Below are positions 1-64,000 of a DNA stretch of 64,000 nucleotides, one piece after another (position 1 is the first letter of the stretch; each line of letters starts with the position of its first letter). Position numbers and translations under genes: made by a program. Below the pieces are notes generated by a model, which worked only from the letters and a program-made list of their open reading frames with translations, had not been told where the DNA came from and searched no databases. Location of the stretch: NCBI GenBank assembly GCA_903813345.2, contig CAIIXF020000001.1:13516001-13580000 (forward strand), read 5' to 3'. Source of the stretch: Owenia fusiformis (lineage: Eukaryota).

Positions 1-37
1 ACACCTCACCATACCATATTGTGTATCATACTTTTAG

Positions 38-139
38 TCTGAAAAATGGTCCACTTTGATAGTCACAGTGGGTTATCTGTGTGGAGTAATCTCAACACTT
101 CTTTACTGGGTTGCATGTCTACCAAGAATCTGCAGAGTG
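38..139 (+). CDS. TMEM44: TMEM44-like exon (SEKWSTLIVTVGYLCGVISTLLYWVACLPRICRV)
   Basis: cttttag| acceptor, |gtaaga donor, 34 open codons, TM helix of PQ-loop type. Confidence 0.8.
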
Positions 140-315
140 GTAAGAATTACATATTAATGTCATATTATTTGTTTTGAAATATACACCATTCCTGGGGGTC
201 AGTGGAAGAATTTATTGACTGCTTTTACTCATTCAGTGTCCTATGTTGTGATTTACTGAGTTTCACTCATTGTTTATTATTTCATTATTTGTAATGTCAT
301 TATTTCTGTTTCCAG

Positions 316-458
316 TTCCAAGAGAAAACATTCTCGCAGCGACAATGTACATTTTACCTGCTTTCTATCCCAGCCAATCTGTTCTACCTAATAGGAGTAT
401 TTACTCAGGCCACCTCTCATACCCTCATTTTACATACACTACCTTGGACTGTAGGGAG
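316..458 (+). CDS. TMEM44: TMEM44-like exon (FQEKTFSQRQCTFYLLSIPANLFYLIGVFTQATSHTLILHTLPWTVG-R)
   Basis: tttccag| acceptor, AG|gtaagt donor (phase 2); its 3' part is the first unit of the minisatellite. Confidence 0.8.
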
Positions 459-3306
459 GTAAGTTTATTTACTCAGGCCACCTCCCACACCCTCGTTTTA
501 CATACTCACCTTGGACTGTAGGGAGGTAAGTCCATTTACTCAGGCCACCTCCCACACCCTCGTTTTACATACTCACCTTGGACTGTAGGGAGGTAAGTCC
601 ATTTACTCAGGCCACCTCCCACACCCTCGTTTTACATACTCACCTTGGACTGTAGGGAGGTAAGTGTTTTTACTCAGGCCACCTCCCACACCCTCGTTTT
701 ACATACTCACCTTGGACTGTAGGGAGGTAAGTTTATTTACTCAGGCCACCTCCCACACCCTCGTTTTACATACCAACCTTGGACTGTAGGGAGGTAAGTT
801 TATTTACTCAGGCCACCTCCCACACCCTCTTTTTACATACACTTCCTTGGACTGTATGAAGGTAAGTGTTTTTACTCAGGCCACCTCCCACACCATCATT
901 TTACATACCCACCTTGGATTGTATGAAGGTAAGTCCATTTACTCAGGCCACCTCCCACACCCTCGTTTTACATACCCACCTTGGACTGTAGGGAGGTAAG
1001 TTTATTTACTCAGGCCACCTCCCACACCCTCGTTTTACATACTCACCTTGGACTGTAGGGAGGTAAGTTTATTTACTCAGGCCACCTCCCACATCCTCGT
1101 TTTACATACTCACCTTGGACTGTAGGGAGGTAAGTTTATTACTCAGGCCACCTCCCACACCCTCGTTTTACATACTCACCTTGGACTGTAGGGAGGTAAG
1201 TTTATTTACTCAGGCCACCTCCCACACCCTCGTTTTACATACTCACCTTGGACTGTAGGGAGGTAAGTCCATTTACTCAGGCCACCTCCCACACCTTCGT
1301 TTTACATACTCACCTTGGACTGTAGGGAGGTAAGTCCATTTACTCAGGCCACCTCCCACACCCTCGTTTTACATACCCCCCTTGGACTGTAGGGAGGTAA
1401 GTTTATTTACTCAGGCCACCTCCCACACCCTCGTTTTACATACCCCCTTGGACTGTAGGGAGGTAAGTTTATTTACTCAGGCCACCTCCCACACCCTCGT
1501 TTTACATACACTTCCTTGGACTGTATGAAGGTAAGTGTTTTTACTCAGGCCACCTCCCACACCCTCATTTTACATACCCACCTTGGATTGTATGAAGGTA
1601 AGTCCATTTACTCAGGCCACCTCCCACACCCTCGTTTTACATACTCACCTTGGACTGTAGGGAGGTAAGTCCATTTACTCAGGCCACCTCCCACACCCTC
1701 GTTTTACATACCCCCCTTGGACTGTAGGGAGGTAAGTTTATTTACTCAGGCCACCTCCCACACCCTCGTTCTACATACCCACCTTGGACTGTAGGGAGGT
1801 AAGTTTATTTACTCAGGCCACCTCCCACACCCTCGTTTTACATACTCACCTTGGACTGTAGGGAGGTAAGTCCATTTACTCAGGCCACCTCCCACACCCT
1901 CATTTTACATACTCACCTTGGATTGTAGGGAGGTAAGTCCATTTACTCAGGCCACCTCCCACACCCTCGTTCTACATACTCACATTGGACTGTAGGGAGG
2001 TAAGTCCATTTACTCAGGCCACCTCCCACACCCTCGTTTTACATACTCACCTTGGACTGTAGGGAGGTATGTTTATTTACTCAGGCCACCTCCCACACCC
2101 TCGTTCTACATACCCACCTTGGACTGTAGGGAGGTAAGTTTATTTACTCAGGCCACCTCCAACACCCTCTTTTTACATACTCACCTTGGACTGTAGGGAG
2201 GTAAGTCCATTTACTCAGGCCACCTCCCACACCCTCCTTCTACATACCCCCCTTGGACTGTAGGGAGGTAAGTTTATTTACTCAGGCCACCTCCCACACC
2301 CTCATTTTACATACACTACCTTGGATTGTATGGAGGTAGGTCCGTTTACTCAGGCCACCTCCCACACCCTCGTTTTACATACTCACCTTGGACTGTAGGG
2401 AGGTAAGTTTATTTACTCAGGCCACCTCCCACACCCTCGTTCTACATACCCACCTTGGACTGTAGGAGGTACGTTTATTTACTCAGGACACCTCCCACAC
2501 CCTTGTTTTACATACTCACCTTGGACTGTAGGGAGGTACGTTTATTTACTCAGGACACCTCCCACACCCTCGTTTTACATACTCACCTTTGACTGTAGGG
2601 AGGTAAGTTTATTTACTCAGGCCACCTCCCACACCCTCATTTTACATACACTACCTTGGATTGTATGGAGGTAGGTCCGTTTACTCAGGCCACCTCCCAC
2701 ACCCTCGTTTTACATACTCACCTTGGACTGTAGGGAGGTAAGTTTATTTACTCAGGCCACCTCCCACACCCTCATTTTACATACACTACCTTGGATTGTA
2801 TGGAGGTAGGTCCGTTTACTCAGGCCACCTCCCACACCCTCGTTTTACATACTCACCTTGGACTGTAGGGAGGTAAGTTTATTTACTCAGGCCACCTCCC
2901 ACACCCTCGTTCTACATACCCACCTTGGACTGTAGGAGGTACGTTTATTTACTCAGGACACCTCCCACACCCTCGTTTTACATACACTACCTTGGATTGT
3001 ATGGAGGTAGGTCCGTTTACTCAGGCCATCTCCCACACCCTCGTTTTACATACTCACCTTGGACTGTAGGGAGGTAAGTTTATTTACTCAGGCCACCTCC
3101 CACACCCTCGTTTTACATACTCACCTTGGACTGTAGGGAGGAAAGTTTATTTACTCAGGCCATTTCCCACACCCTCGTTTTACATACTCACCTTGGACTG
3201 TAGGGAGGTAAGTTTATTTACTCAGGCCACCTCCCACACCCTCATTTTACATACTCCCCTTGGACTGTAGGGAGGTAAGTTTATTTACTCAGGCCACCTC
3301 CCACAC
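398..3306 (+). repeat. 67-bp minisatellite, ~43 copies, derived from the exon/intron junction
   Basis: Unit tttactcaggccacctcccacaccctcgttttacatactcaccttggactgtagggaggtaagttta; period 67-68 bp; no unique spacers. Confidence 0.97.
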
Positions 3307-3495
3307 ACTCTTTCATATCCTTTGTATATTTCTGTTTAAAGCTAAACACAGAGTAATTCCTCTTTGTATCCACTCCAGTTTTTAAACAGTGCAATTATTA
3401 TATACTTGGACATAGAGTGATGCATCAGGTTTTTAAGATGGGCAGAGCAGATACATTTTTGGATTTACATGTGTATTGTTATATCATTGTTATAG

Positions 3496-3603
3496 GCTTG
3501 GTCTCATTGGTATTGACATTGGAATGTTGCTACAGATTCTACAGAATCGTAGAAAACAAGATGGCTGGCATGAGATTGATGAGAGTGTTGTCTCATTACT
3601 CAG
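3496..3603 (+). CDS. TMEM44: TMEM44-like exon (R-LGLIGIDIGMLLQILQNRRKQDGWHEIDESVVSLL)
   Basis: ttatag| acceptor, AG|gtactt donor; phase 2/2; continues the PWxxGxLGxxxxD motif of PQ-loop proteins. Confidence 0.78.
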
Positions 3604-4050
3604 GTACTTATGATAAATACTCGGTCAATATGATGTTTTTCTTGGCCAATATCATAAAATTCATATTCCACCCCTCCCATTAAATAAACTGTATTTGCGT
3701 GTTTCTTATGTGGAGAAAATTAGATCGCATGAAAGATTTTTGAATGATCCATGAATCATGACATAAAAATGATTTGTTTATGTAGTACGATTTTAGGACA
3801 AAAGGTGCTGCACCATGTTTTAGAAAATCAGAAAATTAAATGCCACCCTGTCGAAAATCTGCATGCATCCTGTAAAAATTGTAAACTTCTGTAATGAGAT
3901 AATTTGACAAGAATCCTTTTGTACATTTGGAGATCACTGCATATAGTGACATTCAGATTTATAATTAAGTTTTTACATTTATTTTTTGACCATCAGTCTG
4001 TCAAAATAGCCTTACCGTACTAAAAAAACATTGCTATCAGAGGGTATCAA

Positions 4051-4301
4051 GACGTTTCACCCCCTGGACGTGTTTCACCCCTAGACTGTTCACCCTTTAG
4101 ACTTTCCACCCCCTGGACATTTCACTCCCCGTAGACATTTCATCCCCTGGAAGTTTCCCCCTGGACATTTCACCCCCTAGACATTTCACCCCTAGACTTT
4201 TCATCCCTTAGACATTTCACCCCTAGACATTTCACCCATTAGACATTTCACCCCCTAGACATTTCACCCCTTAGAAATTTCGCCCCTTAGACGTTTCACC
4301 C
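4051..4301 (+). repeat. Degenerate ~17-bp tandem repeat (gacatttcaccccctag)
   Basis: About 14 visible degenerate copies. Confidence 0.85.
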
Positions 4302-4589
4302 CAATATACAGTTTGTGTACATGTACAATGTCATGGTTTGGGTTATTAGTGAATTTTTACTGAATTAACATGAGTATACTGATTTCTTTTCTAAGTAACA
4401 TTGACTGGAAAAGGTCATAGAAAATAAAACCACAAATATTGGTACAAATAAGTGTAAAAAATTTGCACTTTGCACTGATTAAACATGCTAGCCTCTAATT
4501 GCCTAGATAATCCATTCCCTTGTTATCAATTGCATTATTAAAAAGCGACTGATTCATTATTATTTTTTAGATTTAGAAAATTAATCCTG

Positions 4590-5307
4590 TTTATATTTCT
4601 CATAAATTTTTTCTAGTAAACTAATGATCGGAAACTGGACGCAATTATTAGTTGTTGCCTAACGGGAGTTTAAATCTTCTGCGCCGTTTCACTACTTACT
4701 AGAAACTCTTAAGCCCATAAAGCTGGAAAAGACTTGCATAAGCATATGACAGAATTAATCTCTTTATGGTAATTGTCATATAGTTTAGGTGGGGCTTTAT
4801 AAAAAATGCCCCAGCTGCTAAGGAGGTAGCAAGGGGAGGAGGTGGGAAAGTAAAGCTTACTTACTTGTAATCAGCTTAATAACAATGTAAATCCAGGAAA
4901 GAACAGCGGAGCTTTCAGCGGAAAGTACGGAGGTTCAGGTGACGCTATTATAATTACCCTTCTTCCTGGCTTCTGATTGGTTGACCTACTTTGAAGAGTT
5001 TTGGCGGTCAGTTTGAAAAACTGGCGCAGAAGACAACTCCTTAACAAATTTTCTCTATATAAACCCATTATAAATTATAATGGTTATTTATATTTCTCAT
5101 AAATTTTTTCTAGTAAACTAATGATCGGAAACTGGACGCAATTATTAGTTGTTGCCTAACGGGAGTTTAAATCTTCTGCGCCGTTTCACTACTTACTAGA
5201 AACTCTTAAGCCCATAAAGCTGGAAAAGACTTGCATAAGCATATGACAGAATTAATCTCTTTATGGTAATTGTCATATAGTTTAGGTGGGGCTTTATAAA
5301 AAATGCC
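4590..5307. repeat. ~220-bp near-identical direct repeats (4590-4810 and 5087-5307) flanking a ~275-bp spacer
   Basis: Copies read base-for-base identical except for one A-run length. Confidence 0.9.
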
Positions 5308-6152
5308 ACAAAAACATTATGATGGTAATCAGAATGTTGCATTAGTCTTATGGGAAACAATTAGAATAATAAGATTTTTGGTTGCACATTTCCTGATGAC
5401 CTGATTTAATCAATAAGCTGTAATTTAGGTTATGATGTGTGATTATTTAGATTATTTGTGAGCAAGAGTTTAGAAGGATTCAAAACCTATGGAAACAGTA
5501 TAAAGAAGATGAACTTACAACTTCAAATCTTCTGCGTTCATGCAGTAAACCCCACTGTTACCTCTAAACATTGGAACATAACTTGTTATTTGTTAAGTGC
5601 AACATGTTCAATAGACACATTTCATAACTAATATGTATATGAAATCTTACAACCGGTATTTAAAATTCTTAGTACCTCAAGCTTTTGAATCTAAAGTTTC
5701 TGAAAATCGATGCATATGTTTTTTTGCTTGTAATGTAAGGCCTATGATAAAAAACAGTAAGAATGATCTAAAACTTGTTTTTTGTATTAATAGCAGTTGT
5801 GTTTAATAACCAATTCTTTGAAGAACTGAAATGGATAATGAATTGATTGGACCTCACTTCAAACCCTGAAAACTGTACATGGAAAAATAAGTGAATTACT
5901 AGTGACTTACAGTACTTGTTATTTGAATATGCTATATGAAACACTTATGGTAATTAAATTCTGATTTTAATAAATCAAACCCACGTTAAACCCTATTACA
6001 TAAAATCATCTAACTGAGCAAAATGTGTCAATAGGAAATATGTACCATAATATATGCCATTTATACTTATACAGTTCTAACAAAGAGAAATACTTGAATG
6101 AGGTCTCCACCTATAAGACCATCTGGCATGACAAGGTGTTGCAAAATTACTT

Positions 6153-6590
6153 ACCAATATCCCAGATGCGAGTAGAAATAATCTTGATTTACATCATTAA
6201 AAATTCACTATTCAGTCAAACTGATGTCATATTTGGAATCTACATGTAAAATTACATTTAGATATGTGGTTTTGAAAAGAGTTTATCAACTTTGAAAATT
6301 TAATTTTCTTTGAAAATATGACTTCTTGGATTCCCCATAGACCCCATGTTGTAAAACCACAAAAAGTGAAATATCTTTTCTTGTGTTGGGCAGATAATAT
6401 TTTCTTTTACTGGACATATTTTAATTTGTATAACTATCAGATACATAAGGGTAATATGAAAAGTGAACCACTAAAACTGATGCATATTCAAATTTAGAGG
6501 AATTGTGTAATACCCCGCCATGTTAATTCCCCCGAATCAGCCACCTGGTGGCGAAAATGGTAACTACCTACTCGCATCTGAGTAATTGGT
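6153..6590. mobile_element. Putative degenerate MITE
   Basis: Inverted termini accaatatcccagatgcgagtag / ctactcgcatctgagtaattggt; TSD not clear. Confidence 0.45.
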
Positions 6591-6729
6591 GATACATGGT
6601 CTGTAATCACAGCTGGAGATGTAGATTTTACTACACTTTCATGGTGGCAGAATGTTACCACTTATCTCTCTTTTCCACTGTAAAACCATGGCTGTAGTTG
6701 TTAATTGGCAATTCCTGTGTTACTTTCAG

Positions 6730-6865
6730 TAGGAGTGATGAGGAGAAGGAGCTATGCCCTGAGCTGGGGGATGAGGAGGCACTATGGGTCCCACTTAGGC
6801 CCCCCAATAATACATATCTCAATAAAATGTCCAAGATTGCCAAAGATCTGAGCAGCTCTTCACAG
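6730..6865 (+). CDS. TMEM44: TMEM44-like exon (RSDEEKELCPELGDEEALWVPLRPPNNTYLNKMSKIAKDLSSSSQ)
   Basis: tttcag|tag| tandem acceptor, CAG|gtgggt donor; WVPL motif. Confidence 0.78.
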
Positions 6866-7027
6866 GTGGGTGTAGGAGCATATTTTTCTGAGCATTGTTA
6901 TGACTGATTTAGTGCCCTTTCCTCTAGTTGTATTCTGGTAAAAATTGTAAATTGTGCCTGCAAACTTTACATTTCTTTAAACCAGAGTTAAGAGTGATAA
7001 AAATCACATATTAATGATTATTTATAG

Positions 7028-7201
7028 TTTGTGGAGACAGACCATTCGGATGAGTACTCAGAAGAGACAGTGCTGCCACCTAGCAAGGAAACAGAATTGT
7101 CCAAGACACAGACTAAATTGTCAGTGATCCCGACTATCAAGGCTGAGAGCATGACTGATACGAGTAGTGAGGGTGAAACAATGAAACAGTCAGATCTAGA
7201 G
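7028..7201 (+). CDS. TMEM44: TMEM44-like exon (FVETDHSDEYSEE...SSEGETMKQSDLE)
   Basis: tttatag| acceptor, GAG|gtatag donor, 58 open codons. Confidence 0.78.
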
Positions 7202-7284
7202 GTATAGTAAGAGAAAGGCTAGGGAGGTCAAGCTTTGCATTCACATTTTTAAGAGAAATTGTAAGTGCATGTGTAATGGTCTCG

Positions 7285-8353
7285 GGCTTTGCATAAAAAA
7301 CCTCCTACCTCATACCCACCTACCCTCGTACTTGGGACATGGTACAGTCTTTGAAGGGTTCAATTTTAAAGATCTTAGTTTATGCTGAATTATAGATGCA
7401 TTTGTAACGGGCCTTGATAGCAAGTTGCTCCAGCTGGGTTCGATTTCCACTCGGGGCATCGAATTTAGCACACTTTCTTTCAATTTCTTTATCTGGCTTG
7501 TTGGACCTAGAGGTGTCAAGTATTAACCGGTTAACCGGTTAACCGCCGATAATGCCTTGACCGGTCTGAGTTTTTATGGGCGGTTAGTTGACCGTGTATA
7601 ATTCTGTTATTTCCCGTGCTTATTTTGCATGCTAATCCGTTTGGTTTTATGGTGTCAGTTTCACGTAAGCTACTCATACATGTCATAAGTCCCATAACTC
7701 CTTACAAACATCCAATCAGCAACTTTAATCCCTGCCGCATTGCTTTCCCGCGCTTACTTTGCATTTTAATCTGTTTGTTTTCAAGCGTCAGTTTCATGTG
7801 AGCTACTCATACATGTGATAGGTCCGATAATTCCTTACAAACATCCAATCAGCAACTCTAATCCCTGCCACATTGCTTTCCCGCGCTTACTTACATAGAA
7901 TAGCGTAAAGCTTGACGAACGTAAAAAATAAACGCCGATATATCATTTTTCCAATTTTTTTCAACTTTCAAGATCGAAGATGAAGATTTCATTTGAAATT
8001 ATAAGTTCAAATTTCCCGCCGGTTAACCGACTTTAACCGGTAAAAACCCCCGGTTAACCGGTTAATGCTCAAGCGGTTAATTGACACCACTAGTTGGACC
8101 TATGCTCGCAGTTGTTAGTTATTCCCCTGGGGCGCCCTCGGGTCATTACACATAAAAATGCATCCATATGCCTTTATTTATGGATCTGTCATCTGTCTCA
8201 AAGTCATAAAATAAAGCCGGAATTGAAGAAATGTTAATAATTTGAGCTATTTTGAGATTTAATAATCTTTAAAATTGAACCCTTCAATGACTTTATCATG
8301 TTCCACGTAGGTGGGTAGGTGGGTATGAGGTAGGAGGTTTTTTATACAAAGCC
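7285..8353. mobile_element. MITE with long TIRs and 9-bp TSD (Mutator-like)
   Basis: TIR ggctttgcataaaaaacctcctacctcatacccacctacc / reverse complement at the right end; TSD atggtctcg at 7276-7284 and 8354-8362. Confidence 0.85.
7508..8092. mobile_element. hAT-type MITE nested in the Mutator-like MITE
   Basis: TIR tagaggtgtcaa / ttgacaccacta; 8-bp TSD gttggacc at 7500-7507 and 8093-8100; subterminal aaccggtt repeats. Confidence 0.88.
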
Positions 8354-9504
8354 ATGGTCTCGGGGAAATTGTTTGCCCCTTCATAGTACACACATTTACT
8401 TGCCTGATTGACTTGGTATTTGGAAAATAGTTAAATATTGCAATTAGTTTCTGGAAGAACTATTGATCCTCATTCCTTGGGGGTTGTAATACAAGTCCAG
8501 GAACAAGTTTTCTTAAAAATGAGTAGCTTGACTGCCCTACTCTCAGATCTTGGGAGACTTCAGGTTTTTACTCTCCACCAGAATAATGGAGTCAGAGATT
8601 TGTAACAGTGTCATCCCATTGAGTTTTAGACAGAGTCAACACTTTTTAATAAATCATGAAATTAATGGCAGTCTGAACTATCCAAATCAAATAAAAATAA
8701 CAAGTGCTGACATCTATTCTTTCAGCTTTTTCCATGGCTATATAGCAACTCTCTTATTGTCCCATGATCTTGTGGTTTTGGATTGCGAATTTGTGCCTCC
8801 GGTTTCTGAGTGGTGGAGGAGGGATGCTCTGTATTAATTTCCTCATGGCAAATTATACTCTTATTACAAATTGTTTCTCTTGTTTTTGTGTTTTGTAGTA
8901 TAATGTTGTACACAACAAATGTTAATTTACATGTTTGTTTGATATGCGTCATGAGTTAATTAGTGTACCATGGCCATAATAGGTGTATCTTTTAGGATGT
9001 GCGAGGGCGTGTTTTTCTGTTTTGTTTTCCAAAATTAATAACTGGTTTGTAAATCAATAACAATTTAGTTGCAATTGCAAGACTTTCACCTCTGTTTCGT
9101 TTTATGAGGTCATACTTGCGTGGGATGGACATTTTAATAGACACCTATGACACATAAACAAAAGTAAACAACTCAATAATATATCATCTGATATTCAAAT
9201 TTTATTTAAAAAATAATCAAAATATGTGACAATAATCAATATAAAATATTCAAGAAAATTGTATTGCACAGTTTTGAAATCTTAAAAAGTAATACTGCTT
9301 CTAATATCATACATATTAATATCTATGATTGACCTGAGGAAGATTTAATTGTAAATTGAAATCTTCATTAAACTCAAATTTTTGCCTAAAATTTGGAACT
9401 GAAGAAAAAAAAATTGTATTGCATTTTCCTGTTGAGTCAATGGACTTGCCCTGGCAGTTCTAAATGTAGCCCCATTGTTTATATTTGTTGTAATCTGCAA
9501 GATG

Positions 9505-9633
9505 TTAAATCAACTCGCCATTTCCTGTCTGTGTGTCTGCGTTGGAGTAAGCTTCCCTATTCTGCTGGAATAACCTCATACGATTCTCCAAATACTCATG
9601 TGTCAAATTATGTCTTGTAATAATCCCAACTAT
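9505..9633 (-). CDS. CLCN6: CLCN6 exon 22, terminal (IVGIITRHNLTHEYLENRMRLFQQNREAYSNADTQTGNGELI*)
   Basis: tttgcag| acceptor; end of CBS2; TAA at 9507-9505. Confidence 0.93.
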   Translation of the reverse strand: MVGIITRHNLTHEYLENRMRLFQQNREAYSNADTQTGNGELI

Positions 9634-10048
9634 CTGCAAATACAGATGAAACAGTCTGTTAAAACTATTTCAACAGTAAAGGATTAATAATATGCATTCA
9701 CAGTATTAATTTTACCCAGGGCTTAAGAATTACTTTATGATAAAGCTTCTAATCTAATTTCTATCTTGTATGAATACTAGATTAGTATCTACAACTAGTT
9801 TTGAGTATTGACTATCAATTTTCAATTATTTTTCAATGTGTATTGTAATGACTTTGATATGAATGAAATGTCCCTTGGTGTTATGGTCTCGGATTGTGAT
9901 ATTGATATTCGAAGGGGGAGGGTGTTTTAGATACTGTTTCTTTTCACGTTGGATCATGACTCTGGATAGTTGGTTAGATAGTCTATTTCCCTCATGACTG
10001 TATTAAATGGTTGAATTCTTAAAATAAATGTGAATTTAAATTTTTCAG

Positions 10049-10414
10049 TGGGATTTTGAATGGGGAAGTGGTGAACTGAGGCCTTTGAACAGTCATGATG
10101 TAATGGAGATATTAGCTGCTGAAGATGCAGCACAATCAATAGGAGGCAGCACAATTCAACACCACAGAAATAGCGGTGACATCTATATATATGATGAGGA
10201 AACATTACTTCATAGTGAACTTCAAAAACAAACATCTGTTAGTGATTCAGAAATAGAGAAACATAGTACATATAGAGGGCAGTACACTCTTCCAGAGAAT
10301 CAATTACAGCGTGACTTCTTCATGGATCCATTTAATGCCAATGGCGATGATAATCAAAATAACAATGTTGTACATTGGTTCAATGAGAGATCAATGGATG
10401 GTTTGAATAGCTGA
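10049..10414 (+). CDS. TMEM44: TMEM44-like terminal exon (WDFEWGSGELRPLNSHDVME...MDGLNS*)
   Basis: tttttcag| acceptor; in frame with upstream SDLE to give SDLEWD; ORF track 10085-10414; AATAAA near 10526. Confidence 0.75.
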   Translation, partial: WDFEWGSGELRPLNSHDVMEILAAEDAAQSIGGSTIQHHRNSGDIYIYDEETLLHSELQKQTSVSDSEIEKHSTYRGQYTLPENQLQRDFFMDPFNANGDDNQNNNVVHWFNERSMDGLNS

Positions 10415-10641
10415 TACAAAGTTGCCTCAGAGGGGCAGTAGAACCTGAGCTATAAACAACTGTTATACAAAACAGTGAAGTGAAGTGAATATCTAAGCAC
10501 GAGTGCCAGAAGACACTTTACAACAAATAAATTATTATGATGAGAATGAGAAAATGTGCAATTGGATTAAACAAAAAAAGAAAATTATGAGTATCAAAAA
10601 AATAAATAATGACTATATTTTATAAAATGATAGCATATTAC

Positions 10642-10767
10642 CTCTCCGTTGTTATTGATTATTGGTAAATGTCTAAGTCCCATGCTGCGAAAGAGGTTGA
10701 AGATTTGAGTGACAGGTGTATGTGGGGATGCCATATAAGGACATGGGTTCATATAGGGTGTCACATC
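10642..10767 (-). CDS. CLCN6: CLCN6 exon 21 (DVTPYMNPCPYMASPHTPVTQIFNLFRSMGLRHLPIINNNGE)
   Basis: CBS2 motif FRSMGLRHLP; canonical splice sites. Confidence 0.95.
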
Positions 10768-12507
10768 CTGAAAAAAAATATCATAATATATACATGCATG
10801 AATCAATCACTTAAATTATTTGTACATAAAACAATTCATAGTAACCTTGTTATTATCTATGGAGCCACTCAGTAAAATTACAATTTCTCTGCACCATGAT
10901 GTCCAATCAAGATCATTTGTATTCCTGAGACATTTGGGCATCCAGGAATGACAATGTCGACCCAAAGATTCCAAACTATATTGACATAATTTATGAATGA
11001 AATCAGGAAGAATTGGATGTCATGCATGAATGTCTTTGTAAATTATTATAAATTCAGATTCCGTTGTCATTGATGATATTGAAGACGCTATATTGTGGTG
11101 ATTCACGACCCCATTTGATAGAAATTTCATATAATACATCATCGCACGAGCTTAACGCATGCACGGAATTAGCAACAATAAAGTCCCATGAAACGAGCAC
11201 CAAGTGATAAAAGAGTTGAAGCGACAGTTATGTCCGCCATTTGTGACAACGGTATCTGACTTTACCGTTGTCAGGCTATCCCGCTGTGAGGTAGCAGGAA
11301 ATATAAAATATTGGATTGATCTGATACACAAGAAAGAGTCATGACTTCAAGTTTATAACAGACATGATCCTTCATGTGGCATAACCCAAAGCCATTCATG
11401 TTCATAGCTGAAGTATCATTTTGAAAAGCAAATTATTACAAGGTATTGATTATATTTCTTTGTCTTGTTTATATTCTAAAAGGAAAAGGGGAGAGGAATA
11501 TTGGGGGCTTGAATTTTTCCTAAAAATCCTTTCTCAGAGTTCTTTTAATATATCTCAATAGACCCGTGGGCCAGGCTACATTTGAGCTGTTAAGATCTTA
11601 TTATCACCATAACTATGAAATAGAATCATCTGTAATAGCATTTGCATGTAAAGGAACCTGATTAAACTGAATCCCAGGCTCTAAAATCCGTTTGAAACCA
11701 GAGAATTTTTCATTTTTTGCCAGATTTTGAAATTTTACTAAATATACAGTATATACAGTATGCGATGCTCAGTTTAGTAAAATTAGTCAGCAGAGATCAT
11801 TTCTACACGTTTTAAAACAAATTTTGTGTAAATTGGTTGAAAATTGTTTAAATAAGAGCAATTTTAGTGAAAAATTATGTGACAGATTATCTCATCGCAC
11901 TGGGTTTCAAGGTCATTTCTTAGGTGACAAGAAATCTTGCCACTCTGGGTAGTCAAGAGGCGGAGTAAATACACAGATTGCTGAAAATGGTGACCCTGTA
12001 TAGAAGAAGCAGAAAAACACATGAATTGGTGAGCAGAAAATATGCTGATAAGGCCACAATTGTAGTTTATGTCTGAATCTTATTTCTTAAAACTACATTT
12101 TTTAAACACTTTGGATACTACCTGGAACTAACAGAGAAGCACACTGAGACATTGTTCTACTTAATTAATTCCTATAAGACATTACTGTAGAAACTCATCA
12201 CCCAGGATTAAGTTAATGATAAAAAGCTGTATGTATTTCAATCATTTTATTCTGAACTTTGCCACAATTCATTTTACTTATTGTAAGTAATACTGATTTT
12301 TTTGTTTTTGTGGTATGTCAGTGAATGAAATAATAAAATTAATTGGGAAAATCAATTGAGGTTACTGCTAAGAATTATTTAAAGGGTTTGAAAATAATAC
12401 TGTATGAAACTAAAAAAACACTTTAAGGCGCTATGCAAAGTAACTTATCTCAGGTAAACTGAGATAATTTAAATGCCTTGAATGCTTATCTATGGTACTG
12501 TAACCAA

Positions 12508-13796
12508 ACTAGAAAAACAGCAACTCCACGGAGTAGCAAATCCCACCGAACAAAACATATTATGCTTATTATAGCTTGTGTAAGTGTTAAAATGTTTGTG
12601 CACTTTGTGATAGAAGCATGAAATTTGGCACAAAGTTAGTTTATACCATTGTGAACTAGGCATCATCATATAAAATTTGAACCAAATCCGTTCACTGGTA
12701 TATGAGTTATCAAAGATTACGTTTTTTGCGAAAATTGGCCGCCATCTTGAAAATTATTTCTTGAACAGAGCTACTGTGTCCCTAGGCATAATCATATAAA
12801 ATTTCAACCAAATCTGTTCACTGGTACTGTATTTGAGTTATCAAAGATTACGTTTTTACTAAGAATTGCCGCTATTTTGAAATTAAGCGGCCATCTTGAA
12901 AAATTTTTGTCGAACATAGCTACTGTGTCCCTAAGCATCATCATATAAAATTTGAACCAAATCCGTTCACTGGTATTTGAGTCATCAAAGATTAAATATT
13001 TTTACGAAAAATGGCCGCCATTTTGAAATTAAGCGGCCATCTTGAAAATCTCATTTTTGTGCGAAACTCCTTTGTCCCTAGGCATCAGCGTATAAAATTT
13101 GAACCAAATCTGTTCACTGGTATATGAGTTATCAAAGATTACGTTTTTTACGAAAATTGGCGGCCATCTTGAAATTCAGCCACCATCTTGAAAATTATTT
13201 CTTGAACAGAGCTACTGTGTCCCTAGGCATTATCATATAAAATTTCAACAAAATCTGTTCACTAGTATTTGAGTTATCAAAGATTACGTTTTTTACGAAA
13301 AATTGCCGCCATTTTGAAATAAAGCGGCCATCTTGAAATTTGTTGTCGAACATAGCAACTGTGTCCCTAAGCATCATCATATGAAATTTGAATCAAATCC
13401 GTTCACTGGTATTTGAGTTATCAAAGATTACATATTTTTACGAAAAATGGCCGCCATTTTGAAATTAAGCGGCCATCTTGAAAATCTCTTTTTGTGCGAA
13501 ACTCCTTTGTCCCTAGGCATCAGTATATAAAATTTGAACCAAATCCGTCAACTTGTATTTGAGTTATTAAAGATTACATTTTTTACGAAAAATGGCGGCC
13601 ATTTTGAATTCAGTGGCCATATTGAAAATTCCTTCTCGAGCAGAGGTCCTACACCCATAAGGCATAAGCCTATAAAATTTGAATCAAATCCGTGAAACGG
13701 TATTTGAGTTATCGCCCGGACAAACAGACGGACGGACGGACGGATGGACGGACGGCTTTCCTATATCCCTCTCGAACTTCGTTCGGTGGAATAATA
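12508..13796 (-). mobile_element. Helentron/DINE-1-like non-autonomous element (HINE) with internal tandem array
   Basis: Minus-strand 3' hairpin gctactcc-gt-ggagttgc followed by CTAG; subterminal IRs tcccaccgaac / gttcggtggaa; (GACG)n microsatellite near 13728-13755; internal ~115-150-bp tandem subunits. Confidence 0.75.
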
Positions 13797-13828
13797 ACAC
13801 CACAAATGTCATACATTATTGTGCTTAC

Positions 13829-13936
13829 CATGATACTGGCAGGGTCCAACTCAGACAGATTGATGTCGTGAATGTTAGGGTAACGTGGATACAATCTTGT
13901 CAACTCCTCATAGCTGAGCCTCGTTTGATTGTTACC
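13829..13936 (-). CDS. CLCN6: CLCN6 exon 20 (GNNQTRLSYEELTRLYPRYPNIHDINLSELDPASIM)
   Basis: RLSY...YPRYPxIHD motif; tttgcag| and |gtaagc. Confidence 0.95.
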
Positions 13937-14105
13937 CTGCAAAATCAAAATTTGAATGGATGAATAAATGAATAAAATCAGTTTGCATCCCATGTAATGA
14001 TAATGAGTTTTTGGTTTCCAGATTACATAGGCCAGTTATGGTTAAGAAAAGATTGATAATCATCCATAATATCCTGAAAAATGAATAAATATATGAAAAA
14101 TATTA

Positions 14106-15303
14106 ACTAGATAACGGCAACTCCGCTGAGTAGCAAATCCCAACGAACAAAATATCAATTAGCGAATTCCAATCAATTATACTCATTACTTTGGTTAAAA
14201 TTGAAAAAATTAGATTTTAGAATTGCGAATTCCTGCAAAGCAGCCATTTTGAATTTTCTGAGATACAAATCTGAAAAATAATACCATAATTGTGATCTAC
14301 TCCAAAAGTCCTTCAATTTGAGTATAATATAGCCATACTTTGAAGGGATCGAAAAATTATTGCGAAATCGTACATTAGACGGCCATTTTGAATTTTACGA
14401 GGCTCGAATCATAAAAAAGATACAATATTTGCAATCTACTCTTAATTGCCTTTCATTTGAGTATAATAAAGCAGTATACTTTAGAAAGATCTAAAAATTA
14501 GCGAAAATTTCTGTTTTCCTGTCCCCCCATACACGGCCCCTGGGGGTCAGGATGAAAAACACGGAATATATGTGAAATAGATAAATGTTGTGAATATACT
14601 ACCAAAATTTCAAACAATAATATTAATTACTTTGGTTCAGAATGAAAAATTTATGATTTTTGCGAAAAAGTCCCGTCATTTTTAAAGCGTAAAACTATTC
14701 ACCAATATACATCTTTCCACTAAATATGAAGAAAATCTTAGTCAGATTTGAATTTCTGAGAACTTGTAGATGATTTTGAAAAAAATTGGTCAATTTGAAG
14801 CAAGATGAAAAAAGACCTTTTCGACCTTGAGAATGTCATTGAAGGTCAAATCTTTTTTGACCTTGAGAAGGTCATTGAAGGTCAAATAATAGTCAGATTT
14901 GAATGAGTGGTCAATTTGAAGCAAGTTAAATAAAGACCTTTTTTACCTTGAGAAGGTCATTGAAGGTCAAATATCAAATCTAAAGTCAGATTTGAACTTC
15001 TGGTAATTTGTAGATGATAATTGGTCAATTTGAAGCAAGTTGAAAAATACCTTTTTGACCTTTTTTGACCTTGAAAGGGTCATTAAAGGTCACATCTTAA
15101 ATATAAAGTCAGATAAAGTCAGATTTGAATTTCTGGAAACATGTAGATGATTCTGAAAAATTGAAGTCAGTCTAAACAGTATTTGTTCTGTTATTGGAAG
15201 TTGTAAGAATTTGTTACAGACGCCGATCGCCAACCACCAACCGCCGTCAAAAAAAACTGGACACATAACAATATGTCACCACTTTTTGGTGGTGACATAA
15301 TAA
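14106..15303 (-). mobile_element. Second Helentron/HINE-like element
   Basis: Same aactag...gcaactcc..gagtagcaaatccca.cgaac terminus; internal gaccttgagaaggtcattgaaggtcaa repeats; terminal hairpin tgtcaccac-ttttt-ggtggtgaca. Confidence 0.65.
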
Positions 15304-15941
15304 TAAACCATCAGAAATTACAGAATTACCAATATTTTTTTTAAATCTGACACATTTTTGAAATAAGATACATTTTAAATGACAATTTGCTTAAAGCACT
15401 CATAGAGTGCATAAATTCCCCCATTTAGCATTTCGCAGGGGTCAAGGGCTTGATGTACTAATTCTTCAGCAACATTTTCAGTGCCTTTTTTGTGTTTAAT
15501 CATGCCACAGCTTTCAATAATGTGATAATGATATCTCATTATATCTTTTCTATCAGGCACTCAAAACATTTCTGAAATTATCTGTAATGGAATCTTTACT
15601 ATTCATTTACAATTTCAATTGCCAATAATGTTGTCCTGTCAACAATGGCAATTTGTATATATGTAACTGATTGATTTTTAGAAATAAATGTGAATTATGT
15701 AAAAAAACAAAAAAAACTATTCTTTTACATCACTAAGATAACTGGAGTGATTTGTGCTTCAAACATCAGCGGTGAAACCAGAATGAATATTTTAAAATCA
15801 ACCCAATTTTTTTTTCTACATCGATTCAGAATTTTACCTGACAAGTGATATTTTTAATTATATTTGAATCAAAATATTTTCTTAATCTCATTCGATCCCT
15901 GATTTACCCTAGAAGGGTATATATTCCCCCAAACCCTAATC

Positions 15942-16503
15942 CACCCTATGCTTAGTGAGCGGAGCTAATTTCAAGGGTGATAGTAAGACGAGGCATGGCG
16001 CCCAAAAACCAAAGAATATTAGTACCATAATCTTTTAAGTCGTATTATTGCAGCATAAGGTGGTGATGTTGTGATATTTTATGCTGTTTTAGAAGTGTAA
16101 GATGTTAAACTATGCATACCGTTTGTTTTACATCCAATAAAACGAATATTTAAGATGAAACAGTCGTTTAAAGATACAATTTGAATTTACCGCAAGAAAT
16201 TACAACCTAATATTGTCAATATGTCAATAATTCCTGATCGATGTCACATATAAAGATATATGTACCTAGATATGTTTTATTTTTTCATATATGCGAAATA
16301 AGGCGGTCTCTGGTTATGTACATCCAATACAAAATAAATGTTTACGAGAGTGTCTATTCGGCGATCAGAATTTCGATGACGAGCAATGGCGATGTAATTT
16401 GCGAAGAAAGCATCAGTGCACCTAGTTACAGGCCAGGTTTGGGCGCCATGCCTCGTCTTTACCATCACCCTTGAAATTAGCTCCGCTCACTAAGCATAGG
16501 GTG
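15942..16503. mobile_element. MITE with CAC-starting ~65-bp TIRs and 5-bp TSD (Transib-like)
   Basis: TIR caccctatgcttagtgagcggagctaatttcaagggtgat / reverse complement; TSD taatc at 15937-15941 and 16504-16508. Confidence 0.85.
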
Positions 16504-16813
16504 TAATCCTACTGGCAAACTTGAAAATATTCCTCTTTTGTAAACGATCAGCTCTTAAATTATTGTTTAAATTGGCACACGTTTTTTAAATATCCTTAAG
16601 CATTGGTTGAACATGTAAATATTAGAATTTTTATCTCATATTATACATTCAAGTCATTTGGTCAGATTTCTCTGTGATGATTACTTTAGTATGTTAATTC
16701 CAGAATTGAGCTATCTACTTATCACTGGTATCAGCATTATATAGGAGGAATATATACTAATGTCTCCATGTTTGTATCTAAGGACTTCTCCTTGGCAATG
16801 TAGAGTTAAAGGG

Positions 16814-16902
16814 TGACGCATATCGTTTAGCAAATCGAACGCTCGTTTCTGGTGTTGCTCACCGTTTAGTATAAAAGGCCCGATCCCGGAATAATACTCA
16901 AG
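16814..16902 (+). promoter_or_regulatory. Candidate Pol II promoter (CRE-like TGACGCA, TATAAAAG, Inr-like)
   Basis: TGACGCA at 16814-16820, TATAAAAG at 16870-16877, tactca about 30 nt downstream, in locally CpG-richer sequence. Confidence 0.35.
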
Positions 16903-19900
16903 GGTTCACAGGTTCGAGATCGTTGTGTCAACACCTCTAACTGTTATATAGCATAAGTATATTATAGATCGTCACACATTTATAAAAGGGTGATTTTATT
17001 TTGACAAATCAATTCCACATTTATGGATGAAGTTTCAGGAATTTCTATTTGTGTATAATAAGGAAAAATTGGCATCTAAATTTCCCCATAACGTTATAGC
17101 ACACAGCTTGGCATATGAAATATCCTACAAATGAAACAAAGCAAGACAAACCGGTTTCTAATACAAGGATTTATATTGGCTGTTGTACATGTATTCTTTG
17201 AACGCAATCACTCTTTGGATAACGTTTTCAAAATCACTATAAACGGATTACTTTATCTCAAAGACAATTTCAATAAACTGGATTTTACAGAACTCCCCTT
17301 ATTTCTTAAAAATGGACTGATCCAGTTAATTCGCCTGGAGCCGCCATATTGTTTTTATACGGGATGCTCATCGGAACCCTTTAAGCATGGAGCCAATGAC
17401 CTTTATTTATATAACACATCAGAAATCACCCACATTATCCAACTAGAGTAACATTAACTGTGAGGTCAGAGTAGTAAGGGTCACAAGGTTATGGAAGGTC
17501 AAGGTCATTAACAGATGAATTTCACCAAAAGGTCAAATGTGAGACATTGAAATTCTGATTTTCATATACTGTATCTTTCAACCTGTGTCATTTGTGAATC
17601 TACTTAGGTCAGAAAGGTGAAAGGACAAGTCTCGGTTTGGAGAACAGTCTCCTGGGCTAATCATTATTTTCATGAAAAATATAGAAACATCACCCAAATT
17701 AAATTATGATTATTTAAAAGAAGACATTTAAATCTACAAGATGTAAAATTATCAAAATTGTCCGAAGCAGGCATATTGTGTAGTAGACCGATTCAATAAA
17801 AGACAAGTCTTGATTTGAAGAAAGAAGTTCATCAGTGTACTGCGCTAATATTTTTTTTGATGAAAAATATAGAAATATCATCCAAAATTAATAATGAATA
17901 CTCAAAAGAGGACATTTGAATCTACAATATGTAAAAATATCAAAATTGTCCAAAGCAGGCGTAACAGTGAGCAGACTGATGAACTTCATTCTCCAAACCG
18001 AGACTAGTATTTTATAGGTAAAGATGAATGTTGAATATGACTTTAAGCTCCCTATGGTATCATGCTATCCTAATGGATAATATCCTAATACACCGGAATA
18101 GCCTGACAACGGTAAAGTCAGATACCGTTGTCACAAATGGCAGACATAACTGTCGTTTCGATTAGATTTTCATGAACTGCATGTTTAATAGAGCACCTAG
18201 ACTAAATTCCTTTGGAACAACAATCAATCAAAGTGTCCTAATACTCATTGTACAGTTAATAATCTTCTACCATCGAAATAAAGTATTTAATTTAACCGAT
18301 CAAAATGAGATACGGGACAATGGACACGGTAATTACCATATGCTGTTGTCTTTCTAAATTACTCAAATTCAGATTCCATTGTCATTGACAATATCAAAGA
18401 CGCTATATTGTGGCGATTCATGACCCAATTTGATTGAAATTGGGATTTCATATGAAACATCATCACAAGAGCTTAATGCATGTACAGAATTAGCGACAAT
18501 AAAATCCCATGAAATGAGGACCAAGTGATTAAACAGTTGAATCGAAGGTTGTCACAGATGGCGAACATAACCGTCGCTTCAACTGTTTAATCACTTGGTC
18601 CTCAGTTCATGGGATTTTAATGTCGCTAATTCTGTGAATGTATTAAGCTCTTGTGATGATGTTTCAAATGAAATCCCAATTTCAATCAAATTGGGTCATA
18701 AATCACCACAATATAGCATCTTCGATATCATCAATGACAATGGAATCTGAATTTGAGTAATTTAGAAAGACAACAGCATATTGTATGTAATTACAGTGTC
18801 CGTTGTCCCGTATCTCATTTTGATCGGTTAAATTAAAGACTATATTTCGATGGTAGAACATTATTAACTGTACAATGAGTATTAAGACACTCTGATTGAT
18901 TATTGTTCCAAAGGAATTTAGTCTAGGTGTTCTATTAAAGGACAACTGAAATAGCTTTTCTCAACTTGCAGCGACAAAAATGTGGTTTTCTCCATTGTAA
19001 GCCCAATGTAGAGTTCTTTAACTGTGAGGTCAGAGTAGTAAGGGTCACTAGGTTATCGAAGGTCATGGTCATTAACAGATGAATTTCACCAAAAGGTCAA
19101 ATGTGAGACATTGAAATTCTGATTTTCATATACTGTATCTTTCAACCTGTGTCATTTGTGAATCTACTTAGGTCAGAAAGGTGAAAGGACAAGTCTCGGT
19201 TTGGAGAACAGTCTCCTGAGCTAATCATTATTTTCATGAAAAATATAGAAACATCACCCAAATTAAATTTTGATTATTCAAAAGAGGACATTTAAATCTA
19301 CAAGATGTAAAATTTTCAAAATTGTCCGAAGCAGGCATATTGTGTAGTAGACCGATTCAATAAGACACAAGTCTTGATTTGAAGAAAGAAGTTCATCAGT
19401 GTACTGCGCTTATATTTTTTTGATGAAAAATATAGAAATATCATCCAAAATAAATAACGAATATTCAAAAGAGGACATTTGAATCTACAATATGTAAAAA
19501 TATCAAAATTGTCCAAAGCAGGCGTAACAGTGAGCAGACTGATGAACTTCATTCTCCAAACCGAGACTAATCTTTTATAGGTAAAGATGAATGTTGAATA
19601 TGACTTTAAGCTCCCTATGGTATCATGCCATCCTAATGGGAGCTGGGACTTGTATAGATGAAAGTTCACTAATTTTCTCCACATATGTTGTTGTTTTTCT
19701 TCACATCTGTCCCATTGGTTTATGTGTAAATATTGCAGTATTAAAACAATAGAATTGACATTTTCTCTTCAAATTATTCATAAGCATGTTTTAAAATTGA
19801 ATATCATAAGGTTTGGATATTTTCATTGACATTTGTCTTGAGAGATTCAACCCACTAAATTGTCTGACAGTCTTTAAGTACACCGGAATAGCCTGACAAC

Positions 19901-20661
19901 AGTAAAGTCAGATACCGTTGTCACAAATGGCGGTTGGGAACAACAATCAATCAGAGTGTCTTAATACTCATTGTACAGTTAATAATCTTCTACCATCGAA
20001 ATAAAGTCTTTAATTTAACCTATCAAAATGAGATACGGGACAATGGACACGGTAATTACCATATGCTGTTGTCTTTCTAAATTACTCAAATTCAGATTCC
20101 ATTGTCATTGACAATATCAAAGACGCTATATTGTGGCGATTCATGACCCAATTTGATTGAAATTGGGATTTCATATGAAACATCATCACAAGAGCTTAAT
20201 GCATGTACAGAATTAGCGACAATAAAATCCCATGAAATGAGGACCAAGTGATTAAACAGTTGAATCGAAGGTTGTCACAGATGGCGAACATAACCGTCGC
20301 TTCAACTGTTTAATCACTTGGTCCTCAGTTCATGGGATTTTAATGTCGCTAATTCTGTGAATGTATTAAGCTCTTGTGATGATGTTTCAAATGAAATCCC
20401 AATTTCAATCAAATTGGGTCATAAATCACCACAATATAGCATCTTCGATATCATCAATGACAATGGAATCTGAATTTGAGTAATTTAGAAAGACAACAGC
20501 ATATTGTATGTAATTACAGTGTCCGTTGTCCCGTATCTCATTTTGATCGGTTAATTTAAAGACTATATTTCGATGGTAGAACATTATTAACTGTACAATG
20601 AGTATTAAGACACTCTGATTGATTATTGTTCCAAAGGAATTTAGTCTAGGTGTTCTATTAA

Positions 20662-22247
20662 AGGAATATTCCTTGCCAGACCCTTTCTCTCTTGATATGG
20701 TAGCTATAATCATATATATAGTTTCCATATTTAGCAAAACAAGGGAAAATGTTTTAATATGGTCAATATTGATTATATAAAAATCTAGTGCTTATTTCCA
20801 GTGAGCTGCCATCTTTTAAGATTTCTTGCAGGAAGTGATGTCATCAACTCTCCACTTCTATAACCATGCCCATAACAGTATAGGAAAGTAGCACAAAATC
20901 ACTTCTAGACAAGTGATCATTAATTTCTGGGCAAAAATATTTTCAGGGCTTGTCAACTTAGAATAAAAGAAGAGATTTTCGGAAGGATTAAATAAGATAC
21001 AAAGTTGAAAAAGAATATTTAGCTGGTTTTGTAATTCTTAATAGCTCCTCACCTAATGCTATATGCAAAGTTGAGAGTCGATGACATCACTTCCTGTGTG
21101 AAATTTTAAAAGATGGCAGCTTACTGGAATTGAGCATCACATTTCTAAGTGATCAAATTTGACCATATCAAAACATTTTTGCGTGTTTTGCTAAACATGG
21201 CAAGCATATACAGGGTGTCTCAAAAAAATGTACCCAAAAGTGTATCAAGAGCACAGATAAACCAATCAATATTTTCAGACATTTTTTGCATGGTCATGTA
21301 GCCAAAACATGAAAGTTTTCTCCCCAATACACCATTTTTATTTCAGTCTTGTCTTCTTGATGCTTTAACCCTTTACCTTTTACACCACAAAATTGATGTA
21401 ACCTCATATTTCGATGACAGCCTGTATCCTTACTGCTACATTGTTCATCACATTTGATAATAATTCCGGTGAAATGTTTTGGATTTCTCTTTGGATGTTG
21501 CCCTTAAGTTGTTCTCGGTCTTTTTGCTTCGAATGAGCATTAAAACACTCCTTTAAATAGCCACAGAGAAAGATGTTTGAGGATGACGATGGCAGAAAAA
21601 ACACAGATATTCAGGTCAATTATCGGGAAATGATTCAGGAGCTACCTTCCAGAGTTAGGCAGGCTAGCCTGGAGACCAAATGAAAACACAGTGCTCTCAA
21701 ATTGATACACACAACAAAAGCTACACTAGAATCCCAACCAATGCAGTTTCTTGAACCTCTGACCTCTCTGTATAAGGGGGCTATAAGACATTGTGAGGGC
21801 CTCTCTATTCACCATATTTGACGGCCCATACTTTTTTCTCTGAGGCTATTTGAAGGAGCATTTTTATGCTAAACCCAAGCTAAGAGACCTATAACAACTT
21901 AAGACCAGCATCCGAACAGAAATCAAAACATTCCACCAGAAATATCAAATGTGATGAACAATGTAGTAGTAAGGATGCAGACTGTCATCGAAATATGAGG
22001 TTACATTGAATATGTGGTGCAAAAGATAACGGGTCAAAGTATCAAAAAGGCAGAACTGAATTAAAAACTGTGTACAGGGAAAAGAAACTTTCATCTTTTA
22101 TCTACAAGACCATGCAAAAAATGTCTGAAAAAAGTGATTGGTTTGTCTATGGTGTTGATATACTTTTGGGTACATTTTTTTGAGACACCCTATATATGGT
22201 TATAGCTACCATATGAGGAGAGAGATGGTTTGGCAAGGAATATTCCT
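20662..22247. mobile_element. TTAA-specific MITE (Kolobok/piggyBac-type)
   Basis: ttaa|aggaatattccttgcc...ggcaaggaatattcct|ttaa; the paralogous empty site ctattaaaggacaactg lies at ~18932-18948. Confidence 0.85.
21211..22192. mobile_element. Tc1/mariner-derived palindromic element with transposase C-terminal remnants, nested in the TTAA element
   Basis: ta|cagggtgtctcaaaaaaatgtacccaaaag TIR and its complement; remnant FLCGYLKE...LKGNIQREIQNISPELLSNVMNNVAVRIQAVIE (21404-21604, -) with an inverted copy near 21830-22010. Confidence 0.8.
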
Positions 22248-25200
22248 TTAAAGGACAACTGAAATAGCTTTTCTCAACTTGCAGCGACAAAAATGTGGTT
22301 TTCTCCATTGTAAGCCCAATGTAGAGTTCTTGCGATACCCATTATTAAATAAAAGTTAGATAACTGCTTACGGTCATAGATAACCAAATAAAACTAACTG
22401 TCATCAAATTGGCCCCCATGTGATTAGTAATGTCATATACAAAATATAGCTTGGTTTATTGGTTCCTTAGTAATCACAACATCATGGCAACCATAGGATT
22501 GTTGTGTAAACAAATAACAAAACATTTTGGCATTATGACGTCATGATCTAATGGACCAAAACGGGCCACGTGGGAGCCAGTGAGAGATCACGTGGGGGCC
22601 AATAACGTCACAACCAATTCGAATATTGCTTATTAAGCAGCTATAACGATCGTTAGAGTGAAATAATTTTCACACTACTGATGAGAAAACATGTCCAAAT
22701 ACATTTATCAAAAAATCACTTTGATTCCTTTAGGTTAAAAATACCATTTCATATCTGCCTTAAGCATACAGTTCATGAAAATCTAATCGAAGTGGCGGTT
22801 ATGTCCCCCATTTGTGACAACGGTATCTGACTTTACCGTTGTCAGGCTATTCCGATGTGAATTGGATTGAGCTCTGAGATATGAATGAACAGGTAAACAT
22901 TAAGTATGTAACAATAGCATAATTGATTATAACACAAAAGTAAACTCATATTAACGTCATGTACCTTTGGTAAATTCTTGCACAAAGGAATACATCACTG
23001 GATGAGATCCCCATTGGAGATAAACTCACCCACGTCTTGCATAATTTGAGCTTGTTTGTGCCTGGAGGAATGGATTGATATATAGCCAAAATCTGTTCTT
23101 ATTTTACAAAAATGTACTAACAAACCCATATTATTTTTAGATACATGTATGTACTATTGGTAAGCGAAATCTTAAAATAAGTCTTCCCTATTATATTTTT
23201 AAAAAATATTGGTCAATTTGAAGCAAGTTGAAAAAAGACCTTTTTGACCTTTTCTGACCTTGAGAAGGTCTTTGAAACTAGTACTGCATTATGTTGTACT
23301 TAAAGAGAGAATCAGAGATAGCGAGTAGGCTAAACAAAAAATATTTCAATTTTAGAATATTTTTGGCTCATGTCATTCCTTGTCATGTCTATTTTCTAAA
23401 AATCACAAAAGTGCATACTTTATTCAAGGAAAACGAAAGATTTTTACAATAATGTATTATTTTTCTATAAGAATGGTTACCATTCTTATTATTTGGGAGA
23501 ACTGAAATCTATTTTGCACTTTGAATCATTAATAACTTTACCAATTTATAACATATTGTGAATCTTTTGGGAGATATTGTATTTGATATTGTAAGCAATA
23601 GATTGGTAGGTCAATTATGCACATTGCTTGTAATTTTGTCACCCCCTATAGATCTGATTCTGCCTTTAATTGCTCTTACAAAATATAAAATGTGCACATA
23701 TGGTATATAGAAAAAAATATTACTTTTCAACTATGATGTATTATCTTCTTCATGGTTTGTCAACTTAGAATGTTATAATGCACAAAATGGAAAAGTTAAC
23801 ATTATAGCAATGTCTATAGCTGTGACAAAAAATATGAAAGTGGTATTCTAAAACTGCTGCGTCTAGCTCCGATTTTATAAATCGGTTGGGGAAAAAGTTA
23901 TTTGGTATTTTTGTTCCAGACACTTCGATAGTAAATTTATTTTTGATGGAGTAAAAAAGGATTTTAAGCAAAATACTGAGCTGGGAAATTCAAAAATTTA
24001 AATGAATAAGCTGAGAAGTGCATTAAACATTTTAACATAATGTATAATTATGCAACCCATCAGATCATCACCATTTCATTAAATACAGCGACCTTTTAGG
24101 AAAAAACAAAGCTAATATCCCAATCTATCACCTTAGGATGAAAAATTGATTTGAATAATACTAAAGACTTACATAAGTGATTCAGACCAGTCAACCTAAC
24201 ATTTGCCAAAATATACCACCAAATTATGGATTTTTCATTTGCCGAAATATACCATCAAATTATTTTCTTATATATATTTTGGGGAAAAATAATAACTTTT
24301 GCAAAAATCTAACATTTTCTCACCATATTTCAATGAAAATCAGCGCACGTTGCCTTTCAAAATATTTGAGTTTCCTTTCCATCTTTCCTTTCTTCTCTAA
24401 GTCATCTTGACAATTTTCAAACTCAAAAACATTTTTGAAATTGACCTTTATATACTTGGGTCAGAAGCTGATTCAGATCACTTATTCAGAATACCAAGAA
24501 AGATTCCTATCATTGAAATGGCTATATCAATCAATTTGAAGAATGTTGGACATGAATGACCTGAAAGAAATATATTGATACATACATGTAGAGTGCCGTA
24601 AATCTCTAAATAATGAAAATGACTTATTTTTTACCTTATCTATTGACCTTCAACATTTGGAAATTCCTTAACCATTTTAGACCTACATGTAGAAATAATG
24701 TAACCTTAATTTCCAAGAAACTAGGTCATATACACTACTTTTGTCACCTTATTCATGTGTACATGATTAAAATAAATACCACTACGATAATTCCCACTGG
24801 TAATAGGTAATATTTAGGCCTTCGGGTGTTTAACCACCTTAAACTACTGTGTCAAAAAATCCACCTAAAAAGTGTATTTTTGTCTTCTATTATAGGACTA
24901 CAGTTTCTTGAAAAATTTACCATATCTCTTAATTTAGGTTGACAGGCACTGAATCTCATATCCCAGATAAAGAGACAATTCTGATTCATATGTTTTACAA
25001 TTGACGCAATTATTATACCTCATCTCCATTTATTTGCGTCAGTGATTTGGCACTAGATAAAACCATAATGTAACCAGGTAACGGTCGAGCTAGGGTCACA
25101 ATTCTATAATTCCTCGATTGATTAGGAATACATAGAACAATATCACAAATTATTTAAGTGGCCCGGAACCCTTTTGAGGGTTGCAGATTAATAGTCGTTA

Positions 25201-25424
25201 AGTAACATGTTGCAGAAGTCATTAATTTACCTCTATGAGACATCATCGAGTTAATTAAATAGCTCTTGAATCAACTGAAACTTGATTTTCTGTGATGCTA
25301 AAGACGTGGACACAGGAAGTCTCTTACTCTAGATTCTAATGTTACAACATGTACCTTTTCAAATATACATAATCATATTCTATCGTTCAATCTACCAAAA
25401 GACCTGACATCAAGTATCATGGAA

Positions 25425-26138
25425 ACAAGGCATTAACATGACAAACTGTCACCACCTAGTTGCTCACAATATTATTGTAGATGATTTTGAAAGCAAGTTG
25501 AAAAAATACCTTTTTTGACCCTGAAAAGGTCATTGAAGGTGAAATCTCAAATCTAAAGTCAGATTTGAACTTCTGAGAACTTGTAGATGATTTTGAAAAA
25601 ATGGTCAATTTGTAGAAAGTTGATAAAAACCTTTTTGACCTCAAGAAGGTCATTGAAGGTCAAATATTTTTGACCTTTAGAATATTATTGAAGGTCAAAT
25701 CTATAGTCAGATTTGAACTTTTGAGAACTTCTAGTTGATTTTGTTTAAATTAATCAATTTGAAGCAAGTTGTAAAAGACCTTTTTGACCTTGAGAAGGTC
25801 AATGAAGGTCAAATTTCAAATCTAAAGTCATATTTAAATTTCTGATAACTTGTAGATGATTTTGAAAAGAATTTGGTCAATTTGAAGCAAGTTAAAAAAT
25901 ACCTTTTTGACCCTTTTTGACCTTGAAAAGGTCACTGAAGGTTTAATCTTATATAAAAAGTCAGATTTGAACTTCTGAAAACTTGTAGATGATTTTGGAA
26001 AAAAAACTGAAGTCAGTCTAAAAATTATTTGTTAAGTTATTGGAAGTTGTAACAATTTGTTACAGATGCCAACCACCTCCAATTGCCGATCACCAACCGC
26101 CATAACAATATAACACCACCTTTTGGTGGAGACATAAT
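25425..26138. mobile_element. HINE-like element (gaccttgagaaggtcattgaaggtcaa family)
   Basis: Shares internal repeats and terminus with 14700-15303; short fragments near 29670, 46730 and 55555. Confidence 0.6.
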
Positions 26139-28144
26139 GAAAACAAACAAATAATAGATGATCTGGAACAGTGTAATTAATTGTAAAATCCCATGACCCA
26201 TGTCCACCCATTGGCTTTATTGGATGAAATCTCAGATTCATCCGATAGCATTTGATTTGATTGCAATGTAATCACTTAATTTAAGGCTCTCAGGATTGCC
26301 TAAAATGATCAATTTAATGTTTTATCCCATTGGTTGATTCAGAATATGATTGACCATTGAAATTGTCTGGATAGGATCTCATTATAATAAACTGTCCACA
26401 TCTTTGCACTGTTATCCCTGGTGTAAGATTTTGAGTTTTTTATGGAGTTTTGGCTCAATTGATAACTTTTTCTCATTGAGATCTAATAGAAAATCCATCT
26501 GCAATTCTAAGGGTGCATTATAAATGTACATTAAATAAAAAACTGATAAACAGTAGACTCAAGATATATGGAAAGATCTTAATCTGACTTTAACTTTACT
26601 TATTTTTGACAATTATATGCCAGAGGTTTGTAAACAAAAATCCAGCGATACATTTCCCTCCATAAGGAGTGTAACCATTTTGAATAAAAATTGAAAATGA
26701 AAATCTGCAATAGAATCTAGCAGTATTCATCTTCACAAATTTTACTTTACATTATATGTATTCTGCAATAATTTTTGAAATGTGTAATTCTAATGAAAAA
26801 GTAAAATCTTACATTCTCATTACAACACCTGCTAATATGTACATACAGTTGCCAAATATTATATCTCTCACAGAGAGAGAGAAAATACACCTCCCAAGCA
26901 GAATGTTTTTGGATATACAAGGTGTTCCACTTACACAGGTTTTACTGTCCATCCATATTTTTATGAAATGATGGGATGAAAGCACTACTTATGGAAAAAA
27001 TCATCTGTACCATTGATTCTACATAGCTCCCAACCATATGTGTATCTCCTTTCATCTAAAACAGGCTTTCATAAAAAAGATTAACACCTAAATTCAATTC
27101 CTATAATGACACTGATTCAAACCGATAATAAGTAAAAGAAATGCTATTTAGTTTACCATTAATTCTCAGAGAAAATCTTGTATCCAGGAATATTCTAGAC
27201 TTAAATATTGAATGGTAACAAATTAACGCCACGTAAAGCTCAAAAAATAAATCTGGTAATTCTTTCTTCCTGGTCTTACAGATTCAGCGAAAATATTCTG
27301 GTCTGAGACAAAAACGTAAGCCTCCCTCAAGATCAAATGGTCCTTCCGCATGGTTTTTAGTCTCATATTGTACATGTACTGTCAGTGCCACCTGTTCCAA
27401 TCTGTTATCATCAAGAAGCTGGGAAATGGAGGATTAATTACTGACCATGATGAATAGGAAATACTTTGGAATATTACTTAAATCCTGGAACATATTTCAA
27501 ATTTAACATGACAGGACATGAACATTTAAAAATAATCCAATTATTAAATTTGAAAACTCAATTCATGATTTTAGATCACACAAAAAGTATTTAGATGTGT
27601 GGGACTGTCAGATCTGAGGGGTGGGAGTTTACAACCAAAATTATATGTTCAAATCCATTTGCCTAAAAATGCTGTTTGGGCCAAATATTTGAAAAGATGT
27701 GCCTAGCCTTTGTATTAATTTCTAAAAAGAAGCCAAATTAGAAAATATATTCAAAAACAATTTCTACTGTACCACTGATCAAATTATACTAATTGTTTCA
27801 GTATCTATGAAATCAAACTCTGTCACAATATTATTTAAATCTTTTAACTCCACCAAATGATGCATTATACTAATTTAATTATGTGGGAGACCAAATATTC
27901 CCTTGCGAATCCACCCACCTACTTTATAAACATGTGAATTCCAATCATCACAATCTCCCCTTTCTAGAAAATGAGTTCGTCCTCATACCTCAACAGCAAA
28001 TAGATCAATAAAATTGAAAGCTGGAAAAATGGACTGGTCCAAAGGATTATAAGTAATTTAGCAACAGGCCTCATTCCTACAAAATTCTGCAAGAGACCAA
28101 GGATTTACAGCTGATTTGAGCCAAAGACAAAAAAAGAAATCAAA

Positions 28145-28220
28145 ATGAAATCTTTTACTGTTTGCATAGCTTTGGCTCTTCTCATAGCAGTTACAAATGC
28201 CAATTACTTTGGCAAACGAG
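28145..28220 (+). CDS. Nested neuropeptide precursor exon 1: signal peptide plus NYF-GKR (MKSFTVCIALALLIAVTNANYFGKR-G)
   Basis: caaaATG context; n/h/c-region signal peptide ending T-N-A; amidation/cleavage site GKR; strong donor AG|gtaagt (phase 1). Confidence 0.82.
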
Positions 28221-30197
28221 GTAAGTTGATAACTTTTTCTTACTTTTTAATCAAAATACTTTTCAGTTTTATTCAAAATATATACCATAAATAGAAAATA
28301 AGTGTTTTAATCGATAACAATAAATTTCTCATCATGTTTAAGGTATTATCTGAATGTCGTAATAATGTTCTAATAGTGAGAATATTCCTATCTTTTATTT
28401 ATACAAAAGTTGACAAGTGTGAAGAAAAACCAATGAATAAATCACAGGTCTCATTTCTGAATCACTGCGCTTTTTCTGTTTATTCTAGTCTATACTGTTA
28501 TATATGAGCACTCAACAAAAGCATTTTTTAAGTATAAGAAACACAAATTCATGCAGTTCTGCTAAATTGCTATTAAAAATATTAATCCATTTAGTTGATG
28601 AAGCAAATAAACAATTGGAAGGAATTTAAAATCAAGTGTTTGATGCTTCTATCATTTGTAAACACAAAAATGGATAGAACATGATCGATGTTAAGATACA
28701 CAATGGCAATGGTAATTTTGATAGAACAAAGCTACAACCAAAATGTAAATATATTCTGGACTTAAACCAAATCCGGGTTTTGATGTAATCTCAAAAGCAT
28801 TGGTCATACATTCAAAACATCATTATTCCCAATGACGCATGACTCTAAGATTTACTAATTTGCATATTAGTGGAGTTTTTTATACTCTAGTTACGTAATC
28901 TGATCATTTGTTGATCAATCACATGACTGATGTGTACACATCGGACTTAATTCGCCATTTTTTCATAGCTAAACTTGTAATCCTTTAATACACTTAATAC
29001 AGCCGGAATACTTTCAAGCAATTTGACAGCATGCAGCATATTCCAATCCAAGGACTCTGATTTATACTAATTAATTCGTAAAACATCATAGTTGTTTCAA
29101 AATATTTCATAACTTTGGATGGTTTAGTATTTAATCTTGAATTGTCTTCAGTATTGCATACTTTCAAAATAACAATAACAACAATGGAGTAAAGTGAATT
29201 CAAGTAGTGTTTGATTGAATCCCACGATTCTGCAAGATTTCCTGATTTCACAAGGAATAGTCACTTACGTCACACATTAGGTTGATGGTCAACCCTTTAG
29301 GCAGTTGATAACAGTCATACTTACAAAATTAAAAAGATTTATAACAAAGTAAAACTCAGTCAACTTGTCATTTAGTAACATGACATGAAATAGAATAATA
29401 GCATAATAGAATGACAGGTCAATCATAATAGAAAGACAGGTCAACCAGAATGACAGGTCACACATAATAGAAAGACAGGTCAACCAGAATGACAGGTCAA
29501 CCACAACAGAATGGCAGGTCAAACAGTGCTCCCTTGATGACTTGGATGACTTCTTATAATTAATAATTAAATGATGCACTGCGCTTTATACATGACAAAC
29601 ATTGAAAGTTTCAGAATTGGAATCATGTTACTGGAAAGGTAGATTAAACAGGTCAACAAATAGCGAATGAAACGAGGCATTAACATGCAAAATATAACCA
29701 CCTGCCATTTGTTACAGATGCCAAACACTAACTGCTAAACACCAACCGCTAACCAACGCCACAAAAATGTAGGAGACTAGAACAATATGTCACAACTTGT
29801 GGTGATAACATAAAAATGATTATGAAATCTCTACAAAATTAATGTTGACACAAACTGAATTTTCAATAATTATCAAAATACTTCATTCTTCTATGGAGAA
29901 TTCTTTTTAGCTTGTCATCATTATCAATGAAGCTCACACTTTTAGACAAGCCTACATCGAGTTTAAAGACCCAAAGTTCCTTTTTAATGCTAACAATATC
30001 CTAATAGCTTTAGGAATAATTTGAGCAACTTGAAAAATTACAAAGTAAACGACAGCTTAGGAAAGATTATGTGAATTAATGAGATAGTGCCTCTTCAAAA
30101 GGACAGATTGTCTCCGAGAAGTTTGTCACTTAAAATAAAATGTCACAGTGTTAGGGATGGTGTCGAATTATCATTTGTTGTGGAGTAATGAAGCTCA

Positions 30198-30800
30198 TTT
30201 TGTTTGGGGAGGGGGCAAATTATGGTTTTGTTAGTGAACAGTGTTGATTTTGTTGGGGGAGGGGGCAAATTATGGTTTTGTTAGTGAACAGTGTTGATTT
30301 TGTTGGGGGAGGGGGCAAATTATGATTTTGTTAGTGAACAGTGTTGATTTTGTTGGGGGAGGGGGCAAATTATGGTTTTGTTAGTGAACAGTGTTGATTT
30401 TGTTGGGGGAGGGGGCAAATTATGGTTTTGTTAGTGAACAGTGTTGATTTTGTTGGGGGAGGGGGCAAATTATGGTTTTGTTAGTGAACAGTGTTGATTT
30501 TGTTGGGGGAGGGGGCAAATTATGGTTTTGTTAGTGAACAGTGTTGATTTTGTTGGAGGAGGGGGCAAATTATGGTTTTGTTAGTGAACAGTGTTGATTT
30601 TGTTGGGGGAGGGGCCAAATTATGGTTTTGTTAGTGAACAGTGTTGATTTTGTTGGGGGAGGGGGCAAATTATGGTTTTGTTAGTGAACAGTGTTGATTT
30701 TGTTGGGGGAGGGGCCAAATTATGTTTTTGTTAGTGAACAGTGTTGATTTTGTTGGGGGAGGGGCCAAATTATGGTTTTGTTAGTGAACAGTGTTGATTT
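30198..30800 (+). repeat. 50-bp G-rich minisatellite, ~12 copies
   Basis: Unit gtgttgattttgttgggggagggggcaaattatggttttgttagtgaaca. Confidence 0.95.
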
Positions 30801-32251
30801 TTTTAATTCAATATTCAAATGAAAGACATATCAATATTTTAAAAGTTGTTAGATGAGGGGAGGGGTGAAACCATAATGAAGTTAACTCTTGTATTTGGTA
30901 TTTTATTGTGACTCACTTCACCATATCAGATCAGAAATACAGATTTGGTTTTAAATTTTCATAAAATAAAAAAGAGAGGAGGGAATGATATGAAACAAAC
31001 ATGAATATGATTTTATTGGTGTGATATGCAACAATTAACTAATTGTCGTAAATATAATGAAATTCTATTTTGACTTTTGTTGATTTCAGGTGCAAAATAT
31101 TTTGCACAGTTTCACAATCATTCATGAATTATGGCTCACAATTTCTATACCTCAATGCAAATTCAAGATATACCCCTTTAATGCATTGATTCATTCAATA
31201 AATTAGGAGAAAACTTACGGGGCAATAACAATTTGAACTAAACTGTTTATTTTGTATTTACAAGATTACAACAGCACAATGTTTAAATGGAATTTACTGC
31301 AAATCAATTGCCATCATCATTTCCCAAGATCATACTCAAATATTTGTAACCCGAATTACGTACAGTTTTGCAGAATGATCCTGCTAGTTACTTTTATTTA
31401 TCTATATATTTAGACTTAGATTTAGTGGCATCATTAGTAGTGCCTTTATGGAGCTGTCGCACTTAGGCCGTGTGGGCTCACCATTCGCCACTGTTAGAAT
31501 ACTTTGGGGCAGATGACATGTATATACGATGGGCAAAACAAATAGTTGATTTTACAGCAAGATATCTCCCATCACACCAAATACAAAATGTTTGAATTAT
31601 TTAAAAAATGAATGCCCTAACACTGGTGAATAATGGGCACATGGCTAATTGGAGCATTTGATGGCTTCAGCCAGGGGCTTTCCTGGATTGTTCAATGGAT
31701 GAAACAGTGATGCACATGATAACGCCAAAGACCTTGAAATTGAGATAAATCATATATTCCATCAAAAATCATATAAGTGCATCATATTTTAGTTTTCAAG
31801 CAATAAAGGGGCACTCAATTATCCTTATTCCCATGGTTGTGCTAGTCTTTAACATATCACTGCAGCATTAGTCTCACATGTAGCTCCCATTGTGAGATGG
31901 CTAAACTAATTGTCATCATTGAAAAATCTCAAGAACCTGATTGGTTGCATTGTGAGTAGTTGATAAACCCATGTGTGGTGAATTATCAACAAAACTTTTA
32001 CTCACATTTCTTCTATGGGGATTTCCCTTTTGACAACACCTTTTTATAGTAGAATAATCAACAGAATAATTTCATCAATGTCTGATTTTTCCATTTACCC
32101 GCCGCAGTGTCTATACATAGGCACTGCCATGGGAGTTTGTCAATAATCCGATTATGTAACACCTACAGCTTTCAATTTACATCTAACCTCCAAGGCCAAC
32201 CTCTGGTGTCCCACAAAATAACCACTGTCACTATCAGAATTTTTTACTGAA

Positions 32252-32640
32252 AGGACGATTCTCGGTTTGGAGAACGAAGTTCATCAATCTAAATGAGCAT
32301 TATCCCTGTTTCGGACAAATTTGATTTTTTTACATAATATAGATTTGAATGTCTTCTTTTGAATAGTCATAATTTAATTTGGGTAATATTTCTAGATTTT
32401 TCGCAAAAAAATATTAGCGCAGTACACTGATGAACTTCTTTCCCCAAATCGAGACTTGTATTTTATTGAATCGGTCTATTTGAGCATTATCCCTGCTTCA
32501 GACCAATTTGTTATTTTTACATCTTGTAGATTTAATTGTCCTCTTTTGAATATTCATAGTTTAATTTGGGTAATATTTCTATATTTTTCATGAAAATTTT
32601 TTTAGCCCAGGAGGCTGTTCTCCAAACCGAGAATCGTCCT
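32252..32640. mobile_element. MITE family (aggacgattctcggtttggagaac TIR); other copies near 17624-18010, 19187-19570 and 54377-54768
   Basis: Inverted termini and shared internal ~140-bp subrepeats among the four copies. Confidence 0.75.
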
Positions 32641-32783
32641 TTATTTAAAATTGGGATGAATTTTTCAAGAGTACAAATGTCTGCTCCATTGTACTGGTTT
32701 AAATAACTGATTAAAAATTTTCCAGCCAGATTTTTGGTTTTCAAATTGTTTGTCCATCAATTTCTGAAATTAATTGTTGTTAA

Positions 32784-33451
32784 AGGAGTGGTATCGATAT
32801 GGAGAACTGAATTCAACAATGTTTTTCTCTAAAACCAATCATTGAAAACATTCTGTAAAAAACATGGTATTTTATGTAATGTTGACAATAATTTAATGCG
32901 AACATTTTTGAGAAATATTCTATATAACTGATTTTGTTAACATTTTTTGCTTTTTCAGTGCAATTGTTTTTGCTCCTTTCTACCAATTCTTGAGAATGAA
33001 ATAAAATGTCTTTCTGAACCTTTTTGGAACAAAATAGCATTATACAACATGTTATTAGACCTCTCAATATTATACAAAGGAATTTTTGGTTGATTTTACA
33101 AAAGTATTCAAAAAATTAAAACAAAATCCCCAAAAATAGATAAAAATCAAGATAAATCTTTTATTTCATTAACAAGATACTTTTTTAAAATCAACCAAAA
33201 TTTCCTTTGTACAATTACAGTATTGAGAGACCTAAACATGTTGTGTTTATGTCGTTTTGTTTCAATGAGGTTCGAAATGATGTTTCATTTCACTCTGGAA
33301 ACATGATACCAAGAACAAAACAAGTGTTTGATGTGTTTTATAAAACAATATAGATGAAAGTATATATATATTTGTTAAATTTTTAGATTTTTTTATGACT
33401 GGTTTAAGAGAAACGTGTGTTCAAAAAGTTCTCCATATCGATACCACTTCT
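32784..33451. mobile_element. TTAA-type MITE
   Basis: ttaa|aggagtggtatcgatatggagaact...agttctccatatcgataccacttct. Confidence 0.7.
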
Positions 33452-34721
33452 TTATGGTTCAACCATACTTGTGTCACAACATAGATCATTGTAAATTAGA
33501 ACTGTGATATTACGTCCCCATTCCCTGGAGTCCAACAGACACGATACAAAGAGTAATCTTTCAAACATTTAGACACAAAAAGCATTTGCATAATAGCTTC
33601 TGTATCGTAATCAGATATTTCAAATCTAAAGGGAATTAGCGTTGACAGTTTCACTATCCCATTTATTTCTTGGTCATTTTAGATTTCCAAGACAAAATTA
33701 AAACAACTTATGATTTACGTGGAAACTTCTTTTTTCACAAAAACTTCTTAAAAATAATCCTGACTCTGTGAATGTGTCATCTGTACATAGTTTTTACATC
33801 AATTATAAGATTTGCCATAATAAAAATCATACATTAAAGCAAATATATGTCAAGTTTATCAAGATAAACATGAGATAAAAAGGATATACATGTACATGTA
33901 AAAGGAGCCTGGAAATAATAGATAAAAGAAATTAAGGGAACTTTGACAGAAATCAACCAACCACTCGTGCTTATATAGGTTTAAATCTTAATAAGAGTCA
34001 AGGTTTACTCTAAAAGCTACAAACTTGAGGTTTAGATTAATAAAAGTACACATGATTGTATGGATATGTGATGATTAAGTGTAATGGTTCAATTCTTGAC
34101 TTGATCTCTTTAATTCAACAGAAGGTACCAATTGCCAATTAATATTTAATGAGAAATTCCTGTAGTTATCTGTCAATATACCTACTAACCCTATTTATAG
34201 GGTTCATTATGTCACATCCTATTTACCAACTTCTCGCCCCTGTCAATCACTTCATGTAAACCAATGAACAATCTCAAATCTCTCGTACTCATGTCGTAAG
34301 TTTCACTCACATGGGGTAATTTTCCCAAGATTTGGAAATTCCTTACGTTGGTTGCGTCATCCGATTTCTCTGATCTAGTTTCTTATGCTTATGTCAACAA
34401 AAGTCTATTATGTCAATTAAAAGCATTCGATGAAGCCCCATCCATAATCATAATATTAATAATAATGGTAGTACTACAACAGGTATAGATCCATCATTAA
34501 TTGGGTGAAACAAAATGGAATTAATGATGTTTTTATTGAAATCTAAGAATCCAATAATTGAGCATCAATAAAATGTTTCGATAAACAGTAAAATAATAAG
34601 GTGTATTGTAATTAATTAGATACTGGTGCACCTTTTCTACCTACTTCTTTTAAGGCCTTTTAATTTGCCTTACGATTCCCGTGTGTGAATGAACATTGTA
34701 TTTATACATGTATTGAATTAA

Positions 34722-35039
34722 GGTAGAACTTCAGTGTCGACCGACATTTTTTCTATAATACAAAATAGGTGAAAATTAGAAAGATTGACTGCTTGGTATT
34801 TCTAAAAACATGTTTTCATTCAACATTAATTTCAAAAGGAAAATTCTTTTTTTATTCAAAAATTGCACAATTCAGATTTTCTTCAAAAATTGTGATTATT
34901 CTCTACGAATACAAAAGTATTTGTTGTAATATTTATGAATATTTACCACCCAGATCTTGAGGAAAATGATTTGTTCAGTTTTCGTTTTTGGCATCAGATA
35001 TGCGCGAACTGACTGCGCAATGGGCATTGAAGTTCTACC
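34722..35039. mobile_element. Short TTAA-type MITE
   Basis: ttaa|ggtagaacttca...tgaagttctacc|ttag. Confidence 0.6.
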
Positions 35040-37420
35040 TTAGGTAGAATTCTCTCTTATTCTCTTTACCCTTCCCTCTCTCTATCAGGATACTATATTA
35101 CCATACTGCATTATGTAACACTTACATCATTTACCTGGCAGAGAGGAAAGACGTTCACTTAGTTCAAAACCGAAATAGCTGAATTGATCTAAAGGACCTT
35201 TATGATCACATTTACAGAGAACATGAACTAGTTTAAATCAATTATGTCTTTAGACGCAATATTCAACCTCAATAAGAGGTGATTAGTAAGCCAAATATGG
35301 CACTAATGGTTCCGCTTCTATTATTAATCCTGCTAATTGTATTACAGAAGATACATCATTATGGAATCAATAGCTACCCCCAATATATGAGCCTATTGAT
35401 GAGCTGGTTGTTTTACCTCAACTTATTGTCAAAACATTCAAGGCGGATACTTCAAACAGAATAATCAAGATTCAACCTGATGATTAGTCAATTCTGTTTG
35501 TTTTAGCTCAGAGAGCCACAAGAATGGCAAAATGGCTGATACAAAACTATTAATGCCTCAAATATATGAGCTAATGTTTGACAGAAACTTGTTTGTACAA
35601 TTTTCATATACTGAACTATTTTTGGACTGGCAAGAAGGTAGTTAAAAAAGTGATACAAAATTTGTTCATAATTATTGAGGTATTTTAGTGATTAGCAGTA
35701 ATGTTGATAAAGTTGTCATCGTTATAATGGTGGAAATATATATTTAAATGAAATATTTTAATTTACCTTTCAACTTTAATTACCTCAATCTGACTGTTTA
35801 ATGTCTGAAGTATAAAACATGTACAATCAGGGATACATTGTTTATTTGTTTTAATTTTTACCATCCTGAAGCTAATATGTTACAACCAATATATGCCTGT
35901 CTCGTTGGAAACTTTCAGCATGGTGGATCAATTAAAAAGTTGTATAAAAGCCCTGGCGCAAAGGAACATCATGATCATCATTCATCCTGGAGGCACAAGA
36001 AATATTTTGACAAGTTTTCCATGACATGATTATAACAATATATCAGCTAATAAATTAGTTATGAAAACTTGGGAGTTTTATATTTATGCTTTAAGTGGTC
36101 CCTTTGGTTGCCATGTGACAACACATTTTTCAATAAAAAATTTTTATCTTCCATCTTTCAGTTTCAGGGGATTAAGTAAAAAACTAAGTATACTCACTTC
36201 ATAAATAACCACTTAAAAAGAATGTGTACACATTTATCAAGACATTTTGAATCATCTCCAATATGTATTAATAATCTTTTGGAATGCAATTAATGTAAGC
36301 ATTAACATACACCTTTTTATATGTAATATACCGTGTAATTATTATGCAAATAACTAAAACACTTTTACTTAATCCACCATAAAGTTTTATATCATTTTAG
36401 CTTACAATTAAATATAATTATAAAAGAAAAATATACTAATATCTTATATCAAAAAGTATTATGCCATATTAGGCAATATCTAAAGTTGGTAACTAGGTAC
36501 ACATATCATACTTATTTTTTACCAAACTCTGCCATGCTGAACAAAAGATACCAATCTGAAATACTAAAATAAAAAATTACTTATTGAAGGCAGACTTGAT
36601 ATATGAAGTAAAACATTTCGCTTTGAGCAAATAATGTACCACGAAACTATAATTAACAAACAGTCAAACAATCTTTTGTTGCAAATCTCTGAGGAATGAA
36701 GTATCAAGTGTTTTCAACTTTAAAACAACATTATTCCCTGAGGATCTACAAGATAATATCCATAAAGGCCACCAGCCAAAGTATTGCCATACCAACCATG
36801 ACATCATTGTAAATAAAAAATTGATTCCAAAATCAAATTTTGTTTTTTACTTTCCTGTATCACTGAAATCACCATGGGGAACTCAGAAATGTTTGATTTT
36901 CTCAGCAAGTTGGTGAAATCATTATTGATATCAAAATGTTTCAATCAATTTTACATCGATTTAATCCAAATCCTCTCTAGAGGCTATAGTAATAAGTTAT
37001 CAACTGATGTTCCTCAATCAATTACTGTACCTTGTTATTGATTAAGATGGCCAAACAATAACAAAAAATATTCCAATTCCAATTCCAATAATAAACTTCT
37101 ATGCAAACAGAACAGTATGGTGGTCCATAGACACATGAAGTTCACTGGCTACTGGTCACTGACACTGATGATGTTTACACACTGATATAAAACAATTCTG
37201 TTAACTTAATGGCCAAAAGGGAAATCTTTAAAGGGGCAACAAGGACTGTAGAGAGAAAATTCGTAAATTTTTATTTTTTATGAGCTATCAGGTCAATATT
37301 TGGCTTAACATCTTCTTTGCACTAATTGTTGTACCTGTTAAGGTATCAATAACCCAAAAGAATAAGTATAATCAGATATGAAGAAAAACACCAAATATCC
37401 CATCCAATGATGTAACATAC

Positions 37421-38327
37421 ATAAGGGTTATGTACTGGGAGGTTTTGGATATGGGGTTTATCCAGAGGGAGATATGCATATCTACCTGAGGGACAGTAGG
37501 GACCGAAGGTAGATGTGCATATCTCACAAGGGATGAACCCAATATCCAAACCGACCGTACATAACTGCTTTATCCTATACCAAGTAGAGTTTCCAGGGGC
37601 ATATGGCCATTTCAATAGTTCAAGGTGTAAAAATAAACAAATTATTCATATGCAAAGTCATTTTATTGCATTACCAGAAGCGGGAAGATATGCACCGGAA
37701 GCGGGAAGATATGCACCGAAGCGGGAGATATGGCGGGAGATATGGAGGTTCTGGATATGGAAACCTCAAAATCAGGATACGGGATATATCTTACCAACTT
37801 ATCTCCCTTAAACTCTACTTGGCATAGGATAAATAAGGGTTATGTACTGGGAGGTTTTGGATACAGGGTTTATCCCAAGGGAAATATGTGTATCTCCCGA
37901 GGGGCCGCAGGGACCGAGGGAGATACACATATTCCCCGCGGGATAAGCCCTGTATCCAAAACCGACCGTACATAACAGATGTATTTCATACCTACCGAGG
38001 TTCTAGGTACATCATACCTTTCAAAATTCCAAAATTCCAAAACATACTTAAGGTACGCGTTTTCTTATTCTTAAAGTTTGCGAGATTTTCAAAAAAATTG
38101 AAATTTTAAAAAAAATTGAAAAAAAATGTTGATAAAAATTTTTGAATATAATTTGGAAAAAAAATAATTGAAAAAAAAATTTGAAAAAAATGTTGATTAA
38201 AAATTTTGGAGCGGGACCGGGATGGATACAGCGTGTATCCATCCCGGTCCCGGGCCTTGGTAATAGCTCCCTAGATACACTATATATTCCTGCTCGTTAT
38301 GTACCTAGTACCTCAGTAGGTATGAAA
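37421..38327. repeat. Palindrome-rich interspersed repeat (possibly Crypton-type non-autonomous element); second copy at 42873-43220
   Basis: ataagggttatgtactgggaggttttgga recurs at 37421, ~37833 and ~42873; perfect hairpin gggaccgggatggataca-gcg-tgtatccatcccggtccc near 38213-38251. Confidence 0.6.
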
Positions 38328-39856
38328 TACTTAAACATACATCCAACCTGCACAATTCTTCTCATAATAAAATAATACATGCCCATGCAAGTTGGAAGGA
38401 AGTTTGATATACTAAGAACCAAATCTTCAATCTTATTTGCAGGCACTTTACTATAAATTACACACTTGTGTGTTGCTAGAAATATTCAGTGATTTATCCT
38501 ATGTGTAAATGAAAGAGAATTGTGACTTATCTCTTCTGTAGAAATCCTTTAAGGTAACAATATATGTAGGCTGTGTGAAACATGTGCAAATGAGCAATGG
38601 TCAAATACTACTGTTTTACAACAATAGTGGGTAGTAAAATTAAGTGATTTTTTACAGGAAAATTAAACTTTGACTCTATCCTCTTAGCAGATTGCTCTTA
38701 ATCATATTGTAAAATATTTTATTATCAGCCTGATTGCGCTGAATAGACATTAACTTCTTGAAGGTTTCTTGAGGTTATAGAAATATACATGTAAGAATTG
38801 ATCTAAAATCTAAATTATAACCTTTTGAACATTGAACATTGACAAATGTTGACAAATGTGATGTTTCTAACATTTCAATTTTTGTTTGGTGGTTACCACT
38901 GCCTGTTTTGGAAAGCTTATTTATATGCTGGATAAATTGTATACATGTATAATCATAAGTGTGCCTATTCTGAAAAAAAGTTTATTTAAGAAAATAGGAA
39001 ATTTCAAATTATTTATTTTCAACAAATAGATTGCCATGTTAAATCAGGATGTTATAATAAATCTAATTAAGTATGATTTATCTTTTGAGTATGTCTTGTA
39101 GTCTGGAATAAAATCTTTAAAATAATATATGACATAGACTAAATAGGTAAACAAAAATAACAACTTTTTTTAATGGGTGACAATTGTAACAGTGTTCATA
39201 TTTACGAGTCTAGAAACTGAAACTGACTAGTCTCCAAGGTGTTAAATAATTAAATTGATTTGTGTTAAAAGCACTTTACTTAAAATTGGCATAAACTATT
39301 CCCTGTCTCTGTGGAGTCATTCATTAATAGTAAGCATTGTATATATCTGGGGGTTTCACTCCAATATACCTCTTAAAACCTATGTACCATGCCAAAGACC
39401 CCCTTTTTTGAGCTTTTTTCCATGTTAATTCCCTCTCAAGATTGAAAGTTTCCATGTACACTTTCTCTCAGACTTATAAAAAGGCATAAATTTCCTGAAA
39501 AATTGGTATATTAACTACAAAATCCACATTTTGGATGATTTTTCCCAGACCTAGCAAACTGATTTTACCGATTTATTACCATTTTTTGTAGAAAAACTGA
39601 TTTTTGACTTAAAAAGGGTTCTCTCATGCTGCACATACCTACCAGAATTATTAAGAGTGAACCCCCCGAGTATATATGGTCAAGAATATTAAACTCTATC
39701 AAATTAAACATAAATGAACTATTCACTTACTTTGCACAATTCTATCAAAAAAACCTGGACAAGAATCAGATATTTGATTATCTTAATCATAGGACCAATC
39801 TGTTGATTTGATAAAACGGACTGATTTTTAAAAGAAAATTTTGTTTGTGATTCCAG

Positions 39857-40011
39857 GAAATGAGAAAATCGACCTGAAAGACATCATTCAAAGTAGAATG
39901 GAGCAGATTGACAGTCTCAGGCAAGAGAATATGGAAGCAGTACTAAATGATATGGAGAACCTCATTGCAATGTGGCGTGCAAAGATCCAAGCTGTCACCA
40001 AGGAGAAGTAA
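39857..40011 (+). CDS. Nested neuropeptide precursor exon 2 (G-NEKIDLKDIIQSRMEQIDSLRQENMEAVLNDMENLIAMWRAKIQAVTKEK*)
   Basis: ttttgtttgtgattccag| acceptor; phase 1 matches exon 1; 51 open codons in AT-rich intron; AATAAA signals near 40183, 40241 and 40272. Confidence 0.75.
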
Positions 40012-43000
40012 ATTCTTGGAACTAGGCTACCCTACATGGTAATTTTAATTCCACACCTAGTGTTTTAAAGAAATTGTTGCCCATTGGCTATTATAATATG
40101 AAATAGATTTCTTACTGTGATAAAATAGTTTTTGTGCTTTTTCCTGATACCTATAGTTTAGAACTGAATTATGTATCATAAAAATAAATTTTGCCCTTTG
40201 TGGCTTTTTCAGTGGACTAAAATTGATCCTTATATCATAAAATAAATTTTGGCTTCAAGCTTGTTTCATATAATAAATGTTTCTAATTCATACCAATCAG
40301 AGAATGTCTTTTGATGCTTTATTGAGTCAGAAAAACACTATTATCCGTTTTTGGATATTTTGTCACCGTAGTAGCTTATCAAAGTCCTCAGACATCGCTA
40401 TGCAACATCGGTAAAAGTAGAACAAACTTGTGAAAGTTATCGTTTTGAGTTCATTGCATAGAGGTGATGAAGATATGAAGTGCTCTTATCATTTCTAACA
40501 CTTAAATACCAGGAAAAATAAGATCAGATTTCCAAAATGAAAAGTTCATAGCAAACTGAATCCGAGTGCCATGTGTAAATATAGTATATCACAGGCTATC
40601 CATAATACATCAATAGAGATCAAGAATTAATTTAATAGTTTTATCCATCGATGGGGAGAGATAAGAATTTGAATGTGATAGTATGATTAATTGAGAATGC
40701 CTAATAAAGTCAGTAATTCACAAAGTGGTTTAACCTTTGAGATCATCGGCATTGGCCATAGATGCATTCAAGATTGAACTCTCCCTTATATCTCCATCAA
40801 ATAGATGATAAGGGGACATAAAACAGCAGTTGTTCGCAAATACTACCTAGAAAACTCGGTCTAATTGATTTTTATTTCGTATCTACATAGTAATTTATTT
40901 TTCAAGGAATTAGCTAAAAGAAACAATGTGTGCTTAAACGTAGTGATTCCGTGGAGAAAACCAAGTATCTATACACACCATTCTATTTAAATAACACTGG
41001 AATAAATCGTGACGTACTTATTAGGCGATAATTGTATGAACTCGTAACAATTCTTGCGTTCATGTTTTTAGACATGATTTGAAACAGTATGTATGAAGAC
41101 AAGACACGGAATGTACCCTGAAAACATTTAAGTATTTTCTCAGTTGTAAATGAAAACTAATTGATTCATTTTGTTGCTCTTAAAATGTCCTTACAGTTGG
41201 TAAGTTTCTTTACATAGTACAATATGGATTACTCAATATATGCAAATTCATATAGACTTTTTTTTAACACTTTGTTCTTTATTTTCAGGTGGTCAAGCAA
41301 AAGATGGGTGATATTTTTACAAAAACAGTTCCCAAACATTCCGAAAGTCTCAAAAGCAGAAAAACAACTGGAGAAAATGAGGTTCACTCCCAATTTTGAC
41401 AATTTTGGCATATACCAAATTTTTAGACTTGCCCATAATTCAGACAATAGTTTACTAGAAGATGATAGAAAAAAGATTTATGCAAAGTATACACTATACA
41501 GTGTACAAAGCCACCTCAAGTTTCTTTTAAAAATGTTGCTAGGTAAATCAAATTGTGTTTTATCTACACAGGGTATCAATACAGAAATTAATATCTATAA
41601 AATAAAAAATTGCTTAGTTGTCATAATTACATTCTATTGGTGGCTTAGTTACGGTAAATTTTGAAATTATCTGTTACACCAATCAAAAAGAAATTCTTTT
41701 GTTAATACAATAAAAGAGTTTGGACTTGAAATGATCTGATGTATTGTTAAAGTATATACATGTACATGTGTACTTCTGTTAATAAACACTCCATTTGTAA
41801 ATATATTATGTTTGCTGGTAAATCTATTATTTAATTGCAATAGCTAAAACAGTCCAAAAATGCACAACAATCATCCACAATACTCTATGTGTTATCTTCA
41901 ATATGCATTTGTCCCAATTTTCTGCAAATTAAACGATGAATTCTCCACATGAGATAAGTGTTCTAAAAATATGGTGACATTGACACCATCATGAATTTAC
42001 TGCCATTTAGTGAGATTTTCAAAATAAAACATCTCTTTTTTGGACTATTCCGAAGATATCATGGACGTAGCCAGGGGGAGGGGGTGCGATGGCTGTGAAT
42101 GCACCCCCACCCCCCCCATGCCCATGGATTTGTCACAAGAAATGCAACTAGGAAAGAAAAAAGATTACTGATTATTTGTACTTTGAGAAATTCATGTTTC
42201 TCGGGGGATTCTTTGACAATTTTGGCCCAAGATCATTTGAAGTGTTCCTAAGGGTGAAAACTGCATGCATGTTGGAGAAATTATGGCCAGGGCCTGTTCC
42301 TGTAAAGTAAATATGTTCATAAATTGAAATTCAATCAGTGCTCGGATGAAGTAGTACCATACAGGAAAGTGGCATATGACGAATTTTGAGATAATGATAA
42401 TATGGTTCATATTCCATATAGCAGCAAGCATTTATTTCCATTTTAAAGACACTTAACTAAATGATATGGGAATAAAGAAAGTGATAATCCTATTAAAATA
42501 TACCATGTTGTAAATCTGAAAGCATTTATGTTGTAATAATGAAGTCAAATAATTCAGGTCACAAGATATACTGAAAATGGTAAGTGCAATTGGAATTCAC
42601 GTTATTCAATTTAAAATGTATGGGCTGTTAAGTGTCTCCAATGTATTCTCTAATGGGATTTAAATCATATGTACAAATGTCTCTATTTGTGATTCATTTT
42701 AAGCAAATGAGGGGTCATTGTTCTAGTTTAATGTACAATGCATTTTAGGGAGCATGTATCTGACCAATAGGACAAAATGAAAATATATATGAAAATTATT
42801 GCACAATATTAATATTTTTAACTCCTTTTGCCATGACCTCTAAGCTTGATTTCTATGGAATGTAGTGTTTAAATAAGGGTTATGTACTGGGAGGTTTTGG
42901 ATATGGGGTTTATCCAGAGGGAGATATGCATATCTACCTGAGGGACCGTAGGGACCGAAGACAGATGTGCATATCTCACAATCCTATACCAAGTTGAGTT

Positions 43001-43626
43001 TTCAGGGGCATATGGCCATTTCAATAGAACAAGGTGTAAAAATAAACAAATCATTCATATGTAAAGTCATTTTATTGCATTACCGGAAGCGGGAAGATAT
43101 GCACCGAAGCGGGAGATATGGCGGGAGATATGGAGGTTCTGGATATTGAAACCTCAAAATCAGGATACGGGATATATCTTACCAACTCATCTCCCTAAAA
43201 CTCTACTTGGCATGGGATAAAAATGCATATACAACCATGTCTAAAACACTGCACAGAGCGAACAATAGTGTACCTAAAAATCAAAAATGGATCAAGCATG
43301 CCCTAAAACTAATCAGAGATTTTCATACCAAGTAACATCTTGAAAAAACAAATCAATCCTTCGTGCTTCTTAAAATGCAGAGCAAGAAAATAGTGACACC
43401 ACCTACTGCCCACCGACTTGCCTGTCAAACTGTTGGTTAATATTGTACCCTTTTTAGTTTTACACGAGGGTTGTCCCAGAAGTAATGGACTATATAATAA
43501 CCAAGTAGTATAAACATATTTCAATGTATGATTTTGTGAATCAAATAACTAGCCTGAATTAACCTCTTCAGTGAAATATTTCAAGAGATTTAGAGGAATT
43601 GAAAATATTTATGCTAGAAGGTTTAC

Positions 43627-43768
43627 CTCTATATTTTCCTGGTATGAAACTCTATTTTTCAGCAGCATAATAAGATGGGAGCGCAGAATCATCCCATGGA
43701 ATCTAAGGGGTCTGTATTGGTCCTCAAACCGTTGAGTATCATCAAGCGATAATGTACTATAGGGGTTC
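43627..43768 (-). CDS. CLCN6: CLCN6 exon 19 (R-NPYSTLSLDDTQRFEDQYRPLRFHGMILRSHLIMLLKNRVSYQENIE)
   Basis: RPLxFHGxILRS motif; canonical splice sites. Confidence 0.93.
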
Positions 43769-44594
43769 CTAAAAATAACAAGAAAATACAAAATTACCTA
43801 AAACATACTAATAATTATCCAAATACACATTTCCCTCGTGTATGGTGAAATTACAATAAGAAAAGTACTGGAAATAGGTAATAAATGAATTCTTATAACC
43901 TTGCCCTATTTAGTATATATAAAGGAGTTTGTAGTTAAAGAACCAATGGAAGAATGGTTATATGAGAATCACAATTTCCAAGACATGATACAGAAAAATA
44001 TACATATCCTAGAGTAAATAATGTCATTTAAGTACAATTTTGTTATTCTACTGTACAGAAGTTAACAATTTCGTTTAAGCATAAAATAATCAGCATGCAA
44101 TTTTAAAGTATAAGATCTATTACTAACACAGTAAAATACATGTTTACTAAATATTCCCCATGATACATAATCAAAAGTATGACTTTTTATTAATGTCATA
44201 ATCACAGATGAAATGTTTCTTGCACTTAATCATGTATTTCTAATCAAAGGTACAAATAAAGAAAAATTACCAATTAAGCTATTTGTTTACAGACAGCCTT
44301 TTTCAATCAGGAATTCCGAAGAAGTCCCTTTAGAATCAGCGCTTGTTTTAATGACTGTCGTTTACGTATTAGCTCAGAATCTACGTTTTAACTCATTTGC
44401 TAAACACAATAAAATAGTCCCTAAAGTCAGGCGATTAATTTGATTGAATTATCCTTTCTCATCTAAAACTGAGTAAACCAACAATACTTTTAAGCTAAAT
44501 TAATAGGTTATTGCCATCACAAATATTACATGCTACCTTTAAATGGTCATTTACAGATTAAAAACTTTTTTTCGAGCTAAACAGAAATTATTAC

Positions 44595-44791
44595 CTTCTG
44601 TCCTCTAAATCAAGAGAATTTGTGCTGTGTGCCCTAGGTTTGCTCAATAAATGGGATAGATGGGGCTGCTGAGCCAGGTGCAAAGGCTCATGGGAAGGAT
44701 GTGGCTCCTCTGGAATAGACTGAATGGAATCAGTCATCGAGGATGTTCGTCTTTTACGTTCTTCCTCTGCACGAGTTAACAAACTTTTTTT
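44595..44791 (-). CDS. CLCN6: CLCN6 exon 18 (KKSLLTRAEEERKRRTSSM...LDLEDR-R)
   Basis: ClC-6 CBS1 insertion; phase 0/2. Confidence 0.88.
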
Positions 44792-45932
44792 CTAAAAACA
44801 AAAGCTGACATGACCACCTTTAAAATGAAACATACGACTCCTGCATACTACTTCACACATCAACAAGAATATCGTAAGATGCATACTCCAATTGTCCAAT
44901 GCGTTGGGTTTTATTAGACAAGTGAAGTTGAATAATAAATAGACCAATATGCAAGTGACACATGCTAAGAATTACTTTAACTCTATTCATCCAGAGATTA
45001 ATCTTCATTCACATTTGGTTAATGGAAACAATTTGGGATAATTTTACCATCCAAAAACCTATAATTAATAATAAAGAGTATAAGTTATTTCGTTATCTGA
45101 ATATTTGAGTGAACTAAGCTAATGAATTTGTTCCAGGCTGACACAAATTTTTGATTTGAAGATCTTCAAAAAATCAGAATTTACAATCTTATGTACCATA
45201 AAAAATTAAGTTGTCAGATAAGTATTTATACTGGTGCTAGGATTTTGATTAATCATTATCAATTATGTCAAAAAATTTTCCCCAAAATAAACTTTTATGC
45301 ATTTTTGACCAGGGAACAGAGTTGTAAAGGGACCACTTTTTCTATGTTGAATGAGTTTTTTCATGCATTTCACTCAAGACTGAGACCATTTAATGTTTTT
45401 TCTAAAGGTTTTGATATAACAAATCAATGTTTAATCGAAAATATTTGAGTAATTTTGCATTAAACATGTGATATTTTATGAAAAGTGTTCAGATAAGATC
45501 ATTTTTCGAAATTGACTGTTCAATATTCAAATTATTAAGAGGTGTTCACATTTCAAGGTTTTTTAAATACGAGAGTCAATGGGAGGAAAAAATGGGACTC
45601 AAAAAAAAGGGCTCAGACCGGGAGGTGTTTCTATTACGAATGCTTCAAATAATTTTTGAGAAGTCAAATGATATTAACAATACGTTTTGTGATCCTAATT
45701 GAGGTAGACAGTTATGACTACACAACTTGACATCCAATGATTACATTAATTGATTACACAAACATGAATTTTATTTTTTGTTCATTAAGTAACTGATCAG
45801 ATTGGGAGAGGATACACAAAATAAGTAGTTCTAGAATTACAAATAACATCTCATTTCTGAAATAAACAACTTCTTCAACATAACACAATTTGTACAATAA
45901 CACAATTTGAACAAGGAACAATTCAAACTTAC

Positions 45933-46128
45933 TCGAAACTTAATATTCTGACTGGCAACCATATTTTGTTCAGCCAATAAGATTTCCTCAGTTTCATCTT
46001 TTGTTTCTATAGTAACGACAGGGTAGGCATGGTGACACGTCGTCTTCAGAATGCTTACTAATGAGAGTATCCGTGTGTGGGGAAACATGTATGTTATACT
46101 CGTCTCCATAATATCATGGGCCTTCATT
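45933..46128 (-). CDS. CLCN6: CLCN6 exon 17 (K-MKAHDIMETSITYMFPHTRILSLVSILKTTCHHAYPVVT...NIKFR)
   Basis: CBS1 start; canonical splice sites. Confidence 0.95.
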
Positions 46129-46936
46129 CTGAATATAATCAAGAACCAGGAGTTATTTCATACTCTGTGAAGCATTTGTAATGGTTTATGTAAACTATTG
46201 CCTCAAATAACAACCATATTATCTCCTGTCAAGTTCATTGTTTCTGATTTCCTAGTGATTTATTAAGTCAATGTCACTCTAAATGTCACGGAACATACTT
46301 AATCAACCTATCTGATGACTTGCAAAGTTATGCTTCATGACATTTAGCATTCGACTTATTTCAGTGGTCAGGTCCAAATTTCACAATTAGCGATGATCAT
46401 TCTTTTGTTCATTATGTTAACCATTGTGTGACCTTTATGTATACTCCCTCTGGATCTTAAGGATATTTAAGAATATAAGGAAGATGTTAGGTTGTTTTTG
46501 TGAAACACCACACAAATTATGGGATGTTCATTTGGAATTACTTTCAGAGAGATATTATAATGTTCCTGCGTTGCTCAACTTGGGATTTTATTATTCCAAT
46601 GTATAAACATTTATCCAGTTCCATATACATAGTTCTCCCAGGTTTATACTCAAAATTCAACAACACAAGTCTAGTCCATTAAATTGTGGATTGGGAGAGT
46701 AAAGTGGGATGCAACAATATATATAATCAAGGCATTAAAATGCAAAATATCACCACCTGCCATTTTTACAGATGCCAAACACCAACCACCAAATGCCAAA
46801 CACCATCCACAAAAAACAAGCAGACATAAAAATTGCCATTGAATCAAGTTCACCAATTCTTTCAATATTTCCTGCAAGGGTGGAGTCATAAAAACTGCCA
46901 TCAAGTTATGTTTACCTATTTCAATTTTTTTCTTAC

Positions 46937-47043
46937 TTGAGCGTATTAATTGGTGCATCCCAACCCAGAAGTGGAACATCCTTTAGTTCTATATGAATAT
47001 CATATAATCCTTCATTAAACAGGTCTCCAGACCACTTGGCTAC
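46937..47043 (-). CDS. CLCN6: CLCN6 exon 16 ([36 protein letters not shown])
   Basis: Helix R GLYDIHI motif. Confidence 0.95.
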
Positions 47044-47867
47044 CTGGAATATAAATAGGCATTATTTTATTACCCACTGAATATAATATCTGGCTAAATA
47101 TAGGGCTAAATGCCGAGTTTATTCTGGAATGTTTTGTGATGTCCCCTTAGTTTGTGGCTTCTGTCACTTCTCAAGATTCTTTATCAGTTCATTTTGACCT
47201 GATATTTCTCGACACAAATCATTCAATATTTAGCCTTCCATTAACAGGCCAAGTGGAGATGATTCATAATTCATTTCAAGGTATTATGACAGAATGTTAG
47301 ACAATGTTTCATCCAGTTGCAGTGCTTCAGGGCAAAGACTGAGTGATGAATAAAGATTTATAACCGAAAACTTAGCCTTGAACTGATTAACATGGATCTT
47401 ATTAAACATAATAGATAATCAAAAATAACATATACATGTTACATATCTCATTGGCTCCCCTAATTAGACAATATCGACAGTTTGTATATTTTGAAAATGT
47501 ACAACACAAAAACAGTGTAACTAAAATAGTATATCATACGGGACACATAACACATTACCTCAAACATTCATTCATGTCTAATATAAATGTCAAATATAAA
47601 TGCAGAAGAAATGGTTCAATGAACATTTCATATTTGATAACATTGAGATTTTGACAATGTTTTCAACAAATGTTCTTTCATCAAATTACTTCACATCCAA
47701 CGAAACCAAAACCCGATAGGGACAACTTAGTTTTATACAAAACTGCTTATGATTATAAAGATTATAAAGAAGGAATACCATTTTTTTTTATCAAAGGTCT
47801 TAATTACGCATTATTCACACAGATATAACCTTATTACTGAATACAATTTTCTTACATTGAAACTCAC

Positions 47868-48027
47868 CATTAACACAATCATGATTGGTAAACCGTAACT
47901 GATTTCATTGGTTGATTCAATCAGAATGACAGTGAGGCTGATCGTCATTCGGACCACACCGCCTAGAAAGGCTGCAGCCCCCACAAGGGCAAATGTACCA
48001 GAGTAAATATTGGTGTAACCAAATACA
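47868..48027 (-). CDS. CLCN6: CLCN6 exon 15 ([53 protein letters not shown])
   Basis: Conserved CLC helices; ORF track 47811-48059. Confidence 0.96.
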
Positions 48028-48665
48028 CTGAAAAATTCAATTACAGAAATTATTCCCAATAATATCTTTTATCTTACATGATGCATTATTTAAAGGAAAA
48101 TAATAGATAGAGAACTTTTTTCAAATATCATCTTTTACCAGATACATGTAGCTATTAGGGACTGTTTTCAAATTTCAACAATTTTGGAAAAATAAGTTAA
48201 TTTCTTCAGAGAGTGGGCGACGGGCATTAATTATGATTTTAGTAAAATATTGATTTTTTGCCCTGCAAAAAATCGAAGTACATGCAAATTAACATTTTCA
48301 AAGTTAATTACATGTGTAAAGGAAGGGATAATAAACCATAACGAAATTTCATTCCTTTTCCAATCTTGACAATTAGACACCATGCCTCAGAGAGGTTATA
48401 AAACAACTATTTTACCAGCATGGAATCTGTCATGAATGATGATCAAATGGACAATAAACTAATGCTATAATTAATCAACCAGAGAAACAATTAATTTAAT
48501 ATATTCCTCAATCAATTACCTAAGTACAAAATATAGTAAAATATCATTCTATGTATACAACAACAATCGACCTGTGAGCAAGGCCAGAGCAAACTACAAA
48601 TTTCAAATAATTTTTCCAATATAACATGTATTATTTTTGGAGACAGCAAAAATTAATCTCTTTAA

Positions 48666-49470
48666 AGGCCCCGTGTAAAGTTTAAACCACTTTGGCTCAT
48701 ATTGTAGTCTTACTCAATGTTATCAAAGTGTGATATGTGAAACCTTTTTTGTAAATTTCAAAAAGTGGTTTTTGATAGACTTTTTGTTCCAAAATTTGTG
48801 AATTTATTTAAAACCAACTTTTAGAGGTCACTCATATCTTCTAATTAGCCACAATTCATACCAATGCATAGCATTCATCCTCCCATTTTTTTTGCCGAAA
48901 AAATTAAGAAAATAGGTTGATAAACAAGCGAGAAATGAACTTATCAGTGCATGAAAATGGTTCTGAGAAAAATGCATTTCAAAATTTTAGTTCTCATAGA
49001 AACCAATGGTACAATGATATCTAAAACATAATTCATTCTTCCTTTTAACCTGGTTAGACAATCAACATGGTTTTTTTTGAAAATCTAGCATATTTAGAAA
49101 AGATTGACATCGAAAAAAAAATTCAATTTTAAAAAGTTTTTATTACCTTAACTAATGTTTCAAAATATTTTTGATAAGCTAAAACATTGAAGTGGCCCAT
49201 TAAATATGACATTTTATTATTGAAATAGTGTGTCTCTTGTTCAATCTTTGCATTGGTGTTAAAAAGATAATCTTTTCTGAAATGCATTAAGAAATATTTG
49301 ATGATTAAGAAATTTCAACTTTTTTTGAAAAATGGCGGGAAATTTGAATATTTGAGAAATGAAATGCTCAAAAAAAATTTTTTGTTCAAAACTCTCTAAA
49401 ATCACTTTTTAAGTCCTGACAAATAGTAAATGAATGATAAAAAAATATTTTCAAACTTTAGACGGGGACT
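48666..49470. mobile_element. TTAA-type MITE
   Basis: ttaa|aggccccgtgtaaagttt...aaactttagacggggact|ttaa. Confidence 0.7.
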
Positions 49471-49545
49471 TTAAGTGCAGGAAGAGTTTAAGATGGCTTA
49501 CACTGATATACCATACAGAATGGATCTACGTATATATGTTCTTAC

Positions 49546-49699
49546 TTGACAAGAATAGTCGCCACGAATCTCCCATACGCAGCACCACAAAAGAGACAGG
49601 GCACAAACAAGCCACTGGGGACACTAGCTCCATACGTCCAGCAGGCAAGAAAGAAAAAACACATGAAGAAGATCGCCAATGATGTCATACTGAAGGTTC
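49546..49699 (-). CDS. CLCN6: CLCN6 exon 14 (G-TFSMTSLAIFFMCFFFLACWTYGASVPSGLFVPCLFCGAAYGRFVATILV)
   Basis: GLFVP selectivity motif. Confidence 0.95.
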
Positions 49700-50112
49700 C
49701 TGAAATATATGGTTATGGGTATTTATAAACTAAAGGCACACTTTGCTTATCTGTGGTTTCTCGTTATTTTTCATTTTATAAATAATGGTGACATCTATAC
49801 ATGGCTTCAATTCATTCAGGCTATTCACAACAAGCAACATTACAGAACATGCATGTTATTTTTCTCATAAACCCTATTTTCTAATCAAACATTAACATCA
49901 CTGACTGTAGACAAATACATTTCCAAAATGCCTCAGCTTAGTAATCTACTTGGGTACATGCATTTTTTTATCTTATCTTACTGTAAAAGGTGAAGGTAGG
50001 AAAGACAACTTATCAAATGGCTAGTTAATTTGGATTTTTGTAATCAATATGTACAATGAATTCCTGCAACAGATACATTAATCACACCACATAGCCATTA
50101 TAATGTACTAAC

Positions 50113-50248
50113 CCTCTTGATGGAACAACTGCTTGATGCCAATCTCCATTGGGTTAAAGAACAAAGTAGCCATATCGTTATAGTAACCATCATGACAAAA
50201 ATAAGTACGCACAGAGTCCGAGACATCACTACTGTTACCCCCTGTTGA
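50113..50248 (-). CDS. CLCN6: CLCN6 exon 13 (STGGNSSDVSDSVRTYFCHDGYYNDMATLFFNPMEIGIKQLFHQE-G)
   Basis: YNDMATLFFNP motif. Confidence 0.94.
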
Positions 50249-50381
50249 CTACAAAAAAAAATTGAATCGATACAATTTTCAAACTTTTTTTTATTTTAAG
50301 TGTAACCCAAATGCAATGTGAGGGAACATGATACATGTTGCGATACCTACAAATGAATCATCATAGCGGTATTATACAGTA

Positions 50382-51440
50382 CAGGGTGTTCCATATGTTT
50401 CAGGAATGATGCTGTGTTTTATTGGTTTTCTTTTCAACCTAACTAAATTTTTAACACAATGTGTCTAAACATGTTTTGAATAAGTTAGGAAAGTTTCATA
50501 TTGTGAAGTTCAGTAGTCTTAATTATATGGTTGCTATAGTAACCTAGGGGTAGGGTAGGTGGAGCAAGTGTAACAACGCGCAAAATATATGAAATATTTG
50601 TAAAAATAGTCTTTTTTTGTACGAAGTGTGACTAAGTATTAGGTTGTCAGAGTTGGATCAAACTTGTCAGTAATTAAACAAAAATGAAGGTGGATTCCAA
50701 GAAAGTAAAAAAAATGTCATCACCCTTGATCACATCACAATTTAAACACCTGTCATGTCATGAGTCACAAAAGAGAATAAGCACAGGTCATTTTGGACGA
50801 GCGGCCATCTTGAAAAGTGAAAAAGTCATTAGCAAAGGAAAACCTTCGACTTAGGCAATAATCTGTGACAAGACATGACATGTGTGAATAACAGTTTTCT
50901 GCAGCAGACACAATTAAACTCCTGACGAATGCACATGGGGACTCAATGATGGTATACCTCTAGAGTGTATGAGTGGTACAAGCGGTTCAAATCTGGAAGG
51001 GAAACTGAGACCGATTATCCAAAATGTGGATTTCTGAGAACAGTGAGAGCGCTAACTAATGCGGAAGGGATAGATGCTGAAATAATGATGATGGCTAATA
51101 AAGGGTGTGATAACATTTTTAATTTCGAGGAATCCACCTTGATTCTTTTTAATTTCCAACAAGTTTGATGTGACTATGACAAATTCATACTTTGAACACT
51201 TTATACAAAAACTACTATTTTTACAAAAATGTCATATTTTGCGCGTTGTTGCACCTGCTCCACCTACCCTACCCCTAGGTTACTCTAGCAACCATATTAT
51301 TCAGTCTACTGCGTTTCATGATATGAAGCTTTTCCAACTTATTCACAACATATTTGGACACATTTTGTCAAAAAATCAGCTAGATTGAAAAGAAAACCAA
51401 TAAAATACAGCATCATTCCTGAAAAATATGGAACACCCTG
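50382..51440 (+). mobile_element. Degenerate Tc1/mariner element with HTH remnant
   Basis: ta|cagggtgttccata...tatggaacaccctg|ta; long TIRs; remnant VYEWYKRFKSGRE (mariner N-terminal HTH-like) near 50965. Confidence 0.8.
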
Positions 51441-51722
51441 TATATTGTAAGTGCTTCATAACCTGTTAGAATACATGAACGAACATACAGTACACAAGCA
51501 TATGATACATGTACATTTCATGTACACATTGCATATAATACATCACTGGGAGTCCTGCCTTTTAAGGTTTTATATCACAGATTGTGAATTATTGTTTAGA
51601 ATTATAGTGGAATTTCATATGTAGTGTTGCTTAAGGTAGTGTTTTATATACTGTACATACATGTATTGTAACCTGAGACCATATTGTCATATTTAGGGAC
51701 TAAAATTAAGATTAAATCTTAC

Positions 51723-51810
51723 TGAAAGTTTACGACATTCTCCTAAAGTCATTGCAGCAATAAATGAGATCATAGATGTCACCATAGCAACTAACAAAGC
51801 TTCAAGAATC
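51723..51810 (-). CDS. CLCN6: CLCN6 exon 12 (R-ILEALLVAMVTSMISFIAAMTLGECRKLS)
   Basis: Phase 2/0; LGECR motif. Confidence 0.92.
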
Positions 51811-52319
51811 CTGAAATAAAAAAGTGTATATCATCACATATTACAGAACAAATCATAAATACCATAAAAGTACATATAGAAGTATGATTTATTTGCCTAT
51901 AAATTGATCATTTCTTGTATAGGAGCTATGGTGCTGAACCTCTTTAATTCAAGATATACACATACAGTAGTTGGTTACATCATGGGCTTTCAACTATTTG
52001 ATAGCCCATGTTTACATGTGAATTATTTATGGGTCCAAGACAGCCACAGTTGAATAAATTACTCACTCCATTGATTGAATTTACCACCAATCACATAGGC
52101 ACTCTGAAAGCATGATAACTGCAAACTCCCATTGAGCATTTTCACACATTGTCTTGTACCTCAGTTAGTTAGAGAATATTGAGTGAGAAGGGGCAACTGA
52201 AACTGAATTCAGACTTCAGTTGTCACACCAATCTTCGTCTGTTAAAATCATGATCAACTGTTCTGGAGTGAAATTCTATGATCAGAAACCAATAGGCCAG
52301 TACTCTTAAATTTACCAAC

Positions 52320-52486
52320 CTGACAAACTTATGTCTGTTGTTGACATATTTCATCCTATGCTTTGTGAGCTGAGTGTTGAGGGAATTGAACAAAGCTCCA
52401 AGAAGACCCCCTATAAACCCCATAGCAATGAAAATCAACAGGTCTACTGCATTCCATAGATGACACTGCCCATTTGTGTTGGTGCA
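52320..52486 (-). CDS. CLCN6: CLCN6 exon 11 (CTNTNGQCHLWNAVDLLIFIAMGFIGGLLGALFNSLN...KFV-R)
   Basis: GGLLGAxFN motif. Confidence 0.94.
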
Positions 52487-52659
52487 CTAGAAACATATAT
52501 ACCATTTTCAAAAAGAAAGTGCATTCAATTTAAGGCAATAAAGAAAGCCATTAAAAATGTCTTTGACTATTTCCTCTCCTGGCCCTAAAGTCTACAAGGA
52601 CATTTAAAGCGGCAACAAGGACTCTGAAGATAAAAATGGATAAATTTTACCTTTTCTGA

Positions 52660-52972
52660 GCTATCTGAGGGTGAAATTTGGCCTAACGTCTTCTTCCTTA
52701 TTCCTATTTTATTAAAATCTATGCATATGGCAATATTCAAGTGGTATTGTATTGTATCTTGGTTACCACCATATTTGGCGAGTAATACCCCATTGCTATA
52801 ATCTGGGTACATAGACATACAAGTACACACCACAGCCCTTTTATACTAGTCGTGAACTACTCGGTCAAACACTCAGAATTACATAACGCACAAACAAACT
52901 TTTCTGAACCGGGAATCGAACCCAGGGCCCAGTGATAGTGGTAGCCTTGACTCTGCCACTGAGCCATAGCGG
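52660..52972 (-). mobile_element. tRNA-derived SINE (head at 52906-52972)
   Basis: Minus strand A-box tggctcagtgg and B-box ggttcgattcc; no clean cloverleaf; 3' boundary approximate. Confidence 0.55.
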
Positions 52973-53019
52973 GTGGTATGTTTTCATTCTCTACTGCCGA
53001 TACATGGAATATTTCTTAC

Positions 53020-53133
53020 CTTGAAGACACCAAAGTCTATGAGGCCAGGTAAGTAGAAGAACCCCCATTCTCCTGTCTTGATACCAGATAGAAAGAAGTT
53101 CAGTGTAAATGTAGCCGACATGGAGCAGAAAAA
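53020..53133 (-). CDS. CLCN6: CLCN6 exon 10 (FFCSMSATFTLNFFLSGIKTGEWGFFYLPGLIDFGVFK)
   Basis: FCSMSATFTLNFF motif. Confidence 0.95.
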
Positions 53134-53471
53134 CTGAAAGAAATAGCAATATCATCAACCTCATTCAATTCTGTTTTAATATAACAAGCAGATGGTTGGC
53201 AGGAGCAGCCATTATAACTCTTAACCATATCTCACTTACACTCCCAAACTTGGCAGATAGTTATCTTTTTAAGGCAAGAGAACATGTGTTTACAGTTGCC
53301 ATCCGAAAAAATCTCGAATTTTGATTTGGGAATACACAATCACTGAAAATTTCATGGAAAAATATCAATTATTGATAAAGCATAATAGTGCATTACTTCT
53401 TGGACAACCCTCGTAGTGTCAAATGAAAATTAAGTGACAAATTCCCAATAATTTTATAAGGGTCTACTTAC

Positions 53472-53604
53472 AGTTCTCCAAGTCAGCTTCTGGTTCCAGA
53501 ATGAAGACCCCTCCTCAAGGGAGAACAGTACACCACCTATTGGTGCCCCAAAAGCTGCTGCAACCCCAGCAGCTGCCCCGCCAGATACAAAGTCTCGCTT
53601 GTCG
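53472..53604 (-). CDS. CLCN6: CLCN6 exon 9 ([45 protein letters not shown])
   Basis: AFGAPIGG and proton-glutamate SLEE motifs. Confidence 0.96.
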
Positions 53605-54146
53605 CTGAAATAGAACAACATTTCACTTGCTGCATTTAAAGACAAGACATTGACATGGAGTATTGTCATACCTACAAATGTATACATTCGATGATAACGA
53701 ATGCTATGACAAAAAAATAATTCTAAAATTGAGACAACTTTGGATGGTTACATAATGTATATTACTATATCACTGTCATATTCCTAACTCTATGATTGGT
53801 CCATGTCCTACACGTGACTAAAAAATAAGTCATGTGACTTCTGTTGAATATCAAATAATGATATTCACCCGGAGTCACGACTTAGTCCAGTGTAATTTTA
53901 ATTGTATATATCACTGGGAGTACATTGTTGTTATGACAACTTAGACTTCACTCATTTGTTATTCCATTAATGTGAGTGAGGAATATAACAGTGAATAATT
54001 AAACAAATATTTATTTCTATTTTCAAAGAATACCTGTGACTCTTTCACAAGCTGATATTCCACTAGCCCTTCAATAGAACTAGATATTTGTATATTATAA
54101 CTACAACATTGTTGACACTGGTCAAAATCAGAAAATGATGCTGTAC

Positions 54147-54273
54147 CGATCTGTCCTAAAAAACTCATATTTAAAGTTGATCTTCTTGCAAGTTATACTC
54201 TGGAACTGTGGCACCCCAGCTCCTATGATTGCCCCACTGTGGATCATAGGACCCTCCTTGCCAACAAACAGAC
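54147..54273 (-). CDS. CLCN6: CLCN6 exon 8 ([43 protein letters not shown])
   Basis: GKEGP gating-glutamate motif. Confidence 0.96.
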
Positions 54274-54838
54274 CTGAAAAACATTGTTAAAATGCCATTT
54301 AACAATTCAAGGATTGTTTGTCTGCGTTTGTCTCATGTTAAAATGCGTGACTGATTTAAAGTCAATATTTCATGAAAGAACTATTCTCGGTTTGGAGAAC
54401 AAAGTTCATCACTCTAATTGAGTGTTACACCTGCTTCGGACAAATTTAATTTTTTTACAAGATACCAACTTGAATGTCTTCTTTAGAATAGTCATAATTT
54501 AATTTGGGTGATTTTTCTAGATTCTTCATAAAAAATATTAGCGCAGTACACCAATGAACTTCTTTCTCCAAATCGAGACTTGTCTTTTATTGAATCGACC
54601 TACTGCACGCTATCCATGCTTCGGACAATTGGGATATTTTTACATCTTGTAGATTCATTTTCCTCTTTTGAATATTCATAATTTAATTTGGGTGATATTT
54701 CTATATATTTTTCATAAAAATTATTAGCCCAGGAGACTGTTCTCTAGACCGAGACTAGACTTGTCCTTCCCTAGTGTTAGAAAGGGAAATCCTTATAAAC
54801 TGTTGTCATCTTATTGAGAATATTCATAAGAGACTTAC

Positions 54839-54965
54839 CCCCTGCTACACTAAAGAGAACCCCTACAGCCTTACTGACCAATGTCTTCAGTCTAACTACA
54901 TTAGGGACTTTAACACCATTAAGATAGCACTTTATCTCTGGAATACCTGACCCTGCTGCCACTGG
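54839..54965 (-). CDS. CLCN6: CLCN6 exon 7 ([43 protein letters not shown])
   Basis: GSGIP motif. Confidence 0.96.
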
Positions 54966-55201
54966 CTGAAAAATAAATTATTCATGAAACTACATTTTTC
55001 AATGTGTTCATGGTTTTTGGTTCCATCATTTATTAATTTTAAGTTTAATCAAATAAGTTTTAATCAAATAAAGTACTAATAGGGAAGGTAACTCCTATAT
55101 CCCCACAAGAAATCTCATACTTAAGACTAAATACTAAACAATGGGGATAACTCTTGTTATAGTATTAATGAAGTATATACACTGCACTGTATAAGACTTA
55201 C

Positions 55202-55308
55202 CTCAATTGAGGTGAGAACACTGGCAATGAGAACAAAGCTTCCATTTATTGCAATAAGAAGCAGAAGAGATAACACTAGACACCCTGAGAGAGAACATTG
55301 CATAATAG
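55202..55308 (-). CDS. CLCN6: CLCN6 exon 6 (S-IMQCSLSGCLVLSLLLLIAINGSFVLIASVLTSIE)
   Basis: Preceded by U12-type branch point TTCCTTGAC; phase 1/0. Confidence 0.92.
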
Positions 55309-55732
55309 CTGATAACAGTCAAGGAATCATTTACTTTTGTATTTGTTCATCTTTCAAATGCAGAGTTTAAGACATTATCCATTAGATTCCTTCCTTTGGA
55401 GAAATTTGTGGATGAGTTTTGGACACCTGCATTTCGAAGACGATCGTTAACTTGTAGTCATGCACAATTTGGATTATGCCAGGCATAAAACAAAGTATCT
55501 ATCTCTTATGATCAAAGTTCTGACACTTGTAATTCCATTGTCAAACAAAATTTAACAAAGCATTAACACGCAAAATGTCACTTCTGCCATTTGTTACAGA
55601 GGCCAACTGCTGAACACCAACTGCCAAACACCAGATGCAAAACACCAAACACCCGATGCCATCTGATGACATAAACATCTTAAAACTGGAAATATTCTTT
55701 GAAACTGATAAATTGTGGTGCAAAATGGATAC
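55309..55732 (-). other. Minor-spliceosome (U12)-type GT-AG intron 5 of CLCN6
   Basis: 5' splice site GTATCCAT; branch point TTCCTTGAC at 55326-55318 close to the AG; no polypyrimidine tract. Confidence 0.8.
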
Positions 55733-55799
55733 AAGCTTCAACTGCTCCAAACTTCAACTTTGCTAACTCCTTCACTACCACATCAATAAAGAGGGCAAC
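55733..55799 (-). CDS. CLCN6: CLCN6 exon 5 (VALFIDVVVKELAKLKFGAVEA-S)
   Basis: Helix B, LKF motif; donor GTATCC. Confidence 0.92.
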
Positions 55800-56385
55800 C
55801 TAAGAATATAATAAAGAACATGAACAATACAAACATATAATGCATGTTTTGTATAATGAATACATACAATTATATATGTACATATACATATAATGTTTTA
55901 TGCATCTATGAACAAAAGTTTGATTTAAAGGAGACAATTAATACTAATAACTCTTCTACTTTCTACATTATTTCTATCACGTAAGTAATGTCCCAAATGA
56001 CTAAGGATTTGATAAAATGTTTTGCTGGGTGAGATTTGCTACTCCTGCGAGTTGCTGTTTTTCTAGTGAGGTGGAATATTCAAGAAGTAATACCTCCTAT
56101 GAAATTAATTAAATGATGTGAAAGTTTCAACAATGCAGTACATAAATACATGTAGTTTCATTAGCTTCCTTTAGCGTTTTATGAAGTTATTAAGTATCTA
56201 AAGCCTTTGCACCAGAAGGTATAAAGTTTTGATAAGTTCTAAATAAGGTATCATTATGTTGTTGTCTGTTTTGAAATCAAGGTGACCGGAGCTGAAATTG
56301 TTTTCCCCTTGAGTTAGAAGTATGCCTTATTACATTTATTTCAAAGTATATTGGGTGTTAAATCATTGAATATTTATTTACTTAC

Positions 56386-56454
56386 CAAGCCAGTGAAAAC
56401 ACCTATGACAAATGTCACTACCCATTTTATAACTTCCATTTTGGTCTCGTGCCA
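56386..56454 (-). CDS. CLCN6: CLCN6 exon 4 (WHETKMEVIKWVVTFVIGVFTGL)
   Basis: KW..F.IGV.TGL motif. Confidence 0.93.
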
Positions 56455-56740
56455 CTAAAATTGAAAATAATATTGATAGAAATCCAATATGTGTTATCAT
56501 TTCTAATGATAAATAAAATATGGACTCCAAAGAACAGTCAAAAGATGTTGTTCACACAGTTATATGGATCTTGTAGGTCTATGGTGAATGTATTTCTTAA
56601 AAAAAATTTTAATCGTAGTACATGTATTGCAAAAATCATATGTAATTTCTACATATGACTTTAAACAAACATGACATAGAATTCAATTGACTGTTTAAAT
56701 TTTCCATTTGACTTGTGCTTTCCTTAGTCTGTTAACTGAC

Positions 56741-56809
56741 CTTATCCTTCTCTCTTTCTTCCAACATATCTTCAAAAGGCTCATTATGGCACCAGTCATA
56801 GTCCAGACT
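56741..56809 (-). CDS. CLCN6: CLCN6 exon 3 (SLDYDWCHNEPFEDMLEEREKDK)
   Basis: ESLDYD motif across the exon 2/3 junction. Confidence 0.92.
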
Positions 56810-57360
56810 CTACAACATAAGGAAAAGCATCATGTCAGGCCCATAGCCCAGGGGGTTATCGGGGCTCAAGCAAAGAAAATAGAAAAAAAAGAAGGGGCAA
56901 CAATATAGAGACTTGTTGCAATACAAAACTTGGTGATTTTCATAGTTTCAGAAGAATAAATTGATTTATGAAGTTTCCTAGGGAGCACGGAGCCTACCCC
57001 TAGAATGGGCCCAGAAAAAATTTTGGGGCCAATATCTTGTAGGGCCTCAATTTAGTGAGCCTTTTTGGGCATTATTTGGCCTTTTTGGCCAATTATCTAA
57101 AACAGATACTCCAGTACCTCCCTCTGGATTTTCAGGATCGCTCCTGGTGTATTGTTAATCATACCCTTTACAGAACGAAGGGGGTTGGTTTAGAATTGAA
57201 AAATCTTAATTTATTGATGTTGTGGGCATGTATTGAATAATGTTCTGTACATGTTCTGTACTTCAGAATTCAAAGTATATGTCGATCTTTGAGCCCAGCA
57301 TTTCTAGGCAGGCCCTGGTATTTCTAACTCTAATTTCTTTATATGAATAGATGTCTTCAC

Positions 57361-57411
57361 CTCATAATCTTTTGTTGGCAGATGTTCCGGATGACCATGT
57401 ATCAGCGATAT
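57361..57411 (-). CDS. CLCN6: CLCN6 exon 2 (ISLIHGHPEHLPTKDYE)
   Basis: LPxKDYE motif; canonical splice sites. Confidence 0.88.
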
Positions 57412-57541
57412 CTGAAATAAGAATCATAAGTAGGTTGCTAAATATATGTTTTGTGGAAAATGTATTGATTATAATATAAGGCCAATACAGTAAAACGTTT
57501 GGAAATTTTCAGAGCATTTACTCAAATAACATGGCGGCAAA

Positions 57542-57964
57542 CGAACTCCTATGCAGTGTCTTGGTATAGACACTGCGGCGGGCAGATTATGAAATCCCCA
57601 AAATTTGGGGAAGATAGTCCCCCTTTTTGTCACAGATGTACTTGTTTTTCACACAACTTATAAAATATATGTTCTTTTATGTTCATCAATAATTATTTTG
57701 TCAAAATATTCCAAAATCAATGAAATATAAGAGCAAATCCCCGCGGAAGGAATTCTGAGTAAAAGTTGTGTTGATAAAAGTTTACCGCACGTGTTGTTTA
57801 TTAGTTAATACGCGCAATTCAACCAATGAAATTGTCTAAATTTTACAATCACGCGACCTGAGCATGGGACTAGAACCAATCACGGCAGTTGTTTATTACG
57901 ATGTTACCATGCTTACGGTGAGACACCTGCCCGCCGCAGTGATATATCACTGCACGGGAGTTCG
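57542..57964. mobile_element. MITE with 9-bp TSD (Mutator-like)
   Basis: TIR cgaactcc.atgcagtg...cactgcggcgggcag / complement; TSD ggcggcaaa at 57533-57541 and 57965-57973; partial copy near 31930-32140. Confidence 0.82.
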
Positions 57965-58473
57965 GGCGGCAAATGCACCTCTGAGGCAGTGACAAATCTC
58001 AGGTGCGTCAGATTGAAATGAGACCCAGAGGTGTTAAGCACCTATGGCCACCTATGTTTTTGCCAGATAATACTGCAAATGCAAAATCGTAAAACAGGAT
58101 GCGCTTCACCTTATTTTCGCGAATGGACCAATCAGATTGCAAGATGCATGGGCAATAGCCTTGAAGAATTGGAATTTTACTTTTATCACCTGTTTTTTTA
58201 GTAGAACTTCACACTACCCATGATGTAACCCAGCCAATCTTTTTAATAACAGACTAATATGAACGGATCACTTTATGGGATTACCATTCCTTCATGCACA
58301 AGATAGTTTATATAAAGTGAAACTAATGAACAATGAAACTTTTGAAAGTTCAAAACTTTTTTTCAAAAATATTTTTAAAAGCCAAAATGATACGTAAATC
58401 ATAGACTAATTGCATCAATATTCCTAGATATCATAGACATATAGTATGAGATACGGCTGCATGATAATCTTAC

Positions 58474-58551
58474 CATTTCCTGACTCCGATCATCACTATT
58501 CCTCCGATTATCTTCTCTAGAGAAACAGCACCTCCCACAACCGGAAGCCAT
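58474..58551 (-). CDS. CLCN6: CLCN6 exon 1 (MASGCGRCCFSREDNRRNSDDRSQEM)
   Basis: caaaATGG start context; Cys-rich N-terminus; ATG|gtaaga donor. Confidence 0.88.
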
Positions 58552-58584
58552 TTTGATGCTTAGTCTCAAACCAAAATGTTGGTA

Positions 58585-58645
58585 ATGTTTGTAAACAAAC
58601 GCACGTGGTAATGATTTAGTAGTCTGATAAAAAGATGGCAGCAGT
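58585..58645 (-). promoter_or_regulatory. CLCN6 proximal promoter / 5' region motifs
   Basis: E-box CACGTG at 58602-58607, forkhead-like GTAAACA near 58591, YY1-like AAGATGGC near 58633. Confidence 0.4.
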
Positions 58646-59224
58646 AGGCAGTTCAATATTAAACAGGTTGACAGCAATGTCATCTTTTTATGAACATTTT
58701 GTACATTCTTTTCTTTCTTTGATCTATCACCCTATTGTTAACCATCAGTTAAAGCCTATGGTATCAAAGGGATATATTTAAAAATAATTAAACAGATTCT
58801 TCCATATATATCTCATGATAACAGTTCTGACTGAGTGGATGATGTCAATAGACCAGGCAACACATAATTAATGTTAAATCAAAGTTTGCCCAATGGAGAC
58901 TGGATGAGAATTTTTCTTATGTCAGCCAGCATACAATTGGACCCCGGGAATTGGACTAACTTCAACATTATTACTTCATGGCTACATAAAAAATGGACTG
59001 TGGACTTCCAGAAAAGCGTGGAAGACCATGAGCCTATGGGGAAAACATAGAAGACCTGACCTGACACTATTGTCATACTACAGATCGGTGTTGATTATAT
59101 TTGAGTATGGGTATATATACTACGGAGTGGCATTCAAAATATGTGAGGGGATCTGTATTGCCAATTGGCATATTCCACATGTGATCAACAGACTATGTAG
59201 TTGAGTCACATTCAGGATATAATG

Positions 59225-59412
59225 CAAGGAGGATTGGCTCCCAGAATGCAACACCGATATTCTGCAAAACAATCACCTAGCGATAGCTTTGTTGGAGAGT
59301 ATCGGGTCATTCTCCATGCAGTCGTACAAATTATACAGACACGAATAGCAAATGACGCATGCGTGGAGATTAAAGAATATCGAGTTGGAACCCTGGCTTC
59401 CAATCCTCCTTG
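59225..59412. mobile_element. 188-bp MITE with 9-bp TSD
   Basis: caaggaggattgg...ccaatcctccttg termini; TSD gatataatg at 59216-59224 and 59413-59421. Confidence 0.8.
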
Positions 59413-60480
59413 GATATAATGCTCATTTGCGTTTTAGGCATCAAGGATATCTTTGCTATCTGATAATTGGCATTAAAGTAATTGTGGGCATTTATGCCAC
59501 TTCTGAAATATGATGGCAGGCTAACTATCTACATTTTACTGCTAATTTTCATTATAATCCAAATAAAGAACAAAAGCGATGAATATAATTCTGTTATCAA
59601 TCTATCCAGTTTATTCGACATGATTTACAACTGGAGCTGTTATATACATACTATGCATGTTAGAAACCATACATATTTATCACTTTGTATACTACATGTA
59701 TATATGCATAGCATACCTAAAATAGAATTTCATTTGATGTGTTATATTATATGACGTGGCTGACAAACATTACGACAGCACACTGGTTGAACATATGCGA
59801 GTACAAAGACAGGAACTGTACATCAACATTCTAAATGTTGAAATATGCTTTAGGAATATGTGTATGGTATTAAAAATCAGAAACGATAAAAATAATTTTT
59901 ATACAATGTTTGTTATTTTTGAATTTTCCTAATATACTTATGCTAATTATTTTATGTAATAAATAACTTATGAATACTGAATAGCATATAGTTTATATCT
60001 CGTTTGGTGAAACTAATTAATCCAAGATTCAGTTATGAGTTATTATAGAATATAAAGAAATGCTAAATGTACATGTATTCATTCTTTGACAAATAATTAC
60101 AAATATGTGATTTCTCATATAAGAAGTCGAATTGATTTACCAATATACAAATAACAACTGAACAATATTCATCTATTACAGTGTATTAAAAGTTCAATTT
60201 AACATTTGTTTTCTCAAAATCATTCAAAATGTTACATCTTGTATAAGAATTTTAGACAATCAAAATTCTACAAAATGTACACTAGCCTTATATATTTCAC
60301 TTATGTCTATAAAATATTTGATCAGTAAATTTCTACTCATCTTTTAAACATCTGACTAAATTGTACAAGCTAAATAAATTCTACAAGTTCTATCATAAGC
60401 ATTTCATCAGATCTACATGTATACTTCATCACTATACAAAACAAAGTCTATTATAAACAACTCTCATCTGAGCTTAAATA

Positions 60481-60558
60481 TGAGGGATGATCAATAAGTA
60501 ATGGATGCTTTTTTACATAGATGCTTTTAAGCATCCATTACTTATTGATCACCCCTCG
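60481..60558. mobile_element. 78-bp minimal mariner-type MITE (TIR-TIR hairpin)
   Basis: ta|tgagggatgatcaataagtaatggatgctt...aagcatccattacttattgatcacccctcg|ta; related TIR fragments near 43463 and 53391. Confidence 0.75.
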
Positions 60559-62292
60559 TACAATATTTTACAAAATACACATCTTTTAGTGTACAATCAA
60601 GATCAAAACATTATGTACTGTGACATGACTGAAAATGAAGCCAGTTTGAATTTGGTAATTTTGGCATGTTGGTAAATATCAATGGGAAATGGGATTTTTT
60701 CATACAATGTAATTTATGTTCATTTTCATGTGCATTATCTATGATTCAATGTTTGTACAACTTGTCTAAAATGTCACTATTTAGCTGACTATGGGGGTCA
60801 ACATCAACACTTTCTTATACACTAAATTTACAAGTGATAATTTTGCAAATGTTGCGTAAGTCAGAACAACATATAAAATTATTTAGATAACATAGTCCAA
60901 CCTTGTGGTTTACAAGTAGAAATGTACATACACAAATGAGGTACAATGTTTCATCTTCAGTGAATCATATATTCGTTTTCTTCTTTCAAGAATATTATTT
61001 ACTCTTGAATTATCAATTCTTACATATGGCCACTGCACGTCTTTCATCAATGTACCCCAATCCATGACGTAATGGATATGACAATGGTGAATCAATTTTA
61101 AATGCTATATCCGGTTAAATTGTTGATTACATTGATTAGCAGAATCAAGCTACCTTTTGTAAAACCTGTTTTCTAGTTTTTAGAGAGATATGGGAGTTAA
61201 GTGTTCATGAAAACTGAATTACTTTATGGTTTGGCATACATTGATGTTTGTGTGACCTTTATCTACAACTAAATTGCTCATTTTCTATATTATATTTACA
61301 CCCCCGGAGCCTCAAAAATATTGCATTAATTCAACCTCACATACTCTTAAAAAGTTTCATTCCCACTTTGTTTTTTATCTTCCCATAAACTACAAAATGA
61401 AAATGAAACAATAGGATGTTGCACGACCAGTCAACCACGACAGTGATCTCCCCAGCATTAAAGCAAGTGGGCGCAGGACCAACCTCAGATTTTGAAAATC
61501 CATTTGCACCCCTTGAAAACGAGAAAAATCATGAAAAATTGGCATATTTTGACCAATTTTGGTCTGAATTGTGAAAATGAAAATTTTGCACCCACCTGAG
61601 AAAAAACTGGGGAGATCACTACACGATGAGTCGACCAACAATGAAGTAAACAATACAGCTCACTTCTCTGAATTAATCTCATGTTTGAATACGATGCTGC
61701 AAATGGTACATCTAGTCCCATATTTTATTGCTCATAATAATTTACATCACTAGGTTCACACTACCACTTGCCAGTGCATGGGTTTAAAATATCCTGTACA
61801 CATCCTTGTTTGTGACAGGGTGATCAAAAATAAATTAGAAATTAAATCCAATGTAGCTTTTGGTCACCCTGTATGAGGGCAACAATAAGTAATCCAATGG
61901 TTCACAAACAATAGACATTAATACTTGAAATATTGAGTTTATTTACCGACTTTGTTGTTCAATATGCATAGTAAGTATCTTATATTCCTGATCTCTTGAA
62001 GTTGCGACTAGTTGTGAAACCTTCATATTTCATCACCTTGAATATGTCTCTTCTATTTTTGTCTGCAGATACATATTCCTCACCTTCACATAAATATGCC
62101 TTGTCTTCACATACATCCGTATCTTCAACATACATGTTTCTTGAATATTCCTTTCTATTCCTTATATATTTCTCCAAAAGAGTACTTTACAGTGCACAGA
62201 TGGATTCAAATTATAGAGATGATATTCACTGTGCAACCTGGCACATATTCACCATTTTTAAGGTTGACCTAACCTGATTTAAAGAAGGACAT

Positions 62293-62415
62293 CAATCGAT
62301 AACATCCGAAATTGTACGATTACACCCAGTACAATCGATAACATCCCCAAATTGTACGATTTCATCCAGTACAATCGATAACATCCCAAATTGTACGATT
62401 TCATCCAGTACAATC
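62293..62415. repeat. ~39-bp tandem repeat x3 abutting the KMT2C/D stop codon
   Basis: Unit caatcgataacatcccaaattgtacgatttcatccagta. Confidence 0.9.
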
Positions 62416-62506
62416 AGTTCATCCATTGACGACAGTTTTGTGCGCCACACATACATTTGATTTTGTGTTGATCATCTTCAAAGTCAAATTTATAGTCGTA
62501 TACTAA
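62414..62506 (-). CDS. KMT2C: KMT2C/D distal alternative terminal exon (LVYDYKFDFEDDQHKIKCMCGAQNCRQWMN*)
   Basis: gttttgttttgtag| acceptor; canonical MLL3/4 post-SET C-terminus. Confidence 0.93.
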   Translation of the reverse strand, partial: LVYDYKFDFEDDQHKIKCMCGAQNCRQWMN

Positions 62507-62808
62507 CTACAAAACAAAACAGTACTAAATTAGTCCCTATCATTCCTTACACAATGTCTCTATTCATAATCCTGTGTTTTCAGTATACAGAGCACCAATT
62601 TAGCTATAAGTCTATGGGTGGTCCAGGAGTTTGGAGGGTCTTGAGATGAGCTGTGCAGGGTTTAGTGTTCTACATTACTGTAATAGTATTAAGGACAAGG
62701 TCCCTGCCCAGGGTGTGAGCTTCCAATGTTCTATGAGATTAACCTAAATACGGCTAGATTGGTGCCCTATGATGCGTGTGTGTGTAGGGGCCTAGGGGGG
62801 TCAGCAGG

Positions 62809-62901
62809 TTAATTCATCCATTTGCGGCAATTCGGAGCCTCGCACAAGCAAGCAACCTTTTTCGACGCATCCTCGTAGTCAAATTTGTAATCATAAGAAA
62901 G
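62809..62901 (-). CDS. KMT2C: KMT2C/D proximal alternative terminal exon (LSYDYKFDYEDASKKVACLCEAPNCRKWMN*)
   Basis: ctctgtatcattccag| acceptor; same 93-nt length and phase; intact CxC..C and WMN*. Confidence 0.88.
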   Translation of the reverse strand, partial: LSYDYKFDYEDASKKVACLCEAPNCRKWMN

Positions 62902-63366
62902 CTGGAATGATACAGAGAAGCATAACTAAATGAGACAGGACCAAACCCATGTGATAAAAGCAAGTACGGGTGAAATGACATCACAATTCACATAACAACC
63001 CACATACATGCAACATACACATACATACATATTTAAGTGCCCAAATAGAGTTTTGATAAGCCCACGTGCATGGAATAATACCCTTTTGGAGCACCAGGAA
63101 ATAGGGTACCAAATGAATAAAATGAAGTTCACCAACACAGTGAGATTTAAATAAAAAGCATGTGCAATAGGATATGATTGTGGTTGTAAATTATACTAAT
63201 TAGCAGCTGATGTTTGTTGTTGAATCATGCTGATAAAATACAATAATAAATATGTTAATAGACAAATACTTAATATAATTTTAACATCCATATATTATCA
63301 ATCAAACAATTCAGAGTTTACAATTATGAATTTAATTTAATATGCAATTGCATGATGGGACATTAC

Positions 63367-63549
63367 CTCCTCTCCCCTAGAGATCTTCCTGCATGCAATT
63401 ATGATGATCTTGCTCTCCTTCTCAAAGGGGACCACCTCTGCCACACAGTTGGGGTTGCAGGAGTGGTTGACATAACGGGCGGGCCCACCAGCCATGGTGG
63501 CATCATTCACAGTGTCAGAGTCCATACGGAACATGTACACTCCACGATT
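63367..63549 (-). CDS. KMT2C: KMT2C/D SET-domain exon (NRGVYMFRMDSDTVNDATMAGGPARYVNHSCNPNCVAEVVPFEKESKIIIIACRKISRGEE)
   Basis: GGPARYxNHSCxPNC is typical of the MLL3/4/Trr SET domain. Confidence 0.95.
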
Positions 63550-63817
63550 CTATAACAAATAATCGATATGAGTAAAATATTCTATGATCTTCCAACACTA
63601 AAGGATCTGGACCAAATAGTTCAAAGTTGTCAATTTTTATCGAGTTGAGAATTTTAAGTGATGAAATTTTTCGAAGTCTATTCTCAAGATGTCATAATCA
63701 CCATGGTGACACCACATACTGATGCTGGTTTGTGAACTTTTCTTGTTTAGAAATGTTTTCAGGAAATATTCCCTTAATACAAATTCTATTTCACTTTAAG
63801 GAATGGAGATGACATAC

Positions 63818-63934
63818 CTGCTCTTCATAGAATTTCTCCCTCTTTTCAGCTATCTCATTTCTTATTTGTTCACCAATATATTCAATGACCATGGTGTGTT
63901 TCTCTATATCTCTAGCAGCAAACAGACCAAGTCC
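63818..63934 (-). CDS. KMT2C: KMT2C/D SET-domain exon (GLGLFAARDIEKHTMVIEYIGEQIRNEIAEKREKFYEEQ); gene continues beyond the window
   Basis: GLGLxAARDIEKHTMVIEYIG motif; canonical splice sites. Confidence 0.95.
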
Positions 63935-64000
63935 CTGTGAAACAGACAATTACATGTTTATGTGTGTTACGCAAAAAGTTCAGTTGTTTCAAATACAGAA

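Follow-up and report, generated by a model that had tools for sequence, protein, structure and literature searches.

Genomic setting and gene model

The window analyzed here, a 64-kb stretch of DNA considered as a whole, carries on its minus strand what sequence comparison identifies as the gene for a CLC-6 H+/Cl- exchanger. The Owenia fusiformis CLC-6 protein (P0005) aligns to the window in 21 tblastn pieces with a mean identity of 93.8%, and the open reading frames of the host exons contain the Pfam domains Voltage_CLC (PF00654, in three) and CBS (PF00571, in one). Among proteins of solved structure, human CLC-6 scores higher than CLC-7 (83 vs. 54 bits), and CLC-6 is the sole match to the CBS1 exon among solved CLC proteins. 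The host gene has a 29.7-kb intron (13943–43620, minus strand) between exons 43770–43621 and 13942–13781. A first-pass annotation of this DNA had proposed that a neuropeptide gene is nested antisense within an intron of a CLC-6-type gene, and the nesting is borne out by tblastn, by Pfam and by human CLC-6 as closest solved relative. Its suggestion of a molluscan origin does not hold, as the host CLC-6 shares about 94% identity with its Owenia fusiformis counterpart and the DNA is thus from this annelid or a very close relative.

Direct reading of the plus strand gives a 76-codon open reading frame formed by joining 28145–28220 to 39857–40011 in phase 1, with the stop codon TAA at 40009–40011. 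The coding part of exon 1 (28145–28220, plus strand, 76 nt), putatively transcribed, comprises 25 codons and one base and ends at the donor GAG/GTAAGT. An in-frame TGA lies ten codons ahead of its ATG at 28145 (context ATCAAAATGA), with no in-frame ATG between the two, and 28073–28144 contains no ATG. Farther upstream lie a possible TATA box (TATAAG, 28048–28053, plus strand) and a possible initiator (TCATT, 28071–28075, plus strand) that would mark the start site; a TATA function is suggested by position, at a spacing of 25 nt from the A of TCATT. The predicted phase-1 intron 1 spans 11,636 nt (28221–39856, plus strand) and ends at an acceptor that reads TTCCAG/G (...TTTGTTTGTGATTCCAG/G at 39856/39857). 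A 605-bp tandem array and high-copy repeats also lie within this interval. Exon 2 (39857–40038, plus strand) provides the last 51 codons, the stop codon and 27 nt of 3′UTR up to the donor G/GTAATT. Rereading the sequence reproduced every element of the original proposal at this level: the coordinates of ATG, donor, acceptor, phase and stop, and the TATAAG at 28048 and TCATT at 28071.

Exon 2 is an internal exon of a spliced transcript

Two assembled contigs match the window only at 39855–40040: a 568-nt contig of run X15 (record 16) and a 458-nt contig of run X2 (record 23). Both carry unmatched flanks at either end, one side measuring 90 and 118 nt and the opposite side 292 and 154 nt. Exon 2 is thereby matched in 2/4 runs compared, the two coming from two studies; the X2 piece differs from the window at 6/186 letters. 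The comparison covered four runs; X4–X14, which include a marine metatranscriptome, had shares below 0.2 and did not enter it. Because AG and GT flank the borders for the plus strand only, the exon belongs to that strand. Interval 39857–40038 is therefore a real plus-strand internal exon with both splice borders present in transcripts, which supports the spliced plus-strand transcript and the acceptor at 39857 that had been predicted. The RNA nature of X2 and X15 is a guess, the runs being labelled 'RNA?' and '?', and they behave as RNA since each is of small size (123 and 31 million letters) and their unique intron bins are without depth. Depth over exon 2 is 15 in the 31-million-letter run and 4.8 in the 123-million-letter run. 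The one certified raw RNA run (X18), of which about 12% was read, yields approximately one read on exon 2 (depth 0.25).

The same contigs revise the 3′ end. The second exon had been described as the final one, but in two runs the contigs cease to follow the genomic sequence at 40038/40040 (G/GTAATT), and an exon that is real and internal, with unmatched sequence on both sides, implies a further 3′UTR exon downstream. The AATAAA signals reported behind the stop codon are present (40183, 40241 and 40272), but they probably do not specify the main 3′ end because splicing continues from 40038. A candidate exon 3 lies at 41289–41630 (plus strand), its approximate end placed after an AATAAA at 41601. 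Position 41289 is the nearest of 56 downstream AG/GT sites and has a joint-best pyrimidine tract (15/19); an exon beginning there with GT would account for contigs that match 2 nt beyond 40038. The 124-residue open frame within candidate exon 3 has no Pfam match (searched as a 148-residue ORF) and no Atlas match, and Rfam returned no matches at gathering score across the whole window. By the 50–55 nt rule the message would not be a target of nonsense-mediated decay, since only 27 nt separate its stop codon from the junction that follows.

Exon 1 is distinctive within the window

We scanned both strands of the 64-kb window with a crude pattern for such first exons: an ATG, a hydrophobic signal core, small residues at -3/-1, 2–12 further residues, and G[KR][KR]. 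Only two sites emerged, and only the one at 28145 has a donor. No site of this kind occurred in any of 100 first-order Markov surrogates (0/100), for criteria set after the case had been seen and surrogates without the heterogeneity of real DNA. Exon 1 is the sole exon within the window that combines a signal peptide, Gly-Lys-Arg and a strong donor. Of the 20 candidate phase-1 exons with an ATG that precede 39857 it ranks best, with 8/9 donor consensus positions, and none of 20 alternative phase-1 ATG exons has a comparable donor plus signal peptide. On the acceptor side, the phase-1 frame is the only open one in 39857–40038, running for 50 codons, with all other frames on both strands closed. 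Of 6507 AG sites, 261 (4.0%) open at least 50 codons in the phase-1 frame. From the uniqueness of exon 1 and its fitting phase we infer the 28220/39857 junction, and the locus is probably a real spliced gene encoding a secreted tripeptide-amide precursor, a variant resembling those of NdWFamide. PMC13542836 describes neuropeptide and secreted-protein genes as typically having a phase-1 intron that follows the signal sequence, 50–100 nt from the start of the coding sequence.

The predicted precursor and its processing

The first 19 residues (28145–28201, plus strand) form a predicted signal peptide with its cut after ...T-N-A by a crude test of hydrophobic core and -3/-1 residues. The cut after A19 anticipated by the first-pass annotation is also the best one by the -3/-1 rule. 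Residues 20–25, directly behind it, read N-Y-F-G-K-R: the predicted mature tripeptide Asn-Tyr-Phe (28202–28210, plus strand) and then Gly-Lys-Arg (28211–28219, plus strand), a putative amide donor and dibasic convertase site. The precursor contains no second dibasic site, including in the tail peptide after Gly-Lys-Arg, 50 of whose 51 residues are translated from 39859–40008 (plus strand). Single-sequence AlphaFold2 models this tail as one helix (residues 6–49, pLDDT 94.5). Of the earlier description of an amphipathic acidic tail, the mild acidity stands (pI 4.93; 10 acidic and 8 basic residues), while the amphipathicity is rejected: the hydrophobic moment (0.362) is not above that of shuffled sequences (0.427 +/- 0.099), with 73% of 2000 shuffles scoring at least as high.

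Taken together, we favor with moderate confidence a plus-strand gene of at least three exons that encodes a 76-residue secreted prohormone of NdWFamide layout and yields Asn-Tyr-Phe-NH2. Under this model, a small gene lying antisense within the CLC-6 intron would supply signal peptide, Asn-Tyr-Phe and Gly-Lys-Arg from exon 1; after the phase-1 11.6-kb intron, exon 2 would end the reading frame after a helical tail of 51 residues that is mildly acidic, and most of the 3′UTR would reside on a further exon. Signal peptidase would cut behind Ala19 and prohormone convertase behind Lys-Arg, whereupon a carboxypeptidase would trim Lys-Arg and peptidylglycine alpha-amidating monooxygenase would convert the exposed Gly into a C-terminal amide. 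This route from Gly-Lys-Arg is general prohormone biochemistry. The expected products are Asn-Tyr-Phe-NH2 and one 51-residue associated peptide, and residue 2 of the tripeptide may become D-Tyr. By analogy, Asn-Tyr-Phe-NH2 would most likely act as a neuropeptide or hormone via a G-protein-coupled receptor, because the layout is that of lophotrochozoan NdWFamide precursors.

Comparison with NdWFamide and other peptide systems

In known members of the NdWFamide (Asn-D-Trp-Phe-NH2) family, peptides that stimulate the heart in snails, the tripeptide sits directly behind the signal peptide. The gene described here shares this arrangement: after the signal peptide comes a single Asn-aromatic-aromatic sequence, then Gly with a dibasic site, and lastly one spacer peptide. 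It also shares a short secreted precursor, of 76 residues compared with the 83–90 given for the family in PMC8735849 (Aplysia 90, sea slugs 83–84, all with signal peptide). A large intron behind the signal-peptide exon recalls the Conus NdWFamide gene, whose first intron is large according to PMC13542836. The sequence departs from the family at position 2, where Tyr21 replaces the Trp found in the two family peptides compared, Aplysia NWFa (PMC11277431) and a scallop member with the predicted product NWYamide (PMC5996578). Tyr at this position can nevertheless be an isomerase substrate, since Aplysia nervous-tissue extract isomerizes GYFD as well as NWFa at residue 2, according to PMC11277431. 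The family is one of molluscs and other lophotrochozoans; the present gene is from an annelid. The first-pass assignment to the NdWFamide family thus finds a matching layout but Tyr rather than Trp at position 2, and layout would be the basis of the proposed relationship.

Parts of this architecture recur outside the family. A single peptide right behind the signal peptide is common to unrelated families such as AKH and corazonin, and AKH, corazonin and GnRH-type precursors resemble the present one in having a signal peptide, one bioactive peptide, G-K/R-R and one precursor-related peptide, and would be processed alike. Their peptides have 8–12 residues, pGlu and conserved motifs, none of which the present gene resembles. 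Precursors of the achatin type hold numerous peptide copies, bordered by dibasic sites and not amidated, unlike the one predicted amidated copy here. The likeness to the achatin-type GdFFD/GdYFD of Aplysia lies in a very short peptide with an isomerizable aromatic position 2 that includes Tyr (PMC11277431).

Searches for sequence relatives returned little. The 50-residue tail had no candidates among proteins of 27–88 residues in a word-indexed protein library, no matches at E<=0.001 in a full HMMER scan of 1.84 billion representatives, no match in Pfam and no usable match in the ESM Atlas. The exon-1 query, a partly intronic stop-to-stop ORF of 59 residues aimed at proteins sharing N-Y-F-G-K-R-G, found one candidate in the protein search, with none scored at E<=10. 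Searched against the window by tblastn, both exon peptides matched only themselves (next best E 0.22 and 3.1). The word-indexed library does include Owenia fusiformis CLC-6, and the nested gene looks unannotated. In the main texts of papers, no occurrence was found of NYFamide, NYFGKR, NWFGKR or NWYGKR, nor of two stretches of the exon peptides; NYF-NH2 retrieved only an unrelated review.

Alternative explanations

It is possible, if rather unlikely, that the locus is a genuine gene for a secreted product, yet a lineage-specific annelid one that only converged on the NdWFamide layout, with NYF-NH2 or the 51-residue tail as the active product. Such convergence would fit the lack of a sequence relative in the protein-library, HMMER and Atlas searches, the Tyr in place of the name-giving Trp, and the occurrence of the layout in the unrelated AKH and corazonin. 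It would also fit a Platynereis neuropeptide survey in whose main text the terms tripeptide, NYF and WFa do not occur, and which lacks the word NdWFamide as well (PMC3890597). Against it, the match is highly specific, with Asn-aromatic-aromatic-Gly-dibasic immediately after the signal peptide of a precursor about 80 residues long, and the NdWFamide family is reported, in PMC6425005 and PMC8557429, to be widespread in Lophotrochozoa and to extend beyond molluscs. A failed cross-phylum search moreover means little because such short precursors diverge fast, with sea-slug orthologues being 40–46% identical to the Aplysia precursor in PMC8735849.

Two further explanations concern the transcript itself. 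Exon 39857–40038 could come from a non-coding or other plus-strand transcript with a different 5′ exon, in which case the ORF at 28145 would be due to chance and no NYF peptide would exist. This is compatible with a junction between exons 1 and 2 that is deduced rather than read, with contig flanks that are unoriented, such that the 5′ part may exceed the proposed 148-nt first exon, and with very low expression in the raw RNA run. We nonetheless consider it quite unlikely, given that the exon 1 feature set arises in none of the 100 surrogates and with a donor nowhere else in the window, that its phase fits the sole open frame of the verified exon 2, that the 20 alternative phase-1 ATG exons offer no comparable donor and signal peptide, and that so few AG sites open a 50-codon frame. 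Far less probable still is a DNA origin of the exon-precise contigs, for example from a processed retrocopy elsewhere with the window locus silent. The guessed RNA labels of X2 and X15 and the mismatches of the X2 piece would suit such a copy, but runs of 31 and 123 million letters are too small to assemble single-copy DNA and yet show depths of 15 and 4.8, their unique intron bins are empty, and a retrocopy would itself prove the past existence of a spliced mRNA.

We thus retain the NdWFamide-like prohormone gene as our preferred reading. A more specific extension of it, that Owenia makes Asn-D-Tyr-Phe-NH2 as an annelid hormone, a tripeptide with a D-amino acid whose orthologue is molluscan NdWFamide, seems unlikely to us.

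Implications

The locus involves no new principle: nested genes have been described before, as have this peptide family and its processing route. It does illustrate how two-exon peptide genes are missed by gene prediction when an 11.6-kb intron divides them and they lie antisense within a larger gene, and, for an annelid that serves as a reference in reconstructing ancestral nervous systems, it supplies a further peptide-hormone gene that seems not to be annotated. NYF-NH2, with L- or D-Tyr, is a cheaply synthesized candidate ligand for receptor deorphanization and for larval and adult physiology. Orthology to NdWFamide would bring annelids into the range of a neuropeptide system that uses D-amino acids. 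Owenia sits on the earliest annelid branch; were it to make Asn-D-Tyr-Phe-NH2 as an orthologue of molluscan NdWFamide, residue 2 would be able to switch from Trp to Tyr, and NdWFamide signaling and the L-to-D isomerization of residue 2 would date to the base of annelids and molluscs.

Splicing of exon 2

Exon 2 (39857–40038) is a + strand exon spliced on both sides; its junction with exon 1 is predicted. A run search with 39857–40300 returned 18 sequencing runs, 15 of them with some of the stretch and none of the 18 with half its words. Four runs were then compared over 30810–40400, which begins 3′ of the tandem array and leaves exon 1 outside. Run X1 is DNA-like, with unique intron bins at ~3–20 and one unspliced contig across 39701–40182. 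X2 (123 million letters) and X15 (31 million letters), both putatively RNA runs, show no depth in unique intron bins, and each yields a contig matching 39855–40040 only (X2, 458 nt with unmatched ends of 154 and 118 letters; X15, 568 nt with unmatched ends of 292 and 90 letters). The raw RNA run X18, of which ~12% was read, places about one read on the exon. The two surplus letters matched on each side would be accounted for by exon 1 ending in AG and a following exon starting with GT. The AG and GT at the exon borders fit the + strand and not the minus strand; given these borders and the spliced-type contigs, 39857–40038 is therefore an exon spliced at both ends. The X2 and X15 contigs break at the acceptor that the first-pass annotation had placed at 39857, bearing it out. 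Since the stop lies 27 nt upstream of the downstream junction, the message has an intron in its 3′UTR.

At 39998 the window has C, but each of the three runs that yielded contigs has A, which replaces Thr by Asn close to the tail's C terminus; this is an allele or strain difference. X2 also holds a separate low-depth contig (depth 3) at 40079–40228, directly 3′ of the spliced-out donor and spanning the AATAAA at 40183, which may represent unspliced read-through or pre-mRNA, or a minor isoform that is left unspliced and has its end near 40228.

Downstream of 40040 there are 56 AG|GT sites, of which the closest, at 41289 (...CTTTGTTCTTTATTTTCAG|GTGG), has the joint best pyrimidine tract and an AATAAA further 3′ at 41601; an exon beginning at 41289 is a candidate third exon. 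It is overlapped by a 148-residue stop-to-stop ORF (41218–41664, +) of unusual length for 34% GC, which has no Pfam or Atlas match and whose frame is unreachable from the stop-containing exon.

Reading of the proposed precursor gene

The 76-nt coding stretch of exon 1 (+) runs from the ATG at 28145, in the context ATCAAAATGA, to the donor GAG|GTAAGT at 28220, and exon 2 opens at 39857 behind the acceptor ...TTTGTTTGTGATTCCAG|G. A scripted join in phase 1 gives 76 codons and then TAA at 40009–40011, reproducing every coordinate of the ORF proposed in the first-pass annotation; translated exon by exon, it comprises 25 residues with the signal peptide, N-Y-F and G-K-R (P0002) and 50 tail residues (P0001). 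Without splicing, the 28145 frame continues for 24 codons into the intron before a stop. This ATG is the first past an in-frame TGA ten codons upstream, and a sequence scan found no other between the proposed start site at 28073 and 28145. The TATAAG (28048) and TCATT (28071) reported upstream were both read on the + strand at those positions, and the AATAAA signals said to follow the stop were found at 40183, 40241 and 40272. Intron 1 also contains a 605-bp tandem array (30197–30801; 50-bp unit, 12.1 copies, 98% matches).

We scanned both window strands with a crude rule (an ATG-started frame, hydrophobic core, small −3/−1 residues, 2–12 residues, then G[KR][KR]) and obtained two sites, with a donor after 28145 only. 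When 100 Markov surrogates of the window were put through the same scan, none gave a site; as the rule was drawn up with the case already known, this sets a ceiling on how surprising the find is. At least 50 open codons in the phase-1 frame follow 261 of the 6507 AG sites in the window (4.0%), and a relaxed rule finds 20 phase-1 ATG exons upstream of 39857. Among these 20, the one starting at 28145 ranks first for its donor (8/9 consensus positions) and alone has a convincing signal peptide, and no other open frame exists in exon 39857–40038 on either strand. It is very probable that the gene is real, and the 76-residue reading, with its predicted exon 1–exon 2 join, is likely to be correct.

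By a crude −3/−1 rule the best signal-peptide cut falls after Ala19, where it had been proposed, leaving N-Y-F-G-K-R as the new N terminus. From general prohormone biochemistry, convertase cleavage, then carboxypeptidase trimming and then Gly amidation would follow. The tail contains no dibasic site. Its description as an amphipathic acidic peptide stands for a mild acidity (pI 4.93; 10 acidic vs. 8 basic residues) but finds no support as to amphipathicity, as its hydrophobic moment is no higher than in shuffles. AlphaFold2, run on the single sequence, predicts one helix over tail residues 6–49 (pLDDT 94.5).

Host gene and genomic surroundings

Minus-strand ORFs of the window carry Voltage_CLC and CBS domains. 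The best solved relative of the host is human CLC-6 (83 bits vs. 54 for CLC-7), and CLC-6 is the sole match among solved relatives for the CBS1 exon. One host exon, used as the query, drew 532 proteins at E ≤ 1e-5; from the 120 of these that were listed, 14 were compared with the window by tblastn. P0005 ("unnamed protein product [Owenia fusiformis]", 851 residues) gave 21 aligned segments, the first at 58551 and the last at 10639, several exons at 100% and with a mean identity of 93.8%, vs. 57–73% for the other 13. The window therefore comes from O. fusiformis or a very close relative, an early-branching annelid rather than the mollusc implied earlier. The proposed antisense nesting in a giant CLCN6 intron holds: a 29.7-kb minus-strand CLC-6-type intron (13943–43620) encloses both the verified and the proposed coding exon and the candidate third exon.

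High-copy repeats at 32090–33690 and 37210–38170 (also ~42860–43220) have word depths ranging from the thousands into the tens of thousands in each of the four runs, and the raw RNA run covers both of their strands. ORFs at 37346–37975 recur at 42869–43220, so the same element lies on both sides of exon 2. The block 18166–18960/19892–20791, with identical ORFs (18369–18551 = 20092–20274; 18571–18750 = 20294–20473), is a local duplication or two mobile-element copies within the CLC-6 intron. SET-domain exons of a neighboring histone-methyltransferase-like gene lie upstream of the CLC-6 gene (63337–63949, −), and a long series of near-identical short ORFs at 250–3385 (+; GGK[FS]IYSGHLPHPRFTY...) suggests a satellite with a period of roughly 200 bp.

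Relatives and the NdWFamide family

The tail peptide found no candidates among 27–88-residue proteins of a 5.8-billion library. A set of 1.84 billion representatives, with length unrestricted, gave it no match at E ≤ 0.001, and it has no Pfam family or Atlas match. The ORF around exon 1 drew one candidate in the protein search, with none scored, and the window holds no paralogue. Because the protein library contains the O. fusiformis CLC-6 but no precursor match, the precursor gene appears to be missing from the species' annotation. NYFamide, NYFGKR and stretches of the precursor are unprinted in the main texts searched; since the family's precursor sequences sit in supplements, this gene or an annelid orthologue is possibly listed there. 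The main text of a Platynereis survey holds no similar peptide (PMC3890597), and an Owenia nervous-system paper is confined to four different peptides (PMC10880339).

NdWFamide, a cardioactive tripeptide of gastropods, contains D-Trp (PMC5364533). Its precursor family occurs in oysters (PMC4200219), in a scallop, whose peptide is predicted to be NWYamide (PMC5996578), and in nemerteans and phoronids (PMC8557429), and has been termed widespread in other lophotrochozoans (PMC6425005). Precursors in Aplysia and sea slugs have 83–90 residues (PMC8735849), the first intron of the Conus gene spans 2–17 kb, and neuropeptide genes favor a phase-1 intron 50–100 nt into the coding region (PMC13542836). 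Aplysia extract isomerizes residue 2 of NWFa and GYFD (PMC11277431). The Owenia precursor shares the layout features of NdWFamide precursors but has Tyr (N-Y-F) rather than Trp at position 2. It would work like an NdWFamide-type precursor and is a candidate member of the family.
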